Origin: Isurus oxyrinchus
Taxonomy: Eukaryota
DNA: 64,000 nt
NCBI GenBank assembly: GCA_026770705.1
Contig: JANJGN010000036.1
Coordinates: 1,674,001-1,738,000, forward strand
Reading direction: 5' to 3'
Part shown: one piece after another, positions 1 to 64,000 of the stretch
Layout of the letters: every line of letters begins with the position of its first letter
Position numbering within the stretch: position 1 is the stretch's first letter
Notes under the pieces: generated by a model
What the model saw: only the letters and a program-made list of their open reading frames with translations
Told to the model about the DNA's origin: nothing
Databases searched by the model: none
Made by a program: the position numbers and the translations under genes

Positions 1-689
1 GTGTCTGTGAGCGCATGTTTGTGTCTGCATTTATGTTTGAAAGAGAGAGGGAGACTGATAAGTAATTCATGACTATACAGAACATTCAAGCCTGACATCG
101 GATTGGATGTCAAAAATCTCTCGTGAACACGATCAAGTTTGAAAAAAGTTAATGATTAATTGAAGAGTTCCAAACGATTCTTGTTTCTACATTTCTTCGG
201 CCCATATTTTCATTCATTTTCCTAAATTGGACCACTGGCTTAATATTTAGAGTAGTCCATTGGGTATAAATCGCTTTGGGGCGTTCTGAGGATGTTATAG
301 ATATCATGGAATCAGAGATTTCTAGAGCATAGAAAGAGGCCATTTGGTCCATCGACCTTACGTCGCTCTTTGAAATAGTTATCTAATTAGTCCCACTCCC
401 TAGCAAACTCCATAGCTCTGATATGGCGGCCACCCGCCACCCCGATCAAATATTTATCCATTTTCCCCTTTGAAAAATCCCATTGAACCCGCTTCCACGT
501 ATTCACCAACACGGGGGGTGGGGTGGGGGGGGGTGGGGGGAGTTCCAATCCAAATCAATCCAGTTCTCATTTCTGGATCTGAAGGGGCCTGATGCCATGT
601 TAAAATTTGTCCTCTGCTGAGGAATGAAATCGCCTCTAAATAAACACTAATGGAAAAAATGTGTTGGAAAGACAGATTGAGTCACTTAC

Positions 690-727
690 TCCCAATATTC
701 AGGGCCGGCGCAGCCTCCGACGGTCCA
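690..727 (-). pseudogene. Ig light-chain J segment relic (type I/sigma-cart-like)
   Basis: Minus strand reads TGG ACC GTC GGA GGC TGC GCC GGC C CTG AAT ATT GGG A|GTAAGT = WTVGGCAG/LNIG, a decayed WTFGxGTxLNLG with a 1-nt frameshift and a perfect splice donor; about 350 bp downstream of the V-RSS. Confidence 0.7.
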
Positions 728-766
728 CAAGGAGCGGTTTTGCAATGGGACTAGTCGCCTATAACC
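728..766 (-). other. Degenerate J-side RSS (23-bp spacer type)
   Basis: Nonamer-like GGTTATAGG (766-758), 23 nt, heptamer-like CTCCTTG (734-728) directly before J; alternatively CCTTGTG (732-726) with a 25-nt spacer. Confidence 0.45.
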
Positions 767-1055
767 CCAGCTGGGGGCAAAACAGAGATTGAAATGTTAA
801 TAATCTTCCCATGAATACATCCCATGTCGCATTTTGTCTTTCAAATGGACTGTAGCCAGAGAGGTACTTCCAAAATAGCACGAATCCCTGAGATTATTCA
901 CCTGGGTAATAGTGAGAATTAATACTCGCTAAATGCAAGGAAACAATTGGAAATTCAGTTACATTTCCAAGTAAATGACACAAGGATTATTTTTGAAGAT
1001 GATTGCACATTCCCAGTCCAGTGGCTGTTCTAATTCTGAGATATTTTCTACATAC

Positions 1056-1083
1056 AGTTTTTATACGGCCCTGTCTCACTGAT
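1056..1083 (-). other. V-side RSS with 12-bp spacer
   Basis: ATCAGTG (1083-1077) + AGACAGGGCCGT (12 nt) + ATAAAAACT (1064-1056); consensus CACAGTG-12-ACAAAAACC; the critical CAC is mutated. Confidence 0.8.
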
Positions 1084-1413
1084 TATCCCTGCTGAGCTCT
1101 GCCGGACCTGACAGCAAAGACGGCGGCGTCATCCGGATCCAGCTTAAGATGCCCAGAATGAAATTGTTACTGGGGGTATCTGTAGAAGATTGAAATCGGT
1201 TCCTGAAGCGGTACGTCAATTGGTGCCACCACGTGTACTGTGATATAGCAGCCGGACTGGATTGTAACCTGATCACTGACGGTAGCAGTTCACGCTGTAG
1301 CTGCCCACACAGCCGTCCTGAGTCCCATACTGTCCATGAGCGGTCTGACCAGCGGAGACTGGGTCAGAAATTGGGGACAGATTGTGAACAGAAAGAAAAA
1401 AATAATTATGAAC
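1084..1413 (-). pseudogene. Ig light-chain V segment pseudogene, shark type I (NS5/sigma-cart)
   Basis: Frame-stitched translation SPISDPVSAGQTAHGQYGTQDGCVGSYSVNCYRQ*SGYNPVRLLYHSTRGGTN*/FRNRFQSSTDTPSNNFILGI/LDPDDAAVF/CQVRQSSAG follows the type I L-chain V pattern (PISDPVSAG, VGSY, WYRQ, HSTSG, DTSSN.ILTI, DxAVYYC); stops and frameshifts; CAG acceptor at 1416-1414. Confidence 0.85.
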
Positions 1414-1485
1414 CTGGCCGTTAATGCATCAGTAAATATATGTGCAATACAATCCAGATCTCGGTATTTAACGGATTCCAAGTGA

Positions 1486-1537
1486 CCAAAAAAAGAAAGA
1501 GTCCACAAGAAATGCAGCACTGTACAAGGAGCAGCAT
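1486..1537 (-). pseudogene. Putative leader exon of the IgL V pseudogene
   Basis: ATG at 1537 gives MLLLVQCCISCGLFLFL followed by a GT, about 75 nt upstream of the V acceptor. Confidence 0.45.
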
Positions 1538-1622
1538 TTTCGACGGAGCAGCACCAACAGCAGCGGCCGACATTTCCCATTGCAAAGATCGCTATGAACT
1601 CCAAGAGCTGCTCTGGATAAAA

Positions 1623-2780
1623 CCATAAGACTATAAGACATAGGAGCAGAAATTAGGCCATTCGGCCAATCGAGTATTCTCTGCCATTCAATCAAGGCTG
1701 ATGAGGTTCTCAACCCCTTTCGCCCGCCTTCGCCCCGTAACCTTTGATCCCCTTACCAATCAAGAACCTCTCTATCTCCATCTTAAATACACTCAATGAC
1801 CAGGCCTCCACAGCCTTCTGTGGCAATAAATTCCGTTGATTCACCGCTCTCTTGCTGAAGAACTTTCTCCTCATCTCTGTTCTAAAAGGTCTTCCCTTTA
1901 CTCTGAGGCTGTGCCCTCGGGTCCTAGTCTCTCCTACTAATGGAAATATCTTCCCCATGGCCACTCTATCCAGGCATTTCAGTATTCTGTAAATTTCAAT
2001 CAAATCCCCCAACATCCTTCTAAACACCATCGAGTATAGACCCAGAGTCCTCAAGCGTCCTCATATGTTAAGCCTTTCATTCTTGCGATCATTCTTGTGA
2101 ACCTCCTGTGGACCCTCTCCACGGCCAGAACATCCTTCCTGAGGTTTGGGGCCCAAAATTGCTCAAAATATTCTAAATGTGGTCTGACCAGAGCATTTTA
2201 AAGCTTCAGCAGCACATCCCTGCTTTTAAATTCTAGTCCTCTCGAAATAAATGCCAACATTGCATTTGCCTTCCTAAATACCGACTCAACCTGCAAGTAA
2301 CCTTAAAAGAATCCTGGACTAGGAATGCCAAATCCCTTTGCACTCCAGATTTCTGAATTCTCTCCCCATTTAGAAAATAGTCTATGTCGCTATTCTTCCT
2401 ACCAAAGTGCATGACCTCACACTTCCCCACGTTGTATACCTTCTGCCACTTCTTTGCCGATTCTCCTAACCTGTCCAAATCCTTCTGCAGCTTCCCCGTC
2501 TCCAGAATACTACTTGGATCCGGTGACGGAAGGAGCAGATTCTCTGGCTCTATTTCTGAACAACAAATAAGGAACTGGAGTCGGCCTCTCGACCACAGCA
2601 ACCCAGCCTCTGCTGGTCGAGCTTGCGCCTCCATTCAATAAGATCAGGGATGACCGGATTTTAACAACAACCCCGCACTCCTGATAATCTTTTACCCCCT
2701 TGTTTACCAAAAATCTATCTAGCGCTGTCTTAAAAATACTCAAAAACCTCTCTTCCATCGCCGTTTGAGGCATGTAAATG
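1623..2780 (-). mobile_element. CR1-type LINE 3' fragments (two adjacent)
   Basis: LQKDLDRLGESAKKWQKVYNVGKCEVMHFG and GDLIEIYRILK...TRTRGHSLRV...RRKFFS are CR1 ORF2 C-terminal motifs; short tandem tail (ATAAGAC) at 1625-1640. Confidence 0.9.
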
Positions 2781-3149
2781 AATAGGAGCTGCCAGGAAAA
2801 TAATGTAGGCAAAGCTATAGCCCTTCTTTTTTTTTATCTATTTCTGGATGATGAAATTATTTTTTAAAACTTAACATTTGATTTATAAATGTTTAACCAC
2901 CGATTACAATTTGTGTTTTCAACATGTTGCAATATTCCAAAGGTCGGTGCATTCAATTAATGTTATTCCTGTGAGAAATATCTCACTTCACTGTTATTCA
3001 CCAAATGTTTATTAACATTCCAGTTAACATTTCCAGGCAGCCCATTTATCAACAATTTAATTCATTTTTCCTTGGACCTCAAGTAATTGATGCAAATTAG
3101 ATTGAATCTCATTCCCAAAAGAGAAGTGCAGAGTCAATGCAGAGTGATT

Positions 3150-3560
3150 GGGATTCATACAAAACAGAGTTGAAGTCATTACAGTGTCTTATTGAAACAA
3201 ATACGATTCTGAGGGGCTTGACAGAGCGGCTGCTGGCGTTTCCCCTCGTGGGGGAATCTAGAACTGGAGAGACTGTTACAGGAAAAGAGATCTCCTATTT
3301 CAGGCAAGACATGGAGGAATTTCCTCTCTCAGAGGGTCCTTGGGCTTTTAAACTCAGTTTCCAATTTAGTAGTTGAGGCTGGCTCATTGAATATATTCAA
3401 AACTGAGTTATACAGATTTTTGATTGCCAAAGGATTCAAGGTTAATTGCGGACAGCCAGGAACATTGATTTCAGGTCATATTCAGATCAAACCTGACAGG
3501 CAGAAAAGGCTCGAAGGGCCCCCCAAAAAAACATTCCTAGTTCTTGTGCTCTTAGGTCCC
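3150..3560 (+). mobile_element. CR1 LINE 3' fragment
   Basis: LIETNTILRGL...FPLVGESRT, NIFKTELYRFL motifs. Confidence 0.75.
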
Positions 3561-4499
3561 AAAAACTTCTGAGCCTGCCATCGATTTAGCTGCAACAGGG
3601 TTTGAAGTAGGGAATTTGCATGCATTACTCCGATGCAGTTTAAAGGCCATGTTATTTAAAAATAACTAGTCAAGTTTCATCGGTCGGTTTGCTTTTTAAA
3701 ATGAGTGACTAGGACTATAATATGTCAGTTTCACTCTGATGTGTAGCAGGGTTTATAATGTTGTGTTCACCTTTTTTCAGTTGAACCAAGAATTCAGGAA
3801 GGAACAGTCTGATATCCCAATGATTCAGGGTGAATGGAATCAGCTAAACAACATCGTTGTATTCCACACCTCGTGTTACTGGGGTAAGACAGATTCATTA
3901 TTATCTTTGTCGTTGCTGAAATTGACACTAAGTGACTGGAGAAACAAACACTCCGATCAAATTCCACCACTTAGAAGGACAAAGGCATCACATGAATGGG
4001 AACGCCAACATCTGCAACTTCCCAACCAACCAACAATACATCCTGACTTGCAACTATATTGCCATTACTTCACTGTCACTGGGGCAAAATCCTGGAACTC
4101 TCTTCCCTACAGCACTGTGGATATGCGTGCACCACATGGGCTGCAGCAAGTGATGAAGGGATAACGAATACACGCTGTCCGAGCCATTGATTCTCACAAG
4201 TAAGAATTAATTATACAATTACTTAGAATAATGGAAGACACTGGTTTGGAATTGGATAGGATAAAAATAGATGAAATGGAAGTACTTTCGAGGATGAAAG
4301 ACACCATGCCCAGATGAGAAGCATCCTAGATACGTGAGGAAAATTAGGGTCGAAATTACATACCACAATTTTCCATTCATCCTTGGATGCGGGAACCCTA
4401 TTAGGCGACTTGTACATGGGGAAGTCACACCAAGGCTTGAAAAATTGGAGAAGGATAAACCTGACTCCTGCCGGCCTTCAAAATAATGCTGGTCATGGG

Positions 4500-5240
4500 G
4501 ATGCTGATCGAGACGGAATTACTTGGCAATCAGCAAAGTATGAATTAATAAGTGAAAGTCAGCAGGAATTTGTTAAAGGCATATTATGTTTGACTATGCC
4601 GATCGAGTTCTTTGATGAAGTAACGTAAAGTGTTGATGGCGGCAGTGTGGTTGATTTTGTGCATCGGGAATTTTAAAGGCAGTTGGCAAAGCCTAAAATT
4701 ATAAACTTGTTGGAATAATGGAAGAATCAAAGGGAGAGCAGTAACATGGGTACAAGATCGTCTAAGGTAAAAGCAGAGAGCAGTGATAAACCGTTATTTC
4801 TTAGCTTGATGGAGACGGACAGTAAATTTATCTGAAGTTAGTATTTTTTAACAGTTTTTACCAACCTGGTCTTTGTTTCACAGGGCATGATTATAAAGTT
4901 TTGAAATGACAGTTAACTTGGTAATGAAATAAATGATTAGCAGAATCGTAATAGGCTTCAGGGGGCATAGACGCTTAGCAGTTAAAATTTAACGCAGAAA
5001 TGAAGAGTTACATTTTGGTGAGAACACTTGGTACAGATTGAGAAGCAAGTTCAGGGATAAAGAGGCCCCCAGCTACATGTGCCACTGCTTTGAAGGTGGC
5101 AGGAAAAATGTAGGATGTCGTATAAAAAATTGAATTATAGAATTAGTTGCAAGGGAATTGAATATAAAATGATGGAAGTTCCATGAAACTTTTAGAAAAC
5201 ACAGGTCAAGCTGCAGTTTGACAGAATCGATAAGTCCACA
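4500..5240 (+). mobile_element. Highly decayed CR1 reverse-transcriptase fragment
   Basis: LISESQQEFVKGILCLTMPIEFFDEVT resembles CR1 RT SQHGFxKGxSCLTNLIEFFEEVT. Confidence 0.7.
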
Positions 5241-7369
5241 TAGCCAACTGTGTTTGGGGACTGCTGAAAAGCAGCTGATCCGTGCAAATGGGGAGTTGCC
5301 CTCCGTCCGCTTGTTAACCGGTTGATCCAGGCTCACGGGCAGTTTATGCTCACCTGGTTGAAAAGCTGCTGGCACTAGTTGCCCGCTCATCGGTTGCGAC
5401 CGGTTAGAACCTCGGGTTCACTCCCGGTTAAACCTTGTGACCCGTAATTTTGTGACCCCGCACCCTCACCCGCTCTGACCTATTCTGAGATTATTGTTAT
5501 GACAGTGATGTGCGTGGGATTAAGTGTGAAGACACTGGCTGAGCTAGGTTACAAGTTTGTTGCGGGAATATTGAATTAAGTCAAAATAAATGCTGTGTGA
5601 ATTTTATATTTTAAATGCTCCACGAATTCTTAATCAACCAGAAGACGGGTGAAGTAAACCTTACAAGTGCGGGCAAGATGTGCAGAATTGTAACTAAACT
5701 CTTGATGAGGAACCTGAAAGACACAGTTGCCGACTTCTAACCTGCATTTTAAAAACAGAAATTTTATTAAATTATGACTGATCTGCAGTATAACTCAATT
5801 TATAAATCCTGGTTCATAACGCTTAATCCCCATGCACAACAAAAATCTTCTATTCGCAGATTTGACATTTTCATTAGACTCTCACTCCACACCACAATAA
5901 CCAACTGGCAGCCGCAGAGCTGGGCACAATTTATTGCGTTCATTGGATGTGGGCATTGCAGACTAGGGACGAATTTATTGTGTATCGGTAATTGCGCTTG
6001 AGATGGTTTTGCTGAGCTGTCTGAAGACATTTGCTTCTCTCCAACTGCATGGTCCCAATGCCTCGGATAGTAGACCAACTAACAAATTTAATTTTCTTAA
6101 ACTTTTCATAGTGCACAGACAGCTCCAAAAGTAAGCTATCATCTTACTCACCTCATCTACATCTTTCTTTCACTAAAATACCCGATTGATATTTTCTATG
6201 AACAATGTTTGTTTGTTTGTTTTTGCTTTGATCCAACGTCTGACGCTTTACAATTTCAAAATTATCCCAGATTCAATTCGCAGTGACAAGCGCTTTCCCT
6301 GCTCAATTTATTCCTCTTCAAATTAACCTTTATTTACACTCCCCAGAAGCCACCTAGACTGTGTTTCTCCATTAGCTTTTATATTTGAAAGTTAACATTT
6401 GATTACCCCTTTAAAAATAAGCTAAATTTCACTTTCAGTGTTTGAAATAGCAACTCACATCAATTTATTATATGCATTCAAAATTCAGAAACAGTTATGC
6501 CAAAGACTGTCGGCTTTATACATTTGTTTTATATGGGAGACACACAGGCTTGCTATCTGTTTGGAGAAAGTTTACACATTTCCATTTCTCCAACAGTTTT
6601 CCTCGGAAGGTAACTAATTACCTGCATGGTTATGGTCGGGGCTATGAAAGGCAAATACCTTATTCAAAACTGTCAGCATACTGCGATTTAATTCTCAAAA
6701 CTGCTGGATTCCTTGCTGCACCCGCAGTATTAATGTGGAGCTGGGAACGATCGTCACCAATTGCCAAAAACTCAAACAATCCATTGTGTCTTTAGTTGGG
6801 AGTCCAGTGTGTATATCTATAAAATTAGAATATTTACATGTAATAATGTGCATGATATGAAGTTACATTAGCAAGACAAAAAGTTGTGTAGTTTTTTTTT
6901 TAGAAAGTGCCTAATAGAAAAAAAGGGTTAAATTAGCGGCTGTTTTTCAGGGGCCGGAGGAACATTTGCACAATACTGTGTCACTTTTTTTTTACCCAAT
7001 GTTGTTGTTTTGTAAGTTTCCCATAGATAAAGAGCAATGCTCTATTTTAAACTGTTTCCTTTTCCTAAATACGTTTGTTTTCTTTTCCCTTCCACTTTTA
7101 TGAACAAAGAAGTAAACTTTCAGGCGAAAACAAAACCTTCAACGTTGGAACCTTTACCTGTAGAAAAGAGGACATAAACTTTCCAGTAGCTGTTTTGTTT
7201 GTGCTCTTTTTTCTTTCTTAAAGTAATGTTTAAGCTTCCATGTTTGCCAATTAACCTCACAGGCTAAGGGTCTTTAATATATATCTTGAAGCTGTAAAAA
7301 AGAGTACATTGTATACACTCCAATAAAATCAAAGCAGCTGCTCGAGGAATGCGCCATGTCTCTCAACAA

Positions 7370-7640
7370 AAACACACACACAAGCTCAGTCACACACGAA
7401 CACATTCACGAAAGAAAACCGTACAAAGATGCAGTCTCTCTCTTTCACACACATACACACTCACAAATTCAAACACATACATACACGCACACACACAGAG
7501 TTAGTCACACACATCAACACACATTAGCAGGCACACACAGTTACACACACACACACACACACACACACATAAACACACAAACACTTACAGTCGCACACAT
7601 GAACAGACATACACTTAGTCACACACATACACACACACAT
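7370..7640. repeat. Imperfect (CA)n microsatellite
   Basis: Direct sequence; similar CA/TG tracts at 13130-13270, 27230-27470, 36980-37240, 47490-47560, 51410-51510, 63350-63424. Confidence 0.95.
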
Positions 7641-8623
7641 CTTAAAATTCTGAGCTGCACTTTGAAAAAATAATTTTTTGACAATTTAACCCCATTTTGA
7701 AGGATGTTAGGTTTAGAATTATGTATCTACTGTATGTCAAACTAACTATTTATTTCTGTTTCTATCGCGCTACCTATGCATCTCTATTTGTCTCAGTGCT
7801 CATTTTCGCGTTATCCGTGATCAAGACGAACTTAGTTACTTAACGAATGTGGACAAAGTGGAACTCGTTCCCACAGGGTGTGTTTGAGGTGAATAGCGGA
7901 GCTGCATTTAAGGGGGAAGCTGGACAAACGCACGGGCGAGAAAGGAACAGAATGATATGTTGATGGGGGTGAGATGAAGATGTCGTAGAAGCGATTTCGT
8001 GTGGGGTATAAAAACTAGCATGGTGAAGTAAGCCGAATCGCCTGTTCCTGTGCTGTACGTTCTGTGCAGCGCTTTGCAAGTTCAAACGAATCCATATGAA
8101 TTGTCATGTTCAGAGGTAGCATGGAAATTGAACGACATGAGCGAGAAATATTATCTTTAACCAGAAAGTCCTGATATAATGAATCACTGGCAGAATTCGT
8201 TCTGAGTTGAGCTGAGAATATTCTGGCAGACTGTATATCAGAACTCTTTATGCAGAAATGCTAAGACTTAACCAACGACTAAGCCAGCCAGGGGACTTGA
8301 GACACAAGGACAGCGAGATTGACAGCAGAGGCTCACTGACTGTAACCGCGGCTGCTGCTGTGATCCAGCCAGAGGCGTCTCTCTCACAATCCATTGAGTT
8401 CGGAGTGTGAAATGTACATCGAGTGGCGGAAATCGCAGGACTACATTCTGAGCAACTTGCACTAACCTCGTAAAATAATACTCCAGCCAAAGGCCCCTGT
8501 GGTTACCCTCGCTTTACAATTCAGGTCTCACCTGTAGAACTATCTGCAAAGTTCCAGCAGTGAAACTTAATGTCAAACCGCAGGTACAAGAAGGTTTGTC
8601 AGAGGACCGATTCATAGAATCAT

Positions 8624-8782
8624 NNNNNNNNNNNNNNNNNNNNNNNNNNNNNNNNNNNNNNNNNNNNNNNNNNNNNNNNNNNNNNNNNNNNNNNNNNNNN
8701 NNNNNNNNNNNNNNNNNNNNNNNNNNNNNNNNNNNNNNNNNNNNNNNNNNNNNNNNNNNNNNNNNNNNNNNNNNNNNNNNNN
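8624..8782. other. Assembly gap (159 N)
   Basis: Run of N. Confidence 1.
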
Positions 8783-8979
8783 GTCTCTTCAAGAGAAACT
8801 CAACTGCACAGAAAGCAGCACATTAACCTCATTCAGAGTGTCTCTTCCACATGACAGCGAGCCTTGCTTATACGTATTGGTTGGTGTTTGAAAAGCATTA
8901 AATGATGCCTTGGTTTTATTCCTAAATGATGCGGCCCCACGAACGGACTCAGAGGTATTACGGTGTACATACCATCTAC

Positions 8980-9290
8980 TCACGGGCAGCAGTGCAACAA
9001 CTCGCCAAGGCTGCCACTGCCCAGAAAGACAAGGACAGCAAACACATAGGAACATCTGCAATTTGCCCAATAAGTCAAACACCATCCTGACTTGAAAGTC
9101 GATTCTTCATTGTCTCTGGGTCAACAACCAGGAAATCCCTTCCTAAGAACAGTGTTGGTGTGACCACACCACATGGACTGCAACGGTTAAAGGAGGCAGC
9201 TCGCCTCCAACTTCTCAAGTGGAAACAAGGCGAGGCGATATATTTTGCCCCAGCCAGCGACGCTCACGTCCCGGTAAGGACGAAATAATG
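8980..9290 (+). mobile_element. Interspersed retroelement 3'-tail repeat
   Basis: Shared core CATCCTGACTTG...CACTGGG(T/G)CAAAATCCTGGAAC...CCACATGGACTGCA; related copies at about 3960-4200 (+), 11310-11560 (+), 48760-49400 (-), 55070-55370 (-). Confidence 0.7.
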
Positions 9291-11960
9291 TTTAGTCGAG
9301 TCTTAGCTTTGGTAAAAACGATGAAGTGAAGATTCTTACAAACATTTCACTCACTGTCCTCCAGTTTCACTTCTCCAAAGGGTTTGCTCATTACAGTTCA
9401 TCACAGACTGTCTCTGTCCGGCATTAATTCCCCCTGAGAATTATTTTCAATTAAACCCTAAAGCGGCTCTTTAGGGAAACCGGCAACGTTCCGCTGGGAA
9501 TGGCGGCCGTCATAATTCTTTATTCCCGAGGTTAATAACAAATTACAGACATTTATAACAGAGATGAGGTGTAATTTATTCTCTCAGAGGGTCGTGAATA
9601 TTTGGAAAACTCTTCTTGAAAAGGAGTTGGAAGCAGAGTCTTTGAATATTTTTTTACGGCAGAGGTGGATAGATTCTCGATGATCTGGAGGGGTTGATAG
9701 GTTATCGGGGGTAGGTGGGATGCAGATTTACGGTTACTCTCAGATTAGTCATGATCCTAGTAAATGGTGAAGCAGGCTCCACGCGCCGAATGGCCTACAC
9801 CTGCTCCATGATTAAATTTTCGTCTGTCCTCTCGCCATTCGGTGTTTAGATTCGCTTCCTTATTCCAGCAATTAAAAAAAAAAATGTCTACAGCTACTAA
9901 CCAGTGGAAAAACGGTTTAAGGCGAATTTTTCAGAAATAAGGATGGTAAATCAACAGAACAGACGTGGTCATTTTAAGGATAAAACAAAAACTCCGGAAA
10001 GACAACTCTCGACCACCGTTGGTTTGTGTGAGCCGATACCTCCTCTGCCGATTTGCAATTGAGCTGCTCACTCAACGTGAGAATATGGGAAATTGACTTC
10101 CGTCCAAACCCAGTAAATAGAGGCCTCAGGTTCTTATCTGTTTCTGACGCTGATCAAACGGTTCTTTCCTTCAGTCTGTGAAATATTCTAAAGTAAGTTG
10201 TTTCTGATGGAGTTGCTTGTGATCTCTGTGACAATTATGCTAACTATGCATTGAGGTTCATTTGTGGGGGAGTATAATTGAGAAGCAGATAAGGTATGCT
10301 TTAATGTGCAAGCTTTGAGAGAATGTAATTTAGCAGTACTCGACATAAATTATACTGTAATGAGTTTGTACAAGGTTCTTGATACAACTGTTTTTAACAC
10401 AAAGACTGGATAATTGGATGATCGGTATGTGCGTTGCTTTCAGTTTTCATTGCTAATCTCATACTCCTCATAACACAAGTAATGTGGAGACCAAGGAATC
10501 ATTGCGCAAATGCCTCCACCCCCATTTTATAAACATGGTATAAAGGCGCTGTCGAAGGGGCAAACAGGATTTTTAATGATGATGCCAGAGGTGAGAGGGT
10601 GTAATGACCAGGAAAGTCGGAACAGCCTGGGACTCTCTCTGGAAACGAGGAGGCGAGGGGTGAACTAAAAGTTATGAAAGTGTTGCAGACTGTAGAGGTA
10701 AATAAAGAGATGTAATTAATGAGGACGGCATAACTGAGTTTCGCCATTATGAGATATTCACTAATTACACCTATACAGAATTCAGCAGAAGCTACTATAG
10801 CCATAGAGTGGGGAGACTGTGGGACTCGCTACCATAGAGTTTACTGGGACTGAATAGCAGAGATGCATTTCAGGGGAACCTGGATAAACTCATAAGGGAG
10901 AAACCAATAGATGCATAGTGTCTGAGATGAAGAGGGGGTGGGCGGAGGGTCATGTGGACCAAATAGTAGAGCGCAAAGCCAGTTGGGTCAGTTCCTGTTC
11001 TGTAAATTCTGTGCAGGTCTACAAACTGTAATATACAAGGTGCTGAACATGTATTGCTAAAAAAAAATAGTCAACACTATGCATTGAATTTTACAGTGAA
11101 CCCTTATGGCGGACATGAGACTCGTAATTAAATTTCAAAACAACCGCACGCCATTCATCCCATATTTCACAGTCTCTCTGTGAAGCAGGTTGTAACAAAA
11201 TCTTGTACAACCTCTTCACAGGATATAACTCACTGAGTAATATTATTTTATATTCTGTTTTCCTGGCTGTCACCGTAAAGCTCTCGAACTCTACCACCTC
11301 GAAAGAAAAAGACAGCAGATTCTTAAGAACACCACCGGATGCAAATTCCTCTCCAAACCACACATCCAACTGACTGGGGAATATATCGACCTTTCCTTCA
11401 CTGCCACTGGGTCGAAATCATGGAACACCAAACATAAAAGCCTACACGAGTGTGCCTACATGACTTGGAATGCAACGGTTCAGGATGGCGTCTCACCACC
11501 ACCTTCTCAAGAGGCAACTTAGGTTAGATAATAATTGTCAGGGACTCGCATGACCCTAGAAGGACTTAAAAGGTCTTAAACCTCAACGGAATACGTTATT
11601 ATTCAGCACATTGACAAACGCCGGCATCCACGTCTTTTGCTTTCTGTTGCCCTTTCTGAGAGAGGTATTACTAAAGCTGTTTATTAATGATCCGAATTGT
11701 GGACTCCTGTGTCATAAACGACTCCATAACTTTATACATTGTGGTACTTGCAGGTGTTTAATCACCGATGCACAGAACCTGACCGCAAATACGTAAAATG
11801 CATGAGGCATGAGATCCATCAGCACACCGCACGCTCAGGGGTTGACTCGTCATCGTTCCCACCTCATTTGACAATGCAACAACTAACTGGGAGTCAGCTC
11901 AGGTTAGACTTCTCCTGCAGGATCGTAAAAGCGGGAATAGGGAGAACTGAGCGCGTCAAG

Positions 11961-12015
11961 ATGCCCAAGACATCTTTATCCCTGATGCTCATTTTCCAAG
12001 TGCTGCGGGTTTCTG
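11961..12015 (+). CDS. A1 leader exon
   Basis: ATG..TCT G|GTGAG, 55 nt; same length and similar sequence in paralogue A2. Confidence 0.9.
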
Positions 12016-15000
12016 GTGAGTTAGAGGCGGGTGAGAATTTTAAATTGGAATCAGCCAGAATTAATATTTACTAAATTGAAATGTGACCCAGTGAACAGGT
12101 TCTGACCAGATCATGGTGTTTATTTTCTGGTTGCTACTGCAAATTAGAGAATAAATCTAACCTAGAATAATTAAAGACAACAATGTCGTTAAATGACAGA
12201 CGAAGTGTCTCAAAGCGACTGCTTCCAGTCTCTAAGTAACCAGTGGTAATGTAACAATAATCGATACAATTACAGAATGTGAGCCGAGTCTGCCTCAGAG
12301 CCCCGTCATAATGACAGCTGAAGTCGGAGAGACGGTGGAATTAGCCTGTCAGCACATTGACGAAGTGGAATTGGTGTCTAGCTATTTCTGGTACAAACAG
12401 CGTGTGGGTGAAGCTCCCAAATTAATCGATATCCAGCCCTGTCAGGGGGCCTATTGTAAGTTTATTTCTAAAAAAAGCGACAGCAAAAATGTGTTGATGT
12501 TGGAAATTCGCAATGTCCAGGAGAATGACTCGGGATCTTATTACTGTGCTGATAAGGTTGTCTATGCATCGCTGCAGAATGGACCCACGCTACTGACTGG
12601 AGGTAAGCGAACAAGTGAAATGAATTCAGATCATGCACAGCATTGTCATTTCGTGAAATTTAATCGTTTACTATGTCCCAATCTCTGTCCAGACATTTCC
12701 ACCGACAACACGGCTCTGCTGGTGTTTGTCCCGCCGGGTGAGCTGCATTTGAGTGAAACCGTCCCGTTAGTGTGTTTGGTCAGTGGAGTTTCTTCCAATC
12801 AGATAGCTATTTTCTGGAATATTTCCGGCCTGGTCAGTGAGGGACAGAGCGATCCCGGAACAAGAGAGGCGGACGGGACCTACAGCATCAGAAGTCACTT
12901 CATGGTGTCGAGGGCAACCTGGAAGAGCGGCGGTTTCTGTACTTGTGTTGTTCAACTGGGTTCTCCTGGTAAATATTGGATAAAGACCGTGTCCTTCTCC
13001 AAACCAGGGGCAGGTGAGTTGTTGATCTGTTCAATGGAGGCTTCACTTCAGATTTTGCGCAGTTCTCAAGATTCTAAGAAACTGCACTCTGTGTATTAAA
13101 CATCTCTACGTGATAAATAGATGAGTGTATAGGAGTGTGTTTCCGTGCGTGTGTTTGAGTGTGTGTGTGAGCGTGTGTGGGTGTCTGTCTGTCTGTAATA
13201 GATATGTATCTGCATTCGGTAAATATGTATAGATGTGTGCGCGTGCGTGTGTCTGTGCATGTGTCTATATATATGAAAACATGTATTATTTTTGTTGAAA
13301 TAAGTTTAAGTTAGCACATTATCTCAGCTTGCCTTATATTTAGTGCGAATTCTTAGAATCACAGATTGACACCGCATGGAATTGAGCCATTCGGCTATTC
13401 TTTTAGTCCCAACCTTTCCCAATAAACCTTTAACAATCTTCCTTCATAATCCCTTAATTATCCAATTTCCCTGTTGAAAGTTATTATCGAATCTCCTTCA
13501 CCCGTCCTTTCTGGCACTGGTTATTGGAATGGAATTGAGATTAGGACGACACAGAATGAGTTTGTGGGAAGAAAACAGTGATTAGGTGAGGTTCTTTGGA
13601 AAATGGATGTGTCCGCAGGGATGTGATTTTGGGTCAATTCCACCACCAACGCCCCCGTCAACCTGAGCGGCTCGTTCTCCATTTCTTGGGACCTCCCTTA
13701 TCAATCTCCAGTTGGTTGGTAAAATTCAGTTTATTTTAATTACACTTTCTAATATCAAAAGTCGGATTAACATTAACATCGGGTTATGAAACTTCATGAA
13801 GTTAAATTATTCGAAACTCTCATCAAGCAGGTAACGCATGAAGGAGGTAGGGCATGTTGAATTGACCACTAAACAACATATGGAAAACTTGGCTTCATTA
13901 ATAGAGGAATCATATGCTAGAAGATTTTATATTTTATTAATGCCTTGTCAGACCGCAGCTGTAGTATTGTGTCCAATTCTGGACACAGTACTATAGGAAG
14001 GCTATCAGGGCCTTGGAGAAGCTGGGGCTGAGATTTGCCAGGATGGGACCAGGGACCAGGAACTTCAGTTAATGTGGAGAGAATGGAGAATCTGGCATTG
14101 TTTCCCTTTCAGCACAGAAGGGTACATGAGGATTATCAACTGAAAGCCAATTGAGTGCAAAACATCAATAGCATGAATGGCTTGTAAAGAGGAATTAAGG
14201 AGGAATCTGTTTCCACTGGCAGGAAGCAAAGCTGGGGTGGTGGTGATTTTGTATTCCTTATACACAAAGAGCCGGCACACACACGAGCCGAACTGCCCCA
14301 GTGCTTGGGCCGCAGCTATTCAGAATCTTTGGATGTGGGGACGAATTGTAATATTTCCAAATTTGTTGAGGACACAACTCCAAGTGGGAATGTAATTTGT
14401 TAAGAGGATCCGACGAGGCTACAAAGGGGTTAAGGCACGCGAAGTGAAATCGCAAGGAAATAGCAGATGGTATATAATGTCAACAAGTGTGAAGTTATCC
14501 ATTGTGGGAGAAAAAAACAAAAAGGCAAGTATTTCTTAAATGGTGGGAAGTTTGGAAATATTCATAACAAAAGCCGCCAGAGTGTCCTTGTTCACGTGTC
14601 ACTGAAAGATACCAAGCAGCTTCAGCAAGCAGCAGTAAGCAACAAGGAAGGTAAGTAATATTTTGTTCTTCATCGCAAGTATATTTGAGTAGAAGAGTAA
14701 AGATGTCTTGGTGCAAATGCATAGAGCCTTGGTGAGATCGCACCTCGAGTATTTTGTACGGTTTTGATCTCCTTATCTAAGGAATCAGGCATTTACCATG
14801 AAGGGAGTGCAGCAGAGGCTCCCCAGGCTAATACCTGGGATGGCGGGATTGTCTGATGAGGGGAGATTGTGGAAACTGGGTCCGCCTTCTCCAGAGTTTG
14901 AAATATTGAGAGGTGATATAAATGAAAGTTGCAATTTGTTTACAGGGTGCAATAGGGACTCTGAAGATAGGATATGTTTTCTCTTGCCTGGTGAGTCTAG

Positions 15001-15857
15001 ATATAGGGAACATGCTGTCAGAATAAGGAGCGAGCCATGCAAAACTGAGATCAGGAGGTATTTCTTCAGTCAGAGGGCGGTGATGTTTTGGAATTCTATG
15101 TCACAGAGTGCTTTGAAAGCTCAGCCACTAAGCGTCATCAAGAAAGTTGTCGATAGATCTCTGGAAGCTCATGACATCAAGAGATGTGTCGATAATGGGA
15201 AAACGGTGTAAGAAATAGATGATCAACCATAATCTCTTTGAATGAAGCACCAGACTCGACGGGCCAAATGGCCTGCTCACGCTCCTATTTCCGCTGTCCC
15301 TACGACCGTAGGCCTCCTCTTGTGCTGTGTCATACTGCGATTCTATAATTAAGTTTCCAGATACACATTGTTATGATGCTTTCATACTGATAACGCTGTA
15401 ATTATGGAGCTATCCTTACAGCGCTGTCATTCCATTCATGTCAATGAGCAAACATTGTGTGATTTATCCCATTCTGTGCATCCACTCATCGCTATCACTC
15501 CTCCTGGCTGTGTCTTTTTTGATTTCTTACCCGAAATTAATGATCCGGCTTTTTAAATGGTCACATTTCCCATGAGGATATACCACAAAATAATGATTTA
15601 ACTGAGCAGCAGTTTCTAAGTCTTGTGTCTCTGCAGGAAGTTGGATTCCGGTACTAAACTTTATCAGAATGGTTGTGGCGCTTCAAGTGCTGCTTTTGAC
15701 CCTCATGCTAATTTCCATGCACAAAAGCGGCAGATCAGGTGAGGATTTCGGGGCCATTTTCAAGATTGTTTCTCAATGTGCTTTGTTTCTCATGGTTTTC
15801 AATCTATAATCACAGTTTCTGGTTACAGAAAGAACGAGACAAGAGATCCTTCAATGA
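11961..15857 (+). CDS. Gene A1: non-rearranging VJ-C1-TM Ig-superfamily receptor, type A (about 277 aa); exons 11961-12015, 12276-12602, 12693-13013, 15637-15738, 15829-15857
   Basis: All introns GT-AG, phase 1, open frame: leader MPKTSLSLMLIFQVLRVS; V ...VELAC...WYKQRVGEAPKLI...DSGSYYC...LQNGPTLLTG; C1 VPLVCLVSG..IFW..DGTYSIRSH..TW..FCTCVV; TM WIPVLNFIRMVVALQVLLLTLMLISM; tail HKSGRSERTRQEILQ*. The last coding exon is ambiguous (alternative acceptor at 15816). Confidence 0.85.
12276..12602 (+). CDS. A1 germline-joined VJ exon
   Basis: TACAG acceptor, GTAAG donor; canonical Cys-Trp-Cys and DSGSYYC; G strand in the same exon. Confidence 0.95.
12693..13013 (+). CDS. A1 C1-set domain exon
   Basis: CCAG acceptor, GTGAG donor; VFVPP, LVCLVSG, W, DGTYS, W, CTC motifs. 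Confidence 0.95.
13750..15300 (+). mobile_element. CR1 LINE fragments in A1 intron 3
   Basis: YNVNKCEVIHCG, VQQRLPRLIPGMAGLS, LRGDINE, IRRYFFSQRAVMFWNSM. Confidence 0.9.
15637..15738 (+). CDS. A1 transmembrane exon with intramembrane Arg
   Basis: CTGCAG acceptor, GTGAG donor, 102 nt; GSWIPVLNFIRMVVALQVLLLTLMLISMHKSGRS. Confidence 0.9.
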
Positions 15858-16027
15858 AAGGTAAGTAGCTGCACCATTTGGAAAGTTTATACCGACTACT
15901 CTATTTAACACTGCGTCAAACCCAATTCAACCCCAGCACTCGTTCCAATGATATATGCTGACATGTTTCAGAACCTGTCCTGCCTTTTAGCTATTTTCTG
16001 AATGACAATGTTCAATATACTTCCCAG

Positions 16028-16135
16028 TCTCAGGTTGGAAATCTCCACGCCTCCCTGGACTTGGCTGCATTGGAAAAAGTAGTCATAAAGGAAGGCTGGT
16101 GGCAGATGAATATCTGGGTGATTTCTGACTCATGA
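16028..16135 (+). pseudogene. A1 terminal exon: vestigial ITIM exon (Tyr to His)
   Basis: CCCAG acceptor; phase-0 frame SQVGNLHASLDLAALEK; paralogous exons read SPYTFL (28488) and LYASL (42440). Confidence 0.65.
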
Positions 16136-19019
16136 ATTACGAAGGAGACAGGATTTGCTGAATGAACCCACAGTCTGGGGAAATGAAAATGGAGACAAGG
16201 ATGCTTCCATCAAACAACCAAAGTATCTCCGTGCACTCCCCAGAGTTACAATGATGGGTTCCTTTTGTTAAAAGTTAAACAAGGAGTTTTGGTTACCATT
16301 GAGAGCAATCTTCCCTATTCATGTAATTCAAGTGTGAAGGAAACATTGACCAAATACGGGGGAATTTCCTGGTTTGTATGCAAGTATTCTGCTGATCATG
16401 CACCTCCAGTTACTGACAGGATTGTTGTTTCTTTGCAAATGTCCCCAAGCAAATACATTAAATTTTGCTTCGATGATAATGATGAAGTGTTTGTGTTGAT
16501 CAATACAAGGAACGTTAGCAGTAAAATATTTTGAGGATCCAGCCCACAGAAACTGCCCAATATTTCGCTTTGGGATTTAAATGAATTCTTAGCTGCATTG
16601 CGCCTGTTAGTGTGAATTTACATTATGATACCGGGTTACATGAAGCGGATCTAATTGCACCAAAACGAATCTAGAGTAAAATATTTCACAGGCAACCTAT
16701 TCATTCCATAGAGTGTAGAAGATTAAGGCCAGCTCGAATCGAGGTGTTTTAGCTGATTCAGTAATTCAATAATGTCGATAGAATGAAAGTATTTCCTCTG
16801 GCCGCGGTTTGGCGGGGTGGGTGGCGGGGAGGGGCTGCAGTAGGGGAGGGGGAGTGGGTTGTTGTGATTGGGAGTCCAGATCAACGGGGCAGAACATTAA
16901 AACCAGAGCCAGTCCGTCCAGTGGCGATGCCAGGAAGCAATTCTTTACAAAAAGAGAAGCGGAAATCTGCATTTGTCTCTCTTCAAGAAGCAATTTAGGG
17001 TGTGGCACAAAGTACTATTTTTATGGTATGGGGCAAAAGAGATATGGAATGAAAACAGACGGGTAAATTTAAGAAACTGATCACGCATGATCTAATTCAA
17101 TTAGATCAATTGGAACAGGCTCGTTAAGCTGATTGGCCGCATGGAAGAGTGACCACACAGAGAGGTATCAGTATCGAGAATGGGTTCCTGGGTAGAGAGA
17201 ATTGGGGTGCGCTTCGTGTGTGTGTTTTTTAAGGGGGACGTTGGTGGAGGTGAGTTGGTGATATTGGGAGGGGATGGGCGGGTTTTGGCTGTGGCTGTGA
17301 AGCTCTCTGAAATGAATTAACAAACCGTCATTGTCCAAATCGTTGAGAAAGACAGACACTTTGCAGATGGATGAAGTGTAGCAGAGTGGCGTTTCCCAAC
17401 TGCATCTTGTAACAACTCTCCTCAATTTCTTTGGATCGCACCTGTGGAGAATGTACTTTCACAGCAGAGTCAGCTGATGTTAATTCGGGAATGTTTATAT
17501 CCGTTAGGAACAGGAAAAACAAGGAATACTCTAAGAGTCCAGTGTTCAACAACCAACTCAACTCTCCAACAATTATTACACCAAACGTTTCCAGTTCAGC
17601 TTCTTAGTATTTCGTAAAGGAAATGTGTCATAGAAATATCTCACATCATCTCATAGAAATGGCATCTCAGTTATACTCCCAAAATTATCTGATAGTCTAA
17701 TGTAAGGAATGAGTTATTTGAACGTATCTAAAATATGAATGCTGCCAGGAAAGCACTCTCAGTCACAGCCAGTGGGTTGTGCTATAATCAGTATAGATTC
17801 TAACATTTATTGAGAAGTGTGCCACAAGATGTCTGTTTCAGAGGGTCAACAGACGTTAGCTGGGATGTGGGACTAAAGTGCACATTCAATGTGTCGGTAC
17901 AGGCGTGAAGGACCGAATGGCCTCCTTCTGTGCTGAAAGTGGTCACTATTCTATGATTCTAGTCGGCAGAATCCACTGAAATGTATAATTGACAGGGAAG
18001 ATGGATTGAACAATAATCTTATTTCAAGAGTAAACTCAATTTTTTTCACTCCCAGGTCACAAACAGTGAAGGCTCGGGAGCAAAGATCAGTGCAGTTTTC
18101 ACAATGATGTGGCCTAAATCCCCAGCCAGTGTCTGAACTGCCCTGTTAGCACTTCTCACCCACACAGATTCGCTCTGTAAATGTCTTTGTAAATTAGCAT
18201 AAAAGACATCCTGAGTATAGTCGTCCTGAAACATCAAAGGCTGTTATCACGAATCTATCATTGGTTCTCAAATCTGTTTTACTATAATGGCAACTCAGAA
18301 CCAGACGCATTGTAAATATTGTTTGAATTATATCTTACTGATTTACTGCATAAATGTGAAAAATGCATTTATAAACACAAAGACGCCGAACGTGGAGAGT
18401 GAAATCAAATTGCCTCGCTTAGCCTAGCAGTCGTACCTGCTGTTTGAAAGAGCTAACCATTATTCCGCACTGCCCCTGCTATTTCCTTCATAATCTGGCA
18501 TATTTTAATCCTTCAAGCATTTATCCAATTCCCTTTTGAAAGTTCCTATTGTATCTGCATCCATTGTCCGTTCAGGCAGCGCCTTCCAGATCACAACAAG
18601 TCGCGTTGTAATAAATAATCTCTTCTCTCCCCCTCTGGTTTTTTCGCCAATTAACTTCAAACTGCGTCCCGCTGATTAGCGACCCTCTTGCCAGTGGATA
18701 GTGTTTTAACTCATTTACTGTATCCAAGACTTTCCCCGCTCTATCTGAAGATGTCAAGAAACGTCACCCTGGAAGGGACCTGACTGAACCAACCTGGCGC
18801 ATTGGCGCCGGCATCAAATCAATGGGGTAAATGGCTGAATTTCTTGGTTAAATTGACACTGGGAATCAGATCCCTTCCTCACTCCCATCCGAGCGGCGCA
18901 AATGATAAAGCGACGAGCGTTCTGTAAATCCATCGTATAATTTTGGACCGCAAACCCCGCCTCAAACACAAGTTAAAAAGTGAATTGTGACCTCTTGCTC
19001 TTTGCAGGCAGGAGCTGAG

Positions 19020-19110
19020 TGAGTAAAGAGGAAGCTCTGAGCAACCGCTTTACTCCTGCTGCATTTTCCATCCGCCTGTGTTTAAAAGGCAGAGCCTAAC
19101 TTCCGCGGCT
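19020..19110 (+). promoter_or_regulatory. Putative B1 promoter
   Basis: ETS/PU.1-like AAAGAGGAAG (19025), TTTAAAA (19081) and ACTTCCG (19099), 110-190 nt upstream of the ATG; motif match only. Confidence 0.35.
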
Positions 19111-19217
19111 CCGCATTTCACTGTTTCACCCGGTTGCCCGCCTGGTTTGAGGCTCCCGACCTCCCAGAGGAATAAGGGACGAACTCACAAATTCAGCCAC
19201 AGCCTCGGCCGCCGACA

Positions 19218-22200
19218 ATGGGCGTCTTCACTCTCTGCGTCCTGCTCCACCTTTTCCCAGGTTAGATTTCCTTAATCCTGATGCACGGAGTTATCCCAGG
19301 GCAAGCTCACTCAGGAAACTCAGGCAAGTGAGGAGGCGACGCTGCCGCTTTCTGGAACATTCCTCCTCTGTTGAGGAACTTAATGATCAAAAGGTCACAA
19401 TTTGAGACAAACCGAAATGTCCCACATCTGATAGCTGCAATTGTGAAGAGGACAGGACAGCCCTGACTGCGCCCCGGGCCGAGACGCATCTCTCCACCCA
19501 ACACACTGTCTGATTATTACTATTTGTGGGATCTTGCTGTGCGATAAATTTTGGCCGCATTTCTGGGAATGCAAGAGTGACTGCCCTTGAAAAAAATAAT
19601 TCATGTGAAGGGTTTTTCTCTCCTTTCTATGCCTTTCCTTCTTTTCTCTCTCTTTCTGTCTTCATTTCTTCTTTCCTTCCTCTCTTCCTCAAGATCAGAT
19701 CTCAAATTTAACCCTCAGCGCTTCATCCCGGCTACAGGTCAGGAACTGGCGATCCTTCCTGACAGAATGTCCCTGTCACTAGGTGACAGGCGGAATGTCT
19801 CTTAGGTATAAAACAGGTTTTATGTTTCCCTGACATAACAGGTTTTCTTGTGCTGTGTTCTGTTCCCTCAGTTACCGTCTCTCAGGCCGCGTTCCCGCAA
19901 ACTCCGGCCGCTCAGACCGTCTCGGTGGGCAGTAGCTTCAAGGTGAATTGCCACACAGGCTGGTTATCAAGTGAAGCTGTTTACTGGTATAAACAGCGGC
20001 ACCGGGAGCACCTGCAGTTCGTTCACAGGGTGAGAAAGCACATCCCTGCAGAGGGAAGGTTTTCAGGAGAAATCAACGACAAATCGACCATTTACACCCT
20101 GGTGATCGAGGAGGTCCAGAAAAATGACTCGGGTGTTTATTACTGCGCAGCCCGGAAACCCCATGGAATGTCCCTGGTCTTCGGGACCGGCTCCAAATTG
20201 TTCACCACAGGTAAAAACAAAAAGAGAACTGAGATTGTTTACTTGCTTTATCATTGTTTTTTCCTTCGCTCGCGGGATGTGGGTGTCTCTGGTTCGGCAA
20301 AGCATTTATTACCCATTCCTAATTACCCTTGTTTAGGGGGCATTTAAGACAAAGTGTGGATCTGGAATCAGATGTAGGGTCAGACCGGGTAAGAGCGGCA
20401 GATTTCCTTCTCCCAAGGGCATTAGTGAACCAGATGGGGGTTATTTTCTTGTTGATAACAATTGATTCCTGGTCATCATTAGACTTTCAATTTCAGATTT
20501 TTATTGAGTTCCAATTCTCCCTCTGCCGGAGGTGCGATTCGAAGCCGCATCCGCAGAGCATTACTTACTCTCTAGATTACCCCATACCAGTGACAATACC
20601 ATTCCGCACCATCTCCCCCAAACTATCAATAACCAGTAATTCACTGTGAATAATAATTACATCTTACTTCCCAAACTCGCCAGGTCCGCCGACAATATTC
20701 CTCTTAGCTCCGCCGGTAGATGAAGCTGTTGGAATGGAGACTGTCCCATTGATGTGTTCAGTGAACAACGCGGCCTCTGTTACCCTTCCCGTCCGCTGGA
20801 ATTTTTCCTCGTGGGAGACAGAGGGATGGACGGATTCTGGAACAATCGACTCTGATGGGGCTTACAATATAAGAAGCCTCATCAGGGTCCCGCCAGGGAC
20901 CTGCAGCGGGGGCGGGTTCTGCACTTGCTCTGTTCAAATCACCTCCACTCAAAGTCTCATCAGTGAAAGGTTCTCATATCAGAGAGGTAACTATTGACAA
21001 TGTCCCTTTACTGGTATATTTAATTGCTGATGTGAAACTGAATTGTTCGCAATACCGCATGTTTTATCCCAATAGTCGCTCCCTTTCCCTGTTTTTGGAC
21101 ACAGGCACAGATTCGTAGAAAGTTTACGGCATAGGAAGAAGCCATGGTGCCCGCCCCATAGAAAAAACGAGCCACACAGCCCAATCCTACTTTCTAGAAT
21201 TTGGTCCATATTCCTGCATCTTACAGCGCTACAGAAACACATCCAGTTGCCTTTTAAATGTGCTGAGGGTTTCTGCCTCTATTGCCCTTTCAGACAGTGA
21301 GTCTCGGACCCCTACAACCCTCTGGGTGAGTAAACTCTTCCCTCGTCTCCCCTCTAATCTTTCTACCAATCACTTTAAACCTGATCAGTGACCTCTCTGC
21401 TAAAGTAAATAGGCCTTTCCCATTTCCTCTATCCAGACTCCTCACAATTTTGCACACCTCAAACCAATATCCCCTCAGCCTCCTCTGCTCCAAGTTGAAC
21501 AGCCCCAGCCTCTCGAATCTTTCCTCACAGTTGCAATTTTCCAGTCTTGGCAACATCCTTGTGAATCTGTTCTGTATCCTCTGTAATGCAATCACGCCCT
21601 TTCTGTAATGAGGAGACCAGAAATGCACACAGCACTCATGCTGCAGCCTAACTCATATTTTATGCAGTTCCATCATAACCTCCCAGCGCTTGTATTCTAT
21701 ATCTCTGCAAATAATTGAAAGGACCTACGGCTAGTTACGTGGTCAATTAGCTATTCTGTATCCTTCAGTGTTTCAGTGTTTAGCACCCTAAAAGTTGAAG
21801 CCCATCTGTTCAACTATGCCAGAGTTACATGGTGGGAGGTGTGGAATCAGTCTGAAATTTTGCAGTTTAAAATTAGAAAATTGAAATTCAATTTCAAGTT
21901 TGAAACTTGAGCAGTATTTTGCTTCTATCCTCCCAAAAAAAAATTATTACAATCCCATCAGCATGTGCTCTAACCCTCTTTTCCCTTTCTCCACCGTGTG
22001 TACAAGGATTTTCTACACAATGACACTTTCCCTTGCCGCAATTTCCACATTCTAACAAAAAAAACAAAATAACGTGGATACACGAAAGCTGAAGCAAAAA
22101 CAGGAAAAGAAACGGCCTGGAGAAGGGTCACACAGACCCGTTTCTCTCTCCACAGATGCTGTCAGGCCCGCTGAGTTTCTCCAGTATTTTATATTTTTGT

Positions 22201-24260
22201 TCCACATTCTAACCACCCTGAACAAAATAAAATGTTTTTGTCTGAAACCCCAATTGAGATTCATCATTGGAAGAATAGTTGAAAGCTTGACATTCTAGGA
22301 GACAAAGCGGACTTTGCATTATACTCAGATAGATACAAGGGTATGGGTATAGGTCGAAGTAATGGAGCCGATGTTTGATTCCTTTTGCGAAGGATAGTGT
22401 TCCACCATGGACACTAAACCACAAGACAACAACAACACTATCAGAGACAAAGTATGTCGCTTGATGGCACCTTATAAATGCTGCATGGGCACAGTGGCAG
22501 TGATATCTACCATCTACAAAATGTAGAATCTCGCCATTGTCACGTTATTCTCTAATCCCATTGTGTCTTCTTGAATGCCTTAGTCCTTGTCTCTTCCAGT
22601 CTCGATCTGTCTCTCCACCAATCTGTCCATCCCTTTTCATTTTCATTCTTTAAAATATCACTCGGGCTGTTCGTTATACTGGCAAAACGGACTTTGAATC
22701 CCCATCCCTCGCTATTTTGAGTGGGCGTTGGTGTGTATCCTTGAAATTTTGACAAATGACAAGAGGCATGGGTAATAGATTTTTCAATATTGTTTCTCCC
22801 CCCCACCCCCTCAACACCTCTACCCATACCCCGTCCTCTTCCTCAGAGATGCGAAAATCTACTTGTCTCCTGTTGTTTTATGGAAGTTCGTTGGGCATCA
22901 TTCTCCTTCTATTGACCTTAATTGTCGTCGCCGGATGGAGCTACAAAAAGCGACACTCAGGTAGGAAGGTCTGTAAATTTTCCAGGCTCTACGCTGCTGC
23001 ATATGAGTCGATGCAATCTTTGCCTCTTCTTGACACGTTAATTCACCCTATCAGAGTAAAATTTGCAGACATTTATGCACTTTTTTATATATCAGGCAAC
23101 GGGAGCTCGGATAAGATATTCACGGATTCTGGGCCACGTGAACGAAACCAAGAGGTAAATACATGGAGAATTTTTTTTTTTTGCTGTTTCCTGTCGCTGA
23201 TTTTATAAAACAACCTTTATGGGATTTAGTTATGGTACCAAAAGTCTACTAAACTTTTCATAGCAAAATATATATTTGGAGATTTAATATCAATAATGAC
23301 ATTAAATGTAGTTTCAATCGAACAATAACAGGGTTAAAATAGTTGAATTATGAGAACAGATAGCACATATTTGTTGTTTACACTGAAGAACAAATCATGT
23401 TCTAATTATAATGATTAAGCTGCTTAAATTATCTATGGGGGATGTGGTGGTAGAGTGTTATTCTCACTGGGCTACTATTCCAGTGTAATTACCTGGGTAA
23501 CCGGGTTCCAATTCCCGTGCAGCAAATGGTTCCATTTGAATTCAATCATAATTTGGAACTAAAAAATGTCGAAATCATAGCTGATTGTCGCAAAAACCTT
23601 TGAAGAAGGTTCATATGGACTCGAAATGTTAATTCTGTTTCTTTCTCCCCACAGCTGCTGTTAGACCTGCTGTGTTTTTCCAGCATTTTCTGTCTTTGTT
23701 TCACATTTCCAGCAGGCACAATATGTTTCTTGTCATTTATTGACGTAAAATCCCTTCTGGTGCACTAATGGCCCATAGGCGAGGAGATCTGCGCCCTCAC
23801 CTGATCTGGCTGACACGTGACTCCAGACCAACAGCAATGTAATTGACCCTTAACTTCAATTAGGTTTAGGCACTCAGTGCTGGCCTAGCCAGCAACGCCC
23901 ACATCCCATGAAGGAATAAAGAAACGATTGGATAAGACGAAAGAATCTGTTGCAGGCGTGAATGCTAGGGGGAAAAACCTTAAATTTGCGTGCAGCCCCT
24001 CAAAGGTGACATCAGAAAGCACCAGCACACACATAGTGAGGTGGGGATCCCAGCTAGATTTTAATATTTACTTTCAATTTCAAAGCACTGCAAAGTATTT
24101 GGAGAGAGAGACCAGCCATGGTCCAATTAAATGGGGTAGCACGGTCCAGGGCCGAATAGCCTAACAATGCTCCTAATGTGTATATGATGATAATAGTTTC
24201 TATTTTCCCTCATAGACTCTTTATGCTCACCTGGCGTTTACTGCAGTTCCGACGCCCTGA
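19218..24260 (+). CDS. Gene B1: intact non-rearranging VJ-C1-TM-ITIM receptor, type B (300 aa); exons 19218-19260, 19872-20210, 20684-20986, 22847-22960, 23096-23154, 24216-24260
   Basis: All six exons GT-AG with consistent phases (1,1,1,1,0): MGVFTLCVLLHLFP; V ..KVNC..WYKQ..RFSG..DSGVYYCAARKPHGMSLVFGTGSKLFTT; C1 PTIFLLAPP..VPLMC..VRW..DGAYNIRS..FCTCSV; TM CLLLFYGSSLGIILLLLTLIVVAGW; tail ...RNQETLYAHLAFTAVPTP*. Confidence 0.92.
19872..20210 (+). CDS. B1 germline-joined VJ exon (FGTG J motif)
   Basis: YYC-CDR3-like loop-FGTGSKL in one exon, no RSS seen. Confidence 0.95.
20684..20986 (+). CDS. B1 C1-set domain exon
   Basis: CCAG acceptor, GTAAC donor; clear homology to A1 C1. Confidence 0.95.
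21100..21720 (-). mobile_element. CR1 LINE 3' fragment
   Basis: FWSPHYRKGVIALQRIQNRFTRMLP..EERFERLGLFNLEQRRLRG. Confidence 0.9.
22847..22960 (+). CDS. B1 transmembrane exon (uncharged)
   Basis: EMRKSTCLLLFYGSSLGIILLLLTLIVVAGWSYKKRHS; CTCAG acceptor, GTAGG donor. Confidence 0.92.
23440..23920 (+). mobile_element. SINE-like element with a nested short repeat (23600-23720)
   Basis: tRNA-like head GTGGTGGTAGAGTG..GGGTTCCAATTCCC; the nested repeat also occurs at 22117-22210. Confidence 0.55.
24216..24260 (+). CDS. B1 terminal exon with TLYAHL tyrosine motif
   Basis: CATAG acceptor, 45 nt to TGA; same length and motif in B2 and B3. Confidence 0.9.
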   Translation, partial: TLYAHLAFTAVPTP

Positions 24261-24989
24261 CGGGGAAGAACAGTCACTGGATGAAGCAGGAGGTGATGCG
24301 TTGAAGAACATTTGCGGCATGGAATTCAATAAGAAGTATTGTCAAGTGATAATTCCAACAACATTTTCTCGATCTTGGGCTGCGCTCGTGTATTTTGTCG
24401 CTCATTGGCATAGGTGTGGAAATGTAATTTAGAAGACCTGACGGTGTCAGCACTTACACTACACCGTGTATCACTTTTAAGTGAATGATGTTACAACCAC
24501 TTGTCTACAACGAATTACTCCTCAGATGTATTTTCCAATACAGAAACAATTTGCACTTACTGTTTATTTGTCACTATTATTGTTCACATTATTATTATTA
24601 ATATTATTATTTTTATTATTGTCCGTCACGTACATGACCATCAGTGATATCTCAAAATGAACACGCGCATATACAGAGATATAACTGCATATCTAAAACT
24701 TGTATAACAAAGCAAAATGTGGTTTCCTCAGCAAACAGAAGTGGCAGAGATAACATACTGGATCAGTGTCTGTCGAAGGAATACATAATACTTAATACAT
24801 AACTGACCCTTCTATTATTAGACGTCAGTGCGGATTTCAGTTAGATCGATAATGGAGACCTGATGCAACTGCAGATGATGATTACAGACTCCTATTGCCT
24901 TCTATTAACGGAGAGACATATCCCTTGCCATCTGAAGCTAAAGGCAGAGAAAAATATTTAACAGGCATTGCTGGTTTTAAATCTAAGAA

Positions 24990-25370
24990 TGAGAGATAAC
25001 CTTACTGAAACATATAAGATTCTGAGGGAGCTTTGACAGGGTAGATGTTGAGAGGCTGTTTGCCCTCGTGGGGAATCTGGAACTAATGTTCACAGCTTCA
25101 GAATGAGGGTTTCCCATTTGCGACTGAGAGGAGGAGATGTTTCTCCTCTCAGATTGAGTTTGGAATTGTCCTGGCCAGAGAACAGTTGAAATGGGTCAGT
25201 AAACATGCTCAAGTCTGAGTGACACAGATTTTTCATTGACAAGGTAGCCAAAGATTATGGGGAGCAGACAGGAAAGTGAAGCCAAGGCCACAATCAGTTC
25301 AGCCATGTTCTCATTGAATGATGGCACAGGCTCAGGGGGCACAATTGTTCTACTCCTGCTCGTATTTCTC
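24990..25370 (+). mobile_element. CR1 LINE 3' fragment
   Basis: CTTACTGAAACATATAAGATTCTGAGGG..GACAGGGTAGATG..; matches other CR1 tails in the window. Confidence 0.8.
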
Positions 25371-27539
25371 AGGATAGTTTAGCATTTGTTCAATTGAAAT
25401 AAATGTTCAGATGGTAATTGTTGACTGGTCTAAAATAAATCTTAAAAGAACGAGGAAAATATTTTTAAACTCTACAATGAAGGACTGGGTGTTAGGGTGA
25501 ACTGGTTTTGACACCGTGTTAAATACAGGGAGACAGCTAATTAGGAAATTTACAAAATGGTTGCATTGCCTCGTGCTTCGTGGGAGCTTTTCCCTCCACT
25601 TCCTGAAACAAAGTGCCGCACTGAGTATTTAAAAGTGATGCACATTAAACAAACACTCATTAAAATGCTCCTGTTAGTCATTAATAAATCCGAATTCCAA
25701 TTAGGAGGAATATGAGAACCCGGATTATCGCGATGCTCATTGCAAAGTGTGAAAGTGCTGCATCCCAATCGAGACAAAACATTTAGAAACTTCAGCTGGC
25801 TGAAATCATTCTTTTTTGGGACTCCCTCATGGGAAGCTTGAGCTAATTATAAAGTTAAAGCAGCAAATCCGTGCTGCAAATTCTCCGCAAGACCCTACAG
25901 GAACCCATGTCAAGGAGTCTTCAGGACAATGCTGAGGGATGGAAAGTAGGAGTGAAGAGGGAAATACATTTTTCTTAATGCGACTAACGTGATAGAATGA
26001 AATAATTTCAGAATGTGTTCTAAAATGAGCAGAAAGTGTTGTTCCTCACTGAGTGCCTGAAGTGTTGTGTAGAAATGCTTGACTTTGAAAAACAAAGAAG
26101 TGAGTCAGTGACCCTTGCAGCAGAGAGCGGGGCCAGGCAGCAAAGAGGCTGTGACAGCGAGCTTCAGAAAGACACCTTCATCACAGCCCATTCCGAGAGT
26201 GTGAAAAGCACATCGAGGGCGGAAATCGCTGGCCCAGATTCTGACCACTTTCCACTTGAGATGGAAAGTTGTCCGAGCCAGAAGGTCTTAGTGGGTTTCC
26301 TGTTATTTTACCTTTTGTTATGCAAGCTTCACGTACCGAAATGCCTGCAGATTTGAAACGCTGGGTATCAATGTTAAACTGCAGAGAGAAGGCGGCTTGC
26401 TCCAAAGATAGATTCAACCGAACAGAGAAGAGATTGGTTTAAAATGGACGTCATTTACAGCGCCCTTATCGATGTGGCATCTGATCAATGTTTATCTTCA
26501 ATCCTGGTTCAGCCTAAAATTTACAGGTTCTCAATATTAGTCACAAATGATGCCCTCACTTCACCTGCGGCTCACAGCGAATACATTGTCTGTTATCCGC
26601 ACACAGGCAACACTGCAACAGCTCACTCACTCGTTTAATGTCGTTTTCAACACAATACAGACACAATTCATTCAATATGTTCCAGTCTCGCTATTGAGCA
26701 GATTGTATCATGAATTGTGCATATCAATGTGCAATTCACGTGAGGTTATTGAAACTTATATTACTTTACTGAGATTTTATTTTTGGGGTAATTTTCATGG
26801 CGTCCCATTACTGAATGCTTCAGGTAGTTAACAGAGAGCTTGGGTCAGTCTGCAGCATATATTTTTATGTGAAATCCCAATCGTCCTCTAAATTGCATCG
26901 GAACATAGTCCTCATCCTTCTCCCATTCTGAAAATATAAATGATAAGCTAATGTCCACGATAGCATTTACCTGTCAGCCTTTTCGGCGGATTCCAGCTTT
27001 TTCTCTTCCAACGTTCTCCTTTCATTTAGTTTATCTCTACAATGAGGCCATTCCGCCCTCTCCTGCCTCCCCCTTCTTCTCTCCCCCACCTAACTGCTTT
27101 GCTTTCATATATTAGACAACGAATTGCAGATAAGACCAATCTCAACCCAATATCATTTTGCAGTTATGGCAAAATATTTTCATGTTGTGAGTGACAAAGA
27201 TGGGATCAATTTGGGCAGACGGTGCTGTTGTGTATGTATATGTGTGGTGTGTCTGTGCATGCATGTGTTTGTGTGTCTCTGTGTGTGTATGTTTCCGTGT
27301 CTGTGGGTGTCTTTGTGTGTGAGTGTATGTATGTGTGTGTGTGTGTGTGTTTGTGCATTTGTGTCTGTGCATGTGTGCGTTTCTTTGTCTGTGTGTGTGT
27401 TTGTGTGTCTATGGGTGGGTGTGTTTGTGTGTGTGTCTGTTTGTGTGTTTGCATATGTGCGTGTGTGAACGTGATTGCCCGTACCTCAGTGGGCCGCTGT
27501 CTATCTCTATCCCCACCCACCTCCCTCACCCACCTACAC

Positions 27540-27970
27540 GCCCCTCAGTGTCAGAAGTGGTGGGTTCGAGTCTTCACGCCAGAGATTTGAGCAATATGTG
27601 TAGAGTGGCTCATCAATGCTGGCTCGAGAAAGCGTTGCACTGACTAAGGTTTCAGATTCAGCGTTAAATCGTGGCCCTTTCTGCCCGTCGGTCTGTGTGA
27701 AAGATGCACCATCACTATTTCGTGAAGAGCTGGGTTGGGAATTGCGTTCTCTCCTGTGACCTCAGCCATATTTAAGCTCTCGACCAAAATCTAAAAACAC
27801 ATTTTCTAGGTCATAATCTCGTTGTTTTTTTTTTCCTAGGATCTTACTCTGCGCAATATAGCTGCCGCGTTAACAACATTACGAACAACATGTGCACTAC
27901 CAGAAGTGTCTGTAAAACAAATGAGCTTCCTGATACCTTGAAAAGCGTGATATTAACTCAAGCCTTTTAA
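27540..27970 (+). mobile_element. SINE (Deu-SINE-like)
   Basis: B-box-like GGTTCGAGTC and tail GGATCTT.CT.TGCGCAA..GCTGCCGCG; related copies at about 19290-19590 (+), 38250-38720 (-), 43030-43360 (-). Confidence 0.6.
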
Positions 27971-28487
27971 TTGTGTGTGCGTTAATCTATCTGGATACAA
28001 TTAATTCTGTGGGATCTCCCCTACCACATAGATGGCATAGAGCATGGTAATCTGATTGGCGAGTTAACATCAATGCAACCCAATCAAATTGAGATTAATA
28101 ACCCCCATTTTCAAATTACACCTTGGTGATTTCTGTATTAAGTTGCATTCCGAATTCTGCTTCTCTATTCCAATACGTTAATTCAGGTAGTTCTTGCAAT
28201 GAACATTTAGCAAAACAATTATAAAACTAAGATAGGAAACAATGAAAGCAGAGATAATAATACATTTCAAAAGGCATGCGTATTTTGTGGTAGGAAAATG
28301 CAAAGATATGGGGAAGGAGATGCGTTCACTTGGACGTACTGGGTTACATTTTCGAAAAGCTGGCACAGACACCATGAGCCGAATGGCTTCCTTCTGTGCT
28401 GTATCATTCTATGATTCGATCAAGCACTATTGCAGAGATAACCTGACCTCACCTTTAACTACTTTTGAATGTGAATACATATCCCAG

Positions 28488-28547
28488 TCTCAGGGCAGAT
28501 CTCCCTACACCTTCCTGGAGTTTGCTGCATTGGAAAATAAATCATAA
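28488..28547 (+). pseudogene. Orphan ITIM-bearing terminal exon (A-related, third type)
   Basis: CCCAG|SQGRSPYTFLEFAALENKS*; SxYxxL is a canonical ITIM; 3' flank homologous to 16135-16530. Confidence 0.7.
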
Positions 28548-31500
28548 AGAAGACGGGTTGCAGGTAAGAATCGGAACACTTTCTCTCTGATGAATTATGG
28601 AGGAGGTAGGATTTGCCAAATAACCCACAACCTCGTGGAAACAAAATGGAGCCATGGAGACCCCCATAAATCAACTAACCTACTCCCACCAGAATTTACA
28701 AAAAAAAAATCTCCTTTTCTAAAATGTGAAGTAAAATGTTTTCAGAATTATTGAGGATATTCCACTATATTCGTGTAATCCAAATGTGAAGGAAACACTG
28801 AACAAATCTTAGGGATGTTCTTCAGTTTCTCTGGACTTTTTCTGTTGATCCTGAAATTCCAATTACTGACAGGATCTTTATTTCTTTGCAAACGTCTGTA
28901 TATAAGTAATTAAAATAAATTATTCTTCCATCATAATGATTCATCAGAGATTTGCATCGATCAATGATTAGCAAATAATTCAATGTCAAATGAATGAAAC
29001 TGCAATTCCTGTTGAGCTGACAATATCAGCACTGGATTGAGATGGTTTGGTGGTGGTGTTTTCTGCCTGAGACGTGACGTCTTTAATCATTTACAAAATT
29101 AGAACACAACAGGAGAAGGACACGGGCCCTCATGTAGGAACCTTGTGATGGTCGCATTTTACTTTTACACAGTGTGTTCTGCTTTGGGCTTAGTTTTAAA
29201 TACATATGTCAGAGCCTTTGGTTCAGTGCAGTGTATTTTGAAAGAAGAGGTGACTTTGCAGCTATGTTTCCCCAAGCCGATCACCACTGGGGTATTCACT
29301 GCTCATGCCTGGAATGCTGTAGACAAATTACTAGGGATATATTGCCATAGAAACCCAATTATCATCGTACCACTGAACTGCCAGACTGGTAGGTGCAATC
29401 TGGATCGATGTTTTTTTTTTCCTTTTCCTGTTTTTATTTCCCTATTTTCCTGATTCCAATTCTGCAAAATTTGGCAACAATGTTGTCAACGAGAGAGATA
29501 AGGTATTACCCCAGAGCCGGGCACACATCATTGTTGATCTGGGTCATATCAGTCTAAATATTCGCATTCTGCTAACTCTGGAATCAAAAGGTAAAGCCGA
29601 TTGAGAGAAACAAGCAACTAAAAACAGCTCCTGGTAAAGTCACTTTCAAGATCCATCTCCCAGAAACTGTCCAATAAACCTGTTGAGGATTTAACTGAGC
29701 TCCTGACTGTAGTGACCTTGTTAATGTGAATTTAGTTTGTATTGTAGTGTTATTGACAACAGATATATTTTAACAGGACTCGGGTTAAGAAGGTTAAACT
29801 ACAAGAGCAGGTTGCTCAGACTAGGCTTGCATTCCCTCCGTGATGATGTTTCTGGTTCACACGAGACTCCTCCCAATCTTCTGCATCCCACCCCATTAAC
29901 ATATCATTCCATTCATTTTTCCCTCATGTGATTATTCAACTTCAACTGAAAAGCACGTTTGATAGTCAACTCAACTTCTCCCCCTGGGAGCGAGCTCGAC
30001 ATTATACCCAATCCTTGGGTAAAGAATATTATCATGAATTGCCGATTGGATTTATTAGTGAATATCTTAAACTGATGGCCTAGCCTTCTTGTTACCACCT
30101 CAAGTGTAGAATCATTTCATAATTTTGAAGACCTCTATCCGGTCACCTTCTCAGTCTACTCTTATCCAGAGAAAAGAGTGCCAGCCTGTTCAATATTATC
30201 TGAAATCATAAAATCTCATTTCTGTTATCATTCCAGTAGAAATGTTCCCAAATCTTAAACCGCACACATCTGCTCTATAAAGATATCGTCAATTGCAAAT
30301 TCAATGAACACATTTGGACTGAGCGACCAAACAACTTCAAATGACAAACGCAATTCTTGGATTTCAAAACCTGCTTTAATGAGTTGGTAAATTGGAGACT
30401 GATGCTCTCTTTCCTGCTCAAGCTGAAACAAAGATCCGCAATTAAATTAAAAAAAAACGCTGACACAACAAAGTAACACATGTAGAAACTGAACAGAAAG
30501 CTAAAATGTCCGAGTGTCAACGTTCTCTTGAAATGCAGCCGGTTCTATGAGGCATGCAGTCTCTCCAGAAGTCGATAAATTGCCTCTTTATTACTGATAA
30601 ATCTGCGTTTAGAATTTGGGATGTCAATTTGTTAGGAAGGTTCACATGTCCAGGCTGTCCGCCAATGAGGACGAAAAAAGAGGTAACTTTCAACAGCACG
30701 TCATATCCTGGAAGCAGCATATGAGCTGTCAATTTCCATTATTATCAAAGTGTTGGGTCCGCATTAAACGCCAGTCGAGCATAAAGAGTCTGCAAGAGAA
30801 AGCACAAACCGTGATCATGAGAAACAGCATCATTAGGGGGCAGAAAGAGGACATTCAGCCCTTCGAGCCTTCACCGCTAGACATTTAAATCATTTTGGAT
30901 CCGCATCTCAACCCTGTTTACCCTCCTTGCTACCATAACCCTTAATCCAACGAAAATATATCACACTGCGTTTTAGCATTTTCTGCTGACCCCCCATCTA
31001 TTTTTTTTACATTTATTGTCAAAGTGCTATTGAAAAGGTAATCAGTGCTATCTTAAAACATGCGCCTTGTAAAGTCTCATACCCTCATATGATAGTAACC
31101 AGATATCTTCAAACTTGAATTCAAAATCCACCATCTCTATTTACACACGCTGAGAACCATTTCTATTCATAGTTACCGCCTTTTCTTCTGTACTTGCTCT
31201 CGAATATGTCAGTTACTTATCAATGTTCATATTGCCTGTTAGAAGGAGCATTTTAAAATAAGTAGAACTGTGCACATTTCACACTGAGCCGGCTGAAAGT
31301 GTATACAGCCCTTCGCCAAGTAGATAGTTTAAGAGCGCTCCTGAGTTACATCTCCTTCCAATCTCCCTCCTGTTTGCCGGGTGTTGCAGATCCTTCCCCT
31401 GGCGAGCAGGACTAACGCCAGAAGGAGTAGCGCCGCCAACAAATTCCTGAAATGCGAGAAACAGCAGGGGGCAGGTAGCGGTGAATCTGGAGAGCAAATA

Positions 31501-31739
31501 AAAAGCATTGTCTTTGAGAATAAATCCCGTAACTGAAGCCTTTTGACACTGACAGAACGGTCAAGTAGACTCTAGCACACGAGAGCTAGAGATGGGCAAA
31601 TAATGTCAGTTTTGTCAATAACATCAGCATCTCAAGGTCATTAAAAAAAATAAGATGAAACAGATTAGAAAAGTGAAGCGAATTTACAAAGCTGAAATCA
31701 GATCGACGGATATGGAGAGAGAGATAAAGTAATTGGGAG

Positions 31740-31970
31740 ATAAATAGAGTTAGAGGGAGAATTATAGAGAGAGAGACAGATGGATGGATGGAGAGAAGGA
31801 GAGATGGATAGATAGAAAGATAGACGGACAGTTAGGCATAGAGCTAAGTAGGTAGATAGCTAGATACACTCATACATGCATACATACACACATACAGACA
31901 TATATACTTACATACATACATACACACAAACATACATACATACATACACACATACATACATACATATATT
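31740..31970. repeat. (GA)/(GATA)/(CATA)n simple repeats
   Basis: Direct sequence. Confidence 0.9.
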
Positions 31971-32489
31971 TCAGCACAAGGATATGATAGAACTACACAA
32001 GAATGACCAGCGCGGTATGGGACACAGGATGAAGTAATGGGGCCTCCAAGTTTCTGCTGACTCTTCAAAGTCCACATTGCAATTCAGCACTTCCAAACCC
32101 CGTCAATCTGAGGAATACTCATCCACCCCCTGCATTCTTCTAACTTTCTATCCATCTTCCCACATCTCATACAAGCTGTGCGTCTTATTATTTCCCAGCA
32201 GCTATCTTGTGAGTCACAGAAAGGCCTTGTGGAAATCCATTCATTTAATATGCAACGTATTCCCTTTAAATATCCATACAGACATTTCTTCAGATTAAAA
32301 GCTCTATTCAACTCTTTAGTCATAACCACACGTCCACAAACCGGTGCGTGCTGACCTTAAGTACCCCATCTACTGAGAAATGCTCACCTATTTCATTTAG
32401 AATAATGGATGGTAAAGGTTTGCCCACCAGTCATGTTAGACTGTCTTGTTTATAGTTCCCCAAATGACTTCTATGCTCTGCTTTTTATT

Positions 32490-32665
32490 CAACGTTAGGA
32501 TTAGAAGGTTTTTGCTAGGAATGATGAGGATTAGGCTTAGGGCCCTGCTTTGTTTCAGTAAGAGTTAGGGCTATCATAAGGGTTAGGATTAGGGTTCGGG
32601 TTCGGATCAGGTTTAAGGTCAGGGTTAGGATTAGGGTTAGGATTAGTGTTAGTGCTAGGATTATA
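32490..32665 (+). repeat. Degenerate telomere-like (TTAGGG/TTAGGA) tract
   Basis: GGTTAGGATTAGGGTTCGGGTTCGG...AGGGTTAGGATTAGGGTTAGGATTAGTGTTAGTG. Confidence 0.75.
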
Positions 32666-32689
32666 CGCTCACTGGAAATGAGTTTCTAA

Positions 32690-33420
32690 ATCGGACAGAG
32701 GTGCAGAGAGAAATGGGTTACAGACACACAAACACTTGGCATTAGAGACAGAGGTTAATAAGGCCACAAAAAGCAAACCACCCAGCACTGGGAGAAATGC
32801 CTAAAGAAATAGAATTGAAAAATAGAAAAGGCTTTGCTGAAGTTATCATTAGCTTATATGTAGAACACTTGTAGTCCTGTGAACAACATTCATCTCCAGA
32901 TTATAAAAAGGATATAAAGGATTGGAAAGGTGGAGACAAAGAACCGTCACCCGGGTGACATTCGCACTGAGAGTTTATAATTATCAGAAAGCTTGAACAG
33001 GCTGGGGTTGTTTTTTTTTCTTGAAAAGAGAAGACTGAAGGGTGACGTGATGGAGAACTTTTGGCTTTTCAAGTGATTTGTGAGCGTAGAAGAAACATTT
33101 TTTTGACATGTGTAGGGTTCATACACGGTCTCCGGGCCATCAATATATGACAGTGCCTAATATCTCATATCTGGAATTCAGGAGAAATTTATAAACCCAC
33201 AGAATAGGGAGAATAGGGAACTCGTTACCGCAGTAGTGGTTAATGTGAATAGCTGAGATGCATTCAGGACAAAACTGGAAAAATACATGAGTGTGGAAGG
33301 AATAGAAGGATATGTTGAATGTGTGATTTGAAGTGGAAATGGAGAGGGCTTGTGCGGAACATAAATAGCAGCACGGAGCAGAGGAGCCGAATGGCCTGTC
33401 GCTCTCCTGGAAAATCTGTT
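32690..33420 (+). mobile_element. Decayed CR1 3' fragment in a B2 intron
   Basis: TTGAACAGGCTGGGGTTG..AGAAGACTGAAGGGTGAC..GAATTCAGGAGAAA..GAATGGCCTGT. Confidence 0.75.
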
Positions 33421-36400
33421 GAATATAGATAATAAGAGAGAGGAATCAGTGGAAGAAGTAGTAAATGGAAAACTAGGGTGTTATTTGATCATTGACATTC
33501 TCGAATGTCCTTTATCCCGCCAGACACATTAATCCCAATGAAACAGAGAGATGAATATTGCATAAAGCTTTACACTGGGAAAATTAGATGTTTGAGATTG
33601 GGGTCATGGGCACATTGGAAGAGGCAATATTTAACCTACAAAGAGATAATGCCAAAAAATAAGCGGCATATAGACTAAACCAGGAAAATATTAATAGCTA
33701 CCTCTGTCAGACAAGAAAATTCCACGAAGAAGAGTTTCACTGGAATTGATTTTAACGGCTGAAGTAAAGCGAGCACCGCTGCTCCAATTCCCACCCAGAT
33801 AATTATATGGCTCCTGACGGCACAGGTTCCATCCGTCTCGATGGTCCCAGAATCGCTCTGTTCCTCGGTATTGCGCCTGGAAACATTCGAGCTGACAGCA
33901 AACCAATCGGGGTCCAAACCCTTCACTAAGCACACCATTGAGGCAACTTCAGCTGGTGGCGGGATTAAGAAGTAGATTATTGGAGATCCTGGCGGGATGG
34001 AGAGATATGATTCAATCGCTAATGGGTTTAAACTGCTGATTAGTTATGGTGCAAAGTATAAAATAATCGTAATGTGTACCTGTAATGAGCAACTAGGAAT
34101 CATTGCACGTCCGTAATGACCAGACAATAGAGAGTGGATCTCTGGTTAATCTCTCCCGAAAATCTCCCGGTTGGAGCGTTGTATTTTGTCCCGGAGAAAA
34201 CAAGTTGTAGATTTTCCTGGTGCTGATATTGATACCACTGGTCCCCCTGCCAACCAGCCGGTGTGACAATGCACCTTTTAGTTACTTCCAAGAGAGAGAC
34301 TATGGGCCGCCAGAGTCTAGGGCAAAAGTGCCAGTGATACAATAACTGGGAGGGAAAAAAATCAACACTAGAAATTCTGTTATGACAGCGAAAGAGAACA
34401 TGTTTCCTCTGCAGAATTGGCTAGAACAGCAAACTATAAAGCACAACAGCCCCATATTAATAAATCAGGTGGATTCAAGCACTGATGGTTTTATTTGAAA
34501 CAGTTGCAGGCGGCAGGGTGAAAGAGAAATGGGATTGCAGCCAGTGAAGGTTTTATGCTCAAGCGCAGCCTCTATTGTAAAACAGGGAATTTGGAGAATT
34601 TGCGCACAGCTTTAATCCACAAAGAGTAACTTGATATTCATCTGGATTGTTTTTTCTGACATTGTTTGAAGGATAAAATTTGTCATGGGGAGGCCCAGGA
34701 AAAAAATGAGCCACCGGGTCATCCACCACCAACCCCCCTACCCCACACACCCATCCCGTGTTCCCACCCCCAACCCAGCGTCGCCCCCCCACACCACCCA
34801 CCCCCTGTCCGCCCGCCACCCAACCTCCCACCACCACCACCATCCCCCCCGCCACCCACCAACCCCCACCCCCACCCCGGTGTCGCCCCAGCTCTTTTGC
34901 TTGCTGGTGAAATGGGGGGGTTTGCCCACCAAATGGGAAGACAGAGAATCTTGATTCACCAGGTAATCCGCTGGATTGGAGAATGTTGACATGTGATCGA
35001 TTATGATCAGGTGAGATAATGTATTTCTCACACATGAAGCTAATATGATAGGATGTAATTGTGGGAGTAATTTTACACCTGACTGACTAGCTCAGTGGTC
35101 TCAAACTTGCAATGAGACAATTCTGAATGAGGAGCGAAGAAGACACAAACCTGGAAGCAGATGCAGCAACGCGCAGGGCATTAACAATCTCAAGTTTGGC
35201 GCTCCCGAACATGTTGCTGTGTGATTTGCACCGTCTCTTCTCTCTGGTGTCTCTGTGCTCGGCCTCGGGACTCATAAGACATGGAGAAAATGCACATTTT
35301 GCAGAGATTAGATGCACTGTTCAAAAATAGCATACTGGAAAAATCTACCCCTGTAACTGTTGGCTGAGGGTTTCCTGTTTACAGGTTAGGAGCCCACGCA
35401 CAGCTCTGCCTGCAAAGGGCAACACGTAACAGCTCGTGTGAGAAGCCTGTGAAAGATGGGGCGTGGCCCAGAGTGGCTCAAACTGTAGGCAAAAGGCAAT
35501 GGTGCTGAATTCAACAATATTAACGCTTGTGACGTTTGCGTGGGTGCAGGGTTAACATCCCTAATTGCGAGCGATTTGTTTAATTCCTCCACAACACACT
35601 AATTTATTCTGGTCTCCACAAAAATAACATGCTAGATTTAATAAAGCTGGAAACAGATGTTAATATTTTGGTAACTGTTTCACCCAATAGCTGTCTCCCG
35701 CCTGTCAATTTCTGTCAGAAGTACTCCTCACTCGCACCCAACACCTTTGAACTAATTACCCTGGATCTGTAATATAGCCATTCTCTGAGAGGGACCCTGT
35801 ACGGCGAGGAGGCTGGAGTTGCACACAAAGGTATTGCGAGGTGGAAACTGAATCTCGTTCGATTTAATCGCTGAAGTGCCCCATAACAAGCTGGTAACAT
35901 TCCAGCCCTTGGACATGCAGCAGCCATACATTCACAAAACGTTTAGATATAGTTACCATTGATTGTTGGAGAAACTTGGACAGAGTGGAGCAAGATCCCT
36001 GATGTTAAGCATGTGGAACAGGATATACAAAACAGAAAAGGATGTACCAAACCAAGTTCTACTCTAGAAAATGTGTGGCCTTGCACGCCGCAATGCTCAG
36101 ATGGATAGACAGGGGTGATAGAATAAAGCGGCAAGATAGAGTTAAGGTATCAATCAATAGCCTGATTTAATGGCAGAACAAACTCAACTGTGAGGATGAA
36201 TGGCTCCTCCTGCGGCATTGTTCCAGTAGGATTAGGAGGACAAAATATTAAAAGACAAATTGAGGACTGATATCACAACGTCTATGACAATTAGACTGAT
36301 TAACATTGGGAATTATTCTCTGGGTAGGGAAAATGGTGCGGCGAGTTGGGAGTTGGCTATTGGGGTGGATGGTGAAACCCACTGAAATTATTTAGGAAAC

Positions 36401-37005
36401 AAGTGTTGCTCTGATGTTTGAGGGAGGCATAACGTTTCTAGATGGATGAACATTGTATAGTGAACGATCTTTCCCATCTGCATCTTGCAAAAAGGCTCTC
36501 CAAATTATCTTTACAATATCTGTGCAAAATCTAATTTAACAGGGGAATAAACGATGATCATTTGAGAATAATTCTATCCGCTAGAACAGGACTGACAAGA
36601 GACTGTTGAGTGGATTGGAGTTATCCAACTGTTCAGTCATCTTAACAGCTACGGCCTCCAAGTTTTAAGGTTTCTGAAATTAAAACTCAGTGAAAGATCA
36701 TTTCAATTTTTAGTCATGCATTTTACTGCTCTTCTGATATGTTGAGTAAATTGTGTTAAGGTTTCCAAATTATTAACATCACTGGCAATCAGCTTTCAGG
36801 CACAGCTATGGGTTGTGCAATAAAGCGCACAGTCACTAAAAGTTATTGGAGTGGTGTGGCAAAAGAGGACGCATTCTCAGGGTCAAGAGGAGATAGCTGG
36901 GATGTTGGGCTAAAGTACGCATTGAAAGAGCCGGCATAGGGATAATCTTCTGCAATCACCATCTGCCGGTAATATCTTGGTCACACACCAAACACACACA
37001 CACAC

Positions 37006-37043
<38 letters not shown>

Positions 37044-39909
37044 CAAACACACACACAAGCACAAACACCCCAAACAGACACACCAAACACACACACACAG
37101 CCCAAACACAAACACACACATCAAACAAACACGAACACAACACACACATGCACACACCAAACACGCACACACACAAAACACACACACACACACTGACAGC
37201 AAAATAGAAAGTGAGACACATTAACTATATACACACATAGTCACGCGCAGCATGGGGTACCTCACTCACCTCTACAGCTCCAGTATCCTCTATGTGCCAG
37301 TTGTTAACTCTTACAGTAACACAAGATACAGTGATCTTCGCGATATCTTTCAACTTGTTGCACAAAAATGAACATTTACACAGTGACACAGAGCTAGCTC
37401 TGAAGGGACATGAATGAAATAAATCATTCGGTGTAATATTCGTTTGCGGTCCGGTATAAAATGGTTAAATTACAGCATTTCTGTTTTGGAATGAAAGCCC
37501 TCCTGTTGCACTTATCGATGGGGCAATGGCGGCTTCTGTTCCAATAATACCCAGCGGCTGAGAAAGGCCTCAATCAGTGAAACAGGCCGCACTGCACACT
37601 GGGTCAACCTGCTGCGTATGCTCAGGTCAAACTCCTCCAGAGCAGCCATTTTTATTTTCTTTATGCGCCAATTTCAGAGCAGAATTTTTGATCCCTCTCG
37701 CGTCTAACGTGTCTCTTCTTCGTTTGACGACTTTATGTGACGTCACGTTCAGATGGCGACCATTTTCCCCGCACGGGGGCTGTGGCCCACGAATGACAAA
37801 GTGCAAGGGCTGGAATCGGGGAATGCGGCAAGAGATGACTCCTGGATGATCAGATAGCAGAGGAGGGCGAGAAGAGTGTTACACAGGGCCCGTGCGGACA
37901 GGAGGGGAAATTGCAGCAGCCACACTGTGAGATCATTCCTCCTGAACAATTTCAAACACCCATGGAACTATTGCTCCCGTATGGAAATAAAATCCGTCTT
38001 ATTTGAGCCCTGGTAACATTTGCACAGTGCTTCCGAGGTAGGCATATTTCATCTTCCTTTCTAACTTGTTTTGCTCCTTATCTGGACACACATGATTGTG
38101 CTTTATACAGATTGCAACCTATCCCTTTCTCCATAACATCCATCACTGGGACATAAGTTTACATATTTCACGGAGATTAAAGTGAGTTTGCTGATTGGTG
38201 CCGTTATTTCACATGGGCACTTTTGGTTGATAAAGAAAAACAAACATGTATCTCGACAGCGCTTTCAATGAGCTCAGGGCATCCAAAGTTTTTTCCAGTC
38301 AGATGAAGAATTTCTGACGTGTCGTCCTAGTTGTTGTGTAGGAAATGCAGCAGCCAATCAGCGCACAGCAAGCTCCCACAAACATAAGTGTGATAATGAG
38401 CAGATGTTGGTTGCGAGTTACATATTGGTCCCAGGGCCGGTGAGGGGTGAGTTGAAGAAGTGGGGAACTGCATCCATCCCCTCCCCCCTCATTCGTGCTC
38501 CTGTTCTTCTTCCAATATTGCCTGTGGAATACTTTGGCATAGTTTACATCTGCCTGAGATTTTTGGCAGGGCCTCAATTTATCATATCATCCAAAACACA
38601 GCTTCTCTTCAACTGCTGCACTCCGTCATTACTGAATCCTGAGGCATCAATCTGGCTCAAGTCCCTGGAGCAGGACATTAATCAACAACGTGCTGATTCA
38701 GAAGGGAGGAAGGTACGTATTGAGCAGTAAATTACATCCTGTCAGGAATCCGTGTGTCTGGACTCATCAGTTGAAATGTTTGATTGCCCTTAATGTTTTG
38801 ATGCTCTTAAGAAAAAGAGGTGATGATGTGTTTGAATGGCAGATAAGTCTTCGTCATAACTGACGAGTTTGCTGCTCGATATTGAAGGCAAGAGACGAGA
38901 AAAAATGGAAGGGTCTCTAAAAGCAGGCCACGCTATTTGTGCCACGTCACAGGCGGGCCAATAGCACCGTTGATCTGGGTATCAGGAGCTAAGATAAGGC
39001 TTTCAAAACACCACCCAGGGCGCCTGCCTGCAGATGACGAGGGGCTTAGCTACTTTCAGTGCCGTTCTCAGATACAGACCGGGACCTGGCTGTTGGACAA
39101 TGGGTATCAACGTTGTCGTGGATTAAACTGGACTGATAAATGTTTGCTGGCTTGCAGCAGCTTTTAATTCAACGGACCTTATTGTGCATCTCACGCCCCA
39201 TGCCTCCACCCCCCGCCTCTTCCACACCTCCCACCCATCCCCCCCCCCCCCCACAACCCAACACCCCCACCCCCATCCCCCAGATCTTCATAGAAAGGAA
39301 CATAAGGATCAGAAGCCTGAATTGCCCTTCACGCCTGCTCCACAAATGAATAATGGCTGACCTTCTCCATCAACCCCACTTTCACTTTATTCATTCGTTC
39401 CAAAACTCTACTGATCGCTGCGTTGAACACACTCAGAGAATGTGCATCCACAGCTCTCTGGGTGGAGAATTCCAAAGATTCACAAACCTCTTGGTGAATC
39501 AATTTCTACTCAACTCAGTCCTGAATAGGTAACAACTTATCCTGAGATTTGTTACTGATTACTGGACGCTCCAAGCATGGCGGGGGCGGGGGGGGGGGGG
39601 GGGGGGGTGGGGGGGGTCTAGAGTTAGGAATCCCACTCAGCATTAACTCTGTCAAGCCCTTGCAGAATTTTACATGTTTCAATGAGATCACCTCTTATTC
39701 TTCTAAACTCCAAAATCTATGGACCGATCCCACTCAATCTCTCATCATTGCACTGCTGCCCCCTTGTCCTGGCCTCCCTGCCTCACTAGAGGAAATCATT
39801 CCTCTCTATCGATTCTACTGAATCAACTAATCAGATTAAACTCCTCAATCAGGTCACAGTTTAACTTCCCAAATTCGAGGAAATGCAAGCCTAGCCCGTG
39901 TAACCCGTC

Positions 39910-42250
39910 CTCATAATTATAACCTTATAGTACTTCAATCGCCCTGTTGAACTTAGATCTGGTTTATATAACCCCACAGCACAATCTTAATTCACATTCA
40001 CGAGAATGCTACTCTAAACGCTTACTTGTTTCCCGCAAGGATTTATTGGATAATTTCTGAGGGATGGGTCTTGAATGAGTCTTAAAAGGGAGCTCTTTGT
40101 TATTCTGGAACCTGATCTGTTTGTATCTACTGATTCTGGAGTAACTAGAATCGGAAAATCTAGACTGATGTGACTTTGATCGGTAATGCAATGAAGCAGG
40201 TCTGGTGTTCTCCTTCCTCCTTCTCTCTCTCTCTCTCTTTCTCTCGCTCTTTCTCTCTCTCCCTAATTGAATATCGTGCTGCCAATGTTTGCAAACCTAG
40301 GATCAGGAAAACAGTAATATCTAGACTGAAAAATAAGAAATTGCATCTAGATTGCATTCTATCATGCTGGCCGTTACATTATACAATGATAATTGGGTTT
40401 CCATGGCTATTCAATTCTATCAATTTGCCGACAATATCCTAGACGTGGGAAGTGAATCATCCAGTGGTGGGGATTTCTGGGAACCATTGCTCCTCGGTCA
40501 CCTGTTTTTTTTTTTTTTTCCAAAACAAACTCTGCTCACTGTAACGTTCTGAATTGTAGGTTTAAACTTAAACACAAACCAAAACAGACTGTGCAAAAGT
40601 AAAATTGAACCCTCGTAAGCTGGCTGCATCACCTTCCTGTAACTCTCCTGTTGTATTATAATCCTGTAAATCATTAACACAGCTCTTCTCAGACACACAA
40701 ACCCAAAAATACCAGCATCTCAACACAGGACTGATATTGCCACCTTAAAACAGATTGCAGTTTCACCCAGGTGACATAAGCTAAATATTGATCAAAAGAA
40801 ACCTCTACTCTGTCAATAAAATCGATGAATAATTTATTTTATTTACATACAGGCATTTGCAAGGAAATAATAATCCTGCCAGTAACTGGAGTTACAGAGT
40901 TCGCATAAAGGATTGAGAAAAAACTCAATGAAGTTCCGAATCTTTGCTCATTGTTACGTTCACGCTTGAATTACACTAGTACAGTGGAATATCATTCGCA
41001 ATATTTAAGGCAACCTATTTCATATTTTTTAATAATGATCCAGTCTTTGTAAGCCCTGACGGTTGCACAGAGAAGGCTGTCCCCTTAATTTAAACCTTAT
41101 AGCTCCTATATCGTTCTGTTGAGCTTAGATCTGATTTTTATAACCCCACAGCATAATCTAAACTAACTTACAAAAGAAGGATACTGTGAAGAGATCATTT
41201 TTAACCGCAAGAGATTTATTGGACATTTTCTGGGATATGGATCTTGAAAGAGTTTTAACAGGCAGTTCTTTGTTACGCCGGAATCTCACCCGTTTCCATT
41301 CTCTGATCCTGAAGTAATATGAATCCGAATATGCAGACTGATGTGAATTTGATAGGTATTGCAGTGTAACCCCCAGGTGTGGTGTCCTCCTCCCCCTTCT
41401 CTCCCTCTGTCTCCCTCTGTCTCTCTCTCTCTCTAACTGAATATCTTGTTGCTAATGTTTGCAAACCTAGGATCAGGAAAACAATAATATCTAAACTGAA
41501 AGATAAGAAATTCCATAAATATTGCCTTCTATCATGCTGGCAGTTACATTTTACAATGATAATTGGGTTTCACTGGCGATACATTTCTATCAGCTTGCCC
41601 ACAATATCCCAGACATGAGAATAGAATCCTTCAGTGGTGGGGATTTTTGGGAACCATTACTCCTCGGTCACCTGCTTTTTCTCCAAAACAAACTGTACTC
41701 ACTCCATGTCTGTAACTTGAAGGCTTAAACTTAAACACAAACATAAAGAAACTGTATAAAAGTAAAATTGAACCTTCATATGTTTCCTGCATCTGTTTCC
41801 TGTTCCTTTACTGTTGTGTTCCAATCCTGTAAATCATTAACACAACACCTCTCAGACAGAGAAACCGACAACTACCGCCATCTCAACCAAGGACTGATAT
41901 TGCCATCTCAAAATAAATTGCAGTTTCATCCATTTGGCATTGAATTATATGCTAAATATTGATCAACACAAACTTCTCTTGTGTCATTAAAATCCAAGAA
42001 TAATTTATTTTATTTACATACAGAAATTTGCAGGGATATAATAATCCTGTCAGAAACTGGAGTTACAGGGTCAGCAGAAATGTTTAAGCGAAACACAAGG
42101 AAGTCCCTAATTTTTGCTCAATGTTACTTTCACGCTTGAATTACACTAACACAGTATAATATCCTTCGCAATATTCAAGGCAACTTATTTCATCTTTTTT
42201 CAAAAATGAACCAGTCTTTGCTAGCCCTGACGATTGCACCGGGAAAGCTT
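39910..42250. repeat. Tandem duplication, unit about 1.17 kb (39910-41078 / 41079-42250)
   Basis: Matched anchors CTTAGATCTG..TAACCCCACAGCA, AATGTTTGCAAACCTAGGATCAGGAAAACA, CAGTCTTTG..AGCCCTGACG.TTGCAC. Confidence 0.9.
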
Positions 42251-42381
42251 AATTGTTTGATGGGGATCTCCATGGCTCAATGGTTACTTGTGCAAGGCTG
42301 TGGGTTCTTTCGCAAATCGTCTCTCCTGCATAATTCATCGGAGGGAAAACATCCGGATTCTCATCTGCGACCCGCCTTCTT

Positions 42382-43760
42382 TTATGATCTCTTTTCCGAT
42401 GCAGTCTTGTCCAAAGAAGCGTAGAGAGTCCGCCCTGAGACTTGGAGACACATTCAACATTGATGTTCAAAAATACTTTAAGAAGACACGTCAAATTATC
42501 TTGGGCCGCAATTGCGTTTCATAGAATCATAGATTGATACATCCCAGGAGGAGACCATTCGACCCATTCTGTCCATCCGGGGTTTTTGTAAACGCCATCC
42601 AATTAGTCCCACTATCCCCTTCTCAGACCCCTTACCCCAACTATTTTCTCCCCTTCAAGCCTTCATTCTTCAATCTGTTATTGATTCTGCTTTCATTGCC
42701 ATCTGTACCGATTTGACATTTTTATGTTCAATGTTTCAATGCAAGAATTGCCTGAATGAAGGTTTTGTAACAGATAAGTAAAATTCGGAAATCAATTAAC
42801 ACAAAAATTACCAAAGTTTAATCAGGAAACTGGAATGGTGACTCTATCGATTTGAATGGATTGCTCTGCTGTTCACTGGTCAGTTCGGTTATCATGTTTC
42901 GCCATGCGTCTTGTACATGATAGAATCGTACACACAGTCAAAATAATTTCGTTTATATTGCTCCTTTCACGTATTCAGGCAGGCACTGGTCACTCAAAGG
43001 CACTTCACGGAAACGTAATTACTGTTCGTTGTGTATGATACGCAGCAGCAATTTTGCACACATTAAGATCCCATAGAAATGATGATCTTAATGGTCCAAA
43101 TGATTTATTTTTTGAGATGTTGGTTGAGGGGTTAAATATCAAACATGACACAGGTAATAACTCCGCCCTGCTCCTTCTCCAACAGCGCTGGCGACATCTT
43201 TTATCCAACTGGAGAGCACAGCCAGACCTCGGCTTAAAGCTTCACCTGAAAACTGCATCTCGAAATTGCAATACTCTCTCAGTCCTGCACTTGAATGTCA
43301 GTCCAGACTTATTGCTCAAGTCCCTGGAGTGAGGCCTCGAACCCACGGCCTCCTGACTAAGAGATGTGTATGGGGAGGTGGGGTGGGTGGGGGGAGAGAG
43401 TTACAGGAAAAACCATTGAGGCAAGGTGCACAATCGCTCACGCAATCCCACAGTCAAACGCACACACAGACTCGCACACTCATATTCTCCAGAACTCATT
43501 CCTTCTTTGCCCACTTACAACAGGAACATATTTTGATTTACCTATAAAACTACCGTGAGTTAGACCTTACCTTCATTGTAATTCCAGTGGCTAGTATATT
43601 TAGAAACAAAATTGTTGGGTGGAGGACGGAGGCATGAGGGCCGAGGAAGATGGGATCTAGACTCACCGTAGAAATAAACAAAGTAAAATAAAAATCACAT
43701 AAAGCTAGAGATCGAAAGTAAAAACAGCAGGGAATCAGAAGTAAAGAATTAAAAGACATT
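42382..43760 (-). pseudogene. Relic 3' half of a third receptor type: decayed TM-like exon 43760-43667, 20-nt exon 43590-43571, LYASL terminal exon 42440-42382
   Basis: AG|..|GTGAGT flanks a hydrophobic ECLLILYF*..YVIFILLCLFL segment; AG|CCACTGGAATTACAATGAAG|GTAAGG is phase 1 to 0; terminal exon homologous to 16028, 28488 and 50876 with a 1-nt deletion. Confidence 0.55.
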
Positions 43761-44339
43761 CTACCAGGAACATAAGCATATCCTTTGTAATATCAGTTGG
43801 GAAGAGGGCGGGAGGAATTGTCCTGATTCCAGTTAGAGGGAAAGGAATTGTGACACAAATTCAGTTGCTCGAAACTGTTAACTGCCCTCTGTGAACCACG
43901 TGTAATATCCGGGATTGGATACCAAAGACCTTATCCCAAAATTCATTTTGTCTGCATATTATTACAGCAGTTTCAATGCTCGCACCTGTATTCGGCCGTG
44001 ATCTGTCCATTTCGCCGCTATTTGATGGTGATCACCTGTGTGTTAATGGTTAGGATATGAATAGAATTGTTATCCCAGTTGGGAAAGTCTATAGTTACTC
44101 ACAGAGGATTGCGTGCCAATGGCCATGAATGCACCAATGGCTCCAGTACATTAATGGGCCACAAACGTCAATGGGCCCCCAAACTGCGAAACCTCATCAA
44201 TATGCAAACAGTTCCTTAAACTTCAATGGAGTCCAATTCGACAATGGTGGATAAGTACCCCTAACACCAGAGTTTGTGGCCTAATTGGTATATTACTGCC
44301 AGTATTAAGAAGCAATAAATTGGCCTTTTATGAGACTAA

Positions 44340-45290
44340 CAGAGAGGAAAGACTTCTACAACAAGCAGCGGGAAGTTCTGGACCTAATACTCGGAACTGA
44401 GTCAGGGCAGGTGGGAGGCGTATCAATAGAGGACAATTTTCGCGATAGTGAACATAACACAGTTAGATTTAGGATAGTTATGGAAAAGGATAAATTTAGG
44501 CCGGGAGTATAAGTTCTAAGCTTGGGAAAGAAAAATTTTACTAACATGAGGTAAGATTTGGCCCAAGTGCAATACAAGCAGCTCCTTGCAGAAAAAAACT
44601 GTATCAGAACACTGGGAGACATTTAAGGAGGAAATGGGGAGAGTACAGGGCAAATATGTTCCAGTGAAGACAAGTGTGTAAGGGTGGGCGGGAGGCTGCA
44701 ATTGCGCAGAACCCTGGATGTCAAAGGGCATAAAAGTTAGGATTAAGACAAAAGGAGACGCTGGTGGCAAATACCGAAGACTCAATATGGCAGTATCCGT
44801 AGAGGAGTATAAAAAGTGCAGGGAGGAGATTTAAAAGGAAACTAGGAAAGATAAGCGAGTGCATGAGAAACCATTGATTGGCAGAATAAAGGATAACCCA
44901 AAGAGCTTTTTAAATACATACATAAAGAGCAAGAGAATAACTAGGGGAAGAATAGGGCCGATTATGGACCTTGGAGGTAATCTGTGTGTGGACCCGGAAG
45001 AGGTGTGTACAGTTCTCAATGACCACTTTGCTTCGGTCTTCACAATGGAAAAGCGCAACACAGGTATAGACATCAAGATGGAGGACTGCGAAATATCAGA
45101 TGAAATTAACATATACTTACAGGGGACACTAGCGGTTTTACTGACCTTAAAATTGGATAAATCTTTAGGCGTGAATGACATGAATCCCAGGCTATTGAGG
45201 GAAGCAAGGGAAACAACATCAAGGTCCCTGGTAGTAATTTTCAAATCCGCTCTTGCCACAGGTGAGGTGCTCACTTTGTCCCATTATTAA
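44340..45290 (+). mobile_element. CR1 ORF2 internal fragment (end of endonuclease domain to linker)
   Basis: VLDLIL..DSEHNTVRF; IKDNPKSF..YIKSKR..IGP; LNDHFASVFT; LKLDKSLG..MNPRLLRE. Confidence 0.9.
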
Positions 45291-48230
45291 TAAAGGGAGG
45301 AAGAATTGGTGTGTATGTGTCCGGGAGGGGCGTTGGGCCGTCGAGAACAAGGCGATAGAACCTTAAAATTAGAGCCACAATGTTCAGGGATGATGTTAGG
45401 CAGCTCCTCGTCACACAGAAGTGTGTGCAAATCTGGAACTCTCACTCCATCCCTCCCACCAAAACAAAAACTGTTAAGGCGGTGGCTTCGATTTGAAAAG
45501 ATCAAAACTGAGATGGATTGATTTTTTTGGGGGTGAGGAGTTTAACAATAATGGAAACAAGATGGTTCGATCGAAATTAAGATACTCATCTGACATGAGC
45601 TAATTGATTTGGCAGGAGGGGCTGAATGGCCTCCTCCTATTCCTATGATGATGGTGTTTGTTATATTGATATATTCGGTTTTCATTTTTTCTCCACAGTC
45701 ACTTTATGCCCGCTTGGCCTTTAAGAAGTATTGCAAATCTGATTTGAGAGGAAAGAGGGAAATAGATCACAGTCTGCTTCCCGAATATGACGTGCTGTCG
45801 AAACTTCCCTGTTGGGCCGGAAATTCCTTAAGTCCAACCAGTGCAAATTCAGACCATTGTTGTGATGTCGCCCAAAGCAGGAACTGAATAATCTCTCAGT
45901 GTACCCTATTCTAATGGTGAAATATCCCCTGCATTTCCATTCCGGCCTCTCCTGCTTTCTGTTATCTGGTACTGGTTTATAATTGCCTTCTGCATCGTTA
46001 TGCAATATGTGAGCAAGATATTATTCAAATAGGTTTTACAATGCAACTGTGCGCAATTTACCTATTTAGTAAAATAGATTTTAAAACCAATGTTACCTCT
46101 ATGATTTCAGTTTTTTTTATCATTCAGACCAGATGCACCCAGGGTATTTCTGAGGGCAATTTACAAATACATTTATAGAGCGAATGTAAGCAGGATAGAA
46201 GTAGGGGTATGGACCAACAGGTACTGGATGGGGAGTTAGGGTGCACTGATACAAAAACTGCAGTGTAAGTGGACCCTGAGCCTTCACTGGTTTGTCCTGT
46301 GAGTAAACAAAATTAAATTTACTCTTGAAAGAAGATCAAATCTTCCGCTCTTTTGATAATGCATTTGCGTGGGTTTTGCTGACTAAAATCACTGTTGCGA
46401 AGACACTGAAAGCACAGCAGGAGGACATTTGTTCCGTCACACCTATGCCAGGTCTTTGGATGTTCACTTTAGCCCCACACACCAGATGTCTCCCCATGAC
46501 CCTAAGAATTATTCCTCCAGGAAATGTTAGCATCTATCCTGCTTACAGCACCACCCAGCGGCTGTGACTGAAAGAGGTTTTCTGGCGATGTTCATAATTC
46601 ACAAACATGGACACAATTCGATCCTCACATTGGAAGGTCTTTCAAACACGTTTTAAATGCTGGTTCACTGAGATGATGCGATTTACTTCCATCGCATCTT
46701 TAACCTCATAAATATTAAAAAAGATATTCTGGAAGCCCAGGGTGTGCTTATTAATGAATATTTTTGTTGGTGATTGAACTTTGAACTGCAGAAGGTCTTG
46801 TGATTCCACTTCCTCATGGGTAGTAACATCCCCAAATTAACAGCAGCGCATTTTACAGTAAAGAATAATTCTGCACAGATATTTCGAGAGTATTTACAGA
46901 TACTTATTGAAAGATGCAACTCGTAAGTCTCATTCTGCTAAACAAAGGTCAGCTGTCTGGCAAGTTTCTGTCCTCCTCAACCTGCAGGAAAACAATTGCT
47001 TTGTTACAAAAAATAACAGGGATTCCAGCGAGCCGTTCCCTATTCTCCCTACCCTGAGAACCATTCGTCGTGCTGATCACCCTATGTATCATAGACATCA
47101 GGTAGCCGAGCTCTTAATATCTCGACCGATTAATCCGACAGGCAGATTGGAGCCATTAAGTCCCTCTCGTTGGATGTGGCAATCGACATGATCATGGGTG
47201 ATGTTAGGAAATATAGATAGGTTATATAAGTTATATGTTTATTTGGGTTTAATATGTATAAAATACATCTTTAATATCAGGTGTATTTTAAACATTTTTT
47301 ACTCTTTGAATGTTCAAATATGAAAATTGGGATATAGTTTCAGTTTTGTGTAGAGGCAGAGATCTGAAGCACTGTTTGCATACTTGCATTTACAATGGGT
47401 TTTATGACTCTTGTAAAGAAGGTAAATCAAATACAAGGGGTAGAAAAAGTACTGCTGTTGCCTAGCAAGAGGGGACCAGAGAGGGAGGGTCACACACACG
47501 CACGAACAAACACACACACAGACACAAGCACACACATGCGCACACACAACAGAGAGAGAGAGATAGAGGGAGAAGGAGAGAAGGGTGGGGTTGGACGGAT
47601 GGTGGGGCGGGGGGGGGGGGGGTGTCGGGGGGGTGGAGAGAAAGCAGCAGTTGGAGTTCACTTGGGAGGAGCTGCCACAGAGAGGCGAGGCAGCAGAGGG
47701 ACAGATAGCAAGTCCCAAACCGAAGTTGAAGCCAAGACTCCAGAGAAGCAGTCTACTGGGAGAAGGAGCTGCAGGGAGTAGAATTTTCAAAAGATCGTAC
47801 AGGTCCCAAGGCCAAGGAACGAGACAGGAAGAGGAGAAAGTCCCAAGGTGGCTTTCTAGCCAAATGACGGACAGTAACCTGGAAAGGATCCTGCTTCGTG
47901 AAGTTACGAGTGAGGGCCAGAGGAAGGCTGCAAACTTTAAACTTAAAGAGAGGAAGATGCGGGCAGCATATTTACTTCGAGATATGCTTGAGACAAGGCA
48001 GAATGTCTAAGGAGACAGCTAATGGTCTGTAACTCTTTAATGTGGACATGTCAATCAGTGTTTCGTTGTTGATGGTTGAGTCAGTGAAAATGAATTCGTG
48101 TTGGAAAGTTTCAGTGTATGTGGTGATCCTGTGGAGAGAAACATTGGAAGGAGAGTCGAAGCTCTGGAGGTAGATACTTGTGAAAGTCTCGAGGGAGAAA
48201 ACATCGGTTTGGGAGAAGGTCCCAAAGCGA
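45290..48230 (+). repeat. Segmental duplicate of about 61150-64000 (B3 last intron, tail exon and 3' flank)
   Basis: Collinear anchors, e.g. GTGACTGAAAG..ACACAATTCG (46564/62412), TGATCATGG.TGATGTTAGGAAAT (47189/63030), TGTAACTCTTTA.TGTGGACATG (48028/63803). Confidence 0.9.
45699..45887 (+). pseudogene. Orphan B-type terminal exon (B4) with SLYARL ITIM
   Basis: CCACAG|SLYARLAFKK...; upstream exons absent, CR1 sequence in their place. Confidence 0.75.
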
Positions 48231-50771
48231 GTTCCTGGAGAGTGGAGATTGAAAAGCATCTTCTGAGAGACGGAGAACAATGAAACTGGTTGTCTCACAG
48301 TGTGACAAGTGTCATATCGGGCAGTGTCTTGGGACCGTAGCGATGGGGTTTGAAAAGAGGCCCATGGCATCTGTTTGGTGTGTGGTGCACGTGGTGGGTC
48401 GAGTTGATTGGATATTCCTATAGTCTCAATTTACCATGCAAATCTAGCTGGGGAGTTACAGGAAGGAAGCTCTGTTCAGGCTGTACCTAAACCTAAGCCC
48501 CTCACGTGTAAAAAAGGGCAGCTGCCTTTGAGGGAGAAACACCACCAAACATTCAGTTTGCTGCCACCGGAGAAGATGGTTGAAGGACTGAATGACCCAA
48601 TTCACATCCAAGCTTGAGAATTTTAAAAGTGATGCATTAATCTGCCCAGATGCCATTTGACAGGAAATAGTTAATGATTCCTTCAGAGACCCAGTTAAAC
48701 TCTTTTCGAATTTACAACGAAGCGCTTTATTGGTGGATTTATGGCTTCAGGCGATATTTTAAAAAAGTATTCCCAGGATGTGTGCTTCGCTGGCTGGGCC
48801 AGCATTTATTGCCAATCCCTAACTGCCCTTGAGAAGGTGGTGTGAGCTGTCTTCTTGAACCGCTGCAGTCTATGTGGTGTAGGTACACACACAGTGCTGT
48901 CAGGGAGGTTGTTCCAGGATTTCGACCCAGAGACAGTGAAGGAACGTCGATACATTCCCAAGTCACGATGATGAGTGTTTTCGGGAACTTCCAGGTGATG
49001 TTGTTCCCAAATAGCTGCTACCGTTGTCCTTCTAGGTGGTAGCCGTCATTGGTTTGAAAGATGCTGTCTTAGCAGCCTTGGTGAATTCCTGCACCGCATC
49101 TTGTAGAAGGTAAACAAAGTGCTACTGTGCTTTGCTGTTGGAGGGAGTGGTTTTTTTTGATGGGTTGCCAATCAAGCGGACTGCTTTGCCCTCGACGTGT
49201 CCAGCTTCTTCAGTAGAAGCCGCACACATCCAGGCAAGTGAGGAGTACTTGAAGCAGGAAAAATGTATATGTCTAGATGTTTTGTAACTTGCAGATCGTG
49301 GTGCCCCGTTCTGCCCTTCTTCTTTGAGGTGGCAGAGTTTGCTTGTTTGGAATGTGCTGCCGAAGGGTCCTTGAGGAGTAGGTGCTGTTCACCTCGTGTT
49401 TACTTCAGGCTGCAGCCACTGTGCGTCGGTGGTGGGGCGGGTGAATATTTGAGGTTATGGACGAGGTGTTGCTCAAGCAGACTGGATCAGTGACAGCGTG
49501 GTTATCAAACCTACATCTTCGAGAAAGATTGAAATGAGCAACATAGTCAAAACTGACCACGAGAAATCACACGCAAATTCCCTGTCTGACAGGTGATTAA
49601 ATAAATAGAGCTTATTTTACATTCCCTGTCAATGTTTAAATTATCCCTTTGCTCCTGCAGAGACCTGTTTAAAATATCTGAATCGCTTGACAACCATCCT
49701 CCCCGCAACTGGATACCTTATAAACTGGGAAAATAGGCAATTTAATCTCCCGCATAGGCTAAGTTAACTCACCTCAGTGCAGGCCAGAGAATCCACCCAG
49801 CTTTTAATGGCCTTTAAGTACCTAAGTGTGCCACGTACTATTTTGAAAGAGATTGAACAGTACTGCAATACATCACCAAGTGGTGCCGCCACGTTATACA
49901 CCTCATCATGTCGTATGAATAACTTATATATGTTTTTGGATAACTGAAATATTACACAGTCTGCAGCGGTTTGCTGTCCTATGGGCCGATATTTGGTACT
50001 TATCCCAGTGTGCATCCCTGGCAAATGCAAGCAGAGCACAGAGATCTATGTCACAGTTGAAGCCCGATATCTTTCTCCAGAAGGACTGCTGCATCTCTTT
50101 CTACATTTGCTTGACAAAGACACATTGCACCAATTAATCTGCCCTCTTCTCCATTTAATCACAGACTGATCATTTATCTACATTTCCTCCCTTCCCTGCT
50201 CTTTGTTTGAAACTTGTAAAGTGAGTAAACGTTTCGAGCTCTGGTCTGAAGCATTACGTCAGTGATGCTCATAGAAAGACGAAGGGTTATCCAGATCTTC
50301 AGAAGACAAAGACTTGTCTTGTAAATGTCAACTCTATTTGTAAATGTGGTGAGCAACATACAATATTGGAAGAACGTAACGTGGTTTGCATCATATGTAA
50401 TGTCAGAAATTAAGGGTCACGTATGAACGTTTATAAATTTTCAGGAATAATGTGTACTTTAGTAGAAAGAACGACTTTTCTCAAATTCCCTCACTCCCTT
50501 ACAAAGCCTCATGCCTCCCGCTCGAATAAGTTTTCAAAATCATTTGAAGTTTTGCAGATGAATTTTCAAGGTTTTATTTATCGATTCTGGTTTCAGTGAA
50601 ATATTGCTCACTTCCATATCTCCCCCTTGCAACTTACACCAGGTATAGTCCAGTTGAAATGAGTTGCGAGGGGAAAGTTGACTGTTTGGCCGTCAACTGG
50701 CTGCTGAAGTTTGGAAATTGCACCGCAAATGCAGTGGATTATTTGGCAAATTCTGTCTCCTCCACAATTCA

Positions 50772-53700
50772 TCAGAGTAAATCCATCCCGGGTTCCCATC
50801 TGCGATCCGCCTTCTTTTTCGATCTATTTTCCAATGCAGCAAACTCCAGCGAGGTAAAGGGAGGTCCTCCCCAAGACTGGGAAATATATTAAACATTACT
50901 ATTAAAAGCAAGTAAAAGACAGGTCAGGTAATCTCTCTAACATTTATCAAAGTATTTCCTGATTTTTCTCTGTTAAACAATGCTCAGCTCTATCTCCACG
51001 CTGAACTTGTGGCTGCTTTGATGTTCCTGCCATTTAACATTGATTCTCTCCTCTCCCTTGGTGAATCCCTGATAGTTTCCAGTCCGCCCCCTGAGGGAGG
51101 GTTTGTATCACTTTAATCAAATGATAGAGACAAACGTTTACGGAGATGAGGATTCGCCCTTTTAAATTCATTCATTCACACAGAGACAAAATAACACCAA
51201 TTGCAACCAGCCCTGCTGCTTCTGACATGACGTTAGGCTTTTCACCCCCAATACCAAAACAGTTCCAGAACTGATATTTAATTTTTGTCCTTGGAATTAT
51301 TTTTCTCTTTAGATATTTACCTCAATGCCATTTAAAAGTTAATATTGACAGCGGAAGCTGAGCCAAGAACTCACACATCGACGCGCGTACACACATAAGG
51401 CGAAACTCATAGGCACAGAAATACACACGCACGCACCCGGAACGACACACGCGCGCACATAAATATCTATATTGTACACACACACACACAAACACACACA
51501 CACAAGCACAAAACAAACTGGATTCGAACAAAAATGCAATGCAAGTGTTAGGTCTTGTAAATCCTGGCTAATGTGCCAGAAAAAAAAGTGCAGAAAATTG
51601 TCGAGCGGTCTTGGAATCAGACTTGAAAGATCATGGAACATGTCAGCGTCTATCATTGGAATCAGTGTTGGAATTGAACTGGGTTAGACACAGTGTTAAA
51701 TATGGACAGGGCGTTCGGGATAAAGTGTTCAAATGGCTCAGTTAGTCACTTTTCATTGGGGGATCTCTTGTCTCGTTCTTATGAAAGGAGAATCTGTAAT
51801 TCGCAGTTTAAAACTGCGAGAACAGAATCACATTGGACAACCAATTATGAAAATGTCCCTGATAAACATTGATCCTGACCTGATCTGCCGCTTTTATGTG
51901 TCCAAATGAAAATGAACATCAAGAGTAGAACTGGGATCGCCGCCACTATTCTGATAACATTAAGAGTCGGAATGCAGCATCCTACAGAGAAAACACAATT
52001 AGAAAAAGCTGCTCGGTCCAATCATTATTTTCCGAGATTCCCTCATGGGAAACGTGATGCAGTTAAAAGTTGGTGCCTCAAACAGCAAGTGCGACAGATC
52101 GCGGCGAATGGACGCACGGAATGAAATATATGAAGCAATGTTTTCCAGTTGAGATCAATTGGAGGACAGCACTGTCAGGATTAGTCCAAGCTTATAATGT
52201 ATCAGGATGAAAAGATCTTACCAATGTCTACCTGGAAACTGAGCTGGAGAATGATAGACTGAACCAACAAGGAAGGAGGCAGTTCGGCCCATCATGTCTG
52301 TGCCAGCTGTTTGTGTTAAATAAATCAACACATTTTTTTACGTTTGGTTCTCTCTCAGTGAAAAGAGTTTCTCCTTATTCACTCTATCAAAACCATTCAT
52401 GATTTTGAGCATCTGTGCAAAAAGTTCCCGTTAACCTTCTCTCCTGTAAGGAGAACAAGCCCAGATTCTCCATTCTCTCCACATTAACGGCCGCATTCTG
52501 GTAAATGTTCAAAGTACCTTCTCCTAGGGCACAACACTCCAGCTTGCCTCTGACCAGGCTTTATAAATTGCAAGTTTCCCTTCTATTTGATTCCTCCATT
52601 ATTTAAGCCGAGGTCTCCCAATGTCTTTTAGCGACAATCACAACTTGTCCTGCCACCTTGAGATATTAGTATACATGCGCTACCTCCCAATGAGAGTTCA
52701 AACCGATCAGCTCTAAATAACCCAACTTCAATGTCGGTTGATAACCCGAGGTTAGTGTTAAATCCGGCTTACTGATATCACCAACTGATATTAAAATTAA
52801 ACTGCATTTTTTCAGGTAAATTCAGATTGATAAAGTACATTCCGGGAAAAGAAGACGGAGAAAGGAGGAATTGAGTGGTAGCTACGACCCTGCACATTCA
52901 TCGCTTTTCCCCAGCTATCTCATCTCTTCACTGCTTTCTGCTCATAAACGCATTCAGTGTGGAACTAATCTCAACCCTGTTCCTCATCCACTGCCTGAAA
53001 TTACGGGGAATCCGAATGAATTATACCTTTCATCAGGGATTTCGGATTATTTAAGGAGATTTTATGAAGGGGAAAGTGTTACAGATTATTGGGAAAGAGT
53101 GCAATTAATTGAATATCCCCTTTCTGTGCTGTATCACACTGTAATTTTAAGATGTCGCATAGTAACATAAGGCGAGTCAAGAAAGTCTCCCACTCGGACA
53201 GAGGGAAACATTAAATTATGCCAAGAGATTGAATGCACTTTTTAACTTACATTATAGACAGACACAGACGCAATCATACATATGTATATAAGATATATGT
53301 ATATACACAAACATACACACATAGAGACACATATACACACATATTCATACGCACACATATTTCCAAACAGGCATACACACCCGTACATTATCTATATATC
53401 CATGGTATTCTGTGGATTTCCTGGACATGATTAATTCGGGCTATTAGAAATTACCGAATTAGTCCCACTGATACTTTGAATAAAAGCCACCATTGAATAT
53501 ATCACCAGCTCACCTATCCCTGCCTGTGCTGATTTGGACAACGTGCTCTTGGTCCAATATTTTTTTTCTGGAGACCCCCAGTGGAACAATATAAGTGCAC
53601 ACAGCGTCTCTATTCCAGGTTTCCCTCGACACCATGACGTGGCTTCTGATAATGTAGGTCCCGTCTGCCTCACTTGTACCGGGATCGCTCGGTCTCTCGG

Positions 53701-54724
53701 TGACCAGGCCGGAAATATTCTACAAAATAGCAATCTGGTTGGTGAAACACCACTACCAAATACACTAAGGGGGCGGTTTCCCTCAAAGGCAGCTCACCCG
53801 GCGGGGCAAACACCACCAAAACCGTCTTGTTTGTGGGACTGTCTGGACAGAGTTTGCGGGACAGTTAACGCTTAATTTGCACGATATGTTAATATTGTGT
53901 ACGAGCTGAATTCATTTCAATTACTCTCTCACCTCCAACCAGTGGAGTCGATCCATTCTGGAGAAGTGCATAGCCATCCTTCTCAGCAAATACAAACTTC
54001 AAATTTGTCGAGGTCGCAGGTTTAGAAGGTGAACGCCTGGATTTCGGAAAGTAGCATCATTGTACTCCACCTCATTTATTCTGTGAAAGTGGTTGTACAA
54101 GACTTGTGATAAAATCTGGCCCACTCATTCAGCTGGAGATTGCGAATTTGTTGAAAGGATTCATATTCGCTGTCACCTGTTTTTGGAAATAAAAATACTA
54201 TGGGTCCACTGAGAAGGAGAGATATCGACAAGATTCGTGTCTTCACACACACGCTGTTTGTACCAGAAATAGCTCGACACAAATTCCACTTCATAAATGT
54301 AGTGGCAGATTAATTCCACCGTGTCTGCGACTTCAGCTGTCATTATGAAGGGACCCTGAAACAGAGAGGGCTCGGATTCTGCAACTAGAGAGATTATTGC
54401 TACATTACCGCAAGTTACTGAGAGATAGGACGCAGCCGGTTTGAAACACGTCGCATTAATTCAAGAACAGTCACATCATTATTTTCAATTACTTTTGGCT
54501 AGATTAATTCTGGAATTTGCGGGGTTTTTTTCACTTTATGGGAGGAATCATTAAATGAACTCACATGATTGGAGCAAATCCCTTCACCTGAACACTGGGT
54601 CAGAATTTCAGCTTTGTTTCCACTGTTTCTGCTGATTCAGTTTAAAATTTTCACCCGCCTCTTACTTACCAGAAATTCGCAGCAGTTGGAAAATGAGCAT
54701 CAGAGGTAAAGATTCCTTGGACAT
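50772..54724 (-). pseudogene. A2 pseudogene; exons 54724-54670, 54378-53933, 53842-53514, 51981-51880, 51793-51750, 50876-50772
   Basis: Leader MSKESLPLMLIFQLLRIS; V MTAEVADTVELIC..SSYFWYKQRV with a frameshift and an insertion replacing DSGSYYC; 90-bp V-C intron as in A1; C1 Cys>Tyr plus frameshifts; TM GCCIPTLNVIRIVAAIPVLLLMFIFIW; terminal exon PPFTSL. Confidence 0.9.
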
Positions 54725-55939
54725 CTTGATGCGGTGAGTTCTCCCTGTTTTCGCTCTCACCAGTTTGTTACTGCAGGTCGAGTGGCCGCAGACTGACCTG
54801 AGCTCAGTCCCAGTGAGTTGCTCCCCTTTCAAATGCGGCGGAAACTATGACGAGCTATGCTATTGGACAGATGACACTTTTTAGGTACGGGTCCTGGTGA
54901 GTGCCACACCTTAACACACTAAGGTCACCGTCTGTGCGTCACAGCTGTCAAGTCGCCGAATGTTTAAAAAGAACTTTACTGGGCTGTCGTTCACGGGGGC
55001 AGCGGTGGGGGTAACAGAATACTAATTGTATGGTGGATCTTCAAAGTTGAAGATAAAATTTGATTCATTCCCGGCATGTAAGCCTCACTGGCAAAGCAAG
55101 CATGTATTAACCATCTCTAATTGCTTCTTGAGAAGATGATGGTCAGCCGCCTTCTTGAGCTGCTGCGTGCCACGTGGAGTAGGTACACCCACAGTGCAGT
55201 TAGGAAGAGAGTTCCAGTATATTGACCCAGTGACAGTGAAGGACCTGCAGTCCTTTCCAAGTCAGGGTGTCACGTGGCTTAGAGAGTACTTGCAGGTGGT
55301 GGTGATCCCATGCAACTGCTGCCCTGGTACTTCAAGGTTGTAGAGGTCGCAGGTTTGGAAGGTGAATGCCTGGTATTCAGAAAGGAGTATCATTATACCG
55401 CATATAATTTATTCTTTGAAGAGGTTGTACAAGATTCTTGATAAACTCTGGTTAACCCCGAGTTTGGGAAACATGGAATGAAATAGGCATGGTTTGATTT
55501 GTATGTGAATTACTAGCATCTTATTCTCCATAACACAAGTTACACAGAGACCTAGAGTGGAATTCTAATGGGACAAACACGTTCATTCACGACACATATA
55601 GAGAATCTCAGTGAACGAAACTCTTTCGAATTCAGTTCTACTCCTTAAAAGTTCCGTGCATTGCCCTCCTTTTGTTTAAGTCTCATTAACCAGGTTTTCA
55701 ACTGTCTTAATCTGTGATACAAAACACCAGTGGGGATTTACCTGAATCCAGTGTTCTGAGTTCGTGGTAGAATTTTATTTGCCAACGACCTGATTGATCC
55801 CTTGAAGGGAATTTCAAACAATAATACATTTTTCGCTTTATGTTTTAGGCTAAGTGCGTTCACAGCAGTTCAATGGAAAATTCAGTGTGCAGTTATGACG
55901 TGCAACAAGCTGTCAAGCATCATTGATGTTACAGTTTAT

Positions 55940-56960
55940 AGAGTTACATCAAATTCATAGCACAGAAACAAGCCATTCGACCCGGTTGCTCGTGCTCATC
56001 TTCATGCTCCGCACGAGGCTCCTCCCACCCGTTCTTGATCTCACTACAAAATCAAAATTTTCTCTTCCTTTCCCCCTCGAGTGTTTGTTCAGGTTCCCAC
56101 TTAAATGGATCTCTGCAATAGCTTCAAACATTTCCTGTGGGAGAGGGTTCCACATTCTCCCCACTGCCTGTGTAAAAAAAGATTCTGCTGAATTCCCGAA
56201 TGGATTTATCTGCTATCAATGACCCATGGTTACCGAGGGTCAGAGGAACACGAGGTTAGGTCATTGCGCCCTTCGAGCCTGCACCACCATTCAATAATAT
56301 CATTGGCCGATGTGGTTTTAGTCTTGAACCCATTTTCCTGTCTGCCGCATATAGGCCTTGACTACCTTGCCGAAAAAATCGGTCTAACATGGCCTTGAAT
56401 AAATTGAAAGACCCAACATCCACTACTTTCTGGGGAAGAGAATTGCACGCACCGACGACTCTTTGGGTGAAAAATAATCTCCTCATCTCTGTCTTAACAT
56501 GTGGACCTCTATCTTTGATCCATGCCTCTAACTTTTGCCACAACAGGATTCATCCTCCGGGTATCCGCCCTATCAGGGCCCCTCAGGAATTTACATGTTT
56601 CAATTAGATCACCTTTGATTCTTCTAAACCCCAATGGGAATTCCTGAATTCTCCTGGATTCGCGGTTGGACTTATTGATGACCTATATTTTTGAAATCCT
56701 GCAGATGTAGAGGCATCTTCCCTTCCGTCTGCTGAAATAAACCATTTCGTCACTTTAAAGACCTCGATCAGGGTACCCTTCAACCTTCCCTCTTTTTAGA
56801 AAAAAGGGCTCCAGCCGGTTCATTCTTTGCTGTTAGAAATAAGCTCCCTATTCTGATATCATTCGTGTGAAACATTAACTGCACCTTTTCCAGTGCCTCT
56901 GTATTCATTCTAGAATATGCAGAACTGTTTTCTGTACTCCAAGTGTGGCCTAAATGAGGT
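55940..56960 (-). mobile_element. Cluster of CR1 3' fragments between A2 and B3
   Basis: EMRRLFFTQRVVGACNSLPQKVVD..FKAMLDRF; RMWNPLPQ. Confidence 0.85.
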
Positions 56961-57207
56961 ATTGGCCTTTGGTAAAAAAAACAAACATTTCATGAGCGCG
57001 TGGCACTTTGGCCTGTAATAAACAGGAAAATCGCAGATAGTTGTCTACCTCGACACCATGTTCCAACCCCTTTCATATACCTATGAATAAACACAGAAGG
57101 CCGTTCATCTGCACATTTCACATCTCCTTCACACGGCGATATCGAGAACGAGTTCTCAGTGAGTTTCGCATCGGGGCTCAGAGTCTGATCGCCTGAAGTT
57201 ACGTAAA

Positions 57208-60200
57208 ATGAGCTTCCTCGCTGTGTGTGCATTATGCCATCTCTCCCAGGGTGAGATATCTTAGCATGTTCAGATAGAGTTGAGGAGGGAGTGGATACAG
57301 TAAATAAGGAGCAACTGGCGGGAAGGACTAAAATCAGAGGGACACAGTTTGAATAGAATCGGCCAGAAAATCAGAGGAGGAGATGAGAATATTTTTCTTT
57401 AACTAAGCGAGTTGTAGTGATCTGGAAGACTCTGCTTGAAAAGGCGGTGGCAGTAGATTTAGTAGGAACGTTCACATGGAGATTTGAACAAATACTTGAA
57501 AAGGAAACATTTGCAGGAATATGGGGGAAGGAGCGGGCGGGTAAGTGGGGCCTAAGTGGATCGATCTCTCAAAGTGCCAATGGCATCCACCAGCATTGTG
57601 CGGTTCAAGAAGTTGAAATTCAGTTATCAAGTTCTACGTACAAATAGAAAGAATATCGTCAACAACGTGGAATTTGTGCATCCGTCAGGATCAATGGATG
57701 GTATTAATTCGAAATGTAACCACTCCTGGGATAAAAGGTGTGAGTTGGCTCCATTGACATTATTAGCGATTGAGCAGAGACCAGAGTTTCAAGTACATTG
57801 TTAGAGTGAGTTATAATCTCTTGAACAAAATAAAGCGCCCAAAACAGGCGGGGATAAACGGGAAACGAAGGGTGCTTGAGAAATATTAAAAGTTGGAAAA
57901 TTCAGAGTTGAAGCACCTCTTTTAATGTATTAACTTCACACCGTTCCCAAGTGTGGACCCCAGTGATTAAACCAGATTTCCTGCCGAATGAACTTCTGCT
58001 GGGCCCTTGGAAAGACAGGGATAAAAATGCGCAAAGAATCCATAGCATGCGATTTTTCGATATGGGCTATTATTAAAAATTCTTTGTGCCTCCTCTCTTT
58101 CGAGGTGTATTCGCCGGAGGCCGGTCTCAGTAGAGAGGATGTGCGGGTGCGGGGTGATGGGCTGCACCATAACCTGAGGTAACTCTTGTTTATTTCTCTC
58201 TCGCTCAATTATTGTGTCTCAGCCTGCTTTGCCCAGTCTCCGCCGGTTCAAACATTCCCTGCGGGGAGTCGCGATAAACTGAGCTGCCACACGGAGAAAC
58301 CAGGAGTTGGCTACGTCTTCTGGCACAGACAGTCGGATCGAAACGACATGAAGTTGGTTTATAAAGCGCACAAGCACCTTCCAGCTGTGGGGAGTGTTTC
58401 CAGCGAGATTTCTGATAAAGAGAGTTATTATTCACTGCTCGTTGAGGATACCCGGAGAAATGATTCTGGAATGTTTTACTGTGCCATCCGCAATTACACA
58501 AACATGGCTCTAACTTTCGCAAATGGCTCCCAGTTAGTGACAAAAGGTAAATTTAATCATTGTTCCATTGAATTGGGCACTTCTACGGCAAAGTCTCAAG
58601 TTTCAGCTGTTAATGGGGTTTCTGTTCCAAATCCCAACTTTAGAGGGCTCGCCCGCCATATTCCTCCTCACCGCGCTGGAGCATGTGATCCATTCGATGA
58701 AAAGGGTCCCGCTGTTGTGTTTGATGAGAGGCTCGTCCCCCGATTCCTTTCCCATCCGCTGGAATGTTTCCGGGAGGGTTACCGAGGGACAGACCGATTC
58801 CGGGACAATTGAGATGGACGGGACAAACACCATGAGGAGTTACCCCAGCCTCTCGGAAAAAACTTGGAGCAGCGGCCCTCTCTGTACTTGCGCCGTTCAA
58901 ATCAACTCCAGTGAAAATCTTCTCAGTGCACGTGTCTTATCTCACACAGGTATCTATTAACAGTGACCGTTTAACTATCTATTTAATGCTGATGGCAGGC
59001 TTTGCAATTTTGAAAATTAGAATTGTCTTCCTTTTCGTCTGTGTCCATGTATCATCATTCTATCCTTGAACTATCACAGGTCTCTCAATCTTTCAGACTT
59101 TAGCTTTCTGAAATTTTAACTCCATCTGTTCTCTCTACCCCAGAGAGTTATGGATGTTCAGTCACTAAGATAGATTTTTGTACACTAAGGAAACAAGTGT
59201 TGCAGATAGCGCGGGAACGTCAAGTTGTTGTGCAAGATTAGCCATAGCCTTATTGAGTGGAGCATCAGCTTTGAGGGACCGAATGGTCTTCTGTTCCGAT
59301 TTCTTGTGTTGTTTCTGTCTAGGCGTATTGACCTGGTTGCCTGCTGCTTGATGATTTATCAATGTGTAAAATTGAAAGGTGCGATTACATTCCCAGTGTA
59401 CCATTTTGTCTCACCATGCTGTGTACAGTTATCCATTCATCTCTCTATCTACTGAATATTCACAATATTTCAGTCTGTTTCAGTTAAAAAGTGAGGTATA
59501 AGACATTTTCTGTATCTGTCTGTTTATCTGTTCATCCTTCTATCTATTTCTCTCTCTCTCTCTCTCTTTCTCTCAATCAATCATTCTATTTCTGTGCTAG
59601 TGCAGTAAAATATATCTGGCCCCTCTGCCTGTCTGTTTGTCTGTCTGACTCTGTCTTCCCCCCTCTCTCTACTGACCTCCTCTCGCTCTCCAACTGCATC
59701 TCTCTGTCTCAATCTTTCCTCGTCGTTCACCCTGTTTGTGTGCCGTTTTCTGTCTGTCTCGTTCTGTGCCCTAATAATTTATGTATTGTGTCCTCTATTT
59801 ACCTATCTTACTCCCCCTCTGAATACCTCGAATAACTCTACCGCACTGAAATGATGCGGCAACAGGAATCAATGTCCATTTATCTCTCTATTTATATCAC
59901 TCACGCTCTCTCCACACCTCTCTTCCATTATTTCTCTCTGCTTCTTCTTGCCGCTATCTCTTGCCTCATCTCTGCCTGTCTCTAATTCTCTTGCTCTATT
60001 TCTATCCTTTTCAATAAACAGTTCTGTTTACGCTGTCAGTTCTATCTATCTATCTATCAATCAATCTATCTATCTATCCATCTATCAACCTATCCATTTA
60101 TCCATCTATCTCTCTGTCTCTCTGTCTGTCTATTTTTCTATCTTCAACTGTCTGTACTCCAACTCCCTCTATTTCTCCGATTTGTACGGTGTTCCATAAG

Positions 60201-61577
60201 TCCTCTTCTCTCTGTCTCTTTCTCTCTGTATCTGTCTCTATCTCCCTTTCATTCTATATGTCTCTATCTAACGATTTATTTCTGTACTTCTACCCTAGTC
60301 AATCTGTTTTGTATCATATATCTGCTTTCTCGGTCAATCGCTCTCCATCTCTCTCTATCTTATTGTTTATGTCCTGTTTAATCGGTATAAAATCTGTGTT
60401 CTCTTGCTGTCTATCTCTGTCTCTCTCTCTCTCTCTTCATTTCTCCCCTCTATTTCTATCTCTTTCTATTCCTGTCCTGTTTCAATATTGTTCTATGTGA
60501 TCTCTGCTCCATTTCAGGGTGATGAAGTTTGCAAAAAAATCTATTTCCGCTATCGATTGATATCAAACATGTAAATTGACTAAACTTATCTTGTTTAATT
60601 AATTCCACAAACTTCTTTAAATGGGAGTTTCATCTATTTTTTTGCAGATTCTACGTTTTCCGCGGGTGTGTCGGCGGCGGCGATTTTCCTTCTGGGAGTG
60701 ATCCCTCTGGCCGGGAGAAGGAGCTGCAGGAACTGGCAGACAGGTAGCGACTGTTGAGAGACGCTCTAGTTCCGCGGCGCTCTCAGTCCATGCATTTATC
60801 AATTGATTATGACACTTTCAGCCGTTTCTTTGTGAAATGTAGCCATTTATAATCTGTTGAAATTTTACTTTCTAACCGGAAACATGAGCAATGATGAGGA
60901 ACTGACAGATTCCAGAAAACAAAGAGAGAACAAAGAGGTAACTGAATGGAATTGTTGCTGCCACTACGCGTGGATGCTTTTCACCTACTTTTAATTTAAG
61001 TTTTAAATTTCATAGCTATAGTTATATGAGCCTGGACAGCTTTGCCAAGTGAGCACCACAGGGTGGCAGAAACAAGGCTTCAACCCCTCGAGTGCAGAAG
61101 ATTCAGAGGTGATGTTACTGAGGATTTTAAGATCGTTAATGGATCCGATGGGGTCAATGGAGATAAACTATTTCCCCCTGGTGAGGTTGGGAATCTAGAA
61201 CAAGGGGCAGAGCGCTGTAATTAGAGCAGCGCTTTCAGGGATGATATCAGGAAGCAATTCGTCACACAAAAGCCAGTGTAAATCTGGAACTCCCTCTCCT
61301 CAAAAGCTGTTGAGCATGCGGGAACAATTGGAAACGTCAAAACTGAGATTGACAGATATTTGTCGTGTAAGGGGATTAGAGATTATAGAACCGAGTTGGG
61401 TGGATGGAAGTTATGATACAGATCCGCCATGATCTAATTGAATAGACTGAATGGGCTCAATGACTTCTTCCAAACCCTATGATTATGGTGCTGGTTATTT
61501 TAATAGATTCTGTTTTCACTTTTTCGCCACAGACACTTTATGACCGATTGGCCTTTAAAGAGGATGCCACACTTTGA
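57208..61577 (+). CDS. Gene B3: VJ-C1-TM receptor, open frames but two altered acceptors (functional variant or young pseudogene); exons 57208-57250, 58223-58546, 58644-58949, 60648-60743, (60879-60937), 61533-61577
   Basis: MSFLAVCALCHLSQ; V KLSC..FWHRQ..DSGMFYCAIRNYTNMALTFANGSQLVTK; C1 VPLLCLM..IRW..DGTNTMRS..TW..LCTCAV; TM FSAGVSAAAIFLLGVIPLAG; tail TLYDRLAFKEDATL*. Ancestral V acceptor CAG>CAA; cytoplasmic exon acceptor AG>CG. Confidence 0.75.
59500..60490. repeat. About 1 kb pyrimidine-rich (TC/TCTA) low-complexity tract in a B3 intron
   Basis: Direct sequence. Confidence 0.9.
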
Positions 61578-63382
61578 TTGTAACGAAAGAGGGGGACTGC
61601 TCACGGTCTGCTTCCCGAAGACAACGTGCTTTAGAAAGCTTCCTCTAATCACAGGAAAGTCTGAAATTCCAATCCGCACAAATTCACGCCCATTCTCTGT
61701 GCAATTTTGTGATTTTGCCCAAAGCGCAGACTGATTTTTCTCTTAATGCTAGCTGTTCGAACGATCAAATATCGAATTGCAGCTTCTCCTGGTATCTGTG
61801 ATCTGGCATTAGCGCATTTATTCGAATTCTGCATTATTATACAATATGTGAGGGAGACATTACTCAATTAGATTTTACAATGTATCTGTGCTCGAGTTAT
61901 CTAGATATCAAAACAGAATTGAAAACCAATGACTGCTCTGTCAAACGATTTTCTTTTCCATTCAGGCCAGATGTGCTCAGGTCCCTCTGAGATCAAGATT
62001 CCAACACATTTATAGAACGAATGTAAACAGGATAGAGTTAGGGTTAAGGACGGAAGGGTACTGGATCGAGATTTAGGCTGCATTGATATGGAAGCTGCAG
62101 TGTTAATGGACCTCAAGCCTTCATTGGTTGTGTTCTGGGAGGGAACAGTGTTACAATTACACTAGAAGGAAGATTATTTACAATTCATCCACCCTCTTAA
62201 TACTACAGTTGAGTGGATTTTACCGGCTAAATTCTCTGGTTCGAAGACACTTAAAGCACATGAAGAGGCATTCTGCCCATCACGCCAGAGCCAGCTCTTT
62301 GAATGTGCAGTTTAGTACCACAACATATCAATCTCATTGTCCTAAGAATTAGACTTCTTGTAGCACACTGCCCATTAAATGTTAGTATCGGTCCTGCACA
62401 TCTCATCGGATGTGACTGAAAGCGCCTTGTTGGCCATGTTAATAATTGACAAACGTGAACACAATTCGCTCCTCAGATTAGAATATCAGTTAAAAGAGTG
62501 AGTGAATTTGAGTTGATGTTTCATTGAGATGATGTAATCTATTTCCATGTTATCTTTAATTTTATCAATATTAAACGGCTATCCTGTAATCCCTTGGTGT
62601 GCAGATTGCCTGATATTTTTGTTAGTGATTCAACTCTGATCTGCAGAACGTCTTAAGATCCCCGTTTGTAACGATTTGCAACATTCCAAAATTAATACTG
62701 GCTTATTCTGCTGCAAAGTCTCTTTCTGCGCAGATATCTGGGAGTTTTTCGAGACACTTGTGACAAAATGCACACGGAAAAGCAAACCACAGTTCCTCCG
62801 TCTGGAAAGGCTGTGTCATCTTCAACGACAGCGACTACTTCTTAAGAGAAAATAAACTCAGGGCATTCTCAACCGTCACCCTATTGCCCTTATGCAGAGG
62901 ACCAGCCTTATTGCTGATCACTCTGTGCGTCATCGACCCCCAGGCATTCGTCAAGTTAATATAATGATACATTAATCCTGCAGGCACACTGGAGCCATTC
63001 AGTCCCTCTGTTTGTATCTGGCATTCGATATGATCATGGCTGATGTTAGGAAATTGAGATAGTTTAAGTAAATTATATGTATATTTAGGTTTAGGTTTAA
63101 GGTGCATCTGTAAGTTTATATTATGCTTTTTCTATTTGCCGATTAAAATATGAAACCTGGCATCTAGTTTCATTTTTGAGTGGAGGGAGCATGCTTAAAG
63201 CTGTTTATACACTTGCATTACTATAGGGTTTTATGACCCTTGAAGAGAAGGTAAAGCAAACACAAGAATGGAAACGAAAACGGTGCTATTCCACTGCAAT
63301 AGGGATCGAAGGAAGGCGGCTCTCGCACCCATAAACAAATGGACAGATGAATACACACACACATGCACACAGACACAAACAG

Positions 63383-63430
<48 letters not shown>

Positions 63431-64000
63431 CAACCTTTTTTGTTCACCTGAAAGCAGCTGCAAGAGAGAAGCTAGATATCAGAGGGACAGTTAGCAAGCC
63501 CATGCAAAATTTTGAAGCCAAGACTCCAGATAAGGAGACTACTGGGAAAAGGGACGGCAGAAAGCAGATTTTCAAAAGAGCGGAAACTTGCTAAGGCCAA
63601 GGTGTAAGAAAGAAATGGCAGAAAGTCCCAAGAAGAAGTTCTTGTCAAATGAAAGACAGGAAACTGAAAGAGGACCTGCTACTTGAAGTTAAGAGTGAGG
63701 AGCTAAGGAAGGCTTCAAGCTTAAAGGCAAAAATATCAGTGAGCAGATTAATGCGAGATAAGCTTATGAGGAACCGGAAATTCCAATGAGACAGCTGAGA
63801 TGTGTAACTCTTTACTGTGGACATGTGAATCAGTGGCACACTGGTGACGACTGAGTCAGTGAAAGAGAGTGCATGAATGGAATCTTGAGAATACATGGTG
63901 ACCCTGGGGAGAGAAACTTTTTAAGGAAACTCGAAACACTGGAGATGGCCCTTTGCAGAAGATGTCTGGGAGACAGCATCGGTTTGGATGAAGGCTGCAA

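What the first reader, a model, noticed from the sequence alone, without database searches (positions are those of the whole stretch)
690..1537. RSS-bearing Ig light-chain (type I/sigma-cart) V-J relic about 10 kb from the non-rearranging receptor cluster
Seen: leader, V, 12-spacer RSS, about 290 nt, degenerate 23-type RSS, and J with a GTAAGT donor, all on the minus strand and not recoverable as one ORF because of frameshifts. Known: shark L chains occur as V-J-C miniclusters. Inference: physical linkage of a RAG-dependent L-chain unit to germline-joined VJ-C1 genes is the synteny expected if both descend from one ancestral antigen-receptor region.
Basis: partly seen in the sequence, partly recalled or inferred. 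Interest (0 to 1): 0.78.

Follow-up and report, generated by a model that had tools for sequence, protein, structure and literature searches.

The report
Dead shark antibody light-chain gene relic
This is the long-dead remnant of an unrearranged shark antibody light-chain gene segment lying next to a cluster of hard-wired antibody-like receptor genes; such dead copies are ordinary in sharks, and this one alone cannot show that the two gene kinds share an origin.

Summary
No piece is recognised by Pfam, PDB or the big protein searches, and a V profile built from the neighbouring receptors scores it only weakly. Laid reads make the case. A roughly 5-copy DNA contig and an abundant probable-RNA contig of the same animal match the 5' half of the V exon at about 83% identity. 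Both carry a Cys codon where the relic has Tyr. Other multi-copy contigs share the signal and its flank. A related species has the relic at 94% identity with no indels, and the same animal has a second copy at 85%. The J-side signal is no better than chance, and the J is only plausible. The V-12 spacing points to a kappa/sigma-type light chain. I could fetch no shark IgL reference, so "sigma-cart" is untested. The relic is not a decayed copy of the neighbouring VJ-C1 family. Linkage across the gap at 8624-8782 and the ancestral-synteny inference remain untested. The same stretch was noted before from the neighbouring window (s1-871805, s1-871707).

The parts
1487..1537 (-). Leader-like first exon: ATG at 1537, 17 mostly hydrophobic codons, GT at 1486-1485
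   Evidence: Read. Plausible only: the donor is weak (GTCACT), and the 19-letter loose end of the RNA-like contig has no significant match upstream.
1384..1486 (-). Leader intron, 103 nt. It ends in AC where an acceptor AG is expected.
   Evidence: The RNA-like contig X21 record 17 stops matching at 1384 and runs on unlike (tables 7 and 8), as expected at a splice junction or at a diverged intron.
1084..1383 (-). V-like exon relic, 300 nt. FR1-end motif GQTA; Tyr codon (1329-1327) at the Cys23 place; 13-codon CDR1; CYRQ in place of WYRQ (Cys codon 1287-1285); 15-codon FR2 ending LLY; GTDF; DPDDAAVF in the +1 frame (1139-1116); two Cys codons (1116-1111); two TGA stops (1275-1273, 1218-1216)
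   Evidence: contigs X1 record 4 (depth 64.7 against 11-14 for single copy) and X21 record 17 (depth 38.1) match 1276-1370/1384 with 17-18 other letters, and read TGC (Cys) at 1329-1327.
1056..1083 (-). Degenerate 12-spacer recombination signal: heptamer ATCAGTG (1083-1077), 12-nt spacer, nonamer ATAAAAACT (1064-1056)
   Evidence: 2+2 mismatches; 37 such sites in the window; 3 of 3 multi-copy contigs that cover it (X1 rec 3, X5 rec 26, X10 rec 10) match 1017/1024-1081 at 86-88% and all stop at 1081, just inside the two deviant heptamer bases.
1017..1055 (-). About 40 nt behind the nonamer, shared with the other genomic copies
   Evidence: table 8 (records 3, 10, 26) and raised depth in the bins 1004-1077.
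733..1016 (-). V-J spacer, single copy apart from the relic's own paralogue and orthologue
   Evidence: table 2 (flat depth) and table 8.
726..765 (-). Claimed J-side 23-type signal (GTTATAGGC, 24 nt, CCTTGTG). Not distinguishable from chance.
   Evidence: 7 of 16 mismatches. The best placements in the region have 6-7 mismatches.
690..725 (-). J-like stretch, T V G G C A G P E Y W, where a light-chain J reads T F G x G T x L x V x. Plausible relic.
   Evidence: The FGxG motif is broken at two places. The orthologue and the paralogue differ at 710 and 723 without restoring it (table 3).
684..689 (-). GTAAGT splice-donor-like hexamer directly after the J-like stretch
1617..2640 (.). Highly repeated element starting about 80 nt upstream of the leader ATG; it takes the place where a promoter would lie. 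The right end was not mapped.
   Evidence: summed depth rises from about 14 to 1.7e5-9.8e5 at 1596-1660, and many contigs begin to match at 1617-1625 (table 7). ORFs 1713-2060 and 2236-2634 have no Pfam family.

Best explanation
This is the V-J part of an old, dead, never-rearranged shark immunoglobulin light-chain minicluster of the kappa/sigma kind (V with a 12-spacer signal).

Its living relatives in the same genome number about five copies, and at least one appears to be abundantly transcribed. In those relatives RAG would cut at the V and J signals and join the segments, and the J donor would splice to a C exon. For this relic that exon would lie left of the window.

The relic can do none of this:
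- The Cys23 and Trp41 codons are changed.
- There are two stops and at least one frame change.
- The acceptor AG and the first two heptamer bases are lost.
- The J-side signal is gone.
- A repeat sits about 80 nt upstream of the ATG.

It died before the split from a related species and before a duplication that left an 85%-identical second copy.

Shown: the sequence features, the relatives, the orthologue and the paralogue. Inferred: V identity, light-chain class, J identity, loss of function, and that the RNA-like run is RNA.
For: - Ordered V hallmarks in a 300-nt exon behind a split leader.
- Relatives: X1 record 4 (125 nt, depth 64.7 against 11-14 single copy) and X21 record 17 (375 nt, depth 38.1 in a run of only 116 million letters, too deep to be plain genomic coverage) match 1276-1370/1384 with 17-18 other letters. 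They read Cys (TGC) where the relic has Tyr (rows 1327, 1328).
- X1 record 3 (depth 75.5) matches an FR3 piece from 1154 onward and the signal plus flank (1024-1081) in the same order as in the relic.
- RSS-12-like site directly at the V end: about 0.006 by chance.
- The signal is shared at 86-88% with 3 of 3 multi-copy contigs.
- Orthologue in organism B: X5 record 25, 578-1377, 49 other letters, 0 gaps. B also has TAT at 1329-1327.
- Paralogue in organism A: X1 record 2, 662-1306, 98 other letters, 0 gaps.
- No likeness to the neighbouring VJ-C1 V domains: 12 tblastn queries, smallest E 0.054 and on the wrong strand.
- V and J about 330 nt apart fits the shark one-V, one-J, one-C cluster (PMC5192425 and PMC12227049, passages read).
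- Pseudogene sigma-2 loci are already known in nurse shark (PMC5192425).
Against: - Sequence statistics alone do not prove a V domain.
- Of 8 pieces, 0 hit any Pfam family at E up to 10.
- Of 3 pieces, 0 hit any PDB chain.
- The 36-residue piece found only three T/G/S-rich repeat proteins among 1.84 billion representatives.
- The Atlas gave nothing, and no protein shared three words with the 51-residue piece.
- A profile of 14 VJ-C1 V domains gives the read-through only 0.2-1.1 bits, matched or beaten by 3-6% of 3000 null windows.
- FR1 looks about 3-7 residues short.
- The J lacks FGxG and a signal.
- The heptamer lacks CAC.
- Only 10 of the 18 differences of the RNA-like contig were listed, so its own reading frame is seen only in part.
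- X21 is labelled RNA only as a guess.
- No C exon is in view.
Confidence: 0.72

Rival explanations
1. It is a decayed V exon of the neighbouring non-rearranging VJ-C1 (PRARP-like) family, not a rearranging gene segment.
For: It lies inside or beside that cluster. V-set/C1-set exons are at 12236-13096 and at 19787-20344 with 20650-20994, and a V-set exon lies at 58183-58809. Dead copies are common there according to earlier notes.
Against: 12 queries of that family give no match on the relic's strand (smallest E 0.054, wrong strand). The family profile scores 0.2-1.1 bits. V and J are separate, about 330 nt apart, with a 12-type signal at the V end. Its multi-copy relatives carry the same signal region.
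Confidence: 0.03
2. It is a dead RSS-bearing V of another antigen-receptor locus (TCR or IgH), with a chance J-like stretch behind it.
For: WYRQ-type FR2 is common in TCR V (recalled). The J and its signal are weak. No isotype test was possible.
Against: TCR and IgH V segments carry 23-spacer signals (established knowledge). Here the 12-spacer placement has 4 mismatches, and the 23-spacer nonamer placement matches only 3 of 9 by my reading. A GTAAGT follows the J-like stretch at cluster-type distance. About five relatives and an abundant RNA-like contig suit a small light-chain family.
Confidence: 0.08
3. It is not a V gene at all: a low-copy repeated, transcribed sequence that happens to show V-like motifs.
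For: All piecewise protein searches were blank. The profile test was weak.
Against: Hallmarks lie in the right order and spacing, together with a split leader, a 300-nt exon and a signal at its end. The relatives have Cys exactly at the Cys23 place. The DDAAVF-type motif sits a few codons before Cys codons.
Confidence: 0.1
4. On the evolutionary reading: the relic reached this place secondarily, by dispersal or duplication of light-chain miniclusters, so its neighbourhood says nothing about a common ancestral region.
For: Shark miniclusters are many, and their distribution is 'not well known' (PMC12227049, introduction passage). Some IgL loci lie with IgH/TCR alpha-delta, and lambda lies in another paralogous region (PMC12227049, sections 6 and 15). 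The relic has a paralogue elsewhere. It is flanked by repeats.
Against: Unchecked notes list further light-chain clusters on this same piece, amid VJ-C1 genes spanning more than 3 Mb. That looks like more than one stray copy.
Confidence: 0.55

Closest known systems
Shark Ig light-chain V-J-C miniclusters, including known pseudogene loci (nurse shark sigma-2/NS5: three expressed loci and one pseudogene; PMC5192425, passage read)
   Same: One V and one J a few hundred bases apart, a split leader, a signal at the V end, a donor after J, and decay of a single cluster.
   Different: No C exon is in view. The J-side signal is not recognisable. The isotype is not established. The relic sits beside non-rearranging VJ-C1 genes.
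Kappa-type (12/23) recombination-signal arrangement (PMC5985310, table 1 and text passages)
   Same: Heptamer, 12-nt spacer and nonamer directly after the V.
   Different: The heptamer lacks its first two canonical bases and the nonamer has two mismatches. The partner 23-type signal is not detectable.
[quoted passage not shown]
   Same: A rearranging-type segment and germline-joined VJ-C1 genes on one stretch of DNA, the kind of linkage used to argue for a proto antigen-receptor region.
   Different: The neighbours here are two-domain membrane receptors, not UrIg2. The rearranging unit is dead. Linkage rests on a scaffold with a gap. No cross-species test was possible.

Membership tests
Shark Ig light-chain minicluster (V-J-C) | V exon that encodes a V-set domain | tested here: inconclusive
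   Of 8 pieces, 0 hit Pfam. The profile of neighbouring V domains scores 0.2-1.1 bits, null fraction 3-6%. Hallmarks and relatives with Cys23 support it.
Shark Ig light-chain minicluster (V-J-C) | Split leader with a short intron before the V exon | tested here: inconclusive
   ATG 1537, GT 1486-1485, 103 nt, but AC instead of AG at 1385-1384. The RNA-like contig stops matching at 1384.
Shark Ig light-chain minicluster (V-J-C) | Recombination signal directly after V | tested here: met
   1056-1083, 12-nt spacer, 4 of 16 mismatches, about 0.006 by chance at this place. Shared with 3 of 3 multi-copy contigs. Degenerate: CAC is lost.
Shark Ig light-chain minicluster (V-J-C) | J segment with partner signal, FGxG motif and splice donor a few hundred bases downstream | tested here: inconclusive
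   GTAAGT is present (684-689). FGxG is broken (V G G C). The partner signal is no better than chance.
Shark Ig light-chain minicluster (V-J-C) | C1-set constant exon downstream of J | not testable with these tools
   It would lie left of base 1. Nothing C-like was seen in 1-680. The neighbouring-window note s1-871805 was seen by title only.
Sigma-2 (type I / NS5 / sigma-cart) isotype | V (and C) closest to sigma-2 sequences in a tree or by BLAST | not testable with these tools
Sigma-2 (type I / NS5 / sigma-cart) isotype | Small gene family, split V and J in sharks | tested here: inconclusive
   About 5-6 relatives by contig depth (64.7-75.5 against 11-14). This is compatible with the few sigma-2 loci in nurse shark against about 60 kappa genes (PMC5192425), but depth of contigs is a rough measure.
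Non-rearranging VJ-C1 (PRARP-like) receptors of this cluster | V and J in one exon, and sequence likeness to the family | tested here: not met
   V and J are apart, with a signal between them. No tblastn or profile match.

The most novel reading that the evidence does not exclude
Light-chain miniclusters of one kappa/sigma-type isotype are natively interleaved with a multi-megabase cluster of germline-joined VJ-C1 receptor genes in this shark. This relic, its orthologue in a related species and the intact clusters noted about 153 kb and 1.83 Mb away would be what remains of the region where a VJ exon was first split by the RAG transposon.
Probability: 0.12. Interest if true: 0.75.

Novelty: new member of a known kind. 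Interest (0 to 1): 0.36.

Why it matters
A dead light-chain cluster is ordinary in itself. Its place is what matters. Current work on antigen-receptor origins rests on finding rearranging loci linked to non-rearranging VJ-C1 genes (PMC12227049, PMC10751288). That work says the genomic distribution of shark miniclusters is not well known.

If this light-chain isotype is regularly interleaved with the VJ-C1 receptor cluster in several chondrichthyans, that would add a second such linkage group and make the question testable by synteny and trees. This relic adds one old data point: it was already dead and in place before two species split. It does not settle the question.

My searches of the held library found no paper describing such a linkage. 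Table S1 of PMC12227049 could bear on it, but supplements were closed.

Tried and rejected
Searches of the stop-free pieces, all blank or uninformative:
- Pfam on 8 pieces.
- PDB on 3 pieces.
- Representative library on the 36-residue piece. The three hits are T/G/S-rich repeat proteins.
- ESM Atlas.
- Word-indexed search on the 51-residue piece.

Attempts to fetch a true shark light chain as a reference:
- A search with the intact neighbouring V gave only 10 VJ-C1 proteins.
- A profile of that V plus seven relic pieces as separate rows was badly aligned by MAFFT. It again gave only 6 VJ-C1 proteins out of 165 candidates.
- I rejected a metagenome scan for a conserved word of the V exon as having almost no chance of holding shark DNA.

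Other checks:
- Relic as a decayed VJ-C1 V: rejected.
- A paralogue inside the window: none.
- The 19-letter loose end of the RNA-like contig as leader sequence: no match with up to 3 mismatches, and a local alignment no better than shuffles.
- LTQSP in the +1 frame at 1372-1358 first looked like a kappa FR1 motif. I dropped it because the related contigs keep the other frame (Cys codon).
- Pfam on ten flanking ORFs: nothing.
- The findings look-up by sequence was blank, which means nothing.

Not done:
- I did not examine, fill or look up the N run at 8624-8782, so the scaffold join is untested.
- I did not test linkage in other species.

Full report
WHAT IS THERE

I read 400-1900 on the minus strand and translated it in three frames.

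- An ATG at 1537 opens 17 mostly hydrophobic codons, up to a GT at 1486-1485.
- An exon-like stretch begins 103 nt later, at about 1383, and runs exactly 300 nt to 1084.
- Directly behind it lie ATCAGTG (1083-1077), 12 nt, and ATAAAAACT (1064-1056).
- A J-like stretch follows (about 725-690), then GTAAGT (689-684).
- The window has a single N run, at 8624-8782.

THE V-LIKE EXON

In one frame the exon reads, in order:
- a GQTA motif;
- four codons later a Tyr codon at the place of the first canonical Cys;
- 13 codons, then CYRQ where V domains have WYRQ;
- a 15-codon FR2-like stretch ending in LLY;
- later, GTDF.

The FR3-type motif DPDDAAVF is in the next frame (1139-1116). Two Cys codons (1116-1111) are back in the first frame, nine to ten codons before the heptamer.

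The first frame has TGA stops at 1275-1273 and 1218-1216. It has two more stops in the stretch where the other frame carries the FR3 motif. The exon length is a multiple of three, which allows two compensating shifts.

TESTS ON SEQUENCE ALONE ARE WEAK

The tools do not read through stops, so I searched the stop-free pieces apart.
- Pfam: 0 of 8 pieces matched at E up to 10.
- PDB: 0 of 3 pieces matched.
- Representative library: the 36-residue piece covering FR1 to FR2 found three proteins among 1.84 billion. All three are long T/G/S-rich repeat proteins.
- The Atlas gave no usable hit.
- No protein shared three words with the 51-residue piece.

In a script I built a profile from 14 V domains of the neighbouring receptor family and scored read-throughs with X at each break. 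They scored 0.2 and 1.1 bits. Of 3000 null windows from the same DNA, 6.2% and 3.1% scored as high or higher. This is only a hint.

WHAT THE LAID READS ADD

Runs found were laid on 560-1660 at 80% likeness.

Same animal (organism A, run X1):
- One contig is identical to the window (record 1).
- A second covers 662-1306 with 98 other letters and no gap, about 85% identity (record 2). This is an older paralogue of the J, spacer and V 3' part.
- A 125-nt contig at depth 64.7 covers 1276-1370 with 17 other letters (record 4). Single-copy depth is 11-14.
- A 765-nt contig at depth 75.5 matches 1024-1081 and, across a 72-nt skip, from 1154 onward (record 3, table 5).

Run X21 of the same species label:
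- It holds only 116 million letters and is labelled RNA as a guess.
- A 375-nt contig at depth 38.1 covers 1276-1384 with 18 other letters (record 17). It shows the same listed differences as record 4.
- That depth cannot come from plain genomic coverage of a shark genome, so I take it as a transcript or an enriched product. This is an inference.

At rows 1327 and 1328 both contigs differ from the window, so the codon on the minus strand is TGC. The relatives have Cys where the relic has Tyr. This fixes the reading frame. It also shows that the +1-frame LTQSP at 1372-1358, which I first took for a kappa motif, is a coincidence.

Related species (organism B, runs X5 and X10):
- The relic is present. 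X5 record 25 covers 578-1377 with 49 other letters and no gap, about 94% identity.
- B has the same letters as the window at 1327 and 1328.
- The relic was therefore already without its Cys, and in the same frames, before the two species split.
- The 23 listed positions (710-1270) where the paralogue differs from the window all show the same letter in organism B. This fits a paralogue older than the split.
- 137 rows of table 3 were not shown. I cannot say whether the stop codons are shared.

THE SIGNALS

I scanned the whole window for sites with at most 4 mismatches to the canonical heptamer and nonamer, with spacers of 11-13. There were 37 on both strands, against a mean of 24.7 (sd 4.0) in 20 Markov simulations. 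The relic's site is one of them. The chance of one falling within 10 nt of the V end on the right strand is about 0.006.

All 3 multi-copy contigs that cover the site (X1 record 3, X5 record 26, X10 record 10) match from 1017 or 1024 up to 1081 at 86-88%, and all stop there. The two heptamer bases beyond, where the relic departs from CAC, are not matched. This is what one expects if the relatives keep a proper heptamer (inference).

On the J side, the best nonamer-spacer-heptamer placements in 860-716 have 6-7 of 16 mismatches. The placement next to the J-like stretch has 7. That is chance level.

The J-like stretch reads T V G G C A G P E Y W. Several codons are one base away from a light-chain J, but the FGxG motif is broken. 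The orthologue and paralogue differ at 710 and 723 without restoring it. I rate the J as plausible, not shown.

WHAT KIND OF V

By the established 12/23 assignments, a V followed by a 12-spacer signal belongs to kappa-type light chains. Lambda, IgH and TCR V segments carry 23-spacer signals. PMC5985310 (passages) kappa-type and 23/12 lambda-type.

Shark lambda genes are germline-joined in all species studied (PMC5192425 and PMC12227049, passages). That leaves kappa, sigma or sigma-2.

About five to six relatives by contig depth would suit a small family such as sigma-2 better than kappa. In nurse shark, sigma-2 has three expressed loci and one pseudogene locus, and kappa has about 60 genes (PMC5192425). 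This is a rough indication.

I could not test 'type I/sigma-cart' directly:
- All three word-indexed searches returned only VJ-C1 proteins or nothing.
- No tool here searches shark genomes.

SURROUNDINGS

A highly repeated element begins at about 1617-1625, some 80 nt upstream of the ATG. Summed depth jumps from about 14 to 1.7e5-9.8e5 there. No contig bridges this boundary by 31 letters on both sides in organism B, so its age is not shown.

The nearest receptor exon is at 12236-13096 (V-set and C1-set). The next are at 19787-20344 (V-set, with an FGTGSKL J motif in the same exon) and 20650-20994 (C1-set). More lie at 33.7, 53.5-54.4 and 58.2-58.9 kb.

The closest database protein to the second gene is from basking shark, at 93% identity, and is named a kappa light chain-like protein by its source. 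The relic shows no likeness to this family: 12 tblastn queries gave a smallest E of 0.054, on the wrong strand.

The relic and these genes are separated by the N run, which I did not touch. Earlier notes of this scan, seen by title only and unchecked, place:
- a dead VJ-C1 pair 19 kb before the window;
- light-chain miniclusters noted as complete and apparently functional about 153 kb and 1.83 Mb beyond it;
- a rearranging IgL cluster noted about 919 kb beyond;
- VJ-C1 genes over more than 3 Mb of this piece.

The same relic was also noted from the neighbouring window (s1-871805, s1-871707).

COMPARISON AND VERDICT

The relic works like nothing now. It is what is left of a standard shark V-J(-C) minicluster, and pseudogene clusters of this kind are in print (PMC5192425).

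The evolutionary inference needs cross-species synteny and trees, and I could run neither.

- PMC12227049 (abstract, sections 6 and 15, other passages) links IgH, TCR alpha-delta, UrIg2 and some IgL. It places a lambda cluster in another paralogous region, and it says the distribution of miniclusters is not well known.
- PMC10751288 (passages) names PRARP only as a VJ gene in the MHC.
- PMC11599192 (one passage) lists PRARP among joined-VJ genes.
- Five searches of the held library found no paper on light-chain clusters interleaved with such receptors.

The finding is real but ordinary as an object. Its context is a lead worth following through the intact clusters rather than through this relic.

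Noticed in passing
window 1017-1055 (minus strand, behind the nonamer): About 40 nt behind the recombination signal are kept at 86-88% in the other genomic copies in both species. The block ends in a weak CTCF-like run (GCCACTGGACTGGG, about 9 of 14 to the consensus as I recall it).
   Followed up: no
elsewhere in organism A (not in the window); matches window 662-1306: A second copy of the J, spacer and V 3' part at about 85% identity with no indel over 645 nt (record 2). No such copy lies in the window. It may be the dead V-J cassette of note s1-868971, which is said to have a near-perfect V signal.
   Followed up: partly
window 1596-2640: A very high-copy repeat (summed contig depth 1e5-1e6) abuts the relic about 80 nt upstream of its ATG. 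Its ORFs have no Pfam family.
   Followed up: partly
window 12236-13096 (+): A single stop-free stretch of 287 codons holds both a V-set and a C1-set match. The V-C intron of this receptor gene is therefore open in frame or absent.
   Followed up: no
window 7536-7575, 32747-32774, 37921-37960, 55543-55581 (+); 12932-12960, 40504-40543 (-): Other sites with only 3 mismatches to a 12- or 23-spacer recombination signal. One lies inside a receptor exon. They are probably chance, and were not checked for V or J segments beside them.
   Followed up: no
window 1580-1587 (minus strand): CTTTGCAA, 6 of 8 to the Ig octamer ATTTGCAT (recalled), about 45 nt upstream of the leader ATG. Too weak to count.
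   Followed up: no
window 510-550 (minus strand): C-rich low-complexity run (CCCCACCCC repeats) in the J-C intron region.
   Followed up: no

What the first reader, a model, noticed from the sequence alone, without database searches (positions are those of the whole stretch)
15637..16135. Type A looks converted from inhibitory to activating: TM Arg, early stop, dead ITIM
Seen: the TM carries Arg in both A1 (LNFIRMVVAL) and A2 (LNVIRIVAAI); the small cytoplasmic exon has RTRQEI(L/P)Q-TGA in both when read in the phase that joins the last exon; the last-exon Tyr is His in A1 and Phe in A2 but Tyr in orphan copies (SPYTFL, LYASL). Known: an N-terminal TM Arg mediates FcR-gamma/CD3-zeta association (NKp46, NKp30, LILRA; also TCR-alpha). 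Inference: an activating receptor derived from an ITIM-bearing ancestor. Caveat: A1 has an alternative acceptor at 15816 giving a different, still ITIM-less tail.
Basis: partly seen in the sequence, partly recalled or inferred. Interest (0 to 1): 0.8.

Follow-up and report, generated by a model that had tools for sequence, protein, structure and literature searches.

The report
Shark activating-type VJ-C1 receptor gene
A shark gene for an antibody-like surface receptor has the membrane-anchor arginine motif (NxxR) and tyrosine-less tail typical of "accelerator" immune receptors, while its relatives carry a "brake" motif; this is the familiar paired-receptor design, found here in an unstudied shark gene family.

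Summary
A1 (11961-16135, +) has intact leader, VJ, C1 and TM exons. Its TM exon has Asn 15657-59 and Arg 15666-68, an NxxR motif. In tetrapod LRC, FCRL and SLAM receptors this motif marks FcR-gamma coupling (PMC2413239, PMC6557307).

No splice choice gives A1 an ITIM:
- The exons that carry the reading frame into the ITIM exon are missing.
- The best acceptor runs into TGA at 15855-57.
- The ITIM tyrosine codon is His.

- A2 is a pseudogene, with an insertion in V and frameshifts plus a stop in C1.
- The TGA shared by A1 and A2 is only the +1-frame reading of the conserved ..N-E-K codons, so it is not independent evidence.
- The change is not local. NxxR TM with a tyrosine-less tail recurs in this family in catshark, horn shark and two carpet sharks. 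Plain-TM paralogues with near-identical ectodomains end in (I/V/P)LYASL.

A1 is therefore the activating half of an old paired-receptor family. Adaptor binding, expression and the real 3' splice remain untested, because no RNA run was available.

The scan had already noted NxxRM on a VJ-C1 chain about 377 kb away (s1-870886).

Verdict: new member of a known kind, moderate interest.

The parts
11961..12015 (+). A1 leader exon (ATG at 11961, ends in phase 1)
   Evidence: Canonical GT donor. Matches the leaders of family members.
12276..12602 (+). A1 V exon with the J-like strand fused in the germline (..YYCADKVVYASLQNGPTLLTG)
   Evidence: Pfam V-set E=4e-10. Closest solved chains are Ig light-chain V domains. 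V and J lie in one exon, so there is no room for an RSS.
12693..13013 (+). A1 C1-set constant-domain exon
   Evidence: Pfam C1-set E=1e-9. Closest solved chains are Ig heavy-chain CH3 domains. A1 keeps 78 of 86 columns that are at least 90% conserved in the family.
15637..15738 (+). A1 transmembrane exon with the NxxR motif (Asn 15657-59, Arg 15666-68). The juxtamembrane Cys found in all other TM-bearing members listed is absent (SW instead of WC).
   Evidence: AG acceptor and GTGAGG donor; 102 nt, phase 1 to phase 1.
15829..15860 (+). A1 small cytoplasmic exon. The CAG acceptor (exon start 15829) leads to TGA at 15855-57. The AAG acceptor (exon start 15833) gives the family's canonical frame, ERDKRSFNE. 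A further acceptor gives an exon start at 15816.
   Evidence: The canonical frame was inferred from the tails of homologues.
16028..16135 (+). A1 relic of the ITIM exon (..NLHASLDLAALEK.., His codon at 16046-48). It probably serves as the terminal exon and 3' UTR (ATTAAA at 16457).
   Evidence: tblastn to the tails of ITIM-type homologues. Homology to the orphan copies runs to about 16400. Poly(A) signal found.
50734..54724 (-). A2, a pseudogene copy of the NxxR type. TM exon 51981-51880; small exon 51777-51750; last exon with Phe codon at 50858-56.
   Evidence: About 100 bp inserted in the V exon (about 54094-53990). Two 1-nt deletions and TGG>TAG (53722-20) in the C1 exon.
28485..28568 (+). 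Orphan last-exon copy that keeps the tyrosine (SPYTFL, TAC at 28506-08) and is followed closely by a stop
42367..42447 (-). Orphan last-exon copy that keeps the tyrosine (TLYASL, TAC at 42423-21), with an in-frame stop after ..EKRS

Best explanation
A1 is an intact copy of the activating-type sub-lineage of an elasmobranch family of non-rearranging VJ-C1-TM receptors, which RefSeq labels "immunoglobulin kappa light chain-like".

Shown here:
- The ectodomain exons are intact.
- The TM helix has Asn and Arg three residues apart in its outer third (NxxR).
- No possible splice gives a tyrosine motif.
- In four other shark species the same NxxR TM goes with a short, tyrosine-less tail, while plain-TM paralogues with near-identical ectodomains end in an ITIM-like (I/V/P)LYASL motif.

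Inferred mechanism:
- The buried Arg pairs with the membrane Asp of an ITAM adaptor dimer, most likely FcR-gamma or possibly CD3-zeta.
- Ligand binding by the VJ domain would then activate the cell.
- The ITIM-type twins would counter that signal through phosphatases.

Inferred history:
- The NxxR exon arose from the family's own plain TM exon. It has the same length and register, with Pro>Asn and Ile/Val>Arg.
- This happened before the galeomorph shark orders split.
- The ectodomains are kept alike by sequence exchange between paralogues.
- The tail, no longer needed, was disabled separately in each lineage.
- In A1 this left the ITIM exon as an untranslated or out-of-frame terminal exon.
For: - Gene model and motif.
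- V-set and C1-set domains.
- A1 keeps 78 of 86 highly conserved family columns, whereas its neighbour A2, about 25% diverged, carries an insertion, two frameshifts and a stop. This argues for purifying selection on the A1 ectodomain.
- NxxR TMs in register: S. canicula P0021, P0062, P0063 and P0061; Heterodontus P0016; Hemiscyllium P0029; Chiloscyllium P0031. All have short, tyrosine-less tails.
- Catshark isoforms X3 and X4 splice the small exon straight to the last exon in the non-ITIM frame. Isoform X5 and P0061 end at ..SQNE. These parallel the A1 readings.
- None of 6 NxxR genes has the Y motif, against 25 of 34 plain-TM genes (Fisher p=0.0013).
- The ectodomain tree groups sequences by species, not by TM type. 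For example Hemiscyllium P0028 (ITIM) and P0029 (NxxR) are nearest neighbours, and NxxR needs 6 changes on the tree.
- The NxxR TM is the FcR-gamma-associating type in LILRA2, PIR-A, NKp46, GPVI, OSCAR and Fc-alphaR. It was shown to bind FcR-gamma in Xenopus XFL receptors (PMC2413239; PMC6557307).
Against: - No transcript evidence. The only runs holding this stretch are DNA contigs of a 95-99% similar genome, so expression and the acceptor actually used are unknown.
- A1 alone lacks the juxtamembrane Cys present in all other TM-bearing members listed. This could mean decay or a change in how the chains pair.
- The Fisher test ignores phylogeny. Only 3 well-supported independent pairs exist, and the sign test is not significant.
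- Akula et al. 2014 (PMC4016189) found no FcR-gamma in the shark data then available. The only counter-evidence is an earlier scan note (s1-863553) that I did not re-test.
- The shark NxxR TM lacks other marks of the tetrapod NxxR exon, namely the DYT start and the acidic C-terminal end (PMC6557307). The resemblance may therefore be convergent, and the adaptor could differ.
Confidence: 0.62

Rival explanations
1. A1 is itself a decaying or silent gene. On this view the extra A in the small exon, the missing middle exons, the His for Tyr, the scrambled end of the last exon and the lost juxtamembrane Cys are early pseudogene lesions, not an adaptive truncation.
For: - The cluster is full of dead copies: A2, a B-type relic at 34.4-33.7 kb, a TM relic at 25.7 kb and two orphan last exons.
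- No protein identical to A1 appeared in the protein searches.
- No RNA was available.
- The loss of the Cys is unique to A1.
Against: - All lesions lie downstream of the TM exon, which is where activating receptors are expected to decay.
- The leader, V, C1 and TM exons have no stop, frameshift or splice defect, although A1 is about 25% diverged from A2, which has at least four such defects in its V and C1 exons.
- RefSeq models of NxxR genes in catshark have tails truncated in the same way.
Confidence: 0.2
2. The TM Arg does recruit a partner, but not FcR-gamma. It could dock a DAP12-like or CD3-like module, or stabilise a heterodimer with the neighbouring B-type chain, as the TCR-alpha Arg and Lys do in the TCR-CD3 complex.
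For: - The chain is built like a TCR or Ig chain (VJ + C1).
- The identity of the adaptor cannot be read from the sequence.
- The shark TM lacks the other marks of the tetrapod NxxR exon.
Against: - In the LRC, DAP12-coupled activating KIRs carry a TM Lys rather than an Arg in an NxxR motif (PMC6557307).
- The TM of DAP12-associating KIR2DS is unrelated to NxxR TMs (PMC2413239).
- From general knowledge, DAP12 partners usually carry a mid-membrane Lys and TCR-alpha has Arg plus Lys, whereas A1 has a single Arg in the outer third.
- The B-type TM in this window has no acidic residue to pair with the Arg.
- A1 lacks the Cys that would link it covalently to a partner chain.
Confidence: 0.13
3. 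The NxxR TM arose independently and recently in each shark order, including in this cluster, by parallel mutation of the local plain TM exon.
For: - The NxxR TMs share order-specific residues with plain TMs of the same order. Examples: Gln in the middle of A1 and of Carcharodon P0004; CKL at the start in both Heterodontus types; CN in both carpet-shark types.
- The ectodomain tree needs 6 changes of TM type.
- Pristiophorus P0033 has its Arg one position further along, which looks like a separate event.
Against: - The same two positions (Pro>Asn, which needs two base changes, and Ile/Val>Arg) would have to change in the same register in the four orders.
- A1 and A2 already shared NxxR before diverging by about 25%.
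- Partial sequence exchange between paralogues, with selection keeping Asn and Arg, explains the same pattern with a single origin.
Confidence: 0.2

Closest known systems
NxxR-TM activating receptors coupled to FcR-gamma (LILRA2, PIR-A, NKp46, GPVI, OSCAR, Fc-alphaR; Xenopus XFL, ILR and SLAM-like receptors)
   Same: Asn-x-x-Arg in the outer part of the TM helix. Short tail without tyrosine motifs. ITIM-bearing paralogues with near-identical ectodomains sit in the same gene cluster (PMC2413239, PMC6557307).
   Different: The ectodomain is VJ + C1-set and looks like an antigen receptor, not C2/I-set. The TM exon aligns in register with the family's own plain TM exon and lacks the DYT start and the acidic C-terminal end of the tetrapod exon, so it may be convergent. 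The papers I read trace this TM type only as far as amphibians and birds.
SIRP-beta / SIRP-alpha pair
   Same: Non-rearranging V domain with a J-like strand, followed by C1-set domain(s). One member has ITIMs and the other has a charged TM and a short tail. This comparison rests on general knowledge.
   Different: SIRPs have three domains (V-C1-C1). SIRP-beta uses a TM Lys and DAP12. No specific sequence relationship was shown here.
Activating KIRs derived from inhibitory KIRs
   Same: The same evolutionary route: a point change puts a basic residue in an otherwise similar TM, and the ITIM tail is cut off (Abi-Rached and Parham 2005, as cited in PMC6557307).
   Different: KIRs use Lys and DAP12 and have C2-type domains. 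The shark change is much older and coexists with ongoing homogenisation of the ectodomains.
PRARP (Fu et al. 2019, chicken non-rearranging VJ genes with an ITIM)
   Same: Non-rearranging VJ domain, ITIM-type tail, and gene pairs. Earlier scan agents suggested that the shark family is its elasmobranch branch.
   Different: Membership was not tested here because the paper is not held and no PRARP sequence was available. The profile search reached only weak hits in bony vertebrates (P0059, P0060).
TCR-alpha chain
   Same: VJ-C1-TM chain with a basic residue in the TM that recruits ITAM-bearing modules.
   Different: A1 has no RSS and no rearrangement, and it has one Arg in an NxxR motif rather than Arg plus Lys. 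A1 also has no connecting-peptide Cys.

Membership tests
NxxR-TM, adaptor-coupled activating IgSF receptors | Asn-x-x-Arg in the N-terminal (outer) part of the TM helix | tested here: met
   A1 reads LNFIRM (Asn 15657-59, Arg 15666-68). A2 reads LNVIRI. The motif is defined in PMC2413239 and PMC6557307.
NxxR-TM, adaptor-coupled activating IgSF receptors | Short cytoplasmic tail without ITIM, ITSM or ITAM | tested here: met
   All three acceptor choices, and intron read-through, give tails without a (S/I/V/L)xYxx(I/V/L) motif. The tyrosine codon is CAC. Which tail is actually made is not known.
NxxR-TM, adaptor-coupled activating IgSF receptors | ITIM-bearing paralogues with closely similar ectodomains (paired receptors) | tested here: met
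   Plain-TM members end in (I/V/P)LYASL. The ectodomain tree groups sequences by species, not by TM type. No intact ITIM-type A gene lies inside this window, only two orphan ITIM exons.
NxxR-TM, adaptor-coupled activating IgSF receptors | Physical and functional association with FcR-gamma (or another ITAM adaptor) through the Arg | not testable with these tools
   This needs co-expression and co-precipitation. The presence of an FcR-gamma gene in this genome rests on an earlier scan note (s1-863553) that was not re-tested. PMC4016189 reported none in sharks in 2014.
NxxR-TM, adaptor-coupled activating IgSF receptors | Other conserved marks of the tetrapod NxxR exon (DYT at the start, acidic residue at the C-terminal end of the TM) | tested here: not met
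   The A1 TM exon starts SWIPV and ends LISMHKSGRS. These features are listed in PMC6557307. This argues against descent from the same exon, not against the same way of working.
Elasmobranch non-rearranging VJ-C1-TM family (type A) | V-set domain with a germline-fused J-like strand, one C1-set domain and a single TM exon | tested here: met
   Pfam V-set and C1-set. V and J lie in one exon, 12276-12602. 41 homologues found with E as low as 1e-100, all from sharks and rays. 78% identity to Cetorhinus P0002.
ITIM-bearing inhibitory receptor | (S/I/V/L)xYxx(I/V/L) in a translated cytoplasmic tail | tested here: not met
   A1 has NLHASL, and the frame is closed by TGA or by a frame slip.
PRARP | Orthology to the chicken PRARPA and PRARPB genes | not tested
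   The paper is not held and no PRARP sequence was available from any tool.
Rearranging antigen-receptor chain (TCR / IgL) | Separate V and J segments flanked by RSS | tested here: not met
   V and the J-like strand are contiguous in one exon.

The most novel reading that the evidence does not exclude
The NxxR-type A chain works as part of a germline-encoded, TCR-like A/B receptor that plugs into an ITAM adaptor (FcR-gamma or CD3-zeta) through one membrane Arg. That would make it a living example of how an antigen-receptor-shaped VJ-C1 chain was wired to ITAM signalling without RAG. It would also put NxxR/FcR-gamma coupling back in the common ancestor of jawed vertebrates, rather than in bony fish as published.
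Probability: 0.12. Interest if true: 0.8.

Novelty: new member of a known kind. Interest (0 to 1): 0.48.

Why it matters
- Paired activating and inhibitory receptors are a recurring solution in vertebrate immunity, but almost nothing is described for sharks.
- One published survey concluded that FcR-gamma and LRC-type receptors first appear in bony fish.
- An NxxR membrane anchor on an antigen-receptor-like VJ-C1 chain, kept in four shark orders beside ITIM twins, suggests that adaptor-coupled activation already existed in cartilaginous fish.
- It also offers a simple, testable pair (A1-type and ITIM-type) for asking what these germline "antibody-like" receptors recognise.

Tried and rejected
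- **RNA evidence.** Laying four of them showed intron coverage and no splice joints. The short joint 15747>15830 has sides of only 18-20 nt, and a contig end nearby (loose end at 15746) reads like the A2 intron, so I set the joint aside as paralogue noise.
- **The look-up of encoding contigs.** The canonical small-exon frame and the "extra A" in A1 are therefore inferred from protein models only.
- **Word search on the TM and tail of P0021.** It found only P0021 itself.
- **Papers.** The PRARP paper is not held. Paper searches for a description of this shark family, or of shark FcR-gamma, found nothing usable.
- **Phylogenetically independent contrasts.** Only 3 supported pairs exist, too few for significance.
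- **dN/dS between A1 and A2.** Values were 0.66-0.79 for V and C1 and 0.27 for TM. They are blurred by A2 being dead, so I use them only as a measure of divergence.
The look-up by sequence was blank, which means nothing.
- **The big representative search, structure prediction and the Atlas.** I did not use them, because family scans and the word search had already placed the protein.

Full report
**What is there.**
- The exons are: leader 11961-12015, V exon 12276-12602, C1 exon 12693-13013 and TM exon 15637-15738. All have AG/GT splice sites and are in phase 1.
- The V exon is a Pfam V-set domain (E=4e-10). Its J-like strand (..LQNGPTLLTG) is fused in the germline.
- The C1 exon is a C1-set domain (E=1e-9).
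- Among solved structures, the V domain is closest to antibody light-chain V domains and the C domain to heavy-chain CH3.
- The TM exon reads SWIPVLNFIRMVVALQVLLLTLMLISMHKSGRS, with Asn at 15657-59 and Arg at 15666-68.

**How sequences were handled.** I searched the model exon by exon, or as the uninterrupted ORF 12236-13096, which reads through the V-C1 intron. The joined exons were translated only once, in a local script, to check the frame.

**The second copy is dead.** A2 (54724-50734, - strand) is colinear with A1 at 71-79% nucleotide identity in exons and introns alike.
- Its V exon carries an insertion of about 100 bp (about 54094-53990).
- Its C1 exon has two 1-nt deletions and a TGG>TAG change at 53722-20.
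- Its TM exon (51981-50880 is not the span; the exon is 51981-51880) still reads ..LNVIRIVAAI...
- NxxR therefore predates the A1/A2 split, but A2 is not a second working example.

**The tail.** In long-tailed family members the small exon encodes E(E)RDKRS.NEK and ends in phase 2. Middle exons rich in Arg, Glu and Gln then bring the frame to phase 0, where the last exon reads ..GGPLYASLDLAALEKRSKKK...

A1 has no room for middle exons, because only 167 nt separate its small exon from its last exon. None were found in A2 either. Joining the small exon directly to the last exon in the canonical frame therefore reads the last exon out of frame. The only frame that would enter the ITIM reading is the +1 frame of the small exon. 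In that frame the conserved codons AAT GAA A.. are read as ..A ATG A.., which gives TGA. This is why both copies share "RTRQEI(L/P)Q-TGA": it follows from the coding constraint in the other frame and is not an independent shared mutation.

A1 has two AGs 4 nt apart (CAG-AAAG).
- Catshark isoforms X3 and X4 differ by one Glu, which points to a 3-nt tandem acceptor in that species. From protein models alone, I infer that A1 carries one extra A.
- The CAG acceptor (exon start 15829) gives RTRQEILQ and then TGA at 15855-57. This stop is 3 nt from the exon end, so the transcript should escape nonsense-mediated decay.
- The AAG acceptor (exon start 15833) gives ERDKRSFNE, followed by the out-of-frame last exon (..PPWTWLHWKK, stop).
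- The acceptor at 15816 gives a third tail, also without an ITIM.

In the ITIM frame itself the tyrosine codon is CAC in A1 (16046-48) and TTT in A2. It is TAC in the orphan last exons at 28485-28568 (+) and 42447-42367 (-), and both orphans also have stops. The dead ITIM is therefore robust. The early stop is the most likely of several equivalent outcomes.

**Relatives.** The ORF search found 41 proteins, all from sharks and rays. RefSeq labels them "immunoglobulin kappa light chain-like" or similar. A profile search raised the number to 58. Their C-terminal parts fall into two classes.

Plain-TM class:
- The TM reads GWC..LP.xIT...
- The long tail ends in (I/V/P)LYASL(D/E)xAA.
- In rays this is an exact ITIM (ILYASL), as it is in Heptranchias (VLYASL).

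NxxR class:
- Asn and Arg sit in exactly the A1 register.
- Members are two Scyliorhinus canicula genes (P0021, P0062, P0063 and P0061), Heterodontus P0016, Hemiscyllium P0029 and Chiloscyllium P0031.
- All have short, tyrosine-less tails, each ended in a different way. Catshark ends at ..SQNE or reads out of frame (..GPWSLLH). The carpet sharks stop in the first middle exon. The horn shark stops a little later.

No NxxR form was found among the ray proteins. Pristiophorus P0033 has an Arg one position further along.

**Association and tree.**
- None of 6 NxxR genes has the Y motif, against 25 of 34 plain-TM genes (Fisher p=0.0013).
- That test ignores relatedness. Only three well-supported independent pairs exist, so the sign test is not significant.
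- On the ectodomain tree the two classes do not separate. Sequences group by species or order: Hemiscyllium P0028 with P0029, Heterodontus P0016 with P0012 and P0015, catshark P0021 with P0023-P0026. NxxR needs six changes on the tree.
- This is the classical picture of paired receptors whose ectodomains are homogenised while the signalling ends stay different.

**How it most likely works.** The NxxR TM is the conserved type found in LILRA2, PIR-A, NKp46, GPVI, OSCAR and Fc-alphaR, all of which associate with FcR-gamma. In Xenopus XFL receptors it was shown experimentally to mediate FcR-gamma association (PMC2413239; PMC6557307).
- I infer that the A1 Arg, with Asn one turn above it, docks an ITAM adaptor dimer. 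FcR-gamma is the first candidate and CD3-zeta the second.
- The plain-TM twins would signal through the LYASL tyrosine.
- The motif, the tail and the cross-species pattern are shown. Adaptor binding, expression and splicing are inferred.
- A 2014 survey found no FcR-gamma in shark data (PMC4016189). An earlier scan follow-up reports an FcR-gamma gene in this very genome (s1-863553). I did not re-test either claim.

**History.**
- The NxxR exon has the same length and register as the plain TM exon. It also shares order-specific residues with it: a mid-helix Gln in A1 and in Carcharodon P0004, and CKL in both Heterodontus types.
- It lacks the DYT start and acidic end of the tetrapod exon.
- I read this as an origin in place by Pro>Asn and Ile/Val>Arg before the galeomorph orders split. 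Later partial homogenisation and lineage-specific decay of the tail would explain the rest.
- Repeated parallel origin remains possible (about 0.2).

**Is A1 alive?**
- All its lesions lie behind the TM exon.
- The four 5' exons are clean.
- A1 keeps 78 of 86 strongly conserved family columns, while A2 collected at least four disabling lesions in its V and C1 exons.
- Against this, A1 alone has lost the juxtamembrane Cys (SW in place of WC), no identical protein is on record, and no RNA run was available.
- I put a functional activating-type gene at about 0.6 and decay at about 0.2.

**Limits.**
- The single run search and the single read-laying run gave only DNA.
- The PRARP paper is not held, so membership in that family is untested.

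**Verdict.** The scan had already noted NxxRM on a VJ-C1 chain about 377 kb away (s1-870886) and had described the family in several windows. This is a new member of a known kind, of moderate interest.

Noticed in passing
window 25680-25770 (-): A third, decayed TM-exon relic (..FAMSIAIIRVLIFLLIGIRIY, then stops). It lies just downstream of a 65-bp match to the intron in front of the A1 TM exon (25835-25771). The acceptor is lost.
   Followed up: partly
window 15637-15650 and 12276-12285: A1 has lost the juxtamembrane Cys that all other TM-bearing family members listed keep (GSW instead of GWC). It has gained a Cys at the very start of the mature V domain (..ECEPS..). This may change how it pairs with another chain.
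   Followed up: partly
proteins P0005, P0008, P0017, P0040, P0050, P0052 (other species): RefSeq isoforms skip the 102-nt, in-frame TM exon. These are predicted to be secreted forms that still carry the whole cytoplasmic tail. The same kind of clone was seen among Xenopus XFL cDNAs (PMC2413239).
   Followed up: no
proteins P0002, P0004, P0010 (Cetorhinus, Carcharodon): None of the lamniform plain-TM models shows the LYASL motif. P0010 reads the last exon in the alternative frame (..RPWTWLHWIKDQKRRR..). Either the models are wrong, or lamniform sharks have lost the ITIM in several plain-TM genes too.
   Followed up: no
proteins P0048 and P0051 (Hypanus sabinus), P0038 (Rhinoraja): Some ray members have a TM Arg that is not in an NxxR motif. 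P0048 seems to combine it with the ILYA.. tail, and P0051 has both Arg and Glu in its TM.
   Followed up: no
window 19787-23205 (+), 58183-58957 (+), 34420-33678 (-): B-type VJ-C1 genes or relics are interleaved with the A genes. B1 lies in tandem downstream of A1. B2 lies head to head with the dead A2. The copy at 34 kb has stops. The B1 TM has a Cys but no charged residue.
   Followed up: partly
window 15286-15673 and 16644-17400: The four DNA runs of the 95-99% similar genome leave these stretches uncovered, including the start of the A1 TM exon. Nearby contig ends read like the A2 intron. The cluster may differ in structure between individuals or species.
   Followed up: no
window 8624-8782: An assembly gap (159 N) lies 3.2 kb upstream of the A1 start.
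   Followed up: no

Follow-up and report, generated by a model that had tools for sequence, protein, structure and literature searches.

Can two divergent genes for antigen receptor-like chains, with start codons some 2.5 kb apart, encode the two halves of one germline receptor? The window in which this question arises, 64,000 nucleotides of a contig from the shark Isurus oxyrinchus, contains genes of two types, A and B (Table 1).

A2 and B3 are a decayed head-to-head pair

As the preliminary description had it, A2 and B3 stand head to head: the A2 ATG (54724, minus strand) and the B3 ATG (57208, plus strand) diverge, with 2,484 bp between them. Its reading of both chains as V-C1 also held, given the exon plan common to the two genes (leader, single VJ exon, C1 exon, TM exon). 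Both genes are broken. The A2 VJ exon has a 1-nt insertion, stops, a lost second Ig cysteine codon, and a repeat insertion of ∼115 nt at about 53996 to 54119. In sum, B3 has lost two splice acceptors, one nucleotide by deletion, and its stalk cysteine.

Table 1. Features of the A and B genes in the window
Feature	Position	Strand	Remarks
A1	11961..16080	+	Leader (11961-12015), VJ (12276-12602), and C1 (12693-13013) intact
A1 TM exon	15637-15738	+	Arg-type, without stalk Cys
B1	19218..24260	+	Intact six-exon gene; member of unpaired B1-like sub-lineage
B1 5' exons	Leader 19218-19260, VJ 19872-20210, C1 20684-20986	+	Intact
B1 3' exons	TM 22847-22960, cytoplasmic 23096-23154, last from 24216	+	Intact; stalk Cys in TM exon, TLYxxL in last exon
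B2	30748..34361	-	Decayed B-type remnant; V about 34103-34361, C1 about 33688-34037
B2 3' parts	TM about 31368-31487, tail 30748-30792	-	Decayed
A2 last exon	50799..50879	-	Phe in place of the Tyr of the family's motif
A2 stalk/TM exon	51880..51981	-	Arg (NxxR) activating type; stalk Cys kept
A2 C1 exon, broken	53514..53842	-	Single-base deletions and stops
A2 VJ exon, broken	53933..54378	-	446 nt versus 327 in intact copies
A2 leader exon	54670..54724	-	55 nt; ATG at 54724; GT donor
A2-B3 spacer	54725..57207	.	2,483 bp between the ATGs
B3 leader exon	57208..57250	+	43 nt
B3 VJ exon	58209..58546	+	AA at the canonical acceptor; 338 nt versus 339 in seven sister copies
B3 C1 exon	58644..58949	+	Open; dN/dS about 1.1-1.8 versus three sister copies
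B3 stalk/TM exon	60648..60743	+	24-nt deletion takes out stalk Cys; TM neutral
B3 first cytoplasmic exon	60879..60937	+	CG at the acceptor
B3 last exon	61533..61583	+	Tyr motif (TLYxxL)

Might B3 still be functional, as a stalk-shortened chain made via a shifted splice acceptor, so that the A2/B3 locus is half alive? An AG located 14 nt downstream of the lost VJ acceptor could in principle yield an in-frame product: combined with the 1-nt deletion, it gives an open frame across V and C1, and the stalk deletion keeps the frame. We nevertheless regard this as unlikely, as the second acceptor and the stalk cysteine are also gone, dN/dS in C1 is at or above 1, and the distance of B3 to its sisters (0.11 to 0.13) is about twice that among the sisters (up to 0.07). 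The A2/B3 pair is a dead, decayed copy of an ancient head-to-head cassette and, because it is broken, the wrong pair for testing a heterodimer.

A1 and B1 had been presented as intact neighbors. Both are intact across leader, V, and C1, but they lie in tandem on the plus strand and are not divergent. No divergent B partner was found upstream of A1, whose tail motif has His in place of Tyr, and a divergent A accompanies 0 of the 13 copies of the B1-like sub-lineage. We rejected A1-B1 as a cis pair on the basis of the tandem arrangement and of a B1 lineage that is never paired. No RNA data set was listed as matching the V-C1 stretch of A1. When positions 11900 to 24400 of the window were compared with contigs of four runs, presumed to be RNA, X9 and X12 covered short pieces of exons at depths of 2 to 5. 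In these two runs, B1-type exons were about 95 to 97% alike and A-type exons about 88 to 90%, and the A-type matches are taken as paralogues because of this low likeness; no splice joint was found among the matches listed, and the signal is too faint to serve as evidence of expression.

The A-B cassette recurs across a large cluster

A-B cassettes form the repeat unit across a cluster of ∼3.5 Mb. This cluster holds at least 82 copies of A and 68 of B, with the cassette amplified about fifty times, and clusters of rearranging light chains are interleaved with the A/B cluster. A divergent A V exon lies 2.6 to 4.3 kb from 32 of the 55 canonical B V exons, versus 5.7 ± 2.1 (maximum, 16) in 2,000 shuffles that serve as a null for copies that are themselves non-independent. 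All 32 A-B neighbors within 6.5 kb are divergent, none being tandem or convergent, and 17 of the remaining 23 B exons have decayed divergent A remnants, so that 49/55 B have head-to-head A sequence upstream. The ATG-to-ATG distance was mappable in 30 of the 32 cassettes, where it is 2,309 to 2,849 bp. In the same number of cassettes, A distances track B distances (Mantel r of 0.75, reached in 0 of 2,000 permutations). Two whole-looking cassettes lie on C36, at about 625 to 640 kb and 667 to 682 kb.

Are the two partners of a cassette kept together? Among the 32 cassettes, both genes are intact in 4, only B in 20, only A in 2, and neither in 6. The 4 doubly intact cassettes compare with 4.5 expected; partners are not co-retained in cis. 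In the cassettes of seven B3 sister copies, B remained open and the A partners carry a common inactivating insertion. Of the 29 intact A genes, 23 lack a nearby B. The lack of co-retention in cis agrees equally with independent function and with pairing in trans.

VJ exons are single (327 nt in A, 339 nt in B). A scan found no RSS near the V exons of A1, A2, B1, and B3; a similar scan detected a perfect heptamer with a 12-bp spacer at two IgL loci.

A and B lineages in other vertebrates

In a tree of V plus C1 (54 sequences, with two light chains as the only outgroup), the A type is supported at 99/96 and the B type at 99/97, and the clade of each type unites sharks with lungfish, sturgeon, amphibians, and reptiles. 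A V-only FastTree agrees (support of 91 and 90); a C1-only FastTree leaves the lineages unresolved. Judged from these trees, A and B are two ancient lineages. Both types occur on contigs of equal size, taken as shared, in Cetorhinus, Heterodontus, Mustelus, Carcharodon, Rhinatrema, and Acipenser, and relatives are also present in ray-finned fish, lungfish, amphibians, and reptiles. Homologues of A and B have Pfam V-set and C1-set domains; searches of PDB and Atlas returned only generic Ig, SIRP-like, and auto-named clusters. The family is easily overlooked because databases label its genes antibody or TCR chains. In the literature that we found, the shark cluster is undescribed; the supplements of Fu 2019, Ohta 2019, Flajnik 2023, and Dornburg and Yoder 2022 may list its genes.

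Signaling types of the A and B chains

An NxxR TM segment is present in 20/82 A copies; tails were mapped for 16 of them, and none keeps the Tyr motif (Phe in 8, His in 8). Another 48 copies have a neutral TM segment, with the Tyr motif kept in 25 of 31 mapped tails; two "T" calls in this tail count are mis-mappings. Of the 29 intact A genes, 25 have a neutral TM and 3 are Arg-type. Among the 32 paired A, 12 are Arg-type, including A2, and all 12 are broken, whereas all 6 intact paired A are neutral. Arg-type A is also found in three other sharks (P0019, P0026, and P0029). B has the Tyr motif TLYxxL and neutral A has YASL; in most shark copies, the residue at -2 departs from that of the textbook ITIM. 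Intact B TM segments contain no mid-membrane basic residue, and an activating/inhibitory split was not seen within B.

The preliminary description had assigned an adaptor-recruiting role to one chain and a Tyr motif to the other. This fits only Arg-type A; most intact A have a neutral TM with a Tyr motif, as B does. It had also set the heterodimer against paired receptors, which is a false choice: the split between charged TM without Tyr and neutral TM with Tyr that marks paired receptors is seen within A, making this lineage a paired activating/inhibitory family in its own right.

Predicted pairing of the A and B chains

The stalk cysteine is kept in the 21 intact canonical B genes with the TM exon read and in 28/29 intact A genes, the exception being A1; it would suit a homodimer just as well. 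Pairing-type framework residues, claimed for both chains, are borne out for B by its FGxG-type J motif; A keeps the C-strand Gln and the pairing-loop Pro but not the J-motif Phe. Multimer structure prediction, proposed earlier as a check, gave the basking-shark A and B ectodomains a predicted ipSAE of 0.66 versus 0.18 for the best of three controls, in a comparison without A-A or B-B homodimers. The pass mark is attained by 51/78 solved versus 2/108 mismatched pairs (39/65 versus 2/126 for eukaryotes). Model runs share at least 80% of contacts, and partner pLDDT is at least 78. In the model, Pro66 of A packs on Phe118 of B, the C1 A-strands meet, and the interface includes both stalk cysteines (A240 and B237). 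The model was built without alignments, and close cousins also pass; both chains match thousands of antibody chains, and the pass can stem from resemblance to solved Fab or TCR complexes.

Do A and B form a heterodimer?

The proposed A/B heterodimer is plausible for the family, given the conserved cassette, the stalk cysteines, and the structure model, though A2/B3 itself is a broken copy. We lean modestly toward the view that intact relatives of A2/B3 form disulfide-linked A-B heterodimers, as non-rearranging VJ-C1 surface receptors. A less probable but serious contender is that A and B are independent paired-type immune receptors, monomeric or homodimeric, and that the head-to-head arrangement is merely the inherited shape of a duplicated block. 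Independent decay in cis speaks for it, as do the intact A genes, most of which are solo, and the never-paired B1-like lineage. Neither chain would need the other for signaling, because each carries its own Tyr motif, and alignment of the cassettes revealed no sharp conserved island in the spacer. Excerpts of one report on UrIg and UrIg2 indicate that homodimers of shark non-rearranging VJ-C1 chains are possible (PMC12227049). Against independence, the two lineages are retained on one contig from sharks to caecilian and sturgeon, their V faces are complementary (B offers the J-motif Phe and A a Pro), and the A-B model passes.

Could the cassette instead be a co-regulated unit, with a shared bidirectional promoter and a fixed TCR-like alpha/beta pair of one adaptor chain and one Tyr chain? 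The tight spacing and the Arg-type A in over a third of the pairs would suit this reading, as would spacer identity among cassettes, which at 0.72 to 0.84 exceeds that of B intron 1 (0.62 to 0.72). The A2-B3 spacer, in which dispersed-repeat fragments are present, aligns over its full extent in about 28 to 30 of the 31 other cassettes. However, the A-side flank is conserved as much as the spacer, intact solo A genes retain only about the first 0.7 kb of the spacer, cis partners are not co-retained, and every paired Arg-type A is broken, the intact paired A being neutral. We consider co-regulation of a fixed pair highly improbable. The 2.5-kb spacing is most simply geometry inherited from the duplication that created A and B, rather than a proven shared promoter.

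How would the favored A-B heterodimer work? The chains would pair V-V and C1-C1 as in a Fab or TCR and would be joined via their stalk cysteines. B would serve as the neutral-TM chain with a Tyr motif, and A would set the sign: inhibitory in the majority (neutral TM plus Tyr motif) or activating, in which case the NxxR arginine, with Tyr lost, would recruit an adaptor of the FcR-gamma/zeta type. Since the two genes of a cassette decay independently of each other, any A-B pairing would take place in trans, and co-expressed chains could then yield a combinatorial germline repertoire. It is conceivable, if on balance doubtful, that sharks carry such combinatorial two-chain receptors, built from some 29 intact A chains and at least 36 intact B chains, with A switching between inhibition and activation, as a living pre-RAG heterodimer ancestral to Ig/TCR pairing. 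If true, this would be a living model of what preceded antibodies and T-cell receptors. The current shark candidates for the origin of the two-chain V-C1 antigen receptor, UrIg and UrIg2, form homodimers. With two old, linked VJ-C1 lineages that are expanded in sharks, have activating and inhibitory forms, and lie amid rearranging light-chain clusters, the A/B family offers a direct test of a non-rearranging A-B heterodimer and of combinatorial pairing.

Comparison with known systems

According to excerpts of one report, UrIg and UrIg2 are shark non-rearranging VJ-C1 chains that are able to homodimerize, with three C1 domains in UrIg and nine or more in UrIg2 (PMC12227049). As far as these excerpts go, A and B resemble them as elasmobranch, non-rearranging genes with a single-exon VJ plus C1, linked to antigen receptor or MHC genes, and differ in having one C1 exon before the TM exon, rather than three or more C1 domains, and a large two-type cluster (PMC12227049). 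Like TCR alpha and beta, A and B are two different V-C1-stalk-TM chains with a stalk cysteine and a Fab-like predicted pairing; unlike them, they have no RSS, the mark of RAG rearrangement, near the four V exons scanned, and B and most A have no basic TM residue and have long tails with Tyr motifs. We rejected membership of A and B among TCR (no RSS, Tyr tails), IgL, and UrIg (single C1).

In CD94/NKG2 and LILR/KIR-type receptors, as in the A lineage, one chain comes in an activating and an inhibitory version whose ectodomains are alike. The shark genes are also similar in that an Arg near the outer TM end of A accompanies loss of the Tyr motif, and in their fast birth and death. They differ in fold, which is antigen receptor-type VJ-C1 and not C-type lectin or C2/I-set, and in B, the presumed common chain, which forms a multigene family of its own and bears a Tyr motif.

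The PRARP pair, which is represented in chicken, consists of two non-rearranging IgSF genes with a joined VJ, a V-C1 ectodomain outside birds, and a Tyr-based tail, and its chains form disulfide-linked homo- or heterodimers. We liken the shark genes to it under this definition. Together with the Xenopus VJC1 genes, reportedly described by Ohta et al. in 2019, the PRARP genes are among the closest systems known. A and B share with PRARP their linkage, absence of rearrangement, and single joined VJ exon, as well as a V-C1-TM plan with a Tyr-based (ITIM/ITSM-like) tail; where PRARP has a canonical J-like segment, B has FGNG and shark A is without the Phe. Among 30 named representatives of A/B relatives, none is from a bird and none is labeled PRARP, a name in use in excerpts of two papers (PMC10751288 and PMC11599192). 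The shark cluster differs in its copy number (82 or more for A, 68 or more for B), in its Arg-type activating A, in having a B1-like lineage without partners, and in the rearranging light-chain clusters interspersed with it. A and B probably represent PRARP in its shark form.

Divergent A/B gene pairs form the repeat unit of a large cluster

According to the preliminary description, A2 and B3 lie head to head with start codons 2.5 kb apart, and this was borne out: the two ATGs diverge at a distance of 2,484 bp (see table). In each gene, a phase-1 leader is followed by a single joined VJ exon, a single C1 exon, the stalk/TM exon, and cytoplasmic exons. A search around the V exons of A1, A2, B1, and B3 turned up no RSS. 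The nearest named homologues are shark sequences. The neighboring A1 and B1 were also said to be intact; their leader, V, and C1 exons are, but the two genes stand in tandem.

Searches of the Isurus oxyrinchus genome gave at least 156 matches for A1 and at least 74 for the B3 V exon, all on contig JANJGN010000036.1 among the matches listed. Removal of B-type hits and split fragments left 82 A loci, and setting aside six fragments that were weak or duplicated left 68 of the 74 B loci; with 150 candidates scored in each search, these counts are lower bounds. The cluster spans ∼0.58 to 4.10 Mb of the contig. A divergent A lies 2.6 to 4.3 kb away (V to V) from 32 of 55 canonical B genes (5.7 ± 2.1 in shuffles), a decayed A remnant lies upstream on the opposite strand in 17 of the remaining 23, and no tandem or convergent A-B neighbors within 6.5 kb were found in the cluster. 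In 30 of the 32 cassettes (the other two were not mappable), the ATG-to-ATG span is 2,309 to 2,849 bp, and A distances track B distances across cassettes (r = 0.75). These copies are not independent, because the 30 B genes collapse to 21 groups at 3% divergence and to 15 at 7%. Identical proteins are encoded by some blocks, and assembly doubles are therefore possible. Long near-identical segment repeats encoding identical proteins (loci L021-L023, L005/L006, and other blocks) reflect either very recent duplication or assembly doubles.

The second B sub-lineage, B1-like (13 copies, including B1 and L076-L080; 42 to 46% identical to B3 in V), never stands head to head with A (0/13 with a paired A); orthologues of this sub-lineage occur in catshark, skate, and mobulid rays. 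Its members are candidates for a partner-less or trans-acting chain. Also within the cluster are 11 IgL V-plus-C units (1.49 to 3.69 Mb); the two examined have a split V, an RSS with a 12-bp spacer, and a separate J.

Coordinates of features (window positions unless a contig position is given)
Feature	Position	Strand
Broken IgL V, decayed RSS-like site, C remnant	1083-1416 and, just before the window, JANJGN010000036.1:1673370-1673588	-
A1 start	11961	
A-type V exon (example)	12276-12602	
A1 TM exon	15637-15738	
B1	19218-24260	
Orphan last-exon remnants (A-type, B-type)	28434-28628	+
	42294-42461	-
	45696-45784	+
B3 3' flank, 2-kb duplication	45341-47437 vs 61194-63266	
A2 ATG	54724	-
B3 ATG	57208	+
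L034	contig, about 982 kb	
L071, L072	contig, about 3908, 3972 kb	

Cassette partners decay independently

A2 is dead: relative to A1, its V exon is interrupted by stops, by a 1-nt insertion, and by a repeat insertion of ∼115 nt, and it lacks the codon for the second Ig cysteine; its C1 exon has single-base deletions and stops. The B3 V acceptor is AA and the exon 338 nt long, versus AG and 339 nt in seven sister copies; a 24-nt deletion has removed the stalk cysteine, and the first cytoplasmic acceptor is CG. For C1, comparison of B3 with three sisters gave a dN of 0.13 to 0.14 and a dS of 0.07 to 0.12, whereas all seven C1 comparisons of intact B genes with one another had dN below dS. An in-frame product is conceivable via a downstream AG, so the death of B3 is probable rather than certain.

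Are cassette partners retained together? They are not. Scored for leader-V-C1 integrity, the 32 cassettes comprised 4 with both partners intact (4.5 under independence), 20 with B only, 2 with A only, and 6 with neither. Overall, 29 of 82 A genes were intact, 23 of them solo, as were 36/55 canonical B genes and 5 of the 7 B1-like genes examined. The same A insertion is common to eight cassettes, including A2/B3, seven of which have an open B, and a B-leader remnant lies upstream of 1 of 15 solo A genes checked. The spacer, a candidate shared promoter, can be aligned over its full length in almost every cassette. Its identity over 13 representatives is 0.72 to 0.84, similar to that of the A-side flank (0.76 to 0.81) and higher than that of B intron 1 (0.62 to 0.72), and it peaks in the last 200 bp ahead of the B start codon. 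At cluster loci L003 and L004, both chains are intact in the leader-V-C1, TM, and Tyr-motif exons (A middle tail exons partly covered).

Signaling anatomy and possible heterodimers

Shark B chains combine a neutral TM with a TLYxxL tail, and ray B chains carry a related Tyr motif. The 82 A genes divide into 48 with a neutral TM, 20 with the NxxR arginine, 5 with Arg elsewhere, and 9 unread. In LILR-like receptors, the NxxR arginine recruits an FcR-gamma-type adaptor; by analogy, Arg-type A, annotated also in catshark, epaulette, and bamboo shark, may do likewise. A split between an adaptor chain and a Tyr chain had been proposed, and it suits NxxR A, with Tyr kept in 0/16 mapped tails, but not neutral A, with Tyr kept in 25/31. 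Intact genes number 3/20 for NxxR A (A1, L136, and L137, the L136 TM exon being mapped short) and 25/48 for neutral A, and all 12 paired NxxR A genes, A2 included, are broken. That every cassette encodes a fixed, co-regulated adaptor-plus-Tyr pair appears to us very improbable.

Fourteen kilobases downstream of L136 and L137, which with A1 make up the intact NxxR genes, the intact B genes L071 and L072 carry an Asp in the TM; a charge pair is conceivable, but the Asp is absent from their broken paralogues. The intact A gene L034 has its TM Arg elsewhere and a His replacing the tail Tyr, and is possibly a second origin of an activating form. In A-type V domains, the middle region is short and bears an extra cysteine pair, as it does in sturgeon, turtle, and lizard relatives.

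All but one of the 29 intact A genes carry the stalk cysteine (28/29), as do all 21 intact canonical B genes with a TM exon read; A1 lacks it but has a cysteine near the V exon start. In a V+C1 tree of 54 sequences, shark A formed one group (99/96) with proteins from lungfish, sturgeon, paddlefish, amphibians, and reptiles, and shark B another (99/97) with proteins from lungfish, sturgeon, caecilian, turtle, and alligator. A third V-C1-TM group, from lungfish, coelacanth, and ray-finned fish (proteins P0058-P0064, P0095, P0108, P0114, P0122), fell outside both clades. The V-only tree agreed; the C1-only tree did not resolve the A and B lineages. In four sharks, Rhinatrema, and Acipenser, A and B proteins come from contigs of equal length, apparently shared ones.

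Multimer prediction, suggested as a check, was applied to the basking-shark A (P0001, 19-241) and B (P0036, 19-238) ectodomains, which may or may not be cis partners. The model passed with an ipSAE of 0.66 (best control, 0.18), at least 80% contact agreement between runs, and partner pLDDT of at least 78, but the pass may reflect likeness to solved Fab/TCR complexes because both chains resemble antibody chains. The ipSAE mark was reached by 51/78 solved and 2/108 mismatched pairs (eukaryotes, 39/65 and 2/126). The predicted interface is Fab-like and contains both stalk cysteines.

On balance, we lean toward a scheme in which a disulfide bond would join intact A and B chains into a heterodimer, the partners would meet in trans, most dimers would be inhibitory on both chains, and some would be activating via Arg-type A; we infer that A and B pair and are co-expressed. 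That they act instead as independent homodimers or monomers seems to us less likely, although the cis data fit this equally well as trans heterodimers, and mixed homodimer/heterodimer behavior is possible.

Comparison with known systems

The divergent geometry is real, the A2/B3 copy is dead, and the family is of interest. It is neither TCR nor IgL, nor is it UrIg/UrIg2 as described in PMC12227049. No published account of the shark A/B cluster was found in the literature searched, which did not reach the text of key papers. The family is probably of a known kind, its closest match by description being the PRARP pair, reportedly the subject of Fu et al. in 2019. PRARP is mentioned in passing as a joined-VJ gene in two further sources (PMC10751288, PMC11599192).
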